DNA from: Mobula hypostoma
Lineage: Eukaryota
Reading direction: 5' to 3'
Length of the DNA stretch: 64,000 bases
Assembly: GCF_963921235.1 (NCBI RefSeq)
Contig: NC_086097.1
Coordinates: 137,332,001 to 137,396,000 of the forward strand
Shown here: positions 1 to 64,000 of the stretch, piece after piece
How positions within the stretch are numbered: position 1 is the stretch's first letter
Layout: the number at the start of each line of letters is the position of its first letter
The notes under the pieces: model-generated
What the model was told of the DNA's origin: nothing
The model's input: the letters and a program-made list of their open reading frames with translations, nothing else
Databases searched by the model: none
Position numbers and translations under genes: made by a program

Positions 1-132
1 TAGGATTTCACCATGGCAATACTAGCATCTTTTTTTAGACACAACAATTTCCTGATACTTGATTTCAATTGATTTATAGGGTCAGGTTGCGTCCTTAACA
101 ATACAATCTATGCTTAAAACGTTCTTTGATCT

Positions 133-365
133 CAAAAGCAGATGCTGCAAGAACTCATTGGGACACAGTGCATTTGTGCAGGCAAAAGGTGAAAATCAAT
201 GTTTCAGATTGAGACCCTGTATCAGGACTGAGAGGAAAGAGGGAAGACTGCCAAGTAAATTAAGAGTCAATCTACGCCTTTTTCCACCACAGATGCTGCC
301 TGACCCACTGAGGTCTTACAGCATTCAGATTTCTGCTCCAGATCCCAGCATTGCCAGTCTCTTTT
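133..365. mobile_element. Decayed Penelope-derived inverted (head-to-head) terminal-repeat fragment
   Basis: Left arm gaactca...gagaccctgtatcaggactg and right arm agatgctgcctgacccactgag resemble the PLE termini at 28725 and 49985 in opposite orientations. Confidence 0.6.
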
Positions 366-419
366 GTCTTCATTCTTTCACCTCACCCTTCTTCACACAG
401 TTACAGGCAGAACCCTTCC

Positions 420-745
420 TACTATCAAAACAACATCTTCAAGAGTTGGTGCTTCAAGAAGATGGCATTCATCACGAAGGACCCTTACCATCTGGCACAT
501 GTCCTCATCTCACTGATTATCATCAGGGAGCCTTAAGATCCACACTCAGTGATTTAGAAACACCTTCTTCCCCTCCACCATCAGAGTTCTGAACAGTCCA
601 CCAACACTACCTTGTTTTTTTTTGCTGCACTATTTTGTTTTGGAACTTAGAGTAATTTTATTCCTTTGTGCTGTATTGCTGTAGCAAAGCAAAACAAAAA
701 TTCACATCATATAAGACAATGATGATGAATCTGATTCTGATTTTC
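420..745 (+). mobile_element. Rex1/Babar-like LINE 3' fragment
   Basis: Encodes a decayed ITKDPYHLAHVL...RNTFFPSTI C-terminus and ends in a ctgatt tail; similar copies at 41910 and 55478. Confidence 0.6.
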
Positions 746-1149
746 TGCAACTCCCATGACCTTCCTATCCTGGCCTCCTCCGCACACCCTGCATTTCCAT
801 CAACCCACTAATGAAAGCTGTTTCTCCAGCTCCCTCTCCATAAACCCTGGCGTGCCCTCCCTCAACCGTACTTTGTCTTTTATGCTTAAACCCTATCACT
901 AATCAACAGCAATCTCTCCAACAGACTTGATGTCAAACTTTGTCTGCTAATGCTCCACTGATGGACCCGGCACCATTTTACTACACTCTAAGGTACAAGG
1001 TATTGTTCTTTGTAGCACAAGAGAATTCCAAGAAACCTCAAGCTACTAAACTCAAAACTGAGAGAAACTGAAAGTCAGTTCTTGCACAGTTAATAATAAT
1101 CCATTAATTACACAAAGATAGAAGGAAGATTATGTGCTTCTTGAAGGGA

Positions 1150-3940
1150 ATTAGCATAGTTAGAAAATTGGCTGATTGGTAAAAGGAAGTGAGTTGGAAT
1201 AAAGGAGGCCTATTCTGGCTGGCTGCCAATGACAATGGTTTTCTGCAGGGGTCGGTATTGAAACCACTTCTTTTCATGTTATATGTTGATAAATTGGATG
1301 ACAGAACTGATGGCTTTGTCACCAAGTTTGCAGATGATACAAAGAAAGATGAAAACAGGGAGTCTGCAGAAGGCTTTAGACAGATTAGAAGAATGAGCAA
1401 AGAAGTGGCAGATGGAATATAGTGTACAGAAGATTAAGGTCATGCATTTTGGTAGAAGGAATAAAGATGTAGACTATTTTTGAAAAGGGGAGAAAATTAA
1501 AAAATCAGAGGTGCAAAGGGACTTGTGCAGGAATCCCTAAAGGTTAATTTGCAGGTTGCATCGGTGATAAGGAAGGTGAACACAATGTTACCATTCATTT
1601 GGAGAGGACTTGAAGACAGAAATGGGTGAAATTATTATGGGGAACAAGGAAATGGCGGACAAGCTGAACAGGTACTTTGGATCTGTCTTCACTAGGGAAG
1701 ACACAAACAATCTCCCAGATGTAATAATGGCCAGAGGACCTAGGGTAACAGAGGAACTGAAGGAAATTCACATCAGGCAGAAAATGGTGTTGGGTAAACT
1801 GATGGGACTGAAGATTGATAAATCCCCAGGGCCTGATGGTCTGCATCCCAGGCTAGGTGGTGGCTCTAGAAATCGTGGACGCATTGGTAATCATTTTCCA
1901 ATGTTCTATAGATTCAGGATCAGTTCCTGCGGATTGGAGGGTAGCTAATGTTATCCCACTTTTTAAGAAAGGAGGGAGAGAGAAAACAGGCAATTGTAGA
2001 CCAGTTAGTCTGACATCAGTGGTGGGGAAGATGCTGGAGTCAATTATAAAAGATATAATAGCAGCATATTTGGATAGCAGTGGCAGGATAGGTCCGAGTC
2101 AGCATGGATTTACGAAGGGGAAATCATGCTTGACTAATCTTCTGGAATTTTTTGAGAATGTGACTATGAAAATGGACATGGGAAAGCCAGTGGATGTAGT
2201 GTACCTGGACTTTCAGAAAGCCTTTGATAAGGTCCCACATAGCAGGTTAGTGGGCAAAATTAGGGCACATGGTATTGGGGGTAGGGTACTGACATGGATA
2301 GAAAATTGGCTGGCTGACAGGAAACAAAGAGTAGGGATTAACGGGTCCTTTTCAGAATGGCAGGCAGTGACTAGTGGAGTACCGCAAGGCTCGGTGCTGG
2401 GACCGCAGCTATTTACAATATACATTAATGATTTAAATGAAGGGATTAAAAGTAACATTAGCAAATTTGCAGATGACACAAAGCTGGGTGGCAGTGTGAA
2501 ATGTGAGGAGGATGTTATGAGAATGCAGGGTGACTTGGGCAGGTTGGGTGAGTGGGCAGATGCATGGAAGATGCAGTTTAATGTGGATAAATGTGAGGTT
2601 ATGCACTTTGGTGGCAAGAACAGGAAGGCAGATTACTATCTGAATGGTGTCAAGTTAGGAAAAGGGGAAGTACAATGAGATCTAGGTGTCCTTGTTCATC
2701 AGTCACTGAAAGTAAGCATGCAGGTACAGCAGGCAGTGAAGAAAGTTAGTGGCATGCTGGCCTTCATAACAAGGGGAGTTGAGTATAGGAGCAAAGAGGT
2801 CCTTCTGCAGTTGTACAGGGCCCTGGTGAGACCACACCTGGAGTATTGTGTACAGTTTTGGTCTCCAAATTTGAGGAAGGACATTCTTGCTATTGAGAGA
2901 GTGCAGCGTAGGTTCACGAGGTTAATTCCCAGGATGGCGGGACTGTCATATGTTGAAAGATTGGAGCGACTGGAGTTTTATACACTGGAATTTAGAAGAA
3001 TGAGAGGGGATCTGATTGAAACATATAATATTATTAAGGGATTGGACACGCTAGAGGCAGGAAACATGTTCCCAATGTTGGGGGAGTCCAGAACCAGAGG
3101 CCACAGTTTAAGAATAAGGGGTAGACAATTTAGAACGGAGTTGAGAAAAAACTTTTTCACCCAGAGAGTTGTGGATCTGTGGAATGCTCTGCCTCAGAAG
3201 GCAGTGGAGGCCAATTCTCTGGATTCTTTCAAAAAAGAGTTAGATAGAGCTCTTAAAGATAGCAGAGTCAAGGGATATGGGGAGAAGGCAGGAACAGGGT
3301 ACTGATTGTGGATGATCAGCCATGATCACAGTGAATGGTGGTGCTGGCTCAAAGGGCTGAATGGCCTACTCCTGATCCTATTGTCTATTGTCTTGAATAA
3401 AAGAGCAAGGATGTGAAGCTGAGTTTTTTTAAGGTATTGGTCAGACCATATTTGGAGTATCATGAGCAGTTTTGGGCCCTTTTATCTAAGAAAAGTGTGC
3501 TGGCATTGGAAAGAGTCCAGAGGAGGTTCACAAGAATGATTCCAGGAATAAAAGGGTGAATGAATCAGGAGCGCTTGCTGGCTCTGGGCCTGTACTTGTT
3601 GGAACTTAGAAGAATGAGGGAGGAGGAGATTTCATTTGACACCTGTTGAATATTGAAAGGCCTGGGTAGAGTGGATGTGGAGAGGATGTTTCCTGTAGTG
3701 GGTGAGTCTACGACCAGAGGGCACAGCCTCAGAATAGAGGGACATCCATTCGGATCGGAGATATACCCAGTCATTGGGTATATTTAAAGCAGAGGTTGAT
3801 AGGTTCTTGGTTAGTCAGGGTGTCAAAGGTTACAGGGAGAAGGCAGAAGAATGGGGTTGAGGGGGATAACCAAGCAGCCATGATGGAATGGTGGAGCAGC
3901 TTAAGGGCTCAGTCGCCTAATTCTGCTCTCATGTCTTATG
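1150..3940 (+). mobile_element. Older CR1-type LINE (RT and 3' UTR), split by the younger CR1 at 1615-3391
   Basis: QGSVLKPLLF...KFADDTK at 1189-1422; the sequence resumes at 3392 (gaataaaagagcaaggatg...) and ends in gtcttatgg near 3940. Confidence 0.85.
1615..3391 (+). mobile_element. Younger 5'-truncated CR1 LINE ORF2 (RT) with 3' tail
   Basis: KSPGPDGLHP, YLDFQKAFDKVPH, GVPQGSVLGP, KFADDTK, RPHLEYCVQFWSP; tattgtc repeat tail; flanked by cttgaa at 1609-1614 and 3392-3397. Confidence 0.95.
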
Positions 3941-3959
3941 GGATTTATACATAGGTTTG

Positions 3960-4325
3960 CCAATAAAGACACACATCCCGGATATTCTCTCTTCTCACCC
4001 CTCCCATAGGGCAGAAGATATAAAAGTCTGAAAGCACGCACCACCAGGCTAAAGGACAGCTTCTATCCCACTGTTATAAAGCCTTTAAACAATTCCACAG
4101 AAAAATAAAATGGACTTGACCTCACAATTTACCTCGTTATGTCCTTCCGCCTTATTGTCTCCCTGCACTGCACTTTCCCGGTAAATGTATCATTTCATTT
4201 TGCACTTTGTTATTGTTTTATCTTGTACTAACTTGCATTGCTGTAATAAATCAATCTGCATGAACATAAAGCAAGTCGTTTTTCATCGTACCTTGGTACA
4301 CGTGACAATAATGAACCAATTTACC
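3960..4325 (+). mobile_element. Rex/Babar-like LINE 3' fragment
   Basis: IIKTHIPDIL...GRRYKSLKARTTRLKDSFYPTVI-like remnant followed by the 3' tail; a reverse copy of the tail lies at 63880-64000. Confidence 0.6.
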
Positions 4326-5832
4326 AAAAAGGTGCCGTGTTCTGAGTAATCTTACTAAAGAGCTGTTGCCCTATCATCTCTGTATGTGTGTTCCACTTTG
4401 ACAGCTCTCCCAAGCAGATGAGTGCTGGAGAGAATAAAAGATTAATGTAATTTTAGAATCAGGCTGAAACCGAAGAGACAAGCCAATTAATAACAGTGCG
4501 TCAACGTCAGCTGAAATTACTGCCTGAGATTACATCTGCTTTCCTATCGTCGCTGAGAATAAGCTCAAGTGAAGCGTTGACGGGAAGCAGGACCAAGTGA
4601 GAATGTCAGCTAATACAGAGACTTCCTAATGCATTTATAAACGTGAAAGATGACATCCAACATCCAAACTGACATGAACGAAAATAGAAATGCTTGAAGC
4701 TGTATTAGTTTTCCTTCCCTATTTCTCATTATGTTATGTATGCACTAGTATACACACAGTTGTGGATACACATATACAATATAAAACAGTACAGACCCTT
4801 CAGCCCATGATATCTTTCTGACCTTATAACCTAGTTTAAGATCAATCTAATCTAACCTTTCCCTCCCACATAGCCCTCCATTTTTTGTATCATTCATGTG
4901 CTTATCTAAGAGTTTCTTAAATGTCCCTAATGTATTTGCCCCTACCACCACACTTGGCAGAGGATTCCACACACCCATCACTCCCTGTGCAAAACAATTC
5001 ACCTCTGACATCCTCCTTATACTTTCTTCCAATCTCCTTAAAACTATGTATTAGTCATTTCCATACTGGGGGAAAAATCTGACTATGCCTCTTATCATCT
5101 GTATACCTCTCATTCTCATTTGCTCCAAAGAGAAAACCCCTAGCTCACTCAGTCTATCCTCATAAGACGTGCCCTCTAGACCTGGTAGCATGGTGCTGTA
5201 TCTCCTCTGCAGCCTCTCTAAAGCTTCCACATGCTTCCTATAATTGTCAGGCAGGTATATAGCCAAGTCCCCACCCAACTAACAGGAATCATCTGCCACT
5301 TGTTTCCAATGTATCACCGGCAGCCTATTTAAACCCAGCTCTCAGCCACAGTCCTTGTTCACCCATTGGACCAATCAGCCCCAGCCAGATGTTCTGGGCC
5401 TTCAGTTCCCTCGTAGCCACGATGCGTTAAGTATCTGCTCTCTCTTGTTTTGTGGCCCAATCTGGTTTGTTATTTTACAGATTTTTTGAAGTGGTCACTC
5501 ATTGCTAAATTGATACTGCTTGCTTCACATTTGGGTCAAGACTTCTCTAAATTTCCTGGCAGGATGGGTGAACCCATGATTGGCCCAGGCAGAGAATGCT
5601 CATCGAAAGGAAGTTGCTTGCTGATATGAGTGCACAATCCAAAAACAGCAGGAATCCACTGACCATCTGTACGACACTCTCAACCAACTCTCCGCCTCAT
5701 TACAGCTACCCCATGCCAGTCAACCCTTTCCCTTACAGCCCCAGATTTCAGGGCCGAATGCTTCAACAGATTCCCCAACTTCGAGTCTCCGTCTGTATTG
5801 CACTTCAAGATGCAGCCATCGCTGTATACCAT

Positions 5833-8080
5833 GGACCCTCACACTCGATACTGGATTACACTGTGGGATTCAGGACCCTCACGCTCATTACTGGATTACA
5901 CTGTGGGATTCAGGACCCTCACACTCGGTACTGGATTACACTGTGGGATTCAGGACCCTCACGCTCGTTACTGGATTACACTGTGGGATTCAGGACCCTC
6001 ACGCTCAGTACTGGATTACACTGTGGGATTCAGGACCCTCACGCTCATTACTGGATTACACTGTGGGATTCAGGACCCTCACACTCGGTACTGGATCACA
6101 CTGTGGGATTCAGGATCCTCACACTCGGTACTGGATTACACTGTGGGATTCAGGACCCTCACACTCGGTGCTGGATTACACTGTGGGATTCAGGACCCTC
6201 ACACAAGTTACTGGATCACACTGTGTGATTCAGGACCCTCACACTCGGTACTGGATTACACTGTGTGATTCAGGACCCTCACGCTCATTACTGGATTACA
6301 CTGTGGGATTCAGGACCCTCACACTCATTACTGGATTACACTGTGGGATTCAGGACCCTCACGCTCATTACTGGATTACACTGTGGGATTCAGGACCCTC
6401 ACGCTCATTACTGGATTACACTGTGGGATTCAGGACCCTCACACTCATTACTGGATTACACTGTGGGATTCAGGACCCTCATGCTCATTACTGGATTACA
6501 CGATGAGATTCAGGACCCTCACGCTCGGTACTGGATTACAGGGTGAGATTCAGGACCCTCACGCTCGGTACTGGATTACATTGTGGGATTCAGGACCCTC
6601 ACACTCGGTACTGGATTACACGGTGGGATTCAGGACCCTCACACTCGGTACTGGATCACACTGTGGGATTCAGGATCCTCACACTCGGTACTGGATTACA
6701 CTGTGGGATTCAGGACCCTCACACTCGGTGCTGGATTACACTGTGGGATTCAGGACCCTCACGCTTGGTACTGGATTACACTGTGGGATTCAGGACCCTC
6801 ACGCTCGTTACTGGATTACACTGTGGGATTCAGGACCCTCACGCTCGGTACTGGATTACACGGTGAGATTCAGGACCCTCACACAAATTACTGGATTACA
6901 CTGTGAGATTCAGGACCTTCACACTCGATACTGGATTACACTGTGGGATTCAGGACCCTCACGCTCATTACTGAATTACACTGTGGGATTCTGGACTCTC
7001 ACACTCGATACTGGATTACACTGTGGGATTCAGGACCCTCACATTCGGTACTGGATTACACTGTGAGATTCAGGACCCTCACGCTCGGTACTGGATTACA
7101 CTGTGAGATTCAGGACCCTCACGCTCATTACTGGATTACACTGTGGGATTCAGGACCCTCACACTCGGTACTGGATTACACTGTGGGATTCAGGACCCTC
7201 ACGCTCATTACTGGATTACACTGTGGGATTCAGGACCCTCACACTCGGTACTGGATTACACTGTGGGATTCAGGACCCTCACGCTCATTACCGGATTACA
7301 CTGTAGGATTCAGGACCCTCACACTCAGTACTGGATTACACTGTGGGATTCAGGACCCTCACGCTCATTACTGGATTACGCTGTGGGATTCAGGACCCTC
7401 ACACTCATTACTGGATTACACTGTGGGATTCAGGACCCTCACGCTCATTACTGGATTATACTGTGGGATTCAGGACCCTCACGCTCATTACTGGATTACA
7501 CTGTGGGATTCAAGACCCTCACACTCGGTGCTTGATCACACTGTGGGATTCAGGACTCTCACACTCGGTACTGGATTACACTGTGGGATTCAGGACCCTC
7601 ACGCTCATTACTGGATTATACTGTGGGCTTCAGGACCCTCACACTCGGTACTGGATTACACTGTGGGATTCAGGACCCTCATGCTCATTACCGGATTACA
7701 CTGTAGGATTCAGGACCCTCACACTCAGTACTGGATTACACTGTGGGATTCAGGACCCTCACGCTCATTACTGGATTATACTGTGGGCTTCAGGACCCTC
7801 ACACTCGGTACTGGATTACACTGTGGGATTCAGGACCCTCATGCTCATTACCGGATTACACTGTAGGATTCAGGACCCTCACACTCAGTACTGGATTACA
7901 CTGTGGGATTCAGGACCCTCACGCTCATTACTGGATTACACTGTGGGATTCAGGACCCTCACACTCATTACTGGATTACACTGTAGGATTCAGGACCCTC
8001 ACACTCAGTACTGGATTACACTGTGGGATTCAGGACTCACACTCGGTACTGGATTACACTGTGGGATTCAGGACCCTCAC
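5833..8080 (+). repeat. Minisatellite, about 56 copies of a 40-bp unit (ggaccctcacRctcRKtactggattacactgtgggattca)
   Basis: Strict 40-bp periodicity is directly visible, with one 2-bp deletion near 8036. Confidence 0.99.
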
Positions 8081-8920
8081 AATGCTACTTTTACCATCAC
8101 AGACTCTCAGACCAATTGAAAGACAAGTTGTCTACCCTGACGATGCCCATCGACCTCGAAAGCCTTATCACTCTAGTCCTCCGAATTGACAAGAGTCTTG
8201 TGGAACGACCCTTCAGATCATCATCTCGAACCCCAATTTCATTCCCAGAATCACTTCAGGCCACAAGACCCTCATTATTAGTGCCTCCAGTACCCAAGCA
8301 CTTATGGAGAGCTCCCTAACTCCCCAAGCGTGGGAGCATCAGTGGAGAAACAATTTGTACACTCACTGTGGAGCCACTGAACACTCGTGCATCAAATGCC
8401 CACTGCACCCAGGAAAACAGCATCACCAGGTAGAGACAAGAGGCCTTCTCTCTGGTTGTCTCCCTCCACACCCTCATTCCAGTAGCATGAGCCATCTCAC
8501 TTTGTCTTCCTCCACATCCCAACCGCTCTCTGCACGCGGCTGATGGTGCTGGAGTCTGGCACAGCAGGGAACTTTCTGAACCAGCAGTGACAGCTTGGAC
8601 TCCCTACTGAGCCTTTCTCTTATTTCCGTATTACAGCCACCGACAGACATCCCTTGGGTCTACACACACGCACGTGTCCTGTGCACATAAGCATTGGAGA
8701 GCACTCAAGTCCATCCAAGAACTCTTTATTGACCCACCCAATTCTAACCCTGGCTCTCCACTCATGACCCTCACTTCACCTGGCCACCTGGTTCACTATT
8801 GAATTGGAGATGCTCACCCACCTCAAAAGCCTCATCATGACCCTCACTTCATCCCATAGATCCGTGGAGATGGAGGAAACTTTCGACCTGACCAAACTCC
8901 CACAGGAAACCACGACTTAA

Positions 8921-9389
8921 GGCTGATTTATACTTCTGTGTCAAATCGACGCCGTAGCCTACGCGTGGTGTGAGCATCTATACTTGTGTGTTGGTGTGTC
9001 TACATCGCTCTGCAATTTACACACGTCACCCATGCGCACACACCTGCCCATGCAAGGCTTCATGGTCACAGTAGTCTTTCTCAGGGTAAACAAGTTTAAA
9101 GCAAGCGTCCTTTTTCGTAAAAGCGAAATGTGTCCTCCATAATTTCGGAGGTCTGTAAAGCTTTATGGAAAGCATTGCGGCCAGAGTTCCTTCCCTGCCC
9201 TTCAGTCGGCCAATGGGAAGCTATTGCAGCGTAGGATGAAATGCGATGCTACCAAGCAGACCAATCACAATCTGCATTGCCGCGACACGTAGTTACATTT
9301 TGTGAGAGGTGCGCGTCAGGTTACGGCACAGGGATCCGCGTAGGGTTCACGCCTATGCCGTATCTACAGCATCAAAGTATAAATCAGCC
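8921..9389. mobile_element. Non-autonomous DNA transposon (MITE) with 15-bp TIRs, nested in Gypsy pol
   Basis: Perfect TIRs ggctgatttatactt (8921-8935) and aagtataaatcagcc (9375-9389), with ttaa on both flanks. Confidence 0.9.
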
Positions 9390-12300
9390 TTAAGCCATCA
9401 CCTTCAGTAAAAGAGAGACCAGCATCCTGCTGCCTCACAGACCACATGACCGTGCAATCCATCACCTCCCAGGCACCACCCCTCCCCGAGGTCAGTCATT
9501 TGTTTTCTTCTCACCAACCCAGTTCCAAGAACACTACAGCGGACACCTTGTTCTGACAGTTTTATCCAGCTGAAATTGAGAGTGACTCTCAGCCCATCGT
9601 AGATCCTCGCCCTGGTCATTGAGATCTTGAGAACCAGATCCGCCAGGCCCTACACCATGAACCTGCTCTGGCCAATGCACCTGACAACTGCACGTACGTG
9701 CTGGCGACTGTGCACTCTTAGGCCTTTCAGTGGGCTCACTCCTCACTCACCAGCCATCCAGGCGTACAATGGATTCTGGATTTTTTGCAACGTCTGTTCC
9801 GGTCGCCCATCATGATCGCAAATGTACGTCAGTCCGTCTCTGCCTGTCCTCAATGTGCCCAGGCTAACTTCACCAACCAACAGCCCTCTGAGTTCTTGTG
9901 GCCCAACCCCCAGTGCCTGTGGTCCCACACCACCATGAATTTCATCATTGGTTTGCCACCTTCCGATGGGGCCACAGCAATCATGAGTGGTGGACTGGTT
10001 CTCCAAGGCAGCCCGCATCACTGCCCTCTCCAAAGTTCTGTCAGCCGCTGAGGCAGCGAACGCGGTTCACCCACGTGTGTTTGCCTCCACGATTTCTCCT
10101 GACTTTGTGTCAGACCAGGGCCCACAATTCTTCTCCCAAGGCTTCTGCTCTCTCCTTTGCACCTCTGAGTTTGTCCTCTGGCAATCATCCGCAGACCAGC
10201 AATCTGTCAGAAAGAGCCAATTAGCCGGTAAAAGAAGTTTCTGTGATGCATTGCTGCCTCTAACCCTTCCGGCTGTAAGAAATATCTGCTCTGGCTGAGC
10301 TGTCCCACAATTTACACACCAGCTTTGCCATGGGTTTGTCATCCTTTGAAATGCTTGATGGTTCCTTGCAGAGAAGCTGATGGTGGAGCTCCTGTCTGGT
10401 TTGCTGCTGTCGGAATACTTGGAAGAGGGCATGGAGGGCCACCCTGGCTGCTGACTGCGCTTCCTGCCACCAGGCCAACCACCAGCAGTGTCAGCCAGAC
10501 GATTCTGGCCTGTGGATAGTGTCTGGCTGTCTGCCCAAGATCTGTCCCTGCACATTGACTCCTGCAAGATCCACCCCGGTTCACTAGTTCCTTTACGATA
10601 ACCCATCACATCAATCCAGTCACTTACTGTCTCCAGCTGCCACTGTCCCTGAGGATCACACCTACCTTCCATGTGCCCTACCTCAAGCCCATGGTCCACT
10701 TAACCCACTTGAGCCTGCACCTTCATGGTGGAAGACAGTCCAGTGGTACACAGTTCACTAATTGATAGAGTCATGTCACTGTGGATGGGGTGTGCGTTAC
10801 CTGGTCAACTGGGAAGAGTATGGCCCGGAGGAGAGGCTTTGGTTGCTGTCCAGTATCACCTTGGACATCGCTCATCGAGGAGTTCCAGCACACCCATCTC
10901 GATCATCCTGGGCCGCCAGGTGCTGGCTGTAGGAGGGCGGAGTGAGGGGGTCCAGTCAGGCCTGCGTAGGCAGGTACCTCCCAGCTTCCAACCTGCTAAC
11001 AGGTATCATAATGTCCCAAGTGAGGCCTAACCAGGCTTTTAGAGAGCTGCAAGATTACCTCACAGCTCCTTAATTCAATACCCAAACCAATAAAGGACAA
11101 TACCCATACACCTTCTTAACAACTGTCAATGTTCACAGCAATTTGAAGGGATCTATGGACATGGAGACCAGGATCCCTCTGTTCCTCCGTACTGCTGGAA
11201 ATCCTGCCATTATCCCTGTATTCTCCCTTCAAAAGTGAATCTCTTCATGTTTCTGGGTTGAACTCCATCTGCCACTTCTTAGCCCAGCTCTGCATATTTT
11301 CAATGCCGTTATAACCTACCACAACCTTCTACACTACCCACAACTCTACCAGCCTTTGTGTAATCTGCTAATTTACAATCCCACCCTTCCAATTCCTCAT
11401 CCAAGTTATTTATAAAAAATCTCAAGAGCAGGGGTCCCAGAACAGCACCTCACAGAATACCACTGGTGACTGACCACCAGGCAAAAAAATGTTCCATTTA
11501 CAACCACCCTCTGCCCTCTGTGGGTAAGCCAAATCAGAATCCACACAGCCAAGTTTTCCTGGATCCCAGGCATCCTGACTTTCTGAATCAGCCTACCATG
11601 GGGAACCTTATCAAAAGCCATATAAAATTCCTATAGACCATATCCACTGCTCTACCTTCATCAATGTGCTCTGTCACACCCTCAAAGAATCCTATGCTCA
11701 TAAGGCCTGACCTACTCCTCACATGGCTGACCAACCCTAATCAGAGTCTGCTTCTCCCAATGCTCCTAAATCCTGTCTCAAAGAATTTTTGTCAATAACT
11801 TGCCCACCACTAAAGACTCACTGGGTTATATATTCCCAGGGTTATCCCTACTCCCTTTCTTGAACAAAGAAATAGCATCTGCACTCATGTACACAGAAGC
11901 ATGGGCATAAACATTTTATTAGTCGCTTTTGTAACTAATTCATACACATCTTCCACTCCTTAGAAATACACCCCAAGATCCTCAGATTCTTGACACAGAG
12001 AGACTGCAAAGAAGATATTTTCTGAATTTAAAGACGTCAATTATTTTCCGCTCTGGAGAAAATACAAGACTGCAATGCTGGAATCTGGAGCAAAATAAAA
12101 CTGCTAGAGGAACTCAGGTCAGGCAGCATCTTTAGGAGGAAATGGACAGTTGTCAAGAACCTTCATCTAGACATTGTTATATTTGGCATCTGTAAAACTA
12201 GAAGATATCAATGAGAAAAGGGCTAATATGCAAACTGACTATCTGTTTGTCGATAACATACACACTAATGTAGTATCTGCCCAGAAGCTAGCTTTTATAT

Positions 12301-13064
12301 AAAAACTGTTAGTCAAGTAGATTGTCCACATAGGACATTTTCAGCATAAAATATATAGTATTACCATTGGGATGAAATATGTGTGTTATATTGGCTTATG
12401 ATCTACCTTTCAATTGATATAACAGAAGGAAGAACTTTCTCAGGAACGGACCGATGTGCCAATATTGCATAGTGAAGTTGCAGTCCCCAGGTTTCTGCAG
12501 TCTCTTGCACTTTCTGTGACCTGACAGGGTGAGCCTTTTGAAATCCAGACATTCTTTAAATATCATACAACCCATACAACTGAAAAGTGATTCATTTATT
12601 CTATTGTTGTAATAGCAGCCCAGATTTGGGGCTCAGTGCCCTTAGAATTTCTGCAGCATCTTATGGTAGTAATAACCTTTGGGTAACTTCACAACTGTGT
12701 TTGAACATTGAGTTTATTCACAATTTCTGGGGTCTGCAGAAGTTAAAGATCAAGTTCTAAGATGCTGCTGCAAATCTAACAAATTGTGATTATTAGAACA
12801 TCATTTGGACTTTTTAAACTGTTACAAACTATTGGAAATGCAGATGGGGTGGGGTGGGGATTGCTTGATAAATGAAAATCTTCTAACAAATGGGCCACTT
12901 CATGTCCAATTGCCTACAGGACTGAAGAGCACCAGTACAGGTGACCTTTGGTGGAAGAGGCTGGAGGCAGTTGCCATGAGCTGCTACCTCCAGAATTTGT
13001 CCAAGACAAAAATTAGACATTTTTTTTAAATCAAAGAATTGCTGATGGTGAAAATCTGAACTAA

Positions 13065-13570
13065 ACACAGAACGTGCAGGAAATACTCAGCAAGGCAGGC
13101 AGCTTCTGTTGTGAAAGAAAGAGGACCAACATCTCAGGCCCTAACATTTTATTAAAGATGGGAAAAGGCAGAAATCAAACATATCTTAAGTTTCAGAGCA
13201 GAAGGGGAGGAAGAGGTGAAGACATAAACTAAATATGGAGAGGGGATGATGTAAAGGGCTTCTCATCCAGTCTCCAAGGGTGACCCTAAGTTTCACGTTG
13301 CCCATCACTTTATTTCTCCATAATGATCTCGTTGACATTGTTCCAATTATACTCACACAAGATCAAGGACCGACACCAGATCTTGCCATGTGACATAATA
13401 CAACCTTTACAACTCAATGTTAAGTTCAACAATTTCAGTCATTTGAGTTTGCTTCAAATCTGGCCATTTATGACTAATGCAACATTAATTCTTTCTTTCT
13501 CCAGCTGACCGGCTGAGTATTTTCAATATGCTGTTTTTTATTTGTTTTTCTTCATCTGCAGTGTTTTTCT
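13065..13570. mobile_element. Highly decayed Penelope-like element fragments
   Basis: aggaaatactcagcaaggcaggcagc terminus, VAHHF-like GIY-YIG tail remnant near 13297, inverted terminus near 13505. Confidence 0.5.
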
Positions 13571-13638
13571 TCAGTTGAATTTCATTTGCAACACTTCCCC
13601 TCCATCTTTTCTCCATTTTCATTCATCTTCCTCTGTGA

Positions 13639-13717
13639 CAGGGGGTCTCAACCTTTTTCATGCAACGGACCAATACCATTAAGCAAGGAGTCCTTGGTGC
13701 CGGGTTGGGTATCGCTA
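13639..13717. mobile_element. Approximately 80-bp hAT-type mini-MITE
   Basis: cagggggtctcaacc...ggttgggtatcgcta; 8-bp TSD ctctgtga/ctctatga. Confidence 0.75.
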
Positions 13718-13817
13718 CTCTATGACTACATCACCACCAACTTATCTCCACTGACAACTTGTTAGACTCCACCCTATCAGACATTCCTTTCCTTCCCTTC
13801 ATCCCTTCTCCACAACC

Positions 13818-14205
13818 TGGGGGATCTCACTGAAACCCTTCAAATGTTGAAAGGCCTAGACGGAGTAGATGCAGAAAGGCTGTTTCCCATAGTGGGAGAG
13901 TCTACGACAAGAGGGCACAGCCTCAGAATAGAGGGGCATCCATTCAAAACAGAGATGCGGAGAAATTTCTTGAGCCAGAAGGTGGTGATTTTATTTGTTG
14001 CTACGTGCAGCTGTGGAGGCCAGGCCGTTGGGTATATTTAAAGCAGAGATTGATAGGTTCCTGATTGGACACGGCATCAAAGGTTATGGCGAGAAAGCTG
14101 GGAAACGGGGTTGAGGAGAAAAAAAAGGGATCAGCCATGATCGAATGGCGGAGCAGACTCGATGGGCCAAATGGCCTAATTCTGCTCCTATGTCTAATGG
14201 TCTTA
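13818..14205 (+). mobile_element. CR1 LINE 3' fragment
   Basis: GDL...LKGLD...TRGHSLRI...RRNF; 3' UTR ending tctaatggtct. Confidence 0.9.
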
Positions 14206-15934
14206 ACCTCAAATATCTACCTTCTAATTGTGTGGGGAAAATCGTATCAATGCGCAGAGGGTTTTCAGCATTCTCTGATGGTCTATTTTACACTCAGCAT
14301 TAGAACAATTGGATTGACAGCCGGATTATGCATTATTTTCAAGACCAACCAGTCATACAAAGAATTAAAATACCAATTGAAGTTAAACCCCTTTAAAATT
14401 GTAAGCAATTCCTCCAACCTGTCCAAGCTTATCAAAATTCTTCAAAATTCAGCAATAATTACAGAAACAAGCCAAAGAAAAGATAAGCACAATTCCCATG
14501 GTAACAAACCAGCTGTAAACAGCAAGCAGGAAATTTTATTAGCTTCTCCTCTAAAACCATCAATAAATTTGAAGCAATCTCCCAATTCCAGTTACATGAA
14601 ACTTAAATACTGTGTGAATTCCAATACAAAAAGAATATTCTGGAAGCCAGTTTGCTATTGTCTCAAATGTGTGGTGTATAGATAAAGCAGTTATGAATAC
14701 GTTACACAGATCTTTTGGCCTCTTTTCTGAAAGAGTTCTCAAATCAACACAATCATCCCAATCTCTCTTTGTAATATTGACAATAGTTCATTTAATATTT
14801 ATTTAGTGTTTATTTTAATTTTTAGTTGGAAGCTATTTTTGCTTCCACCACCATTTTAGGCAATGGATTTCAGGTTTTATCATATTAAAAATAATCTTCT
14901 GCCAATCAGCGTAAATCTGTTCATTGAATGGCTGCCACCTATTGGAAATTTCCCTCAACTTTGATGTTCCAAGAGGAACAACGCCAGCTTCTCTGGAATA
15001 GCAACAATCATTTCCTGGGGATACAAGACGTCTACATTTGTTATACCTTGCAATTTATTCAATATTTGAGTAAACACAATTTGAATATGTTGTCAATGTC
15101 TTTTATGGAGCAGTTCACAACCTTGATGTAAATTCACAGATGAATAAAAATGATTAAGAGAATCCAGGAGATGAAGTTTGAATGGGCTAACCCTATATTT
15201 AATTATCCGGTACAGAAATGTCACGCTAGATTTCTACCAGCACTAAGTATGAATGCATCATCACATGGCACTGGCATTCAACTCCAATTCTACTGAAACA
15301 AACAGATGTGCAAATGTACTTGGACACAATATTAAATAACTTGCCTCACCACAGGGAAGTTACACTTCTTTTGTGTAGTACTTAACATCCTGCCGATATA
15401 ACAATATAATTTATCAATAAATAGACATTTCCAGAGCAAAAATGAATATAAAACATATACAGTACAACAAATATTACAGACATTTCATATTGTTCACAGT
15501 ACAACCACCTTCCATTCTCTCACAATTCTTTCTATGCACTTTCACAAGAGGTTTGAAGTTTTAATTACACTTGGCTCTCAAACCTGGTACATTGAGTGTT
15601 TTATTTTAAGTTCATGAAAGAGTTTGGCCACCCCCTGTGCTACCCAGAGCAAGGGATACCTTATTAATCTTCTATACAGATGTTGCTTGATCTTTCTAAG
15701 CTTTGGGACATCGGACGTCATGAAAGGTGCAAGTGTTTTTGTTTATTGATCCATTGTAATTGATGTTATTCAGCCACCATTTACAATCGAGACTCAATGA
15801 ACTTCATAAATTTTAGGCGTCATCATTGGGAGCCAGTCTTGGCTTGTATGGAATTGGAAGTTCCATTCTAGAAACCCGCACACATCTTTCAGATGGAATA
15901 TTAACTATGGCCCCAAGATCTCTCTCAGGTTTAT

Positions 15935-16010
15935 ATAAAACGTCCCATAGCACTACTACAAAGAAGAACAATAAAGTTCTTGAGCAAGTTTCAGGGTCCT
16001 GGGCAACACG
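15935..16010 (+). mobile_element. DeuSINE-like (SacSINE1/AmnSINE-type) core fragment
   Basis: taaaacgtcccatagcactact...aagaagaaca...gggtcctgggcaac resembles the Deu core as recalled. Confidence 0.5.
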
Positions 16011-16142
16011 GATTCTTCACTTTGCACTAAAATGAACTGTTTTGCTTTTATCCCTAATTGTATTCTTTCTTGTAAACATAAATTAAACATAACTTATGTA
16101 CAATTTTGTTTTACTGTGAATGCTGTTTATATGATGCAATGT

Positions 16143-16410
16143 TTTAACGGTTCCAATTAATATCAGAGAATGTATATGGTATACAACCTGAAATTCTTGC
16201 TCTGCACAGACATTCATGAAACAGAAGAAAACCCCCCAAAGAACGAATGACAGGAAAATGTTAGCAAGCCCCCCCCATGCACAAGCAGCAGCAAAAGCTT
16301 CAGCCCTCCCCCACCTGCCTCAGCAAAAGCTTCAGCCCCCCACCACCCTCAGTGAAAGCAGCAGCCCCCACATCAGCAATAGCAAAGCCCCTAAAGACAC
16401 CATGATTTAG
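16143..16410 (-). mobile_element. Unclassified SINE-like element with short internal direct repeats
   Basis: Tail related to 40690-40805 and 61010-61600; internal repeat cagcaaaagcttcagccc occurs twice. Confidence 0.5.
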
Positions 16411-17309
16411 AGAATACGCTGCAGTGCTGCCGCAAGTAAGTTTTCGTTGCGCCTGTGCACACGTGTACTTTCTCAAATGACAGTCAACTCAACTTTGACG
16501 TTACTACAGTCAACATCACAGAACTGTTTGTGGAAAGTCACTGTCCTGCAATATAAAAGCCATACCTACTTCGGGACAAGGGAGCTACAATGTAAATGCA
16601 AGTCTTCCTTTATTAGCATAACTGTACAGAGCTATTCAGCAATAACCACTAGGGCACCTATATTTGGAAATGCCGTCTCCATCCACACACCAAGTTACCA
16701 GTGCATGTGCATTATCTTGCTGTTGACCTTGTGCAATAACTTGACACAACCTAATTTCCATGACATTGCTAATGTTAGTCTTGCACTATTGACACCTCAG
16801 GGTGGGTCACTAGGCAATGACAGGGCCAAATGCATTGAGACACTTCTAGATTACTGGGAACTCTGAGAAGTGGCACACTTGATGCTTCTCCATTAACTGC
16901 CAGGAGTGAGATTGGATAGTCTCCTGCATATATTACAAATGCAATGACCTAAAGAGTTCAGCACTGTCTACACAGAGAAGAGCTATCTGTGAGACTGATA
17001 GCTAATGAAACATGCAGCTCTTAAATCAATGGTACAATGGGTACAAACCATCCAAAGGAAACAGTGGGGAGACTCATCAACTGTACTCTGATTACACAGT
17101 CGAACAACACAAATTCTCTCTCTGAGAAGGGTGACAGGAGCAAAATCATGGGAACATCTTTACTCCAAGCTCCCATCCAAATCACTCAGTACACTGACTT
17201 AAGAACCTATATTTAGTGTCGATTTCCACTACCGGAGTGTGCATGGTATAGCCTGTGATGCACTATTAAAGTCTGCAATTAACAAAATATAGCGGCCAGT
17301 TGTACACAA

Positions 17310-17545
17310 CAGGCTCCCACATGCAGCAATGTGATAATGATCAGACACTGATGTTGTTTTATAGATAAATATTTGAAATAGTGCTTTTGGGATATTTTAT
17401 GACCACCTGAGAGGCAGACGAGACCTCAGTTGAATCAAAGGATCACATTTTTTTATGAGCACAGTTTCCACACATTGGAGCGTCTCCTTAGGGTATCAGC
17501 CTAAATGTTTGTTCTCAAGCCTGCAACATGGCAACTGAGCCACCA
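17310..17545 (-). mobile_element. DeuSINE-like SINE
   Basis: gggatattttatgaccacctgagaggcagacgagacctcagtt resembles the Deu domain; the tRNA-head end is actgagccac. Confidence 0.6.
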
Positions 17546-20500
17546 GGGTCTGCCTCAGAAGTGCAGGCCTTACCCAGCCAGTGCAGCATGCACTGCCACT
17601 TGCTCATCATCTTTAGGTGAAAGTCTTAAAATGAATTGCCTAACATCCTCATTGGCGCAGTACCTGAACCCTATGGGTTTTAGGGGTTAAATCACAGGGT
17701 GCATTATTATCTTCTCAGGGAAACCAGTAGACCCAGTATCTGGGGTGCAAACATCTTTATCCTTCATCACCTTTGTCCTGCAGTTTCTTTGAGGCTATTT
17801 TGAATAGCAGCTCTGCGATAATACAGACTGTGTTTCCAGCCATCAGCTGCCTCAAACATCTACTGAAGCTGCAACCAGCAGATGCTTCATATAAATAGGA
17901 GGGGTTGACATCAGCACACTGCAGTGCTGATTACAAGATTGCGGTCGACAGCTAGTCAGTGACATAGATGCAAGATAAATACGGTGTATGTCAGAACTAG
18001 AAGAGCTGTGTTAGTTAAAGCTTTTTTTCACATACTGTATAATTACATAAAATTTGTAGCATAGAAACAGGATCTCCAACTCAACAAGCCTTTGTTGGAG
18101 GTTATGCTCCACATAAGCATCCTCACAACCTCATTAATTTTTAACATGCTGCCAATGAACTGGCCACCTGTACTTTGAAAGGTTGCTTGCAACTCATAAA
18201 TACTGAGCTCTCTTCAAAGATAAGCTTCAATTGAGCAATTATTTGCATCTGGTACGGTTTGTAATCCAAACTTCCCAAATATATAGTCCAGTGTTTGATT
18301 TCAAAGATACTGTGGTTGCATTTTTAATTTTGAATATTTTATTAAGAGAGTGTCGACAGCAAACTGTTTGCTCCTCCAGCAAAGGTGATCCCATAAATAA
18401 ACTTCCCTGGTTGCTAATTTTTAACCTATCATATTTTAAAAATATTGTGCATTCCCCAACTTCAGACAATTCCAAAGTGATTTGCAATTAATTGATTTGA
18501 CTATTGAAAGTTTTCATGGAATTTAATGAGTATGATACTGGGAGAGCAGCTACCCTTTTTACCCAACAATCCAATATTTGAATAGCAAATTATCTGTGGT
18601 GATTTTATACAGAATGTGCTTGAGGTTGTGGATTAGCCCAGGCAGTTCTTGACTCTATATAAAGACTGATCTGTTAAACTCAGTTCAGCTGTATAGATTA
18701 CTATCCTCTGTGCAGTTACTGGATTGCAGAACCAACTCCTGAATAAGTCATTTACTTGGATTAGGATTCACTGAGGAGGCAAGGCTAGAATTGAAAAGTT
18801 GAGAGAGTTTATGAAAATGTAAAGAAGGAGAAGAAAAGCAAAAACTAAACAAAAGCTGCAAGACAGAACATCTGCCTTCAAGCACTATCATCTTCAATAT
18901 TGGCCAACAACTTGAAACACACACAGTGAAACATACAAAACATTTTTTCCAAGAACAAATTCTGTAAACACAATTGTGTTCAAGGTACCAGTACTTCCCT
19001 TCAATGCCAATATACCACCTAATGGTAAAAGTTAGCATGTAATGGTGTTTCATTCTATAAATAATTTAAGAACAACTTTTAAAATAATGAAGACATTGGA
19101 CCAGCTCCTGCCATCCAAGTAAGAGTGAACATTATAGACACACCACATACTATTGAACAGCAATTTCAAGCAAGCATTTGTAGAGGCAAACTTTAAAAAA
19201 AACTTTTGCATGTGCATAGGATCACAGGGCACTAAACTATGATAGGCAACATTCAAAATTTAAATACAACTCCCGGCAAGATCAATAGCAACATGGTGAA
19301 AGAGAGAATTCACTTTTAAAAAATTCTTATGTTTATAAGAGATGCATTTTATTCCAGATCATTGGACTTGCTGGTTTTAAACTGCTAATGACATGAGCCT
19401 AGCTGGGTTTCCTGTGATCCATGAACCTGATGACAGCCCTATTGTGCCAGCACCAGAAATACTCACAAGGCTAAAATTGATATAGTTAAGGTGGTGTGAA
19501 TTTCATCTTGCATCAGGCTAACTCACAGATCTAATATTGAAAGCAGTCATTGAATTTAAGATGTCACCAACCCAGCTATAATTGAATCAAGTAGTGAATT
19601 AAGTGACTCTGGAAAAGCAAAATACATAGCGACCTCGAACACACTGGATAGAACGAAGACGGCAAGGTAATTCTCTCTTTCAATCACAGCTGTAGCAACA
19701 CCGCTCTGAGTGACTGGAATTGACTTTACACATTCTGTTTACCACCTTGACAGGATGATTACGGGAAGCCCGCGCTTCTTTGCTCTCGAGATAATGGCGA
19801 GCTGTGTGCCTTCAAACACTGCAAGTACTTTATAGTGAAGATACTTCACAATGCTATCGCATTGAAAGTTTTAGAATTTAGACCCAGTAGTGATAAAGGA
19901 ATTATGATATATTTCCAAGTTGACATGGTAGATGATTTGAAAGGGGGCCTGCACGCTATGGTGTTTTGATGTACTTCCTACCATTGCCCTTTCAATCATA
20001 TAGGTCACTGATTCATGAGACACTGTCACAGTCCCCAAACACGTAGGATAGTACAGACTATAGCCACATTGTAGTGGTGGGCTAGGGAGCAAGGGTTCGT
20101 TACGGTCAGGCTGCTGCCTTGTTCATCTTGCCTTGCTGTGGATGGCGTCAAGGTTCTTGAGTGTTAACGGTGATGCAGACAAGTGAAACATTTTCAAACA
20201 CAAACCTGACTTGTGTCTTATAGATCGCTGGGAAAATGTTGGAGAGCCAGGAGGCAAGTCACCAGCTTCAGGATATCCGTTCTCTGAACTACTCAGAGTG
20301 AGACGTTTACCTTCAAGTTTCTTTACAGGGAAGAAATAGGGCTGAACTGAATACGTCATAGCAAACGGAATCCGTGAAACTCACTTTATCACCAGGCTAG
20401 TCTTTGCAAATCAGAAATCTGTTTACATCCAAACATGATATTTTATTAAACCAAAAATAATTGACCTGTTGAAGACTATTCTGTTGGGAGTTCAGTTTAT

Positions 20501-20749
20501 GATGCATTGTTGATATTTTCTGAAGGCTTTGCATTTTATACTTGAAGATTCTAAAGGCATAGGATCCGTGGCTTTTAAGTGATCTTTCGTCTCCCTTGCC
20601 AGAATCAGGAAGGATAACCTTTTTAAACTCTCCGCGCTGTCCTGTTACGTCACGCGCCTGCGCAGTCTCGTCCTTCTTGCACTCGAATAAGTTTTTTTTA
20701 AAAACTGCCTTCCTTCAGAATTCAGCTCCCACGCCGCTCTGCTTGTCCC

Positions 20750-23700
20750 AATCCAAAAGACCGTGTCAGGGATCTGGAGCTGCAGCTGATGACCTACTGC
20801 TTATTAGGGAAAGTGAAGAGATGATAGACGGGGGCTACAGGGGTCAGAAAACTGGGTGACTGTCAGGAGAGAGAAGGAGACTTCCCGGATAGTGGAGAGC
20901 ACCCCTGTGGCTGTCCCCCTCAGTGACAAGTATCTTATTCTGGATGTTGTTGAGGGGGATGACCTGACAGGGGACGTCCACGGTGACTGGGTCTCTGGCA
21001 CTGAGCTTGGCGCTGCTGTGCAGGAGGGAAGGAGGGAGAAGAGGAATGCGGTAGTCATAGGGGATTCCATAGTCAGGGGAACAGACAGGAGATTCTGCGA
21101 GCCTGATAGAGATACCCGCATGGTGTGTTGCCTCCCTGGTGCCAGGGTACAGGCTGTCTCGGATCAGGTCCAGAATATTCCGAAGGGAGAGGGCGAGCAG
21201 CCAGTTGTCTTGGTACATGCTGGTACCAATGACATAGATAGGATGAGGGAGGAGGTCCTGAAGAGAGATTTCCGGGAGTTAGGAAGGAAGCTGAGAAGCA
21301 GAACCTCCAGGGTAGTAATCTCAGGATTGCTACCTGTGCCACATGCTAGTGAGGGCAAGAATAGGTAGGATCAGGAAGATGAATGCATGGCTGAGAGACT
21401 GGTGCAGGGGGCAGGGCTTCAGATTCTTGGATCATTGGGATCTCTTCTGGGGGAAGTATGACCTGTTCAAAATGGACAGGTTACACCTGAACCCGAAGGG
21501 GACCAACATCCTGGTGGGAAGGTTTAATAGAGCTGTTAGGGAGGGTTTAAACCAATCTGGCAGGGGGATGGAAACCAGAATGATAGAGCGGAGGAAGGGG
21601 AAAACAGAAATAAATCTAAGATAGTGAGCAGTAAAGATGTCAGGAAAGACAGGCAGGTGATAGGGCAAATTTGTAGCCATTGGGATGATTTGCAGTGCAA
21701 TCAAAGCAAAAAGTATCAAATACTGGTCTTAAGGTGTTATACTTAAATGCACGCAGCATAAGGAGTAATGTGGATGATCTTGTTGTACAGCTATAGATTG
21801 GCAGGTATGATATTGTGGCCATCACTGAGACCTGGCTAAAGGATGCATGTCTCTGGGAGCTGAACGTCCAAGGATACACGGTGTATCGACAGGATAGGAA
21901 GGTAGGCAGAGGGGGTGGCGTGGCTTTATTGGTAAGAAATGATATTAAATCATGAGAAAGAGGTGATATAGGATCGGAAGGTGCAGAATCTTTATGGGTT
22001 GAGCTAAGAAATCACAGGGGTAAAAGGACCCTGATGGCAGTTATTTATAGGCCTCCAAACAGCTGCAGGGATGTGGACTACAAATTACAACAGGAAATAG
22101 AAAAGGCTTGTCAGAAAGGCAGTGTTATGATAATTGTAGGGGAATTTAACATGCGAGTAGATTGGGAAAATCATGTCGGCACTGGATCTCAAGAGAGAGA
22201 ATTTGTAGAATGTCTGCGAGATTGCTTTTTAGAACAGCTTGTTATCGAGCCCACTAGGGGATCGGCTGTACTGGATTGGGTATTGTGTAATGAACCGGAG
22301 GTGATTAGAGAGATAGAGGTGAAGGAACCCTTAGGAGGCAGTGATCATAACATGATTGAGTTCACTGTGAAATTTGAAAAAGAGAAGCCAAAATCCGATG
22401 TGGCTGAGAGACTGGTGCAGGGGGCAGGGCTTCAGATTCCTGGATCATTGGGATCTCTTCTGGGGGAAGTATGACCTGTTCAAAATGCACAGGTTACACA
22501 GGTATTTCAGTGGAGTAAAGGAAATTATAGTGGCATGAGAGAGGAACTGGCCAAAGTTGACTGGAAAGGGACACTGGCAGGAAAGACGGCACAGCAGCAG
22601 TGGCTGGAGTTTATGCGAGAAGTGAGGAAGGTGCAAGTCAGGTATATTCCAAAAAAGAAGAAATTTTCGAATGGAAAAAGGATGCAACTGTGGTTGACAA
22701 GAGAAGTCAAAGCCAAAGTTAAAGCAAAGGAGAGGGCATACAAGAAAGCAAAAATTAGTGGGAAGACAGAGGATTGGGAAGTTTTTAAAACCTTACAAAA
22801 GGAAACTAAGAAGGTCATTAAGAGGGAAAGGATTAACTATGAAAGGAAGCTAGCAAATAATATCAAAGAGGATACTAAAAGCTTTTTCAGTTATATAAAG
22901 AGTAAAAGACAGGTGAGAGTAGATATAGGACCGATAGAAAACGATGCTGGAGAAATTGTAATGGGAGATAAGGAGATGGCGGAGGAACTGAACGAGTATT
23001 TTGCATCAGTCTTCACTGAGGAAGACATCAGCAGTATACCGGACACTCAAGGGTGGCAGGAAAGAGAAGTGTGCGCAGTCACAATTACGACAGAGAAAGT
23101 ACTCAGGAAGCTGAATAGTTTAAAGGTAGATAAATCTCCCGGACCAGATGGAATGCACCCTCATGTTCTGAAGGAAGTAGCTGTGGAGATTGCGGAGGCA
23201 TTAGCGATGATCTTTCAAAAGTCAATAGATTCTGGCATGGTTCCGGAAGACTGGAAGATTGCAAATGTCACTCTGCTACTTAAGAAGGGGGCAAGGAAGC
23301 AAAAAGGAAATTACAGACCTGTTAGCTTGACATCGGTGGTTGGGAAGTTGTTGGAGTCGATTGTCAAGGATGAGGTTACAGAGTACCTGGAGGCATATGA
23401 CAAGATAGGCAGAACTCAGCATGGTTTCCTTAAAAGAAAATCCTGCCTGACAAACCTATTACAATTTTTTGAAGAAATTACCAGTAGGCTAGACAAAGGA
23501 GATGCAGTGGATGTTGTATATTTGGATTTTCAGAAGGCCTTTGACAAGGTGCCACACATGAGGCTGCTTAACAAGATAAGAGCCTATGGAATCACAGGAA
23601 AGTTACATACATGGATAGGGTGTTGGCTGATTGGCAGGAAGCAGAGAGTGGGAATAAAGGGATCCTATTCTGGTTGGCTGCTGGTTACCAGTGGTGATTC

Positions 23701-24486
23701 ACAGGGTTCCATTTTGGGGCCACTTCTTTTTACATTGTACATCAACGATTTGGATTATGGAATAGATGGCTTTGTGGCTAAGTTTGCTGATGATACAAAG
23801 ATAGGTGGAGGGGCTGGTAGTGCTGAGGAAACAGAGAGTCTGCAGAGAGACTTGGATAGATTGGAAGAATGGGCAAAGAAGTGGCAAATGAAATACAATG
23901 TTGGAAAGTGTATGGTTATGCACTTTAGCAGAAGAAATAAATGGGCAGACTATTATTTAAATGGGGAGGGAATTCAAAGTTCTGAGATGCAACGGGACTT
24001 GGGAGTCCTCATACAGGATACCCTTAAGGTTAACCTCCAGGTTGAGTCAGTGGTGAAGAAGGCGAATGCAATGTTGGCATTCATTTCTAGAGGAATAGAG
24101 TATAGGAGCAGGGATGTGATGTTAAGGCGCTGGTGAGACCTCACTAGGAGTACTGTGGGCAGTTTTGATCTCCTTATTTAAGAAAGGATGTGCTGACATT
24201 GGAGAAGGTACAGAGAAGATTCACTAGATGTGAAGAATTTTTTTTGCCAGAAGTTGGTGAATCTACGGAATTTGTTGCCACGGGCGGCAGTGGAGGCCAA
24301 GTCATTGGATGTATTTAAGGCAGAGATTGATAGGTACCTGAGTAGCCAGGGCATCAAAAGTTATGGTGAGAAGGCGGGGGAGTGGGACTAAATGGGAGAA
24401 TGGGTCAGCTTATGATAAAATGGCGGCGCAGACTCAATGGGCCGAATGGCCGACTTCTGCTCCTTTGTCTTATGGTCTTACGGTCT
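20750..24486 (+). mobile_element. Near full-length CR1 LINE: ORF1 with SGNH/GDSL esterase, ORF2 with APE endonuclease and RT (inactivated)
   Basis: ORF1: VIGDSIVRG, CCLPGARV, VHAGTND, DRLHLN. ORF2: YLNARSI, ITETWL, IYRPP, GGSDHN, KSPGPDG, YLDFQKAFDKVPH, KFADDTK. 3' tail gtcttatggtcttacggtct. Stops, frameshifts and a deletion near 24228. Confidence 0.95.
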
Positions 24487-25832
24487 CTGCTTAGTGATAT
24501 CTAATGCAGGGACTTCCAACTGGGGAAATAAATTTATCCAATCTAGATTAAATCTAATAACCATATAACCATATAAACCATATAATCCATTTCAATTGCC
24601 ATAATTATGTGGGCACATCTGGAGTACTGCTGAGATTACTACCTGAACTTAAAATGCTGAAAATCTCAATGAGTCAAGCAGCATCTGTGGAGGCAAAAGA
24701 TGCAAGTCGACGTTAAGGAGTTGCATCAGGACCATTTTGAAGAAGGTTTCCTCCTCTCTACAATGGGATATCCACAAGTCTCTCTTCCTCTGTGGTCTCT
24801 GCTCTTCTCTGCTCCAGGACAACATCTTCATCTTTATACTACTTGAATTTACTGTGTGCAGCTGCAAGTACTTATCCAAAAAGTGAGGAATTTCAAAGGT
24901 TAGAAGAACTTAGCTTGAAAGCAGATATATTTTGCTTTACAGTCATAAGCAGGATTTTAGAATCAGAAGAAGCAGAAAGCTGAAGCAAACAGACATCCTT
25001 TTTTCCACAGAGTCTCTTCAACATATAGAATGAAAAATCTGCGAAGATTAGGAATAGGAAGCACAAAGATGATGCATTCTTGGCATTTAAGGTAGATTGG
25101 GAGACTGTAGTCATACATATAGGACTTTCTAATCGGGGGGGAATTAGTTATTATAGTAAGAATTGCTGCTTGATTGAAACAAATTTTACAAAAGCACAAA
25201 ATACCTCTATGAACAAGTTCACCTGAGCTAATCTACACACTGGCACATACACTTTTCTGCCATTGTGGCTTGACTCACACAATAATATGCAATTCTCTCA
25301 ACAGCAGCACCTCACAGTATTGTTTGATGAATCTTTAACTGTTCTTTTCCACTTTAGTTGGTTGACATATAATACTACTGTCATTCATCCCACAAAGTTA
25401 ACTGGTGCTGCTTCTAAACTGCAGCAGAGGCTGTGTTAGGCCACTGGACTGCACAACACAATATCCCATGGTACCATTCATGTCCACAGTTGATGCATTA
25501 ACACTGAGCTTCTGATTTGGTATGCCTTTAGTCATTTTAAACCACTGCATTAAAATCCAGTCCATACACTTAATACAGATCTTCATTCTGATCCATTACA
25601 ACCAGAGTAAATCTTATTTCAACCAGATTAGATGCCTTTTAACTGTGTTTCACTGCATCAGATCAACACTGTGCACAAAGCCCCAAAAGAACTCATTCTT
25701 TAAGCTCAGTCCTCTTATTCGTTACACACTTTGTCAACTACAGGGCAACAGAATATTGAATAACACACTTTTGGGCCACACGACGTAGAGAAGTACAGGA
25801 TGTTTCTTCCTTTCCCACAAGACAATCTTGCT

Positions 25833-27587
25833 TTATGTGTTACAAGTCAGTGCCTCTGCAAATGGGCCAAGAAGGTTTTTATTAAAGATGCACCTTATCC
25901 AAATCAGGTACGTTGTAAATGGTTTAATGTTTTCTATAAACGTGTAGTTCTGGTGAGGCAAGATGTAGGGCATATATGTGTTCTCACCTTGTTCCTGTAT
26001 CCAAACCTCATATGTCACCTCTTTTACCTTCAGGTACTTCAGATTCCAAGGTACTTGCCAGGAAACAGACAACTTTGCTTCACTGGCACTCTGGACAGAG
26101 GCTTGACATATGGAATCTCGCACTTTCCCAGGATATATTATACTTCTTGCTTTAACCTTCCCGAGAGGAGGTTTTGATTTCACTGACTGGTGAATTGCAG
26201 TCATCACAGATGTGATATCTATATGGGTGTCTTGATAAATACGGAATAGCCATTCAGGATTTCGGCAGCACAGGTGGCGAGGGACTTCTTTGCTCTTTAC
26301 AATGCGCTCTTGTTCAACTCTATCAAGGTGAGCAATTCCACCTTGTTCCCAGGGTCTGTCAGGATGGGTAACAGTATTCTCTTCCTTTGTGTTCTGCCAA
26401 GCAACATACTGTAGGTCCATGTTCAGGAGAGATGCCAGGGTTTTATAGGGCGTGTAATGCTCTGGGTTCACGGCATAAGGAAAAAGTTCAACAACCACAG
26501 CACCCCTAGGCAGAAACATTGCCATCACTAGTTGGGATCCATGCATGCTGACCAACATGGAGGCACCACTAATCAGTCTGACGAGGTCCCCGAAGGAATA
26601 CGCGTCCAGAGACACCGCAATAGTCTTCATCTGAAACTCCTGTGCTAGTGCTAGGATCAACTCTGCTTCATTCAAGATCAACCTGTTAACTGTGCGACTG
26701 AACAGTACAATGTACTCTTCACCACTGGAGCTTGTAGTAATGTTTAACTTTTCCACAATGAAGTGTGTGAATTGCCTGATTTCATTTCCAGATACCAATA
26801 TATTTGCTTTTGGTCCCTGAGGCTGGATGAAGCCGTACTGGTACCAAGTTGTCATTTTTGACAACCCAACATAAGATTTTGTAAAGCAAAGCAAACTCCC
26901 AAGACTCTTCAATTGTTCCCTCAGAAGAGGTTGTTTGTTACTAAATAATTTGTAGAGCTCAAAGTGCAACCCTTCATTCCACCCTTCCATAAAGACCAAG
27001 CGCGAATCTTCATTCAAGTCCTGAAACTGCAGCATTGTGTAGTAGATCGGGAGCAGATCATCATGGAAGATGTGCATGAGGTTATCCGGATTGAACCGAT
27101 TCATAATCAGTGCAACGTCTGGCACAAAGACTGGCTTCTGCATGAATTTGAGAGCTGCAACAGGCAATTCCACAAAATTGAAGTACTGGGCAGTGTGATC
27201 TTCCACAGAGGACAGGTCTAGAAGAGCAGGCTGGAATCGCCGCGAGCCCAGGTTCGGCAGCAGTATAGAGGCGTTGCCGTGGAAGAAGACAAACTCTTCA
27301 GCCTCTGTAGAGTAGCAGAGGGACTCGATCCGACAGATCCGCTCAGTATGCATTCTCCCGGTGCAAACCATTCTGGTGCCATTTTCCATAAGAGCCTGCA
27401 GGGCTGCGTGGTAGTCAATCTTAACTTGGGACAGCTCTTGGGTTTGCTGGGATAGCAACAATTCTTCTTCCAGTGAAGTGACCTGCTCCCACAACTTGAC
27501 ATACTTCCACAGCACTGCCGCCAGGATGGACACAAGAAGAGCGTTGACAATAATTGCTATGCTCATTCTGCGGTTTGATTTAGACAT
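25833..27587 (-). CDS. POMGNT2: Protein O-linked-mannose beta-1,4-N-acetylglucosaminyltransferase 2 (GT61 family, C-terminal FN3 domain); single coding exon
   Basis: Intact 584-aa ORF. It has an N-terminal signal-anchor ([16 protein letters not shown]), the motifs [41 protein letters not shown] and [20 protein letters not shown], and an FN3 domain ending [16 protein letters not shown], all matching vertebrate POMGNT2. The true start is probably the second ATG at 27566 ([11 protein letters not shown] aligns to human MHLSAVLNALL; A at -3). Confidence 0.97.
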
Positions 27588-27654
27588 GTAGAGCTAAGTG
27601 CATATCACAGCAAGCTGATGGCAAAGAGACCCCTCTCAAGGCAGCGTGAAGACC

Positions 27655-27677
27655 CTTGAAAAGACAACATTGTTAGA
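27655..27677 (-). promoter_or_regulatory. POMGNT2: Splice acceptor and branch point of the POMGNT2 coding exon
   Basis: Minus strand reads tCTAACaatgttgtcttttcaAG|ggtc: branch-point CTAAC at 27676-27672, a pyrimidine tract, and AG at 27656-27655, 67 nt upstream of the first in-frame ATG. Confidence 0.7.
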
Positions 27678-28203
27678 TAGTTGCTTCCAATTAAAACACA
27701 TTCAAAAATTGAATTAGATCCCTCAAAATCACAAGGAGACAAAGGGGGAGGCAGCAATGATAATTTACAGTCATGTACCGTTTTGACATAATAAACAACC
27801 AAGGGATTAGGATAAGAAAAGAACAATTTGTCACCAAACTACCAGGTCAAATCTTGGTAAGATACAAGGATGTCTACTGGAAGATGGAGCAAGGTGGAGA
27901 GGCAGAGTTGTCGGAAGAATTTCCCAGGGAAGTTGCAAAGGGATGGTCACTGATGGTGCAGAGATTGAAAGTAGGGAAGACCCAGAGCCTGGAATCGAAG
28001 AGGATATTTCCATGCTGCATCTCCTGAATACTCTAAGAATGGAGATGACAAAGGGATGTGGGAAGGGATAGGGTAGGGAAGGATGTGTTTATGAGCAAAA
28101 CTGAAGACTGAAAATAGAATATGGGCCAGATCAGCAGCAGTGTAGGTCAGTGAGTAGAGAACTTCTGAAACTATGGAAATGGTGCAAATTAGAATTTGAA
28201 TGA

Positions 28204-28417
28204 CGCAAACACGAGGAAATCTGCAGATGCTGGAAATTCAAGTAACACACACAAAATGCTGGTGAACACAGCAGGCCAGGCAGCATACATAGGAAGAAGC
28301 ACAGTCAACATTTCAGGCCGAGACTAGAAGGGTCTTGGCCTGAAACGTCGACTGTGCTTCTTCCTATGGATGCTGCCTGGCCTGCTGCGTTCCACCTGCA
28401 TTTTGTGTGTGTCTCTA
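28204..28417. mobile_element. Penelope-derived foldback mini-element (two inverted terminal repeats)
   Basis: Arms of about 80 bp at 28245-28324 and 28332-28412 are reverse complements; probable TSD agaatttgaatga/agagtttgaatga. Confidence 0.85.
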
Positions 28418-28724
28418 AGAGTTTGAATGAGATCATCTTTAGAACAAATGAGAGGTGGAGATCACTTCATCACCTACCTCTCCCCTCTCTGGAAGGCTGA
28501 ACCACGTGTGAATAAATCATCCAGCTGATTCAGGAAGCACATCCATCACTATTGCCAATATCCTTGGGTACTTTCCCCAGTCCTCGGTGCGGTGTACCCT
28601 CTGCAATACAGAGGGGTTTGTTCCTAGAAAAAAGTCTGTTTGTAATTTTCCACAATGCAAATCGTTTCTCCCACTGAATCTCTCAACAATTGTGTCCTGG
28701 CTGGTGCATGGCCTATAGACAAGG

Positions 28725-30310
28725 CAACACACACAAAATGCTGGAGGAATTCAGTAGGTCAGGCAGCACCTATGGAAATGAATAAAGTCGACGTTTCGGG
28801 CCAAGACCCTTCATCAGGACTTGAAAGGAAGGGGGAAGACAACAGAATAAAAAGGTGGGGGGAGGGGAAGGAGGATAACAAGAAGGTGATAGGTGAAGCC
28901 AGGTGGGTAGGAAGGTGAAAGGGCCAGAGAAGAAGGAATCTGATAGGAGTGGAGAGAGGACCATGGAAGAGAAGGAGGAGGAGGGGATCCAGGGGGAGGT
29001 GATAGGCAAGTGAGAAGAGGTAAGGTGCCAGAGTGGGGAATAGAGAAGAGGGGAGGGGAAGGGGCACTTTTTTTTTTACCAGAAGGATTAATTGACGTTC
29101 ATGTCATCAGGTTGGAGACTACCCAGATGGAATATAAGGTGTTGGTCCTCCCCCTCGAGGGTGGCCACATCGTAGCACAAGATGAGGCCATGGACCGACA
29201 TGTCAGAACAGGAATGGGAATTGGAATTAAAATGTTTGGCCACCAGGAAGCTCTGCTTTTGGCAGATAGAGCGCAGATTCTTGACGAAGCAGTCCCCCAA
29301 TTTACAAAGGGCCTCACCAATGTAGAGGAGGCTGCATCAGGAGCACTGGACACAATAGACGAATCCAGCAGATTTGCAAATGAAGTGTTGCCTTACCTGG
29401 AAGGACAGTTTGGGGCCCTGAATGGAGGTGAATGGGCAGGTGTAGCATTTTGGCCACTTGCAGGGATAGGTACAGGGAGGGAGATTAGTGGGGAGGGACG
29501 GATTGGCAAAGGAATCACAGAAGGAGCCATCCCTGCAGATGGTGAAGAGGAGAGAGGTAAAGATATGTTTGGTGGTAGGATCTCTTTGGAGATGGCAGAA
29601 GTTGCAGCGAATGATATGTTGGAAGTGGAGGCTCATGGGGTGGTAGGAAAGGACAAGAGGAACTCTGTCACTGTTAAGGCAGTGGGGAGATGGGGTGCGC
29701 GTGGATTTCAGGAAATAGAGAAGACGCAGACAGAGGAGGGAGGTGTCAGAAATGGACCAAGTGAATTTAAGGGCAGGGTGAAATTGATAAAATTCACAAT
29801 CTCAGCATGGCTGCATGAAGCAGCATCACTGCCATCATCAATATATCAAAGGAAGAGTTGGGGAGTATAAATGGGGAAGGCTTGAAACAAGGACTGTTCT
29901 ACATAGCCAACGAAAAGGCAGGTATAGCTGGGGCCCATGTGGGTGCCCACGGCTATCCCTCACGTCTGGAGAAAGTGGGAGGAGCAAAAGGAAAAATTGC
30001 TAAGGGTGAGGAGTTCTGCCAGATGGAGGAGGGTGGTAGTGGAGGGGAACTGGCTGGTCCTTTTATTCAGAAAGAAGTGGAGAACTAGAAGGCCTTCCTG
30101 ATGGGGGATAGAAACGTAGAGGGACTGGACATCGATGGTGAAAATGAAGCCATCAGGGCCAGGGAATTGAAATTTAGGGAGGAGATCAGGAGCATGAGAA
30201 GTATCACGGATGAAGGTGGGAGGGGACTGAACCGAGGATAGAATGGAGTCGAGGTATGAGGACAAGGGTTCAGTGGGACAGGAACAGGCAGAGACAATAG
30301 GAATTCTGAC
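28725..30310 (-). mobile_element. Penelope-like element, 5'-truncated and decayed (RT and GIY-YIG endonuclease)
   Basis: FIFTIDVQSLY, NFSFCSSHFLQT, MGTHMGPSYACLFVGYVE, YCVQCS...VAKHFNS, IFHLGSLQPD; 3' terminal repeat with hammerhead. Confidence 0.9.
28785..28822 (-). ncRNA. Minimal type I hammerhead ribozyme (PLE-associated)
   Basis: Minus strand AAGUC-CUGAUGA-A-GGG-UCUUGG-CCC-GAA-ACGU-C^GACUU: complete core, stem I of 5 bp, stem II of 3 bp, palindromic stem III ACGU. Confidence 0.8.
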
Positions 30311-30382
30311 TGTATCGTACATATGAGAGGTACAGTGAAAGGGTTGTTGTTTTTATTTACTAGAAATGGACATTACATTCAT

Positions 30383-30795
30383 AAAATATTGCAGGAATTC
30401 AGCAATGTCAGGCAGCATCTGTGGAAGGATAAGCAGTCAATGTTTCAGGCTGCGACCCTTCATCAGGACTGGAAAGGAAGCGGGCAAAAGCCAGATTAAG
30501 GTGGTGGGCAAGGGGTAGTACAAGCTAGCAGGTGATAGGTGAGCATGAGGCGGGGGGGTGAAGATGGATGGATGGAGGAGGAGGAGGAATGAAGAAAGAA
30601 GTTGGAAGGTGATGGTGGAAGGGGCAAAGGGTTGAAGAAGCAATCTAATAGGAGAAGACAGTGGATCATGGAAGAACGGGAAGCAGGAGGGGAACCAGGG
30701 GAGTTGATGTGCGGGTGATGAGAAGAGTAGAGATGAGAGGGTAATCAGAATGAGGAGTGGTAAAACAGAGGAGGAGGGAATGGGGAGTCATTATC
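30383..30795 (-). mobile_element. Penelope terminal-repeat fragment with decayed hammerhead (30434-30471)
   Basis: Minus strand cagtcctgatgaagggtcgcagcctgaaacattgactg, plus the pyrimidine-rich 3' UTR. Confidence 0.75.
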
Positions 30796-30824
30796 ATCGT
30801 AGGATCCTGCCTTTTGCAGCTGAC

Positions 30825-31410
30825 ATAAGACCATTAGACATCAGAGCAGAATTAGACCATTTGGCCCATTGAGACTGCTCCATTTCTTCATGGCCAACCC
30901 ATTTCTCTCTCAGCTCCATTCTCCTACCTTCTCTCCCTAACATTTCATGCCATGATTAATCAAGAATCTATCAACCTCCATCTTAAATACACCGTAATGA
31001 CCTGGCCTCTACAGCCACCTGCGGCAATGAATTCCACAGATTCACCACCTTCTGTCTAAACAAATTTTTCCTCATCTCTGTTCTAAATGGATGTTCCTCT
31101 ATTCTGAGGATGTGCCCTCTGGTCTGAGATCACCCACCCTCCCCTTCCCGCACTATAGGAAACATCCTCTCCATATCTACTCTATCTTGGCCTTTCAACA
31201 TTCAATGGGTTTCTATGAGATTCCCCCTCATTCTTCTAAACTCAGTGAGTACAGGCCCAGAGCCATCAAATACTCCTCGTATGATAACCCTTTCATTTCC
31301 AAAATCATTCTTGCGACCCTCCTCTGAACCCTCCCCAACGTCAGCACATCTGGGGCCCAAAACTGCTCACAATACTCCAAGTGAGGCCTCTCCAGTGCCG
31401 TATAAAGCTT
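30825..31410 (-). mobile_element. CR1 LINE 3' fragment
   Basis: RPHLEYCEQFWAP ORF and CR1 3' UTR. Confidence 0.85.
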
Positions 31411-32417
31411 CACATCAGTCTTTAATCATATCTCACATCATATCTTTAAACTGATTCATTTATGCATCTCCACTGTTGCATGCTCTGTAAAGTAACGCAA
31501 GTGGATTATGAGCAGAGCCTACCAACTACTCTTACCCATTCTCTAACTTTTGTTGTTCTTAACCCAGAGGCCTGAGAATGCTTATTCATTGAAAACATTC
31601 GTAACTGAAATGGAAAGATTTTTGGCACCAAGAAATGTGGAAAATCAGTTACGTTCTTATTGAAATGCAGGGCCACATGTCACAATTCTACTTTCTTTTG
31701 TTTATACCATCCTGACTCATCCGACTTCCCGTTATTTGCAAAGGATTGTTTTTCACTAAAAACAATTCAACTACAGCACTGATTAATTTAAAGAGCAGCT
31801 TTAAAAGTCTTAGTGTATTCCTAGCTTCATAAATAGAAGATACTTATGTAACACTATTATTCCTAAATTGGAGCTCTCCTTCTTCCAGGAAGAAAGTCGA
31901 GCAAAAGACCAGTTGTTATTTTTTGGATTGAAAATTAACAAGTTTTAATCATCATTAACTAGCAGTGAAACACCATGTCCTAACAGAGGATGGATCTAAC
32001 ACAGAAGAAATGGACTAACAGGATTTTACGTTAATCCCCTCACTGTGGCTGAACGTTTTCTTTTCCACTTCATGCACCTTCTACGCTCATGCTCTGTAGT
32101 ACAACCAATAATTTAACTAGATAATCATGCAAGGGAAATCCATTTTAAGCATATAAAGAGTAACAACAACTAATAAAGTCAGGTGATAGAATCATGTAAC
32201 AAGAATAAAACATTCTGATGCAGTGAACAATTCGTGTGAAGAATAAATTACTTGTATTTCTTCAAAGTGGCAGTGGACAACCACATTTCACCCCACTTAC
32301 AAACTGTGCTCCAGTCCATTTCAATATTCACTTCCTCCCCCGCTCAAAACTTCACATTTTCTGTTGTATTTTACAAGCTTATTTTGCAGCCCTTTCAGAA
32401 CAGTTTAATGAACTATT

Positions 32418-33040
32418 ACACACAAAATGCTGGAAGATCTCAGAGGCCAAGCAAATCTATGGAAAAGTGTAAACAGTCAACATTTTGGGCCGAGGCCCTT
32501 CATCGGGACTGGAAAAAAAATTTAAAGTCAGAGTAAGAAGGTGAGGGGAGGACAGGAAGAAGTACAAGGTAGCAGGTGATAGGTGAAACTGGGAGAGGGG
32601 GAAGGGATGAAGTAGAAATCTGGGAAGTTGATTGGTGAAGGAGATAAAGGGGAAGCTGATAGGGGAGAACAGAAGGCCATGGAAGAAAGGGAAAGGGGAG
32701 GAGCACCAGAGGGAGGTGATGGGCTGGTAAGGAGATAAGCTGAGAGAGGAAAATGGGAATGGGGAATGCTGAAGGAGAAGGGGGGGGGGCATTATCAGAA
32801 GTTCAAGAAATTGATGTTCATGTCATCAGGTTGGAGGCTACCCAGACAGAATATAAGGTGTTGCTCCTCCAGCCTTAGCATGGCCTCTCCATGGCAGTAG
32901 AGAGGCCATACTGACATGTCGGAATGGAAATGGGAAATAGAATTGAGATGGGTAGATGGATGCTGCCTGGCCTGCTGAGTTCCTCTAGCACTTTGAGTGT
33001 AATCCTTTGATTTCCAGCATCTGCAGAATTTCTCTAGTTT
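32418..33040 (-). mobile_element. Penelope-like fragment with inverted second terminus
   Basis: Terminus at 32418 with decayed hammerhead at 32474-32511; GIY-YIG C-terminus at about 32795-32950; inverted terminus ggatgctgcctggcctgctgag at 32958-33040. Confidence 0.85.
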
Positions 33041-34564
33041 GATAAAATGTTTATTTTACTCAAGATTAAATTTTACAATCTCTGGGTCTCTTCACCTTCG
33101 GCACTGACAGGACTGGATCGATGCAAAACTGGAAATGCTAGAAGTTTGTTTTTAATAGGTATCATATCTTATCCAAGCTGCTGTTTTGATCTGAATCTGT
33201 TCTCTTGCTTTTACAAACAATTTCCTACTATTTGCTGGCCTCCCAAAGGCTGGTCACATGGGTACGCCTACAACTCCCCAAGAGACAGAAACAAGCATGG
33301 AAATAAACACAAGGTCAACTTTTTCACAGCCAAGCAGCAAACATTAGCGCAGAAAAGAGCTGTGAACCAGCCTTGTGTGCAACATGAATAAAACAGTGTA
33401 AAATGTTCCTTTCTCAAGTAACACCAAAAGTTTTAGTCATGAATGCTATTTGTGTCAAATACTGTTTGCCTCACTGAGCTCAGAATAGAGCAACATATGG
33501 TTATGTATCCACTTACTATATCTTTCTCATACACACACACACACAGGTTTCCTGTGAAACTTCTCATGACAGATCTATATTTTAGAGCTCATTCACACTG
33601 CCCCAATAATAACCATGTGAAGCGAGTCAAAGGCCGTCTGCATTCCCACTGGATTTATCCCCACACAAAATAGGTTGAATCTCCATCTGCCTATCCCATA
33701 TAATAATAGCACCTTCTTCCTGGTCCTCACTCCACCCTAGAGCTTGTTCTTATTCAACAGAACAGCTGCACATTTCTCCTTCAGTAACAGCATTAATCTA
33801 TGAGTAGGAGAGGTGACAGAAGTTGGAAGCTTGTTTATTAGATGCTGGTATTCTGGGTTTACACATATTTTATAATGAGGATATTACCGAGCCAGATCTC
33901 ATTAAAACCTGATCATGAACAGGTTCAATTCAGACACCCTCATGCACATCTTCTCATTAAAACATTTTCTTACCGCTTCAAGCCTCACATCTGTTCCAGA
34001 GCCACTGGCAGCCAACTAATATCCTGTTTGTAGTGCCAGACCTAAATTTACAAAAGGCTGCAGCTTTTCATGGTTTCCTGGCACACTTTATTCTGAAGTT
34101 GATGCTGCACTCTATGCACTGTGAAACTAGATCTCTAAGGGGCCTCAAACTACCGGGCTCTTGAGTTGGGTCAGATCCAAACACAGAATCATAATACAAC
34201 CCAGTTAGTATGCAAGAGAAATGTACTGGGAGCTTTGACACAGTCAACATGCATCCTTCCACCCAGTTCAGTGTCATTATAGATTGGTCTTTTAACCTAC
34301 TGAAGCATTATTGGGACACTTTGATACAATGAAGAAAGATCTGTGATTATAAGAGGATGTGCTTTAATTGGCTGCTCTCATTTGAAAGCCCAAGTGATGC
34401 CAAAAGTTATTCTGGTTTCAAAGCAAGTACTCAATGGAAGATGCAAGATTCCTCCTCATTTTGCATGACTATTGAATGTCAATGATGTAAGGTGTCCTAC
34501 GTGCTGTGGAGCAAGAACCACACACACAAACTGCTGGATGAACTCAGCAGGTCGGGCAGCATCT

Positions 34565-34785
34565 ATTATTATTTCTTTCTTTTTGTATTTGCACTGTTTG
34601 TTGTCTTTTGCACTCTGGCTGCGGTGGGGGTGACGGGAGAGAGCACCCAAGTTGGTGTGGTCTTTCACTGATTCTGTTATGGTTATTATTCTATGGATTT
34701 ATTGAGTATGTCCACAAGGAAAGGAATCTCAGGATTATACATGGTGAAGTATATGTACTTAGATACATTTACTTTCAACTTTGAT
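34565..34785 (+). mobile_element. Unclassified SINE-like tail, preceded by a short PLE terminus at 34517-34565
   Basis: ggatttattgagtat...aatctcagg...tttactttcaactttga; near-identical tail at 40835-40992. Confidence 0.55.
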
Positions 34786-35610
34786 TTAACCCAATTTTGT
34801 ACTCACCTTGCCAGCCTTTCCTTGGATTCCATGGGCTTTTACTTTACTGACGAGTGTACCAGATGGAATGGATCACACAATCCTACCAATTTTAGACCTT
34901 AAAGTTAGCATTAACTCCTTTCAGTGGGAAAGGGCTCTACATTTATCACCCATTTGATGAAGGACTGCTTAATAACCTTTCTCCTAAATGACCTGTTTCT
35001 AATTGTAAGGCAACATTTTTAGTCACAGATTTCCGAACCAACAAAGTAAGCTTCTCTTAATGTCTCCCGTCAATTCCATTTATAACCTTAAAATTCTGAG
35101 TCAAATCACCCCTTAGCTTTTTACTTTCTTGGGAATATACACCTAGTGTATATATTAATTTAACCCTTGCAATCCTGATGAAGCTGTTCGGCACTCCTCC
35201 AAAGGTATGCACAGTCTATATACACTTTTATAGATTCATACATAGAATGTACAGTATATTCAGTATAGAGTGACCAAACTGTACACAATGCTTTAGGTAC
35301 AGTCTAACCAGAAAAATACATAATGTACTGCAATTCTTCCCTTTCTAAGTCTAGCTCCTCCAATCTTTACAGGTGAACACCAAGGAGAAAGACAATGAGG
35401 ATAGTGAGATTGGTGGGGGTGGGGGAATGCTAATTTTCTGGGTAATGTTGATATCAGGAAGGAGGTAGAATTGAGTCTCTTGAAACACATTAAGGCGGAT
35501 AAATCCCCTGAGCCAGGTGGGATCTAACCCAGGTTATTGAGAGAGACAGGCATGGATATTGCTTGACTATGATCTTTCTATTCTGTTCAGATACAGACAA
35601 GATCCCAGCG

Positions 35611-35691
35611 CAGGGCTTCCCAACCTGGGATCCACGGACCCCTTGGTTAGTGGTAGAGGGTCCATGGCATAAAAATGTTTGGGAACCCCTG
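35611..35691. mobile_element. Approximately 80-bp hAT-type mini-MITE (reverse copy of the 13639 family)
   Basis: cagggcttcccaa...ttgggaacccctg; degenerate 8-bp TSD tcccagcg/tcctagag. Confidence 0.75.
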
Positions 35692-35936
35692 TCCTAGAGG
35701 ATTAGAAAATTGTTTGGGACAAATAGACCAGTGAACCTTACATCAGTGTAAGGGTAATTATTAGAGAACAATTAGGGTTAAGATTGACGTGCATCTGGAT
35801 AAGAACAGATACTAGGATAATCAGCATGGCTTTGTACAAGGAAGGTCTTAAACTAGATTAAGTGACAAAGATGACTGATAAGTGGATGTTGTGTACATGA
35901 AATTTAGAAAAGCTTTCGATAAGGTCCCTCATGGTA

Positions 35937-36365
35937 GAAGCTCAGCGACAGGGCTGGAAAACCAAAGTTTGCCCTGTGGAAGTGGGCTGTAGGGGATTTA
36001 TAGCCACATCCACCAACAAATTGCTGAAGGAGCAATGGATCCATGCTCAGACTCTATGACAAACTTCAGAGCCACATCAGAGGCGGCACAAAGAAGCAGT
36101 CACTAGCTTTCGATCAAGCGGAAAGACCTCTCCTGGGCTCCAAGATAGCATCAAGAAAGTGGGAAGACACACTGGGGGGGGGGGTGACCCTGGGACACTA
36201 GAAGTCATCATTGAGCCCCCCAGAAATCTAGTGGGCTAATCAATGAAAGACCGAGGAAGGAGGGTGCCCACTCAAAAACCCCTGTGTGTCAAACCCGTGC
36301 CACTCCCAACATCAAGGCAGTCTCAAGAAAGTGCTCACGATCCATTGACACGAGGGATATTAACA
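35937..36365 (+). mobile_element. 3' fragment of a HERO-like (restriction-like endonuclease) non-LTR retrotransposon
   Basis: Translates EAQRQGWKTKVCPVEVGCRGFIATST...SEAAQRSSH*LSIKRKDLSWAP. Confidence 0.7.
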
Positions 36366-37152
36366 TCTTATCCTGTGCTTTTTGATTTCTGATGTAATGC
36401 TTTACTGAAGTCCACATATAAAACATCTAAAAAATTAAGGCACATGGAATCTGCAGATTAGATTGGATTCAAAATTGACTTGGCCATAGAAAACAAAGAG
36501 TATTGCTGGAGGAGTTTTATTTTGACTGGAGATCTGTGACCAGTGCGGTTCCTCAGGGATCAGTGCTGGGACCTCTGTGATGTGGATGAAAATGCAGGTG
36601 GGCTGATTGGTAAGTTAGCTGATGACAGAGAAGTTGACAGTTGTGGACAGTTAGAGAGGTTGTCAAAGCATACTGCAGGACACAGATCAGTTGGAAATAC
36701 TGGCAGAGAAATGGCAGGTGGAGTTTAATCGACTGTGTTTTCGAAGAGTTACACTTTGGGAGGAGTAAAGTATACTGCCAAGGGCAGTGATTTATAGACT
36801 GATCATGGGGGTCCAAGTCCCATAGCTGCCTGAAAATCACAGCACAAGTAGATAAAGTAATCAAGGAGGCGTTTAGCATATTTGCCTTCATTTGTTGTGA
36901 CAAAGTATGAAAGTCAGAATGTCATGTCGCAATTATATAAACTTTTGGTTAGACCACACTTGCAGCCCTGTGTATACTTCTGGTCACCATACCACAACGG
37001 ATATGAAGGCTTTTGAGAGGATGAAGAAATTCACAGGACATTGCCTGAATTACAGAGTATTAGTTATAAGGAAAGGTTGGATTCTTTTTTTCCCTCTGGA
37101 ATAGAGGCTAAGCAGTGACCTGGCAGAAGTAAATAAAATTATGAGAGGCAAA

Positions 37153-37390
37153 CAGTACAGTTCAAAAGTCTTTGGCACATGTATGAGGATGCCTAAGACC
37201 TTTGCACAGGATTGTATATTATATCTTTCCAGTTACCAAATAACCCTTAATACTGCTGAGCTAATACAGAGCTAAGTGCGCTTATTTCTATTTCCCAACC
37301 ACCTTCCTATTTTAACCAATACACAGTAGTATGCAAAAGTCTTAGGCACCCGAGCCGTATACATGTGCCTAAGACTTTTGTACAGTCCTG
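37153..37390. mobile_element. Tc1/mariner-like MITE with four TIR copies
   Basis: cagt...caaaagtcttaggcac and gtgcctaagacttttg..cag..ctg occur twice each; TA at the right flank (37391-37392); interrupts CR1. Confidence 0.7.
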
Positions 37391-38589
37391 TAGCTAGGGT
37401 AGAAAGTCAGGCATTAGAGGGCATAGCTTTAAGATGAGAGTGAAGGAAGTTTAAAGGAAAGTTGAGGCAAGTTTCTTTTTACACAAAGGAGGTGGTGGGT
37501 ACCTGAAAAGTGGCAGAAGTAGATTTAGCAGAAATAGTCAAGAGGCGTTTAGAGTGATACATCCACAGACAAACAGGGAATGGTGGGGGGGGGGGTATAT
37601 AAACCATGTGCAGACAGATAGGATTTGTTTAAATTGTTTTCATGACAAGCATATATATCATGGCAAAGGGCCTGTTTCTGTGCTGTACTGTTCTATTCCA
37701 ATGTAACTTATCGATAGTCACCAATCTCTGTATTTGTATCTAACCAGTACTTTTTGAATTGTACCATATATGTGGACATACAGACACTTTGGATTGCTAC
37801 TGTCACTAGCATTTCTCAATTCAAAAACAAATATTTGAAACTCCTCTGCTTTGCTCCAAAACAGCTAAACAGGATCTTTGTTCAATTGAATGTGCCTGCC
37901 AGAGGGGATTCTCATCCTACAAACACCAAATTTTGCCCACAATCCAATCCAAATCACGTGAAATTCCACAAAGAAAAATTGATTCTTTACAATTCTTTAG
38001 CAAAAAGAAGTCGGGCAGACACAAAGATGAGGGTTTTCTAGAATTTACGAAATATCGATTTATAAGTGCAGTGGCAGAAATACTATCTTTTTTAATTGCT
38101 AAAGTACCAGTGATGAAAACGTAGAAGATTATGATTTAGGAATTATTCTAACACTTGCACCTGCCCTTGCACCAGGAAACCAATCAGATACTGAGTGAAA
38201 AGGAGGGGCTGAACAAAAATAAACAATGTTTGTGACGAAATATGGAAAAGAGTTGACCTGCAGTGGATTTTTTTTTTGTAATGCATTCATTGCATTCATT
38301 CCATGCTAATATTTTCAGCATCCACTGCCACTAGGGTTTAAAAAAACAAAAAATCTTTAAATAGTGGAAATTCTGTTGTGTCAGTGCATGGCCACAGATG
38401 TTACAAGTTGAAGTCTCATTTTACTATGTTTCTGGTCTGAACCTTAGAAATCAATGAACAAGTTCTGTATTACCTTTCAGCTGAATGAAGACCATATAGT
38501 GGGGGAAGGAGTGGGGGGGGGGAGGTGGGAAGAGAGAGAAGAGTGTTTGTCAGTTTAGCATATTATTAGTTTTCAAGGCTCTAAACCCA

Positions 38590-40497
38590 AATCAGGAAAT
38601 TACAGGCCAGTGAGACTGACATCAGTAGTGGGAAAGTTAGTAGAAGGTATTCTAAGGGACCGGATTAGGGATAGTTAGCATGACTTTGTGAATTTTGTGC
38701 ATGGTAGGTCATGTATAACCAATCTTATAGAGTTTTGTGAGGACATTACCAGGAAAATTGAAGAAGGCAAGGCAGTGGATGTTGGCTAATTGGACTTTAG
38801 CAAGCCATTTAACAAGGTTCACATGGGAGATTGGTCAGGAAGGTTCAGTCGTTTGGCATTCAAGATGTGGTAGTAAGCTGGATGAGACATTGGCTTTACG
38901 GGGGAAGCCAGAGAGTGGTAGTAGATGGTTGCCTCTCTCACTGGAGGCCTGTGACTAGTGGTGTGCAGCAGGGATCAGTGCTGGGTCTGTTGTTGTTTGT
39001 TATCTGCTTCAATGATCTGGATGATAATGTGGTTAACTGGATCAGCAAATTGGCAGATGACACCAAGATTAGGGGAGTAGTGGACAGTGAGTAGTGAACC
39101 AGCTGGAAAAATGGGCTGAAAAATGTCTGCATTAAATTTCATCTGTAAAGTGCAATGTGTTGAACTTCAGTAGGACCAACCACAGTGTTACCCAGTAGTT
39201 CTTACACACTGAACATTCAGGCACTGAAGAGTGCAAAAGAACAAAGGGACCTGGGAATACAAGTCCATAAATCATTGCGAGTGGCATCACAGGTAGAAAG
39301 GATCATAAAGAAGGCTTTTAGCCTTCTGGCCTTCATAAATCAAAGTATTGAGTACAGCCAGAAAAAGCAGGATCTCCCAGTGGCCACCCATTTTAATTCC
39401 ACTCCTCATTCCCATTCTGATCTGTTAGTCCATGGCCTCCTCTACTCTCGTGATGAGGCCACTTTCAGGTTGGAAGTACGCCACCTTATACTCCGTCCTG
39501 GTAGCCTCCAATCCGATGGCACAAGCATCGATTTCTGGAACTTCCAGTAACGACCTCCCCACCATTTCCTATTTCCATTTCCCTCTCTCACTTTATCTCC
39601 TTACCTGCCTCTCTCCTTCCTCTGGTGCTCCTCCCCCTTTTCTTCCTTCCATGACCTTCTGTCCTCTCCTATCAGATTCCCCCCTCTCCAGCCCTGTATC
39701 TCTTTCACCAATCAACTTCTCAGCCCTTTACTTCACCCTCCCCCCCAGTTTCACCTATCACCTTGTGGCTCTTCCTCCACTGCTCCGAGTCATCCTTTTT
39801 CCCAGTCCTGATGAAGGGTCTCGCCCTGAAACGCCTACTTTTTACTCTTTTCCATAGATGCTGCCTGACCTGCTGAGTTCCTCCAGCATTTTGTGTGTGT
39901 TGCTTGGATTTCCAGCACCTGCAGAGCTTCCTTTGTTTATAGTGAGTACAGGAGGTGGGTTGTTATGCTGAAGTTGTATAAGATATTGGTGAGACCTAAC
40001 TTGGAGCATTGTGTGCAGATGTAAATAAAGTTGAAAGAGTACACAGAAAATTCACGAGGATGTTGCCGGGACTGGAGAACCTGAGATCTAAGGAAAGATG
40101 GAATAGGTTAGGACTATACTCCTTGGAACATAGGGGAGATTTGATAAGGTATACAAAATTATATGGTATAGAAAGGGTAAATGCAAGCAAGCTTTTTCCA
40201 CTGAGGGTGGGTGGGACTACAACTAGAGGTCATGGGTTAATAGTAAAAGGTGTGAAGTTTAAGGGGAACATGAGAGAAAACTTCTTCACTCAGAGGGCCA
40301 TTGAGAATGTGGAACGAACTGCCAGTGTAAGAGGTACATGACAGCTCAATTTCAACACTTAAGAGAAGTTTCGATGGGTATACAAATGGGAGGAGAATGG
40401 TCAGGGTGCAGGGTCGATGGGTACTAGGCAGTTTAAATGGTTTAGTACAGCCTAGCTAGGCAAAAGGGTCTGCTTCTGTGCTGTACTTTTCTATGAC
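38590..40497 (+). mobile_element. CR1 LINE remnant with nested Penelope fragment
   Basis: QQGSVLGLLLF, KLADDTK, RVHRKFTRMLPGL, TRGHGL, CR1 3' end. Confidence 0.9.
39358..39939 (+). mobile_element. 5'-truncated Penelope element (GIY-YIG C-terminus and terminal repeat; decayed hammerhead at about 39804-39839)
   Basis: QDLPVATHFNS...GSLQSDG; TSD tattgagtacag (39346-39357) / tagtgagtacag (39940-39951). Confidence 0.9.
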
Positions 40498-40609
40498 CAT
40501 CTCCCAGCAACAAAGTGTAAGGTCATCAGCAGCAGAGCACACATTTGTCCTTTTATTAATTACGTTCTAAGATTTAACCTTCGCATCTCCCATCTGTGAT
40601 GAGTTTTTT

Positions 40610-40992
40610 TTTGTTATTTTTGTGTGATTTTTGTTCGGGGCGGACTTGCTCTATGGTCCGAAGTTAACAAACGACACAGCTCTGTATTGAACTGAAATGA
40701 ACACCATGGCTTTCCTTGTTTCGTGGCTGTTTGTGGGAAGACAAATCTCAGGGTTGTATACTGCATACACCCTTTGATAATAAATGTACCTTGAACCTTT
40801 GAATCTAATAGTGGCATTTCATGTAGAGGTCAACTTCTATTATGGTCATTATCCCATTATGGATTTATTGATTCTATTATGGTTTGGTAATTTTCCTATT
40901 ATGAATTTATTGAGTGTACCCACAAGGAAATGAATCTTAGGGTTGTATATGGTGATATATATGTACTTTGATAATACGTTTACTTTGAACTT
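40610..40992 (+). mobile_element. Two tandem unclassified SINE-like tails
   Basis: aatctcagggttgtata...ttgataata...tgaac occurs twice (ending about 40805 and 40992). Confidence 0.55.
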
Positions 40993-41909
40993 ACCTCATG
41001 AAGCTCTTCCGACCTGGTAAATTATTCAGGTTTTGGTCTAACACAATCTAATACTTTCTATACTTGTATCTCCATTCAACAAAACTGCAGAAGTAAAACA
41101 GAAAACAAAAAAAAATTCAAATGGTGTTCAGTGCTGTTACATACAAAAAGCAGTAGCATACATTCAGCACTTAGTACACTTAGACTGCTTTAGACAGAGA
41201 ATAATTTCAAACATTTAAATTTTGACTCTACATTCTAAGATGTCACTGGCTCCTTCCTTACAAAGTTTGACGGTAAATATGTAAAGCTATTATAATAGTA
41301 GACATAAGAAAGACTGCAGATTCTGGAAATCTGGAGCAACCCAAAAAAAATTGCTGGAGGAACTCAGCAGATCAGGCAGCATCTATGGAGAGAAATGAAC
41401 AGTTGCTTTTTCAGGCCGAGACTATTACAAATGCGCAGAGCAAGGACAACTAAGGAGTAGTAGGATTAGACATTTTTACTAACTCATGTTAGCCATGGTA
41501 CATGCTGGGCAATGGGAATCAGAGCCTGATGAGACAAGAACTGCGTGCACTCGAAAAACCGTACAAAAAGAGAGCGCCAATCGATATCAAGTGGCAGACG
41601 CGCACATGCACACTTGCCACATTCTTGCAGCCGATCCATCACGGTTCACAGACCCTTCCTCAGGACTGGATAGAAAGAGGGCAGAAGCTAGAATAATAGG
41701 ATGGCAAGAGGGAGAGAAGCTGGTGGGTGATAGTGGATCCATGTGAGAAGGGGAAGTTAGGTAGTGTTCCCTTAATCTCAAATGATCTATCCCTTATTTT
41801 GGGACTTGTGAATCCTATTTCTAGGCACCACATCCAGGGGAATCATTCTTGCAGCCTCCAAACTGTCAGCCTGTCAAGCCCATCACCTCTCATATTTCTT
41901 AAACTCTGC

Positions 41910-42365
41910 AGGAGTGGGAAATTTCTACAGATGTACCATGGAGAACATTCTACTGATTGCATCACCAGCTGGTATGGAAGGGCTGCTGCGCAGGATCGGA
42001 AAAAAGCTGCAGAAAGCTGTAAACTCAACCAACTTCATCATGGCCACTAGCCTCCTCAGCATCAAGAAGCCCTTCAAGGAGTGATGCCACAAAAAGCAGC
42101 ACCCATCATTAAGGACCCCCATCACCCAGGACATGCCCTCCTCTCACTGCTACCATGGATAGGAACCTAAATACACACACTCAATGTTTCAGGAACACCT
42201 TCTTCCTCTCTGGCATCAGCTTTGTAAATGGACAATAAATCCATGAACACTACCTCACTAACTTCATTTTTTCTTTTTTCTCTCTTTTTGCACTGCTTAT
42301 TACAGCCATTACAAGATAGCAGATTCCACAATATATGCCAGTGATATTAATCTTGATTTTGATTG
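41910..42365 (+). mobile_element. Rex1/Babar-like LINE 3' fragment
   Basis: CITSWYG...IIKDPHHPGHALLSLLP...FRNTFF; ttgatt tail. Confidence 0.75.
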
Positions 42366-43163
42366 CAGATAATCTCTAGTTTACCATGGTAATTGAGCAG
42401 AGATTATCTTTGATTAATGAATTAATAACAATAATTATGGGTTTTTAAGGAAAAAGGTCGTCCTGTTGCTTATTTACATGTATTCACTATTTCATTATTC
42501 ATAAAAGTATAACAGAGACATTGAAGTAAAAGAAGTATTTTAGAAAACCTGTTGCAAATATTAATACTAACTTTTTAAAAAGACAATTGGAAAATAACAA
42601 TTTCTATTGTAACTGCTTACAGTCCAAATACTGATGTGTACGTCAGGTCTATGAGGATTTCAAAATGTATCATCCAATGCCACATGTTCTCTGGCTAGTG
42701 CTAAGCCAGCATGAGATGTTCCCTATGAAATCGTCTAATTGCTCTCAGGTTGTTAAAAAAACGTTCGCTGCTTTGTTTGCCAGTAAAGATAATCATTATG
42801 TATTTTTTAATATAATGGACAGGGTATAAAGAATTGAGGGGCAGCACGGCATGATGCGTGCTTACAAAGGTTTGGTATGTGCATTCTTGGGCATAAGTGC
42901 CCTAGGTTCACCATCCTAGTTAATCTCACCTCATATGGCAGAACTGCTATGAGTAATTAATTACATTCATTTACAGTTCAAAGGTAACATTAACTTCTAG
43001 CTTCTAGCATCACTCATTCCCACACCACCTCTGCTGACAAGACTACTTTTCAACCCCACCTCCTCCCTCTCCTTTCTATTCAACACCTCTCCAGTTTCAT
43101 TACCCACTCTCCTGCTCTACAACAACACCTAGCCACATCGGGCTCCGTTTTATTTTCTTAGAA

Positions 43164-44336
43164 CAGCGGTCCCCAACCACCAGGCCGCAAAGCATGCGCT
43201 ACCGGGCCGCGAGGAAACGATATGATTTGGCGATAGGAGTCAGCTGCACCTTTCCTCATTCCCTGTCACGCCCACTGTTGAGCTTGAACGCACGCGAGCT
43301 CATTACCCGCGCGTCGTCCATGTCAGTGCGGGAAGGAGTTCAACTCCTCGAGCTTGCAAATGACGGTGGGCTGAAAAGTATGTTTGACATAACATCTCTG
43401 CCAGCATTCTGGATCAAAGTCAAGGCTAAATATCCTGAGATAGCCACGAAAGCACCGAACACGTTGCTTCCATTTCCAACATACCTCTGCAGTGAATGCA
43501 ACTAAAACTAAATTGCGGAATAGACTGGACATAAGGAACCCCGTTCGAGTATCACTGTCTCCCATCACCCCTCGATGTTGCAGGGAAACAAGCCCAGGGC
43601 TCCCACTGATTCAGTGATATTGGCGTGTTGCAATGATTTTATATGTTCATACGGGGAAAATATGTGCTGTGTTTAATATCCAAACGTTACTTAAAATGTT
43701 ATGATGCTATTGACCTACTTATATAAACAAATAACAATTACAGCACGGAAACAGGCCATCTCGGCCCCTTCAGTCCGTGCTGAACTCTTACTCTCACCTA
43801 GTTCCACCGACCTGCACTCAGCCCATAACCCTCCATTCCTTTCCTGTCCATATACCTATCCAATTTTTCTTTAAATGATAATATTGAACCTGCTTCTGCC
43901 ACTTCTACTGGAAGTTCGTTCAACACTTACTTCAAGCTCCCCTGTCCTCCCCTGATAATTGACTTATCACTATATTCATGCAAGGAAAATATGTGCTGTG
44001 TGTTTAATATTAAATTCGTTAGATAAACGCTTTTAGAAACGAAATTGAATGTATTAGCCACTTATCACCTATATTCCGGTCGTGATTAACACCCCCCCCC
44101 AAACAGAATCGCCAAAAACGATTTGCAGAAAAAAAATCGGCAGGTACACACATGCGCACTGGTGCCCGCGCAAGGCTTCATGGTCATTGTAGTCTTTGTA
44201 GTCTTTCTCTGGGTAAACACAACGTATTTGACTGCTACTCTTGTCCGATGGCAACCCTACTCACCCCCCCCCCACCACACCGCGTTGGCCAGTCCGCAAG
44301 AATATTGTCAATATTAAACCGGTCCGCAGTCCCCCA
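43164..44336 (+). mobile_element. Non-autonomous hAT (Charlie/Buster) element with transposase dimerisation-domain remnant
   Basis: TIR cagcggtccccaacc; perfect 8-bp TSD tcttagaa (43156-43163 and 44337-44344); LLELANDGGLKSMF...FWIKVKAKYPEIA...LLPFPTYLC; 3' TIR damaged. Confidence 0.9.
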
Positions 44337-44389
44337 TCTTAGAACACATGAACATGTGGTACCTGGGTTTAAATAGAATGAAAGTGGGA

Positions 44390-44935
44390 GCAATAAACAA
44401 AATGCTGGAGGAACTCAGTGGAGCATCTGTGGAGCAAAATGGATAGCTGACATTTCAATGCTGAGACGCTTCATCCAGCCTAAACAACAGAGGGGAATTA
44501 GTCAGAATAAGGAGCGAGAGGAATGGTTGGAGAGAGGGCTGGTAAGCAATAGGCAGATCTTGGAGAAGGGGGCTGATAGACAAATTGAGGAGGGACGTGT
44601 GGAAATAGTGACAGGCTGATGGCTGATGGGTGGCGGCCACAAAGCGCAGCAAAACAATGGAATCTGATAGGAGAGGAAGGTGGAACATTGAATCAAATGG
44701 GAGATGAAGGGGCATATGTGAACAGTGGAGCGAGTTGTCCTCCAATTCCATCTGCCCAGCACCAACACACTCTTTCCATTCCAGTGGGAGGAAGGTGCGG
44801 GTGATGGGAAGATGGAACTGGAGGAGCTGGAGAAAGACACAGAATGATGGGGGCCAGTGGTGGGTGTAGGAGGAACTGGAATAGAGAAAAAAGGGAACAG
44901 ATGGAGAGCAGATTACCTGAAATTGGAAACAAAGT
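44390..44935 (-). mobile_element. Decayed Penelope terminal-repeat fragment
   Basis: aaatgctggaggaactcag terminus plus a purine-rich tract on the plus strand. Confidence 0.65.
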
Positions 44936-45299
44936 TGAGAATTACACTGCTCTCCCTGCACATACATTTGTGTAACCTATGGCACTAGAAGTGGTGAGCA
45001 AATAGTCAGAGAAAGACCATTATTTTCTAACCACAGAAGAGGTGATCAGTCCTCATACTCAAAGTAATTTGAGAAGGTTTGGTAACTGGGAAAGATTGAC
45101 ATTTCCCTATTCTGGTTTTAGGTATCAGGTGACAATTGTACAACAGTTCTTAAAGGTATTGCAAACTGACAACTTTAAGCCAATTTTCAATATCTGTAAT
45201 ATGTAACTTACTTTAAATAATATTTGTTCAGAGTACCTCTAGCAATAAGATAAACACAGAGGTATTTGTGAGAATTAATCACAGCACACCTAGAATGGT

Positions 45300-46688
45300 A
45301 CAACACAAGACACTGGAGAAACTCACATCAGGCAGCATCTATGGAGGGAAAGAGAGAGTCAATATTTCGGGTCAAGGCCATCATCAGGATTGGAAAGAGG
45401 AGAGATAGACACTATAAGAATGTGGAGGGAAGGGGTGGAGCAAGGACGGACTCACCTTAGGTGAATTCCAGTGAAAGGGTTATGGGCAAGGATGGGCAAG
45501 AATGGCAGGTGATAGCAGGAAGTGCCAAAGGGCTGAAGAAGATGAAATCTGATAGAAGAGGACAGTGGACCATAGAATAAAGGGGGGGGGGGGGAGTAGA
45601 GAGGAGAACTGGTGGCAGGAGTGTTGGGTGATGGACAGATTGAGAGAGTGGGGTTAAGTACAAATATGGTGAAATGGGCCAGTGGGAGAAGGGGAAAAAG
45701 GAGCAGAGGGGACTGGTTACCAGAAGTTGGAGAAATCAATGCCATCATGTTGGAGACTACTAAGGCAGAATTAAGAGGAGAGGTTGTTCCTCGAATATGT
45801 ATTGAGCCTCAACTTAGCAGTAGTGGAGGCTGCGGACAGACATGTCGGTGTGAGAATGGGAAGCAGCAGTAAAATGGCTGGCCGCTGGATGATCCTGGCT
45901 GGTACGCTGGACAGACTTAAGTGATCCTTCAATCTACATGAGGTTGCACCAACGCAAGGAGCACCACATGCAATAAATGATTGGCTGTCCGTTGTATCTG
46001 ACAATAACAGACAGATTTGTGCAATTCTTCTTTTAACTGATCCGAACCACAATAAATAATGCCAATGAATTCACAAGTGAAGGACTGCCTCACCGGGAAG
46101 GATTGTTTAGGGCCCTAAGTGGTGGCGAGGGCGGAGCTGTAGGGGCAGGTATAACACTTAGCATGGCTGCAGGGATAAGTGGCTGCAAAGAGAAGTGGGG
46201 AGGGACAGCAGACAAGAAGTCACGGAGAGAGCGGTCCCTGCGTGAAAGCAGAGAAGGGAGGGCAAGGGGAGGTTATGCATGTTGGTGGGATCCTGTGGGA
46301 AGTGGCAGAAGTTACGCAGAATGATATGCTAGTTGTGCAGGCGTAAGGGGTGAAAAGTAAGGACCAGGGGAACTCAATCCCTGTTACATTTGGTGGGAAA
46401 GAGGGGACAAGGGTAGATGTATGGGAAATAGAAAAAGTGTGGCTGAGGGCTCCATTGGTAGCAGGGGAGGAGCAAATCTGTTTTTTGAAAGAGAAGAGGA
46501 CATCTGGTATGTCCTGGAATAGAAAGCCTCATCATGAGAACAAAGGGAAGGGAGGACCAAGAAATGGCAGGTGATAGGTGCATCCAGGTGAAGGTAGGGG
46601 TGGGGGAGGGGGGTGTTGGAGAGTGGGAATGATGCAACAAGTTGGGAGGCGATAAATGGAAGTGACAAAGGTTGCAGAAGATGGAGAT
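45300..46688 (-). mobile_element. Decayed Penelope-like element (terminal repeat, GIY-YIG and RT C-terminus)
   Basis: CSHDEAFYSRT at about 46505-46540, similar to 50694-51488; decayed hammerhead at 45357-45392; inverted terminus at about 47250-47320. Confidence 0.8.
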
Positions 46689-47239
46689 AATGCTGAGCCT
46701 TTACAATACACTAGTCAGGCCGCACTTAGAATATTGTCATCCATATCTCAGATAGGACACGTTGTCATTCGAGAGAGTCCAAAGGAGGTTCACAAGGATG
46801 ATTGCGGGAAGGAAGGGGTTCACATATGAGGAGCGTTTGGTAGCTTTGGACCTGTACTCCCTAGAATTTAAAAGAACGTGGGGGGGGGGGGATCCCATCA
46901 AAACCTACTGAACATTGAAAGGTATCCAGAACTAGAGGACACAACCTCAAAATTGAGGGGTGACCCTTTAGAACAGAAGTAAGGAGGAATTTTTTTAGCC
47001 AGAGTAGTAATCTGTGGAATGCTCAGCCACAGGCTGCGGTGAAGGCCAAGTCCGTGCGTATATTTAAGGCGGAAGTTAATCATTTCCTGATCAGTCAGGG
47101 CATCAACGGATATGGCGAGAAGCTGAGAGGTGATAGACGTAAGTGACAAAGGCTGCAGAAGATGGAGAGTGGGAATGGCAGTGCAGACTTGATGGGCTGA
47201 ATGGCCTAATTCTGCTCCTGCTCCTATGTCTTATGGTCT
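46689..47239 (+). mobile_element. CR1 LINE 3' fragment inserted in the Penelope element
   Basis: LVRPHLEYC-like sequence; gtcttatggtct tail. Confidence 0.85.
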
Positions 47240-47669
47240 AATCTGATAAAGCTGGCCGAGTTCTTCCAGTATTTTGCCTGTTGCTCCAGATTTCCAGCAT
47301 CTGCAGTCTCTTGTGTTTACATCTAGAATGGCAGGTTTTCCTGGGATAATAATCTCACCTCAACAACTGGGGAATTAAGTAACATCTGGAATAAAATGCT
47401 ATTATTAGTAATGTTGACTATCAAACTACCATGTTTTCTTAAAAATCACTCAGCTCATAATGTTAACTGTTTAATGATTAATTATCTATTTAATAAGTAT
47501 CCATTGTTTGCATTGAACTACAGATTATTGTTAGATTATGTTTGTTTGTGCAGGCCTATTTCTAATGCTGGATGTCAATATCTCTTGCAGCCTTACCAGT
47601 GTTTGTTTGGCAACAGCAGACAGATTGGGCAGTGCTTTCATTTCCTTTCCAGTCTTTCAGTCATCAGGC

Positions 47670-49585
47670 AGCATCTCAGGAACCAACTAGAGAGCAGGCT
47701 ATTCTAGATTGGGTATTGAGCAATGAAGAAGGGTTAATTAGCAATCTTGTCGTGAGAGGCCCCTTGGGTAAGAGTGACCATAATATGGTGGAATTCTTCA
47801 TTAAGATGGAGAGTGACATAGTTAATTCAGAAACAAAGGTTCTGAACTTAAAGAGGGGTAACTTTGAAGGTATGAGACGTGAATTAGCTAAGATAGACTG
47901 GCAAATGACACTTAAAGGGTTGATGGTGGATATGCAATGGCAAGCATTTAAAGATCGCATGGATGAACTACAACAATTGTTCATCTAAGTTTGGCAAAAG
48001 AATAAATCAAGAAAGGTAGTGCACCCGTGGCTGACAAGGGAAATTAGGGATAGTATCAATTCCAAAGAAGAAGCATACAAATTAGGCAGAGAAAGTGGCT
48101 CACCTGAGGACTGGGAGAAACTCAGAGTTCAGCAGAGGAGGACAAAGGGCTTAATTAGGAAGAGGAAAAAAGATTATGAAAGAAAACTGGCAGGGAACAT
48201 AAAAACTGACTGTAAAAGCTTTTATAGATATGTGAAAAGAAAAAGATTGGTTAAGACAAATGTAGGTTCCCTACAGACAGAAATAGGTGAATTGATTATG
48301 GGGAGCAAGGACATGGTAGACCAATTGAATAATTACTTTGGTTCTGTCTTCACTAAGGAGGACATAAATAATCTTCCAGAAATAGTAGGGGACAGAGGGT
48401 CCAGTGAGATGGAGGAACTGAGGGAAATACATGTTAGTAGGGAAGTGGTGTTAGGTAAATTGAAGGGATTAAAGGCAGATAAATCCCCAGGGCCAGATGG
48501 TCTGCATCCCAGAGTGCTTAAGGAAGTAGCCCAAGAAATAGTGGATGCATTAGAGATAATTTTTCAAAACTCTTTAGATTCTGGACTAGTTCCTGAGGAT
48601 TGGAGGGTGGCTAATGTAACCCCACTTTTTAAAAAAGGAGGGAGAGAGAAACCAGGGAATTATAGACCGGTTAGCCTAACATCGGTGGTGGGAAAACTGC
48701 TAGAGTCAGTTATCAAAGATGTGATAACAGCACATTTGGAAAGCGGTGAAATCATCGGACAAAGTCAGCATTGATTTGTGAAAGGAAAATCATGTCTGGG
48801 GAATCTCATAGAATTTTTTGAGGATGTAACTAGTAGAGTGGATAGGGGAGAACCAGTGGATGTGGTATATTTGGATTTTCAAAAGGCTTTTGACAAGGTC
48901 CCACACAGGAGATTAGTGTGCAAACTTAAAGCACACGGTATTGGGGGTAAGGTATTGATGTGGATACAGAATTGGTTGGCAGACAGGAAGCAAAGAGTGG
49001 GAATAAACGGGACCTTTTCAGAATGGCAGGCAGTGACTAGTGGGGTACCGCAAGGCTCAGTGCTGGGACCCCAGTTGTTTACAATATATATTAATAACTT
49101 GGATGAGGGAATTAAATGCAGCATCTCCAAGTTTGCGGATGACACGAAGCTGGGCGGCAGTGTTAGCTGTGAGGAGGATACTAAGAGGATGCAGGGTGAC
49201 TTGAATAGGTTAGGTGAGTGGGCAAATTCATGGCAGGTGCAATTTAATGTGGATAAATGTGAAGTTATCCACTTTGGTGGCAAAAACAGGTAAACAGGTT
49301 ATTATCTGAATGGTGGCCAATTAGGAAAAGGGGAGGTGCAACGAGACCTGGGTGTCATTATACACCAGCCATTGAAAGTGGGCATGCAGGTACAGCAGGC
49401 AGTGAAAAAGGCGAATGGTATGCTGGCATTCATAGCAAGAGGATTCGAGTACAGGAGCAGGGAGGTACTACTGCAGTTGTACAAGGCCTTGGTGAGACCA
49501 CACCTGGAGTATTGTGTGCAGTTTTGGTCCCCTAATCTGAGGAAAGACATCCTTGCCATAGAGGGAGTACAAAGAAGGTTCACCA
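47670..49585 (+). mobile_element. CR1 LINE ORF2 fragment (endonuclease end and RT), 3' end missing
   Basis: EPTREQAILD, GKSDHN, KSPGPDGLHP, YLDFQKAFDKVPH, KFADDTK; same subfamily as 1615-3391. Confidence 0.95.
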
Positions 49586-49984
49586 GTAGACCAGTAGACC
49601 AAAAACAAATCAGAATGCTATTCAGATAGTTAAAAACTAGAATCAGATTTAATATCACTGGTACATCTTGTGGAATTTGTTGTTTTGTGGCAGCAGTACA
49701 CTGCAATACAAAATAATAAAAAGCTATAAATTACATTGAGCATATATTTTAAAGAATAAATTAACTAAGTAGTGCAAAAGGAGAGGAAAAAGTAGTGAGC
49801 TCGTGTTCATGGATTCATCATCCTTTCAGAAATCTGTTCAATTTGTTAAAATATTGGTCCCATCAGCTTCACTGTGTTCATTTTTGACCAATGCAAGTTA
49901 TAAAGTTGCATTGGCCTCAGGGGCAAGCAAATTGTTGCACTGAAGATTCACCAGCAGACATGACTAAAAGTGTTAAATTATAAA

Positions 49985-51543
49985 CAACACACATCAAAGT
50001 TGCTGGTGAACACAGCAGGCCAGGCAGCATCTCTAGGAAGAGGTACAGTCGACATTTCAGGCCGAGACCCTTCGTCAGGACTAACTGAAGGAAGAGTTAG
50101 TAAGAGATTTGAAAGTGGGAGGGGGAGGGGGAGATCCAAACTGATGGGAGAAGACAGGAGGGGGAGGGATGGAGCCAAGAGCTGGACGGGTGATTGGCAA
50201 AGGGGATATGAGAGGATCGTGGGACAGGAGGCCCGGGGAGAAAGACAAGGGGAGGTGAAACCCAGAGGATGGGCGAGGGGTATAGTCAGAGAGACAGCGG
50301 GAGAAAAAGGAGAGTGAGAGAAAGAATGTGTGTATAAAAATAAATAACGGATGGGGTACAAGGGGGAGGTGGGGCATTAGCAGAAGTTAGAGAAGTCGAT
50401 GTTCATGCCATCAGGTTGGAGGCTACCCAGACGGAATATAAGGTGTTGTTCCTCCAACCTGACTTCATCTTTACAGTAGAGGAGACCATGGATAGACATG
50501 TCAGAATGGGATTGGGATGTGGAATTAAAATGTGTGGCCACTGGGAGATCCTGCTTTCTCTGGTGGACAGAGCGTAGGTGTTCAGCAAAGCGGTCTCCCA
50601 GTCTGCGTCGGGTCTCGTCAATATATAGAAGGCCACATCGGGAGCACCGGACGCAGTATATCACCCCAGCTGACTCACAGGTGAAGTGTCGCCTCACCTG
50701 GAAGAACTGTCTGGGGCCCTGAATGGTGGTAAGGGAGGAAGTGTAAGGGCATGTGTAGCACTTGTTCCGCTTACAAGGATAAGTGCCAGGAGGGAGATCA
50801 GTGGGGAGGGATGGGGGGGACGAATGGACAAGGGAGTCGGGTAGGGAGCGATCCCTGCAGAAAGCAGAGAGAGGGGGGAGGGAAAGATGTGCTTAGTGGT
50901 GGGATCCCGCTGGAGGTGGCGGAAGTTACGGAGAATAATATGTTGGACCCGGAGGCTGGTGAGGTGGTAGGTGAGGACCAGGGGAACCCTATTCCTAGTG
51001 GGGTGGCGGGAGGATGGAGTGAGAGCAGATGTACGTGAAATGGGGGAGATGCGTTTGAGAGCAGAGTTGATAGTGGAGGAAGGGAAGCCCCTTTCTTTAA
51101 AAAAGGACATCTCCCTCGTCCTGGAATGAAAAGCCTCATCCTGAGAGCAGATGCGGCAGAGACGGAGGAATTGCGAGAAGGGGATGGCGTTTTTGCAAGA
51201 GACAGGGTAAGAAGAGGAATAGTTCAGATAGCTGTGATAGCTGTGAGAGTCAGTAGGCTTATAGTAGACATCAATGGATAAGCTGTCTCCAGAGACAGAG
51301 ACAGAAAGATCTAGAAAGGGGAGGGAGCTGTCAGAAATGGACCAGGTAAACTTGAGGGCAGGGTGAAAGTTGGAGGCAAAGTTAACAAAGTCAACGAGCT
51401 CAGCATGCGTGCAGGAAGCAGCGCCAATGCAGTTGTCGACTGTACCTCTTCCTAGAGATGCTGCCTGGCCTGCTGCGTTCACCAGCAACTTTGATGTGTG
51501 TTGCTTGAATTTCCAGCATCTGCAGAATTCCTGTTGTTTGCGT
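49985..51543 (-). mobile_element. Young Penelope-like element with inverted terminal repeats and TSD
   Basis: RT (ALKFTWSISDSSLPFLD, KNAIPFSQFLRL) and GIY-YIG (VIYCVRCSRCGLLYIDETRRRLGDRFAEH); inverted termini at about 49985-50054 and 51434-51502; 14-bp TSD tgttaaattataaa (49971-49984 and 51544-51557). Confidence 0.95.
50047..50082 (-). ncRNA. Minimal type I hammerhead ribozyme (PLE-associated)
   Basis: AGUC-CUGACGA-AGG-GUCUCGG-CCU-GAA-AUGU-C^GACU; core intact, stem III differs from ACGU by one probable CpG transition. Confidence 0.75.
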
Positions 51544-53479
51544 TGTTAAATTATAAAGTTTGTTTGGAAAGAAAAATAAAAGAGATTTAAGGGTGACGAT
51601 CTAGGACATACAAGATGATTGATTAAAGGGCTTTTTAGGATAGATTATGGCAAACTATTTCTTCTAGTGTGAAAGTTTAGGACAAAGGAGCATAGAATTA
51701 AGTGAAAACTTGGCCATTCGGAGATGATGCCAGGAAGTGCTTCTCATGCGAAGAATAAGAGAACGCTGGAAATTTTCCAAAGGGCTGTCATGGCTGGCAG
51801 TCAACTTCAACATAAAAGCTTGTAAAGTAAAGAGCACTAAGGCTTAGAAAACAAAATAGGGCAACAGAACAGAAATAAAGGGGAGCAATCACTGACAAAA
51901 CTTGTTGGAGGAGCCAACTGTTTCACATCTATTCGTATAATCAGTCGTCTTAAAAAAGGCACAGGATACAAAAGTATGGTACATGTAATGGTACAGGTTC
52001 TTGTATGATACAAAATTTGGAAGGTCATGGTATTTTTTCCCCAGCTTAACAGATGGTTTCATAGGCCCTCTGATATTCTGTTCAATTAAAGCAAAAATTG
52101 AACATGCTTGATAAAACAGACTACCCAATTACAATTATCCATTAAGCACTAGCCCCACCTCACCTTACACCCAGGACAATTTCAATATTGGCCTAATGAA
52201 ACCACCTTCTTCCTATAAAAAAGACAAAAGCATTAAGAGGGAAAGTTGGAACTGGTCACATGCTTGAATTGGGCCAACTTCAATAATCAAACCACTCCTA
52301 TCCCCAATTTGTTTACAACATACTCGAGCAATCTCATCTTGCCCACAGCAAAACTCACTATCTTACAGTGAGAGAGGAAAGTGATAATAATTAAAGCTCA
52401 CCGTGGCCTGCGAAAGATGGATGAAAATCAGTCTTCCAGCTCACATCCTTTACATGGACATTTTTTTTGAAAAATGGGAATAGATGAAAACATGGTGAAT
52501 ATAATTGTAGGGTAGAGACTAAAGATGAACTGTGGTAAGAAAAAAAAGCTCTGAACCATATTACAACATCTATTTGCATCATTCAACATTTGGATTATTC
52601 CGTTTGGTCACATTAAAGTAGTGCTAACTGAACTTTAAAATAATTTATCAAATGACAAACAACTTGGGTTTTGGAAAGTTCAGTTGGATGTAAATGAGCT
52701 AATACTCTTGAGGCTTTGCACTTGGGTTGTCTCACTTCTGAAGCACTGCTACATGTTCCTTTAATATTACGGCAGTAAATAGGAAAATGAGCAGAGGCAC
52801 ATTGCCTTACAATTGCTAACACAGAAGACAGCTTAAACTGTTTAACATCTCAGCTGCAGACCACTGGTAAAAGATAATCGATTTGACATGTTTCTCTCTG
52901 CCCTGCTGGATATTTCTCGAATTTTCTGTTTTTATTTCACATTCCCAGCATCTGCAATTATTTGCTTTTGGACTATTGATTAAATGGATTGTACTGAGAT
53001 TTTCCTATCAGCCCATTACAGATTGCCATATTGTCAAACCATGGAAATAAGGACTTTAACACATTCCCTTTGAAGCAATTCCCTCTCCTTCATCTTTCCT
53101 CAAGGAATAACACAGCGCCAGGTGCACGAAAGAAAGAGCCCGAGTGGGAGGCACTCATTAGCTTAGGCCTCCGGCAGTGGGTTCTCTGCAGAAAGCATCA
53201 GGTCCTTAAATGGGCCGTTATCAATCACCACACATGTTTGTCCCTGTTCTATCTGAGGCAGCATCCATTGAACGCACAGATCCGGGTTATCTTGCTAATA
53301 ACATCAGTCCTATCAGTTAAGCTTAAATATAATTAGATGAACATCAATCATATGCATTGGATCATAATGCATACGCCTGACATGTTGCAGCAAGCACACA
53401 TACATTGTATCTGTGGTCATACATAAGAATCGAAAGATTGCACTTCATATCAAATACTGCAGTGCACCTTTCACGAAAA

Positions 53480-54010
53480 GACCGTCCGCCTGCTCCCGTG
53501 CACTTACAGTACCCTGGTTCCTACAGTGGCTACGCTACACACTGGAAATGGCAGGCCCGGCCCAGCGCTGCTACCACAACACACGCACACAGGCTCCTGT
53601 CCTGTCCAGTCCTGCCGCGGACACGTCACGCGTTGCCATTCGTCACAGGACGGGGGCTCAGCTCCAGAGGCTGCGCTTCCACTGCATCGGGTCGTTTCAG
53701 GCGGCGACGAAGGTTGCGATGCCACCCGATACTATAAATTGCGCCGATAAATTGTTTAGAGTGCTGGGGAGAGAAATAATCTCTCTCCACTGCTGCAGAC
53801 TCGTGGCCCACATCTTGTCTATATTAAAGATCGGGAAGATTAACCCTTGTCACAGCAAACGTCCCCATTCCGCCGATCATATCCACCTTCCTCATCCACA
53901 ATCTCGGACTGAATGAGGCTCGCAGTATCCGTGCTCTGCCCGACCTTGGAGGCGAGCCCCTGAGGTCCAACTTGCCCTTCTTATTTTCCCAATCTCCGCC
54001 CCCCTCCCCT
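53480..54010 (-). promoter_or_regulatory. POMGNT2: CpG-rich candidate promoter and non-coding exon 1 of POMGNT2
   Basis: The clearest non-repeat CpG-dense stretch in the window. Minus-strand donor act|GTAAGT at 53507-53502, CRE/E-box-like cacgtcacgcg near 53622, CCAAT and GC box (ctccgcccc) near 53988-54003. The link to POMGNT2 is inferred from position and orientation. Confidence 0.55.
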
Positions 54011-54934
54011 CCCCGGTTATTCTGCTCTGCGCACCTAATCTCTTCCCCATTTTCATTACCTTCAGACCCGCTTTGTCATCTTCAACTCGAACTGTGAACG
54101 TCCAACTCACCATCATCCCGCTGCTCATTGCATTACTTGAGTAATGCCACCGACTTTAAAATTATCTTGTATTTTTTTCAAACGGTCCATGTTTTGTCAC
54201 GTTCTCTGTGGCCTCCAATATTAAAATCTCTTGCATACAGAACCCTACCTTCCTCCATTTCCGGCTTGTTGCACGTACATTGCCCCCAGCGCTCTGCCAG
54301 TCTCGGTACGGGTTTAAGCGGCCTCTGTTCAAGAAATGCTTAGCCTCTATCCTCAATGATTGTCCTTTAAAATATAATCCTTCACTACCCTTTTAAAATA
54401 TAACAACCACGTCTTTAGCTCAGTATCCGATTGTCTGATTCTAATGACGAATTTTGATGTACTTCCTTCATTAAAATGTTCTTATATAAATCATAAATTG
54501 AGTACACGGACCACCACAACAATCTGTAGAAAAAGCTTGTGAGATCATCGGGCAGAATAAGCAGCCATAAATATCACTAAGGAAGGTCTGTTGTTAGGCT
54601 AAATTTTGCTGACTTTATTGAAATTAATATAAACTTTCTGCACTTTTGTGCAATTACTCATGGTATCTATTCTTAGCTTTCTAAAAATGGCCTGAAATTA
54701 ATGGAAATAGATTTGTGAAAAGCGAGTCATTTTCTGAAACTTGCTACGTCTAAAGGTTTCCTGTTTTAGCTCCAAATGGCGTATCAAGACGATATTTTTA
54801 ATGTCAAGAAACTTACAGTGAATATTCAATAATGCCTACTTTTAGGCTGCCGTGTTTAAACAGCCTAATTACTATATTGATAAATTTTAGACGATGTTGT
54901 GTGCAGACACATGACAGACTTTAGGACATCATAC

Positions 54935-55065
54935 GGTAACCCTTTCATTCCTGGAATCATCGTGAATCTTCTCTGAACCCTCTCCAATGTCAGTATATCC
55001 TTTCTAAAATAAGGAGCCCAAAACTGCCACACAATACTCAGTGTAGTCTTACAAGTGCCTTATAG
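54935..55065 (-). mobile_element. CR1 fragment
   Basis: Reverse strand of YKAL.RLH..YC..FWAPYFRKD. Confidence 0.75.
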
Positions 55066-55477
55066 CAGCGGTCCCCAACCACCGGGCCGCGAGGAAACGA
55101 TATGATTTGGCGATATGAGTCAGCTGCACCTTTCCTCATTTCCTGTCATGCGCACTGTTGAACTTGAACGCATGCGAGGTCATTACGCAAGCGTCATCCA
55201 AGTCAGCGTGGGAAGGAGACCAACTCCTCGAGCTTGCAAATGACGGCGGGCTGGAAAGTATGTTTGACATAACATCTCTGCCGGCATTCTGGATCAAAGT
55301 CAAGGCTGAATATCCTAAGGTAACCACGAAAGCACTGAAAACATTGCTTCCATTTCCAACATATCTCTGCAATGAATGCAACGAAAATTAAATTGCCGAA
55401 TAGACTGGACATAAGGAACCCCCTTCGAGTATCGCTGTCTCCCATCACCCCTCGATGTTGCAGGGAAACAAGCCCAG
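55066..55477 (+). mobile_element. Truncated second copy of the hAT/Charlie element
   Basis: Same TIR and transposase remnant as 43164; fused at cccag to a Rex/Babar fragment. Confidence 0.9.
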
Positions 55478-56410
55478 CATCAAGGACATCTTTAAAAGGC
55501 GATGCTTCAAAAAGCTGGCATCTGTCACTAAGGTTCCCCATCATGCAGGAGATGCCCTCTTCTCATTGCTACCATCAAAGAGGTACAGGAGCCTGAAGGC
55601 AGACATACACACACACGTTTTAGGAACAGCATCTTCCCTTCCATCTGAATGGATAATGAGCCCATGTACACTACCTCACTTTTTTTTCTCATTATGCACC
55701 ACTAATTTATTTAGATATATATATATTTCTTACTATAATTTATAGTTTAAAAAATTATTATGTATTGCAAGGTCCATTAAGGTTGATATAACTGTGGTTG
55801 GTTGTGGGGATAAGCTCCCATTACCTATTAAATGCTCCCAATGACGTGCGTCTCAAACAGCATCCAACAAACAGGTCTAGTTCCTGGTCTTCACATGTGG
55901 CTTAGCTACTAACTTGGCAGAACCATTTCTATTGCCAGAAGGAACAAAGGTGGGTTACTGGCACCTTAAAACCAGTCACTTCGGGCAGATAGGGCTCATC
56001 AACCATGGCTCACCGGGGAGAAGGAAAACTATAATCTCAAACCTCCGCTGCCTTGCCGCTAGACCCAGTCTTGGCGAAGGCTTTGGAAAAATCTGGAGCT
56101 CAAGTCCCTAAGGCAGTCCTAAATTGAGTTCAACACTCAGAGGCAACTCCTGCTATGCCACTGGTGCCAAACTATATCGGTCTCTGTAGTTCCTTTCGAT
56201 TCACCAGCTGCATGGAGATGGGAAGCCTGCGACATGGGCAACAGCTTGCTCTCCATATCGTACTGCCCTGGCTTGCATGTCATGTAGACAGCAACACCCA
56301 TGGTTGGCCCTGATCAACAGAGGGCCTCATGTATTGCAATGTCCAGCTGCTGCAAAACAAATTTCATAACATATGCCAGCGATATTAAACCTAATTCTGA
56401 TTTTGATTCC
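55478..56410 (+). mobile_element. Rex/Babar-like 3' fragment, interrupted at 55771-56328
   Basis: KDIFKRRCFKK...HHAGDALFSLLPSKRYRSLK; tail attctgattttgatt. Confidence 0.75.
55771..56328 (+). mobile_element. 558-bp non-coding retro-insertion, possibly RTE-related SINE
   Basis: 11-bp TSD atgtattgcaa (55760-55770 and 56329-56339); no convincing ORF. Confidence 0.65.
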
Positions 56411-56649
56411 AAGCTGCACACTATATTGATACAGAAATATACAACACCATTCCCTCATTGCTGCTGCATCTAACTCCCAGCATCCCTATCCAACTGCACT
56501 TCAGGACCATATTCATATTGGGAAAATTAGCTATTTAAAATGGTGGCTCACAACCATATTCTCAAAGGAACTTGTCAGTAAAACAGGCTGATATGTTAGA
56601 ATAGGTCAATCAGAAGAAAGAGGAGATGCTAGAACTTATCGAAAAACTT

Positions 56650-58105
56650 TAGGATAAATAGGTCCCCAGGGATAGATGGGATATACCCCAGGTTACTAGG
56701 AGAAGCAAGGAAAGAGATTGCTGAGCCATTGGCGATAATCTTTGCATCCTTACCGGCCGCAGGGGTAGAACTAGCAGACTGAAGGTTATTCTTTTGTTCA
56801 AGGAGCACTGATAATCCTGTGAATTATAGAGCAGCAATTCTGGCCAAATTATTGAAGAAGATTTACAAGCATTTGGAGAAGCATAGTCCGATAAGGGATA
56901 GTCAACAAGGCTTTGAGAGGTCATAAACTGACAAAAGTCAAGTGCCATGGGATCTAGGGAAATTTGGCTTGTAGGTTCAGAATTGGCTTGCCCGTCAAGG
57001 TTTTGGATGGTTGTAGAGAGCATATTCTGCATGGAGGTTAATGACTAGTGGTGTACCATCGGGCTATGCTTTGTGATTTTTATAAATGACTTGGACAAGA
57101 AAGTGGAAGAGTGGGTTAGTAAGTTTACAGAAACACAAGGGTTACTGGAATTGTGAATAGTGCAGAAGGTTGTCATAGATTACAACAGGACATTGATAGG
57201 ATCTAGAGCTGGGCTGAAATATGGCAGATGAAGTTCCACTCTGAACTCCAAATCAAAAAAAGCGTGAAGTGATTTACTTTGTTAAGTCAAATTTAAAGGT
57301 AGAATACAGGATGAAGTGCAGCACTCTTAGCAGTGTGGAGGAATGGAGGGGTCTTGGGGTTCAATGATCCCTGAACGTTGCCGAGCAAGTTGATATGGTT
57401 GTTAAGAACATGTGTGGAGTTTTGGCTTTCATTATTTGGGGAATAAGTTTAAGACCCATGAATCAATATTGCAGCTCTACAAAGCCCTCGTTCGACCACA
57501 CTTGGAATATTGTGTTCAGTTCTGATCATCTCATTTTAGAAAGGATATAGAAGATTTAGAGGGGGTGCAAAGGAGATTTACCAGGATGCTGACGAAGGGT
57601 CTCAGCCTGAAATGTCGACTGCACCTCTTCCTAGAGATGCTGCCTGGCCTGCTGCGTTCACCAGCAATTTTTATGTGTGTTGCTTGAATTTCCAGCATCT
57701 GCAGAATTCCTGTTGTTTACCAGGATGCTAGCTCAATTAGAAAACATGTCTAAAGAGGAGAGCTAGGGCTTTTCTCTTTGGAGTGAAGGAGGATAAGAGG
57801 TGAGTTGATCAGAGGCAGAGATCGAGTGGATAATCAGAGACTTGTCCTGAGGGTGGAAATGGCTAATAACAGGGGCCATCATTTTAAGCTGGTTGCAGAA
57901 AAGTTTTTTGAAACACAGACTGATGGTGGTAGAGGCAAATACATTAGGGACATTTAAGAAACTCTTAGATAACCACATAGAAGACAGAGGAATGGAGGGT
58001 TATATAGGAGGGAAGGGTTAGTTTGATCTTAGACTAGGTTTAAAAGTTTGGCATAACATCATGGGATGAAAGGTCAGTACTATGCTGTTGTGCTCTATGT
58101 TCTAT
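56650..58105 (+). mobile_element. Decayed CR1 LINE
   Basis: gataaataggtccccaggg, LVRPHLEYCVQF-like sequence, CR1 3' end. Confidence 0.85.
57591..57715 (+). mobile_element. Solo Penelope terminal repeat (125 bp) in CR1
   Basis: 14-bp TSD tttaccaggatgct (57577-57590 and 57716-57729); near-identical to 51434-51540. Confidence 0.92.
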
Positions 58106-58314
58106 CCTGCAAATTGACCTCTAAACATTATGGAAGTAAGGAACATTATACATATCCTTTTATGTCGAAAGATGTAGACAAGTAAGATGCATCAACCAGT
58201 TTTGGCTCAGTGCAAAGTATTTTGGTTTGAGTCAGAATGTTATCCTTTGAAATCCTGCTTGTGCAGAAAACTTAGACTGACTTCCCTCTCTTCTCTCAGT
58301 GCATTACAGATGAA

Positions 58315-58565
58315 GTGTCACACTGGTGGAGCTGCATTTTCAACTAACACCAAGGATCTCTTAGCTCTTCCAAAGACCTCAGCTCATCCTTTGAGCAATA
58401 GGGGAGTTCTCTCTGACGCTCTGAACAATATTTAAGATGACTAATCAATATCATTATCACACTCCTGTGCACAAATTAACTGCCACATTTCCTACAGCAG
58501 TGACTACAATTAATCTATTCGGAAGCATCTTGGATATCCTGAAATGTACAATATAGATGCAAAGG
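58315..58565 (+). mobile_element. Ancient DeuSINE-like remnant
   Basis: ggggagttctc, tcattatcaca, gtgcacaaattaactgccacatttcctaca, tatagatgcaa. Confidence 0.5.
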
Positions 58566-59322
58566 TTTACTTCATAGTTGAACCACGATGGAAGAAGGAA
58601 ACTCACTTCCTACAAGGCTGGATGCTGGACATCTTCCCTATCACCTACCCATACCCTCCAGACTATACAACACTTCCATCTCAAGTGCTATTTCACTTGT
58701 AAAGTGATTTTTAATTTTATTTTGCATGGCCAGCTGCAGATGATAGCACTACAGATCTGGTTACAAGCCAACCAATTACTGTACTTTTCCACAGAGCCCA
58801 TCTGCCTTCTCCTAGTGTTCACTGCAGTGGTCCATTTATCCACTGTTCCATAAACTGACTATTTATTAACTGCAGGCTGCCTGCAGCGTGGACTCTGCAG
58901 ATGATTTTATTGGGGTCAAGTTATGTGAACTTTGCTGGCAACACATTGTACAGAGTACAACCCATCCATTAAGAGCTGCTTCATGCTTAACAAGTATCAA
59001 TTACATAAAACACTGCAGATTTAAAAATAAGTTGCTTAGTATTTAACAAACCACAGATATGTTCTTTAAAATTTAAGGTAGTTGCAGTCTAATGCTGCAC
59101 TACAGAATTTGCTAATCTTTAAGGTTTCTAGGTCACCATGTAGCAATGTTTGTTGCACTGGAGTAATTTCTACTTCCATTGCCCTGTGGGTCACCTAACC
59201 CATCAGAGATATGTTGCAATCATGCTTATCAAGGGTTCTTTTTCCTAGTATGAAGCTGCCAATATAAAATTGAAATGCTGCTTGTAATATTGATAAGATT
59301 AAATTCCTGTATCTATTAATCT

Positions 59323-59670
59323 GTGGCTTGGTGGGTAGTAACGTGCAGCAGAAAATCATGGTTTCAAATCAGAAATTTGAACACTAAGTCTCACTGCAGA
59401 ATTAAGAGGGCTCCGCGTTAAGGTACTGTACTGCAGATATATTTTACATTAAGATTTTAACTACATAGAACTTTAAAGATACCGTTTTGAAAAAGAAAAA
59501 AAAGAGTGCTTTCCTTATTGTTTTGATTGATCACGTGTTTTTAATCACATCATTCTTTGTGGAAGTGCTTGCTCAGAAATTGGCTGCCATGATTCCCACA
59601 TTACAAATTCAAAATTACTTCATTGGCTGGCAAGCGTTTTGAGCCATTTTCCAAAGTCTGCAGGTTAGCA
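59323..59670 (+). mobile_element. Ancient DeuSINE-like remnant with tRNA-like head
   Basis: gtggcttggtgggtag head; cagaaattggctgcc, ttcaaaattacttcattggctg tail. Confidence 0.5.
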
Positions 59671-60409
59671 AGCATTTATTTTATTGGTACTTGCATACCG
59701 AAAGGTTCAAACATGACACGGATGGTTCAAAAGCAAAATACTGCAGAAGCTGGGAACTTAAATAGAAAATCTTAGTAAGACTATGCAAAGTACACAGAGG
59801 AAGAAGTGAAGTTAATGTACAGATTGTTAAATTTTATTGAAAGTTCATCAATTTTTATAAAATGAATCCCCGAGCAACTTTTCAATTTAAGTCAGTTAGG
59901 CCAACTCTACTTGGAAGTAGAGTAGATTTGGATTGAAACCAAGAGGAGGGAGCAAGGCAAGGCAAGGCAAGAATAGCTATCTGGAACAGCACAAAAAGCC
60001 AGAAAAACTCAGCAGGTCAGGCAGCATCTATGGAGGGAAATGGACAGTTCACATTTCGGAAGCTGCTGAGTTTCTCCAGTTCAGATTTCCAGCATGTCCA
60101 GTCTCTTGTTTCCACGAATGGCTAGCTCCTGTAATTTGAAATTTCCAAGAAAAAGTAATGTAATGGTTGGTTGTATCATTTTTATTTGAAACGTTTAGTA
60201 TGACTTATACATACGCCTCTTTTTTTTCAAGCTTTCACTTTTGCTAGAAGTTGTGAGCTGAGGACATGCCTGTAAGAATAAAAGACAGCAGCTGAATACT
60301 TAGATTGAGAGGCAGAACCACCTCTTTATTGTGTGTGTGTGTGGGGGGGGGCGTGAGAGCAGAGGTTAAAGTGTGAAAGACAAAGCAGAAGCCAAAAAAA
60401 ACCCTATTT

Positions 60410-60555
60410 TGAGAGATTCATGGACAGGTACATGGAGCTCAGAAAAATAGAGGGCTATGGGTAACCCGAGGTAATTTCTAAGGTAAGGACATGTTCAGCA
60501 CAGCTTCATGGGCCGAAGGGCCTGTATTGTGCTGTAGGTTTTCTATGTTTCTATC
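60410..60555 (+). mobile_element. CR1 3' tail
   Basis: gggccgaagggcctgtattgtgctgtaggttttctatgtttcta. Confidence 0.8.
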
Positions 60556-60874
60556 ATACTATTATTTCTTTCTGCACTAAAACTCTCAGTAAAATTGGAT
60601 GGTTAAAAAAACACTGATCTCATTTTCTGCAGTGTATAATTTATTTTGTACAGCAAGAACAAATTACTGAGCTGGCTCCAAAATAACATTCCTGGTGATG
60701 GAGTTTGGAATTGGATCAGTACTCTGTTGCAGATCTGATACTGCTGAGCCAAAATATGTCTGCAAGACTCTACCTGATTCACTAATAGAACTTGGACAGA
60801 CTTGGGGCTGGGATTATTTTTTTAAAACTCAAGCACCTGATCTCAGCCAACTGCTATGTCAACTGCTTACTTTT

Positions 60875-60962
60875 TGCCATAGATGCTGCCTGACCTGCTG
60901 AGTTCCTCCAGCATTTTGTGTGTTGCTTTAGATTTCCTGTATTTGCAGATTTTCTCATGTTA
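60875..60962 (+). mobile_element. Solo Penelope terminus (others at about 12065, 24655, 41310, 52880 and 59985)
   Basis: catagatgctgcctgacctgctgagttcctccagcattttgtgtg. Confidence 0.8.
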
Positions 60963-61009
60963 GCAATAAAACTTGTATGGTTAATATACTCCAGAGTTTA
61001 AGAAAGTGA

Positions 61010-61600
61010 TTTCAAAGGTTCAAAGTTTCACTTATTATCAAAGTATAAAACTCTGCAATTCTCCTTCTCCAGATAGCCCAGAAACTAATAAAGAAAAGAA
61101 TGACAGCACAGTCATCAACCCCAAATTCACTCTTCCCTGCACAAAAATAAATGAACAAAAATGGAACAGGCACGTTGACCCCAAAATCCCCCTCCCCTGT
61201 ACACAAAACAAAAATAAGAAAACACAAAATACAAATATAAAAATACCATAAGACTGAAAAAAAAGTCCACAGGCCAAGTCCACATCCAAAATGCAGAAAA
61301 TCTGGGCAACATTCTCGCTCTCTGTAGCAGAGTGATGTCACCAATGATAAAAAGGCAGGCAGCCGGCGTTTCAATCTCCCTTACCGTTTAAATCAGCAAA
61401 TAATGGAAGCTTTAATTGATGAAACAGAGTCAAATATCGGCTCACAATCTTCTCACTACGAGGTTCCCACATGCCTCCTGGAATTCCCTCGGAGACTGCA
61501 GAGTGCTGAAACACCCAGACAATCTCCAAACTGCAAATCACAGGCTCTAACAGTTCCAGAATCACATTCAAGATGAAAAACAAACATAAAATTGTGAATT
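61010..61600 (-). mobile_element. Unclassified SINE-like element
   Basis: Tail ttcaaaggttcaaagt...tattatcaaag is the reverse of the 40780-40805 tail. Confidence 0.55.
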
Positions 61601-62561
61601 AAAAGCAGTATATCCAGCTGTATGAAGCTGAGACAATGGTAATGAATCTTACACTTTTCAGAATGAACAACTACGTTTTTAAATCACGTAGGCATTACAG
61701 CAGAATTTAGCATTAGTAATTTAGTCTATGATTCATGCTGTAATGAGAGGCTCTCCACACTATTGACATCAGAGTGGTGTTGTGAATGGTCTGTGGAATG
61801 TTGAGGCAGTTGAAATTGGGAAGTCTAAAGAATATAAAATACATTTTCTGTTCTTCACAATCAGCTGCCATTCAATCTAAAGTTGTGTGAAACACTCAAG
61901 TCTTTTCTATAAAATGCTTTAATAAACAATATTAAGTGCTTTACAGTTTTTCACAACATCAAATGACAATGCAAATGTCCTCTAATTTAGTATTTGACAA
62001 GGCAGTAGCAGGTAGGTAAATTTCCAGTTTATGTTCTGTGTTTTCCAGCTGCATAATAACTATCGAGCAATTAACCCACTGCATTCTAAAACATGATGCC
62101 TTTCAAGGAGTGACTTCATGCTGAATGACTGTGCTATGCCAAGGGCCAGGCAGCTAGAACAGTTTCTCTTGCAGAGGATCAAACGTTCATCCAAGCATAA
62201 GCATCACCAGAAATATAACTAATAAGGAACCAATTGGTGGAATCATTGTTATCACAGGGAACAACCTGCAACCATATTTAAAACCACAGAATTAAATATC
62301 AATGCAACAGGCTCTTTACAATACAGTATTCAAGGCGTGTGTAATCTTATATAGAATGAGCGACATAGTGGAGATGATTAGAGCTGCTGCCACAGTTTCA
62401 GTGAGCTGGGTTCAATCCTCACCTCCAGAACTTTATGCTTCTTTTCTTTTTGTGAAAAACTGAATTAAACCAATGAACTCTACTCAGGCTTCCAGCCGGA
62501 AACAGGTATTGATTATAACTGATTTTTTCCCCAAAAATATACTTTATTCAGAAAAATTACA

Positions 62562-62766
62562 AAATAAAGTTATTTACAAAAAACCATTAGTTGACTCTGA
62601 GTCCTTATTCAATAAATAAAGTTATTTACAATGAATCATGCATTGACTCTCAGTTCTTATTCAAAATAAAGATTTTTACAATAAATCATTCGTTGATTCT
62701 CAAACCTTAGTCAAGAATAAAACTTAGTTACAATAAAAATATTTATAGCCAGGCGTTGACTCTCAT
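62562..62766. repeat. About 4 diverged tandem copies of a ~51-bp AT-rich unit
   Basis: aataaagttatttacaa...ttgactct....cttattcaa starts at about 62562, 62613, 62664 and 62716. Confidence 0.8.
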
Positions 62767-62899
62767 TTCTTTACCGAAGTTCCTTTACGGTCTATACCTT
62801 TCCACATTTCCAGCCACTCCTGTGGCACCATGTTGATTCATCTATCCACACCGCTGATGAGGGGTATACTCCTCCACACCCAACCCCTCCCACTCCCGC

Positions 62900-63550
62900 G
62901 GGATGTCTGAGCATGTCTAGTCCAGTGGTATTTATACCCCGCAGTCTGTCCCTCCTGATTGGTTAGTCCTTATCCAGTCAGGTTTCCGCTCTCCCACTTT
63001 GTTTACAATTGAATTCCAGTTCTTACTTAGAGCGAGAACTTTGCCTTTGTTAAAATTCTTTGCCTCTTGTTTCATTTCAATGGTTTCCTTTACCAGGTGG
63101 TCCCAAAAGCCACTGGCGTGGCACAGCAGTTTGTGCCGAAATCAATCCTATGGCCGTTGCGAATGCAGTGTTCTGCTATCACCGATTTCTCTGGGTAACA
63201 CAAACGGGTACACCTCCTGTGCTCCTTGATGCAGGTTTCCACAGTATAACCCGCCTGGCCAACATACACTGCTCTGCATTCACAGGGAATCCTGTAAATG
63301 CCAGCCAACCTGAGTCCCAGGTCATCTTTGACCCACATAAGCTGTGACTAGAGCTTCCTTACAGGTTCTAATGATCCTTCCAGGAACCGTGGAAAAATAG
63401 GGAAGACAGGTGGTAGCGACAGGTCCCTCCTTCTTGTTAGGTTTCCTGGTTTTTCCATCAGCCCTTTAAGGACCTGATTGATTTCCTTTACCTTGTAGCC
63501 ATTCTGTAGGAAAGTCATGCATTATTGTCTTATTTCCTCTGGGAGACTGA
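62900..63550 (-). mobile_element. Second type of Penelope-like element (GIY-YIG and RT C-terminus)
   Basis: KDDLGLRLAGIYRIPCECRAVYVGQ...IKEHRRC...KSVIAEH; upstream FLQNGY motif; KEAIEMK...FNKG downstream. Confidence 0.85.
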
Positions 63551-64000
63551 ATTAAAGTTTACAAAATTTCTAAGTTTCATTTCCATTTTAGTTTACTTTT
63601 AATTTTTCCAATCATAATGATGAACTTCTGAAAATTTAAACTTTTGACAAAGTCATTAGATCAGTTGAACAAATGTATCAGACTTTGTTACAAATGCAAA
63701 TTGATAATGCAACTGCAATTAGTGCCAAATTAAATGCAGAAAAAAAGAATGAAATAATACAATTGGTGGTCAAGAGAAGGTTAAACAGGAAGGCAAGGTA
63801 GGCACAGACTTGAGCAGGTCCATTCTACTGGTCTTTTGTACTCTATCTCCTTATAGCTATAGAAGTACTGTACTAAATCGGTAATTGGTATCTTATTATC
63901 ACGTGCATTGAGATAACAAAAAGATTTTGTTTGCGTGCCATCCAGGCAGATCATTTCATACACAAGTGCACTAAGGCAGTACAAAACAATGCAAAATAGT

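Follow-up and report, generated by a model that had tools for sequence, protein, structure and literature searches.

Tandem repeats with a unit taken from the gag coding region of a Ty3/Gypsy retrotransposon are known from cereals: according to two reports that cite them, the 250-bp centromeric repeat of wheat and rye comes from the gag of Cereba, and the E3900 satellite of the rye B chromosome is a second case (PMC3648361, PMC9659126). In squamates, the SINE-derived satellites (sSats) are presented as the outcome of amplification of one segment of an interspersed repeat at several loci, with terminal units that run into the parent, with locus-specific, alternating subvariants, and with great differences between related species (PMC10702118). 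In Lathyrus sativus, short arrays occupy a fixed place within Ogre LTR elements, behind the coding region, and are carried along with the element; some are reported to have reached satellite scale in one species (PMC7004042). Mammalian minisatellites derived from transposable elements include mouse Ms6-hm and Hm-2, which lie in MaLR LTRs, and about 7,276 are cited for human (PMC9659126, PMC6947457); the Haber-Louis model, as summarized in one of these sources, has them start by slippage between 5-10-bp direct repeats that flank the future unit (PMC6947457).

The tandem array analyzed here lies in a 64-kb stretch of DNA, hereafter called the window, and interrupts the gag of a Gypsy element. 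Like the cereal repeats, it is built from a unit out of gag, but its unit measures 40 bp where theirs are far longer, it belongs to a vertebrate and not to a plant, and it still lies at its motif's own place in gag; the amino-acid likeness of 53% quoted for the cereal repeats applies to the Cereba case only. With the sSats it shares the multi-locus pattern, the terminal units, the subvariants, and the disparity between relatives, whereas their parent is a tRNA SINE with units of 70-290 nt and the parent here is a coding motif of a low-copy LTR element. Its shortness and fixed place in an LTR element recall the Ogre arrays, which differ in lying outside the coding region. In unit and array size, and in the slippage proposed as its start, it resembles the mammalian minisatellites, but these stem from LTRs or SINEs, and the direct repeat at our locus is imperfect and partly observed. 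A literature search that covered few subscription papers turned up no case of a cartilaginous fish with a tandem repeat derived from gag. The locus is a clear animal example of a known route of repetitive-DNA birth, a process already described, in cereals for gag as well.

The host of the array is a decayed chromovirus-type (Sushi-like) Gypsy element at 5245-11008, "Sushi" being the name that we assume for its group; its reverse transcriptase (RT) is mostly deleted, so that it cannot be placed in a clade by a tree. The features of the element and its insertions are the following.

5240..5244, plus strand: left target-site duplication, ATAAT (or TAAT, 5241-5244), repeated after the 3' end at 11008/11009-11012; tentative.
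5245..5562, plus strand: 5' LTR, beginning TGTCAGG; right end estimated by eye.
5563..5837, plus strand: 5' part of gag, frameshifted, ending at the QPSLYTMD motif.
5833..8081, plus strand: tandem array of 56.3 units of 40 bp, each corresponding to the gag motif (13 codons plus 1 nt); two main unit types alternate.
8082..8432, plus strand: 3' part of gag (C-terminal part of the capsid, followed at ~8380-8410 by a decayed CCHC knuckle), lacking 29 nt where it meets the array.
8433..8915, plus strand: protease region, decayed; tblastn 8748-8870 to P0018 281-316, E 5e-5.
8916..9394, no strand assigned: MITE-like insertion, high-copy, bounded by a perfect terminal inverted repeat of 20 bp with TTAA as its outermost 4 nt.
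9403..9516, plus strand: start of RT; tblastn to P0015 158-195, E 3e-6.
9722..10932, plus strand: integrase, decayed, with H2C2 zinc finger, core, SH3, and chromodomain (Pfam, tblastn).
10931..10950, plus strand: polypurine tract, read from the sequence.
10954..11008, plus strand: 3' LTR, truncated to ~55 nt, ending in CA.

The element shows the structure of Gypsy, with TG...CA LTRs (the 3' one truncated), a polypurine tract, and a 4-5-bp target-site duplication, and its domains follow the order gag-PR-RT-RH-INT, represented by gag, the protease region, the start of RT, and the integrase. The target-site duplication is tentative because the 3' LTR is truncated; both flanks of the element match one LINE copy in the window (57576-57533 and 57514-57329). 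Over its first 48 nt, the 5' LTR agrees with the sequence behind the polypurine tract at 35 of 48 positions (score 23, reached by 0 of 2000 shuffles in an anchored test), and an unanchored local test of the LTR pair was borderline, with a score of 38 that equals the best of 300 shuffles. In the 5' part of gag, LHFKMQPSLYTMDPH aligns to positions 77-91 of the gag P0006 (20.6 bits) and, by tblastn, to 61-76 of P0021 (E 0.052). Pfam gave no match on the three frames of this part or on the decayed protease region, and its gag family was absent from all six gag pieces of the window. The 3' part of gag, searched by phmmer with the frame that leaves the array, found 30 gag-like proteins and matched nine full gags by tblastn (E 1e-10 to 1e-12). 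Most of RT and RNase H is absent, with ~200 nt (9516-9722) leading to the integrase, which begins at ~9725 and matches PF17921 (E 1e-6), PF00665 (E 0.003), PF24626 (E 3e-10), and PF00385 (E 0.11); the chromodomain at its end, at E 0.11 by Pfam alone, also aligns by tblastn (10747-10923) to the Chromo region of P0002 with a linked E of 2e-10. In the domains of its gag matches, the alignment of one of these (P0006) to PEG10, and an integrase that ends in SH3 and chromo-like domains, the host resembles the Sushi-ichi-like chromoviral Gypsy elements of fish and PEG10, from which this copy differs in being dead and mostly devoid of RT. The MITE-like element, 479 bp long, sits between protease and RT; we take its TTAA ends to suggest a piggyBac- or Kolobok-type parent.

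Elsewhere in the window, an intact single-exon ORF of 586 codons (25833-27593, minus strand) carries Glyco_transf_61 (E 1e-13) and fn3 domains and is presumably POMGNT2; its 3' end is separated from the array by ~17.7 kb. Short elements with inverted ends form a second family, present at 28189-28412 and about ten other places, among them 28724-29260, 39798-39939, 49982-50078, 51434-51539, 57577-57719, and 60841-60964, and several of its members adjoin Penelope-like ORFs. TRF detected a 52-bp tandem repeat of 3.5 copies at 62561-62737, and close duplications pair 21388-21486 with 22401-22499 (99 bp, 98%) and 43201-43597 with 55081-55477 (397 bp, 92%).

An earlier note, made from the letters of the window, had described about 56 copies of a 40-bp unit between two gag segments, and both the array and its flanks were recovered. 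TRF places the array at 5833-8081, one base past the end first given (8080), with period 40, 56.3 copies, 91% matches, 0% indels, and a score of 3537; the flanks read LHFKMQPSLYTMD on the left and CYFYHHRLSDQLKDKL..LVLRID on the right. Of the units, 55 keep exact phase and the 56th has lost 2 nt; behind it stands a partial unit of 11 nt. Translated in one frame, the unit gives S(V/L)LDYTVGFRTLT. The window contains no N, and the rest of its 64 kb holds no further copy of the unit on either strand at ≥21/30 matches. With a unit of 10-100 bp, a length in kilobases, and variant units interspersed, the array has the make-up of a minisatellite.

The units are far from uniform: 33 of the 56 40-nt slices are distinct, and the mean pairwise difference among 55 units is 8.6%. 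Two main types, which differ by alternative losses of two adjacent CpGs, make up 34 of the 55 units and tend to alternate between odd and even positions (12 of 2000 shuffles were as strong). Units 45-48 are identical to units 49-52, a run of four that 3 of 1000 order shuffles reached, and units 7-9 are identical to units 21-23. The array has thus undergone recent block duplications, which together with the alternating types show an ongoing turnover by unequal exchange and conversion. The host element is old and dead; its array is still turning over via block copying.

Nothing suggests a function for the array, which showed no unusual folding, RNA family, or protein relative and whose open plus-strand frames are unremarkable. 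Since 40 is not divisible by 3, the array breaks the gag frame, and the conservation of the motif at the protein level is incidental. A coding role was rejected: the period of 40 cycles through the frames, no protein relative was found, and a stop-free unit arises in 10.8% of 5000 shuffles. A protein search with the array ORF gave 0 matches among 32 candidates, limited to 175-559 aa, and Pfam matches on that ORF fell below the cut-off and were disregarded. Of note, the plus strand has only 3-6 stops per 733 codons, and this near stop-free strand could mislead gene predictors. Secondary structure was rejected as a driver of amplification, as three units fold no better than their shuffles (z -0.01), and an Rfam search of the whole window returned 0 matches.

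The earlier note had derived the unit from a gag motif, written here as QG-x-SV-x-DY-xx-EFRTL, and this origin is borne out by a profile score and by gag sequence upstream of the unit in public contigs. Among the 13-codon windows of the unit, taken in every frame and on both strands, the highest-scoring one falls on P0006 154-166 (27.8 and 32.0 bits for two unit pairs), whereas shuffled units scored 8.6 on average and 21.1 at most, and 0 of 200 reached the real score. The profile matrix was built from 28 gags, two with internal repeats (P0001 and P0002) being excluded, and these gags were retrieved with a query containing the unit, which favors the unit match. Eight scanned gag proteins (six of the 30 and two cluster members) carry Retrotrans_gag and Ty3_capsid domains, DUF4939 is also among the domains of the gag matches, and P0006 aligns to PEG10 across the motif (E 3e-13). 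Protein searches with the right gag piece gave 0 matches, both without the unit (56 candidates) and with it (4 candidates).

Contig DNA provides evidence that is independent of the unit-containing query. We searched public contigs of four runs (X1, X5, X7, and X9) from organisms A, B, and C with the last unit and the right flank; X1 is from A and may be the assembly's own sample, in which case it lends no independent support, and X5 and X7 are from one sample of B, twofold apart in unit depth. In B, 46 (X5) and 42 (X7) contigs with loose ends before 8036 extend upstream of the unit, the median extension being 82-83 nt; read by hand, the consensus of these extensions, with an agreement of 0.57-0.59, is gag that ends in Gln-Gly, in frame with the unit. 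The 10-residue peptide of this consensus has its best profile place at P0006 143-152, as expected, with a score that 506 of 2000 shuffles reached. These contigs could be left edges of arrays and not single-unit copies. In A, a tandem variant on 19 contigs reads R-S-V-L-D-Y-T-V-E-F by hand, with the conserved Glu that the units of the window lack.

We consider it very improbable that the array is an unrelated satellite inserted with a chance likeness to gag, abundant as the unit is in the genome, or an assembly artefact, although its length is that of the assembly alone. Against this pair of readings speak the profile score at exactly the right position, gag directly upstream of the unit in 42-46 contigs, the lack of a target-site duplication around the array and of any N in the window, the 33 distinct slices, and a right junction found in contigs of two organisms.

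Profile coordinates confirm that the array occupies exactly the position of the motif, with gag on either side: on P0006, the left flank extends to 89, the unit begins at ~152-154, and gag picks up again in the right flank at ~179. The claimed loss of flanking gag also holds on both sides. On the left, ~62 codons are missing, since the spacing from the end of the left flank to the Gln of the motif (P0006 89 to 151) is 62 residues in all five proteins that have both landmarks (P0006, P0016, P0024, P0033, and P0034). On the right, 29 nt are missing, since FRTL and LSD are 18 codons apart in most gags but 25 nt apart in the window. The motif aligns to the start of the PEG10 chain 7LGA, which we take to be the capsid C-terminal domain of PEG10. 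The retroviral major homology region (MHR), a motif of 20 residues, is described as lying at the start of that capsid domain (10.64898/2026.03.22.711591). The term "major-homology-like," applied to the motif beforehand, thus fits by position, and by position only. The motif occurs once in fish gag proteins, with the exception of P0001 and P0002. These two entries comprise an axolotl protein of 1822 aa, which consists of ~eight tandem copies of a segment including this gag region, and a pipefish protein that contains this region in triplicate; other vertebrates, too, have tandem duplications spanning this stretch of gag, but their units are longer and remain in frame.

The right junction is single-copy, locus-specific, and common to A and B. 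In B, it is covered by one contig, with depths of 7.3 and 12.3 in the two runs, that shows 13 differences in 403 nt and ends inside a unit, and as this is the only B contig present at 8083, the junction is single-copy and older than the split of A and B. In A, the depth is 27 at the junction versus 224 slightly further into gag. Three orthologous contigs together give 26 differences between A and B in 941 nt (2.8%); paralogous copies of the family differ by ~16% (25/153).

Beyond the locus, the unit appears to be abundant. Its summed contig depth is 689,610 in X1, 30,963 in X5, 14,576 in X7, and 481 in X9, the last run comprising only 118 million letters and being excluded from the depth ratios. 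Set against the array locus's own contigs (depth 10-11, 6-7, and 12-13 in X1, X5, and X7), this amounts to 63,074 times single copy in A and 4,538 and 1,163 times in B, values of summed depth and not copy numbers. Dividing by 31, the maximum inflation by overlapping 31-letter words, gives floors of 2,035 in A and 146 and 38 in B; the excess in A survives this floor, and the floor in B overlaps the 56 units of the array itself. The MITE-like element, with a summed depth of up to 445,470 in X1 and 18,000-41,000 times single copy in A and B, served as a reference: the unit/MITE ratio is 1.55 in A versus 0.12 and 0.064 in B, which makes the unit 13-24 times more abundant in A, a gap to which B units diverged below the 80% cut could contribute. 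The gag flank reaches only 98, 104, and 51 times single copy (X1, X5, and X7), which suggests ~50-100 copies of the Gypsy family.

Each of the four runs contains tandem joints that go back 40 nt, the main site being represented by 32, 10, 10, and 1 contigs, with the same phase and main period in A, B, and C. In A, what lies behind the unit on 83 contigs is a variant that contains CTGGGTG and GGAATTC; further variants occur on single contigs of depth 124-259. These motifs and other variant motifs of A are found in none of the units of the window array, whereas the forms with GGAATTC or CTGGGTG dominate the loose ends of A behind 8081. The one-locus story told by the earlier note is therefore not borne out: the unit stands in tandem far beyond the array, with variants foreign to it, so that the widespread repeat named there as one half of the case against its own reading is what we found. 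Minor tandem periods were also seen, of 46 in A, B, and C and of 38 or 47 in A (joints 8081-to-8036 and 8078-to-8041). A joint of 8081 to 8806, found at low depth in each run, connects the unit with the protease region and is probably an internally deleted family copy common to the three organisms; we rejected it as a recurrent breakpoint, since the alignment of any paralog must stop at 8081. An exact 27-nt unit pattern had 0 matches in metagenome and viral contigs, and the metagenome locus L001, considered as a related locus, was a false match, its frame not being gag and the unit not aligning.

Because the same unit is amplified elsewhere, and strongly so in A, the locus represents one member of a family of tandem repeats that stems from gag, most likely sister to the other arrays and not the source from which they came. 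The window array and the dominant variants of A each carry changes that are absent from the other, which fits sister arrays that were born apart at one weak spot, or that spread early and were homogenized apart; the absence of A's dominant forms from the window array points to locus-specific homogenization.

An unlikely but serious contender would have the duplication arise once, in a non-autonomous master, and retrotransposition spread short arrays that each expanded separately, a course with precedent in the nine Lathyrus satellites reported to come from arrays within Ogre elements (PMC7004042). The shared phase and main period of the joints in A, B, and C would follow directly from it, although one direct repeat guiding independent births is expected to impose a common phase as well, and the roughly 50-100 family copies and a host without most of RT and RNase H, as in non-autonomous elements, suit it too. 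The right junction in B, however, is single-copy, and one paralogous contig, 985-994 nt long and of single-copy depth, extends without a break for 519-528 nt upstream of 8090, a statement on its length and not on its upstream letters, leaving no room for a long array.

We find it somewhat less probable still that the array was seeded from outside, through a break in the dead gag that was repaired by copying an existing array via the homologous motif, with the loss of gag on both sides in the same event. The two-sided loss and the large pool of tandem units in A agree with such a transfer, as does a G at unit column 18, a state common in other arrays, in 3 of the 55 units; a similar transfer is proposed for the second CRM1TR locus of maize (PMC3648361). 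The variants that dominate the pool of A are nevertheless missing from the array, and the right junction predates the split of A and B, yet the big excess is in A. More doubtful by a wide measure is a founder role, in which the window array would be the cradle of all other arrays of the unit: it has kept both gag flanks, and its unit diversity of 8.6% exceeds the A-B flank divergence of 2.8% and so marks it as old, but other tandem variants retain the Glu codon that all of its units lack and are closer to gag at that site.

Our preferred reading, for which we see a modest balance of probability, is that turnover of DNA within a dead Gypsy copy produced the array as a non-coding by-product, which grew in place as a sister of other arrays. 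In the parent gag, the Gln-Gly-Ser-Arg codons before the motif and the Phe-Arg-Thr-Leu codons at its end would form an imperfect direct repeat, whose partners are 40 nt apart and have a common CTC(A/G)C core. The first duplication may have come from slippage or unequal exchange between these partners, and unequal exchange and conversion would then have enlarged the array in place. A deletion would have removed the ~62 codons on the left, probably joined at a GGACC common to parent and unit, and another the 29 nt on the right; the left join does lie inside a GGACC that flank and unit share. Such two-sided deletions are also expected from repair that uses an ectopic array. Family contigs show the 5-bp core upstream, preceded by a CA(A)GG that matches in part, and the downstream partner of the core is read from the array only; the putative single-unit parent and the candidate direct repeat are thus drawn from the loose-end consensus, with its agreement of 0.57-0.59, and from the array's own letters. 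As for the claim of an origin in situ, the parent and the place stand, and birth at the locus itself is the most probable reading; the larger family had been missed.

A bolder proposal, which we rate as possible though clearly below an even chance, is that the gag motif is a recurrent satellite nursery. Several dead copies would have borne arrays of the same unit via the same imperfect direct repeat, and at least one of these arrays would have grown, after the split of A and B, into a major satellite of A with tens of thousands of units, possibly centromeric or subtelomeric.

It is uncommon for the parent of a satellite to remain identifiable; in this case it is a coding motif already known, and an array still lies in its cradle. 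Between two relatives with ~3% divergence in their flanks, the unit family seems to vary in abundance by a factor of more than ten, and three steps proposed for the birth of a satellite, namely first duplication, amplification, and homogenization, become testable on one family. If the motif is indeed such a nursery, a single-unit parent, cradles of kilobase size, and a mature satellite would coexist in one genome, next to a close relative with an order of magnitude less.

What the first reader, a model, noticed from the sequence alone, without database searches (positions are those of the whole stretch)
28785..28822. Intact minimal hammerhead ribozyme 1.1 kb upstream of the POMGNT2 acceptor, in sense orientation
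Seen: the minus strand has a full hammerhead core (CUGAUGA...GAAA...GUC^), stem I AAGUC/GACUU, stem II GGG/CCC and a palindromic ACGU in place of stem III; predicted cleavage is between 28790 and 28789. Known: Penelope-like elements carry such short type I hammerheads, which cleave as dimers through the palindrome. Inference: this copy has kept its CpG-rich core although its host PLE is full of frameshifts, and it would be transcribed in the POMGNT2 pre-mRNA.
Basis: partly seen in the sequence, partly recalled or inferred. Interest (0 to 1): 0.75.

Follow-up and report, generated by a model that had tools for sequence, protein, structure and literature searches.

The report
Ordinary Penelope hammerhead in POMGNT2 intron
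The small self-cutting RNA motif in this fish gene's intron is real, but it is one of more than 13,000 intact copies left by Penelope-type jumping genes; it likely stayed intact by chance and is predicted not to cut the host transcript, because it has no intact partner copy nearby.

Summary
The motif is real and the coordinates are right (28785-28822, minus strand; predicted cut 28790/28789). It is a minimal type I hammerhead in the 3' pseudo-LTR of a 1.6-kb, 5'-truncated, broken Penelope-like element, a kind described in 2014. It is not rare: 13,291 intact cores in this genome (reversed control 0).

The copy belongs to an old subfamily (0 of 27 randomly sampled spanning copies intact). Neutral decay predicts 62-320 intact survivors genome-wide, and about 150-170 are estimated. 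Random copies lose catalytic bases as fast as neighbouring bases. This copy is less diverged than most and has lost one of four CpGs. Its A-U pair in stem I is expected about 1.5 times by chance.

Spliced contigs reveal an unnoticed 146-nt 5' UTR exon (28478-28623), so the motif lies 162 nt upstream of that exon's acceptor, in the preceding intron. Such motifs need a dimer partner or the element's protein; the three same-strand neighbours are damaged. It is most likely an inert passenger. Cleavage and conservation of the core in relatives are untested. The scan has reported such motifs before in other genomes (998 notes).

The parts
28785..28822 (-). Minimal type I hammerhead motif: stem I 28818-28822/28785-28789, core 28811-28817, extra A 28810, stem II 28807-28809/28798-28800, loop 28801-28806, GAAA 28794-28797, palindrome ACGU 28791-28794, C17 28790
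   Evidence: sequence; only descriptor hit in the window
28720..30310 (-). Host Penelope-like element, 5'-truncated: RT C-terminal pieces, GIY-YIG-type endonuclease end, pyrimidine-rich 3' region, hammerhead, tail; frameshifts, stops, internal deletion (ends approximate)
   Evidence: tblastn and blastn coverage; named homologs with PF00078/PF01541/PF26215
28720..28784 (-). 3' tail of the element, downstream of the predicted cut
   Evidence: tail HMM hits; blastn coverage drops to 0 below 28720
28478..28623 (-). 146-nt single-copy 5' UTR exon of POMGNT2, AG/GT bounded, carrying three upstream AUGs (uORFs of 9, 27 and 30 codons)
   Evidence: spliced contigs X5 and X2; single copy; splice sites and uORFs
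25833..27654 (-).
   Evidence: ORF, Pfam PF04577 E=1.3e-13 and PF00041 E=0.004, contigs break at 27653/27654
28270..28386 (.). Younger head-to-head PLE stub: inverted repeat of two hammerhead 3' halves without CUGAUGA; one arm is complementary to the 28785-28822 motif over 27 nt with one mismatch
   Evidence: alignments; folding; insertion 28179-28417 absent from organisms J and K
30434..30471 (-). Nearest same-strand hammerhead relic, 1,649 nt upstream: G10.1-U11.1, broken palindrome
32474..32511 (-). Same-strand relic with U4 and G12 changed (dead core)
50046..50083 (-). Same-strand young-subfamily motif 21 kb upstream, G10.1-U11.1 and U15.2

Best explanation
The motif is the minimal hammerhead in the 3' pseudo-LTR of an old, broken Penelope-like insertion in a POMGNT2 5' intron; it likely stayed intact by chance and is predicted to be silent in the pre-mRNA. 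Shown: motif, host element, copy numbers, intronic position, damaged neighbours. Inferred: in the ancestral active element two motifs paired through ACGU/ACGU and swapped stem I strands, probably helped by the element's protein, to cut the element's own RNA. Here a lone copy cannot close stem III, is predicted to fold into an inactive rod, and would be spliced out uncut. It was noticed because it is the one intact survivor among 18 tail copies in the window.
For: 13,291 exact intact cores and 1,277 with this loop type, reversed controls 0; about 518,000 tail copies estimated from 167 in 1.12 Mb. Old subfamily: expected intact 62 (site product) to 320 (Poisson), bootstrap 18-598, against about 150-170 (410 x 11/30 or 11/26). 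Retention in 27 random old copies: catalytic non-CpG bases 218 of 270 (0.81), all non-CpG hammerhead bases 731 of 891 (0.82), 3' spacer 361 of 459 (0.79), CpG bases 107 of 216 (0.50). Flank divergence of this copy is 8 of 82 (9.8%) against a mean of 16.6%; 4 of 27 are as low or lower. A-U pair expected 1.5 times, seen in 1 of 30 and 1 of 30 loci, both this site. Monomer rod -11.0 versus hammerhead-like -7.4; active dimer -13.7 versus two monomers -22.0 or inactive duplex -32.1; stem I probability 0.02-0.26 in context. Neighbour heterodimers -4.9, -11.6, -9.1 with 2-3 mismatched pairs. PMC4209133: a single min-HHR shows no cleavage and dimers low activity. PMC11167929: the anole PLE ribozyme does not cleave without PLE protein, and no RNA-seq read ends were found at its site. 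Spliced POMGNT2 contigs exist in 4 of 8 runs laid (X1, X2, X4, X5).
Against: For a copy of this age the chance of keeping all 27 fixed positions is only about 2%, and it also shows a pair-preserving double change in stem I, so this single copy is statistically unusual. The 11 other intact old copies are not less diverged in their flanks than random ones (0.18 vs 0.166, p=0.29), so youth does not explain intactness in general. The insertion is old, shared with organisms about 5-6% diverged, and the motif sits 162 nt from an acceptor. The decay estimate rests on 27 copies of mixed old lineages. Nearest-neighbour energies omit core tertiary contacts, and a young intact copy gives the same unfavourable figures. 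Mature mRNA does not exclude partial or post-splicing cleavage.
Confidence: 0.85

Rival explanations
1. Unselected but leaky: the lone motif is occasionally cut in trans, by pairing with RNA from the thousands of intact young copies or with help from PLE protein or RNA chaperones, with little effect on POMGNT2 output.
For: The core is complete. By inspection a young intact copy could form 4+4+4 pairs with it. 13,291 intact cores exist. Protein-assisted cleavage was shown for the anole element (PMC11167929 passages). Cleavage inside introns often leaves splicing intact (PMC6097652 passage on intronic miRNAs).
Against: Needs a bimolecular encounter during the short life of an intron; antisense copies are equally abundant (6,592 vs 6,699 by strand) and pair far more strongly (-50.9 kcal/mol with the arm at 28325-28356); dimer activity is low even in cis.
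Confidence: 0.1
2. Domesticated regulator: the copy was kept by selection and cuts the nascent intron 162 nt before a uORF-bearing 5' UTR exon, tuning that exon's inclusion or POMGNT2 level, as proposed for the conserved intronic hammerheads of amniotes.
For: Old, shared insertion; about 2% chance of an intact core at its age and a pair-preserving double change; close to an acceptor; the exon has three uAUGs.
Against: Intact survivors match neutral expectation; double change expected 1.5 times genome-wide; no stem III and no intact cis partner; known domesticated intronic hammerheads are not minimal forms (PMC6155905 passages; monomer competence recalled); the exon seems to be in most contigs rather than alternative.
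Confidence: 0.05

Closest known systems
Minimal hammerheads (min-HHR) in pLTRs of metazoan Penelope-like elements (Cervera and De la Pena 2014, PMC4209133; parts 1 and 2 of 4 read)
   Same: Type I topology, conserved core, extra nucleotide between 9 and 10.1, G10.1-C11.1, 5-bp helix I, palindrome at 15.2-16.2, no helix III, mostly single dispersed copies, located in the pLTR.
   Different: Helix II is only 3 bp (4 with U-G) against 7-8 bp in the schistosome families; the host is a cartilaginous fish, not named in the parts read; copy number (13,291 exact) exceeds the about 4,000 and 9,000 given for coelacanth and Xenopus.
Poseidon PAc hammerhead of Anolis carolinensis (PMC11167929, passages read)
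   Same: Vertebrate PLE hammerhead with stems I and II, followed by a tail that marks insertion ends.
   Different: PAc is a Poseidon-clade element tested in vitro. The element here has a CX4CX2C linker before the endonuclease, typical of Neptune/Nematis, and is dead.
Neptune-clade EN+ PLEs (described in PMC8557442, passages read)
   Same: RT then C-terminal GIY-YIG, Zn-finger-like linker, 5' truncation, inverted stubs, tail.
   Different: Clade assignment rests on the linker motif only; no phylogeny was built.
Conserved intronic hammerheads of amniotes (RECK and others; PMC6155905 passages)
   Same: Type I hammerhead of retroelement origin, sense in an intron.
   Different: Those are conserved across classes. 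This one is minimal, still inside its element, one of thousands, and shows no demonstrated conservation.

Membership tests
PLE minimal hammerhead (min-HHR) | Core CUGANGA ... GAAA ... UH | tested here: met
   CUGAUGA, GAAA, GUC
PLE minimal hammerhead (min-HHR) | Extra nucleotide between 9 and 10.1; G10.1-C11.1 | tested here: met
   A28810; G28809-C28798
PLE minimal hammerhead (min-HHR) | Helix I of 4-5 bp, no helix III, palindrome at 15-16 | tested here: met
   AAGUC/GACUU, ACGU
PLE minimal hammerhead (min-HHR) | Located in the pLTR of a PLE | tested here: met
   downstream of RT and endonuclease pieces, followed by the tail
PLE minimal hammerhead (min-HHR) | Self-cleavage as a dimer or with protein | not testable with these tools
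   dimer can be drawn without mismatches, -13.7 kcal/mol; no assay
Rfam hammerhead families (Hammerhead_1 and others) | Covariance-model match | tested here: not met
   no hammerhead hit at E<=5 or E<=10; likely because helix III is missing
EN+ Penelope-like element | RT followed by GIY-YIG endonuclease | tested here: met
   host copy aligns to the window's 50380-51545 copy at 54-88% identity; that copy's direct GIY-YIG hit is weak (E=0.16), but homologs carry PF00078+PF26215 (P0011) and PF01541+PF26215 (P0015)
Neptune clade | CX2-5CxxC linker between RT and EN | tested here: met
   CKWPKCYTC in the host copy's 29337-29801 frame
Neptune clade | RT phylogeny | not tested
   no tree built
Domesticated intronic hammerhead | Core conserved across species beyond neighbouring sequence | tested here: inconclusive
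   insertion shared with organisms J and K, but contigs break before the core
Domesticated intronic hammerhead | Able to fold as an active monomer (helix III present) | tested here: not met
   no loop between C15.2 and G16.2

The most novel reading that the evidence does not exclude
An old Penelope half-ribozyme has been domesticated as a sensor: it can cut only when a partner motif or chaperone is supplied in trans by expressed Penelope elements, and the cut, 162 nt before a uORF-bearing 5' UTR exon, would couple POMGNT2 splicing or output to transposon activity. Thousands of sense intronic copies could respond in the same way.
Probability: 0.04. Interest if true: 0.7.

Novelty: new member of a known kind. 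Interest (0 to 1): 0.12.

Why it matters
As one locus it matters little: it is one of thousands of copies of a described motif. The useful points are general. A cartilaginous-fish genome carries over 13,000 intact minimal hammerheads, so intact sense intronic copies are expected in many genes, which argues that they are tolerated. The same genome allows a test of an open question, whether PLE hammerheads cut in vivo: compare the strand bias of intact and dead copies inside introns. The most abundant young lineage carries G10.1-U11.1 (36,060 exact copies), which suggests that a canonical stem II pair is not needed for spreading.

Tried and rejected
Rfam scans gave no hammerhead family; the miRNA hits at 28273-28383 are a PLE inverted repeat. 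Folding of 28770-28840 is not more stable than shuffles (z=-0.64). No RNA holder on record was listed; the runs used are only guessed to be RNA and are contigs, so they show no ends, strand or level. The state of the core in relatives could not be read because contigs break inside the repeat. The first exon was not located: it lies outside 27000-30700; a CpG-rich candidate with a GT donor at 53507 is unverified. I first took exon 28478-28623 for a rare cassette; contig lengths (X4 149+89, X2 89) suggest it may be the main form. The uORF scan dropped one base and is replaced. No YTNAY branch motif lies between the element and the acceptor. The idea that the A-U pair marks a subfamily or selection was rejected. 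Pfam did not recognise the broken PLE pieces at E<=0.01. Lunse et al. (PMC5785218) was not held; I know it only from its title and citation in PMC6765202. Searches listed no paper on hammerheads in cartilaginous fish or on a ribozyme in POMGNT2 (listings only, top 15, 8 and 10); supplements of PMC4209133, not opened, may list such species. Dropped rows: of 95 old-type tail copies in the random sample only 27 with upstream homology entered the decay statistics, and 22 of these had no internal deletion; of 30 loci, 26 were recovered and 11 classed as spanning old copies.

Full report
Observation. C17 is 28790, so the cut would fall at 28790/28789. The pattern is not chance: 5 window matches within 3 mismatches against 0.00 in 100 shuffles. 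A structure descriptor found 20 hits in 1.12 Mb of arbitrary genome (6 with G10.1-C11.1, 14 with G-U), 0 in the reversed control, and only this site in the window. Rfam does not detect it.

Host element. The motif lies near the 3' end of a repeat spanning about 28720-30310. Upstream are RT pieces and an endonuclease end that align to a better preserved copy at 50380-51545. There are two frame switches among four RT pieces, an internal deletion of about 260 nt, and 6-18 stops per frame. Homologs of the endonuclease piece include proteins with RT (PF00078) or GIY-YIG (PF01541) domains; the closest named ones are from rays and sharks, so the host is likely a ray. A CX4CX2C linker points to the Neptune clade as described in PMC8557442 (passages); no tree was built.

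Gene context. The 586-codon frame at 25833-27593 has GT61 and fn3 domains, the layout I recall for POMGNT2. Contigs of four runs guessed to be RNA (X1, X4, X5, X2; 4 of 8 runs laid) break at the coding exon's start, 27654, behind AG at 27656-27655. In X5 and X2 the contig continues into a 146-nt exon at 28478-28623 and then into sequence not found in 27000-30700. X1 and X4 stop at the same base, and the X4 remainder equals 149+89 nt, as in X2, so this exon may be the main form. The exon is single copy and adds three upstream AUGs. The motif is therefore intronic and sense, 162 nt before this acceptor and 1,131 nt before the coding exon. Short exact-match contigs lie in the intron on both sides of it, but they may be DNA.

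How common. The 34-nt core with this loop type occurs 1,277 times; with any loop and N7, 13,291 times, evenly on both strands, reversed controls 0. That is 3.8 per Mb, or about a 5% chance of a sense copy in a 26-kb intron. In 112 arbitrary 10-kb stretches, an HMM of the tail alone found 167 copies, about 518,000 genome-wide; the window has 18.

Is this copy specially kept? It belongs to an old group. Of 27 random old copies spanning the motif none is intact. In these copies the catalytic non-CpG bases are retained at 218 of 270, all non-CpG motif bases at 731 of 891, the 3' spacer at 361 of 459 and CpG bases at 107 of 216, so there is no family-wide protection of the core. These rates predict 62-320 intact spanning copies genome-wide (bootstrap 18-598). 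The old-type pattern has 410 matches, of which 11 of 26 recovered (30 fetched) are spanning old copies, giving about 150-170. This copy's flanks are 9.8% diverged against a mean of 16.6%, and it has lost the loop CpG. Against this reading: its own chance of staying intact is about 2%, and 11 other intact old copies are not less diverged than random ones (p=0.29). The fifth stem I pair is A-U where the family has C-G, through a C-to-A change and a 2-nt deletion. There are 269 intact cores with the first change and 76 with the second, so 1.5 doubles are expected; among 30+30 loci read, only this site has both.

Age. DNA-like contigs of organisms J and K, about 5-6% diverged in the intron, run from unique flank 29 nt into the tail (J) and across the element's 5' end (J and K), so the insertion predates those splits. 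The contigs break before the core, so its state there is unknown. The insertion at 28179-28417, which carries an inverted pair of motif halves, is absent from both.

Mechanism. With no loop between C15.2 and G16.2 a monomer cannot close stem III. A dimer pairs ACGU with ACGU and swaps stem I strands (-13.7 kcal/mol) but competes with a monomer rod (-11.0 each) and an inactive duplex (-32.1); in context stem I has probability 0.02-0.26. A young intact copy gives similar figures, so these numbers describe the family and omit tertiary contacts. The same-strand neighbours at 1.6, 3.7 and 21 kb are damaged and form mismatched heterodimers. An antisense arm 430 nt downstream could pair with the motif (-50.9) but prefers its own hairpin (-68.1 arm to arm). 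Published tests agree: a single min-HHR does not cleave and dimers are weak (PMC4209133, parts 1-2 read); the anole PLE ribozyme needs the element's protein, and no read ends were found at its site (PMC11167929, passages). A review says the same on dimers (PMC6765202, passages). The inferred outcome is that the intron is transcribed and spliced out uncut (0.85); occasional cutting in trans 0.10; domestication 0.05.

Comparison. It meets every sequence feature of the PLE minimal hammerheads and differs from the conserved intronic hammerheads of amniotes (PMC6155905, passages) in lacking helix III and any shown conservation. Searches (listings only) showed no paper on such motifs in cartilaginous fish. 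Earlier notes of this scan (998 hold the search words) reach similar readings in other genomes; none exists near this place. They are unchecked and are not counted as support.

Verdict. A correct observation of a known and very abundant motif. Interest 0.12.

Noticed in passing
own genome, e.g. window 50046-50083 (-) and 57584-57621 (+): The most abundant young PLE lineage has G10.1-U11.1 instead of the canonical G-C: 36,060 exact copies of one 34-nt variant against 13,291 for all G-C forms; 23 of 35 random young copies have T there while the neighbouring CpG bases are mostly kept. It likely spread from a master element with a weakened ribozyme.
   Followed up: partly
28478-28623 (-): Single-copy 146-nt 5' UTR exon of POMGNT2 with three uAUGs (uORFs of 9, 27 and 30 codons, all ending before the main ATG); a fourth uAUG at 27603 overlaps the main start out of frame.
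   Followed up: partly
28179-28417: Lineage-specific head-to-head PLE stub forming a hairpin of about 54 bp (-103.5 kcal/mol) in the intron between the 5' UTR exon and the coding exon; absent from organisms J and K; gives false miRNA hits in Rfam.
   Followed up: partly
random loci L031, L047, L048, L056, L058, L059, L061, L062, L068: Short inverted head-to-head tail pairs, often joined within or just before the hammerhead, are common among random copies.
   Followed up: no
53500-54500: CpG-rich region (o/e up to 0.89) with a GT donor at 53507 on the minus strand: candidate POMGNT2 promoter and exon 1, implying a first intron of about 25 kb; unverified.
   Followed up: partly
5570-8190: Long tandem array of short units giving repetitive open frames.
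   Followed up: no
1857-3305, 20817-24136, 47989-49293: LINE retrotransposon copies of CR1 type (recalled), with long RT frames (553 aa at 22475-24136).
   Followed up: no
42500-44500: CpG-rich stretch with a frame resembling a hAT-type transposase end (recalled, not tested).
   Followed up: no
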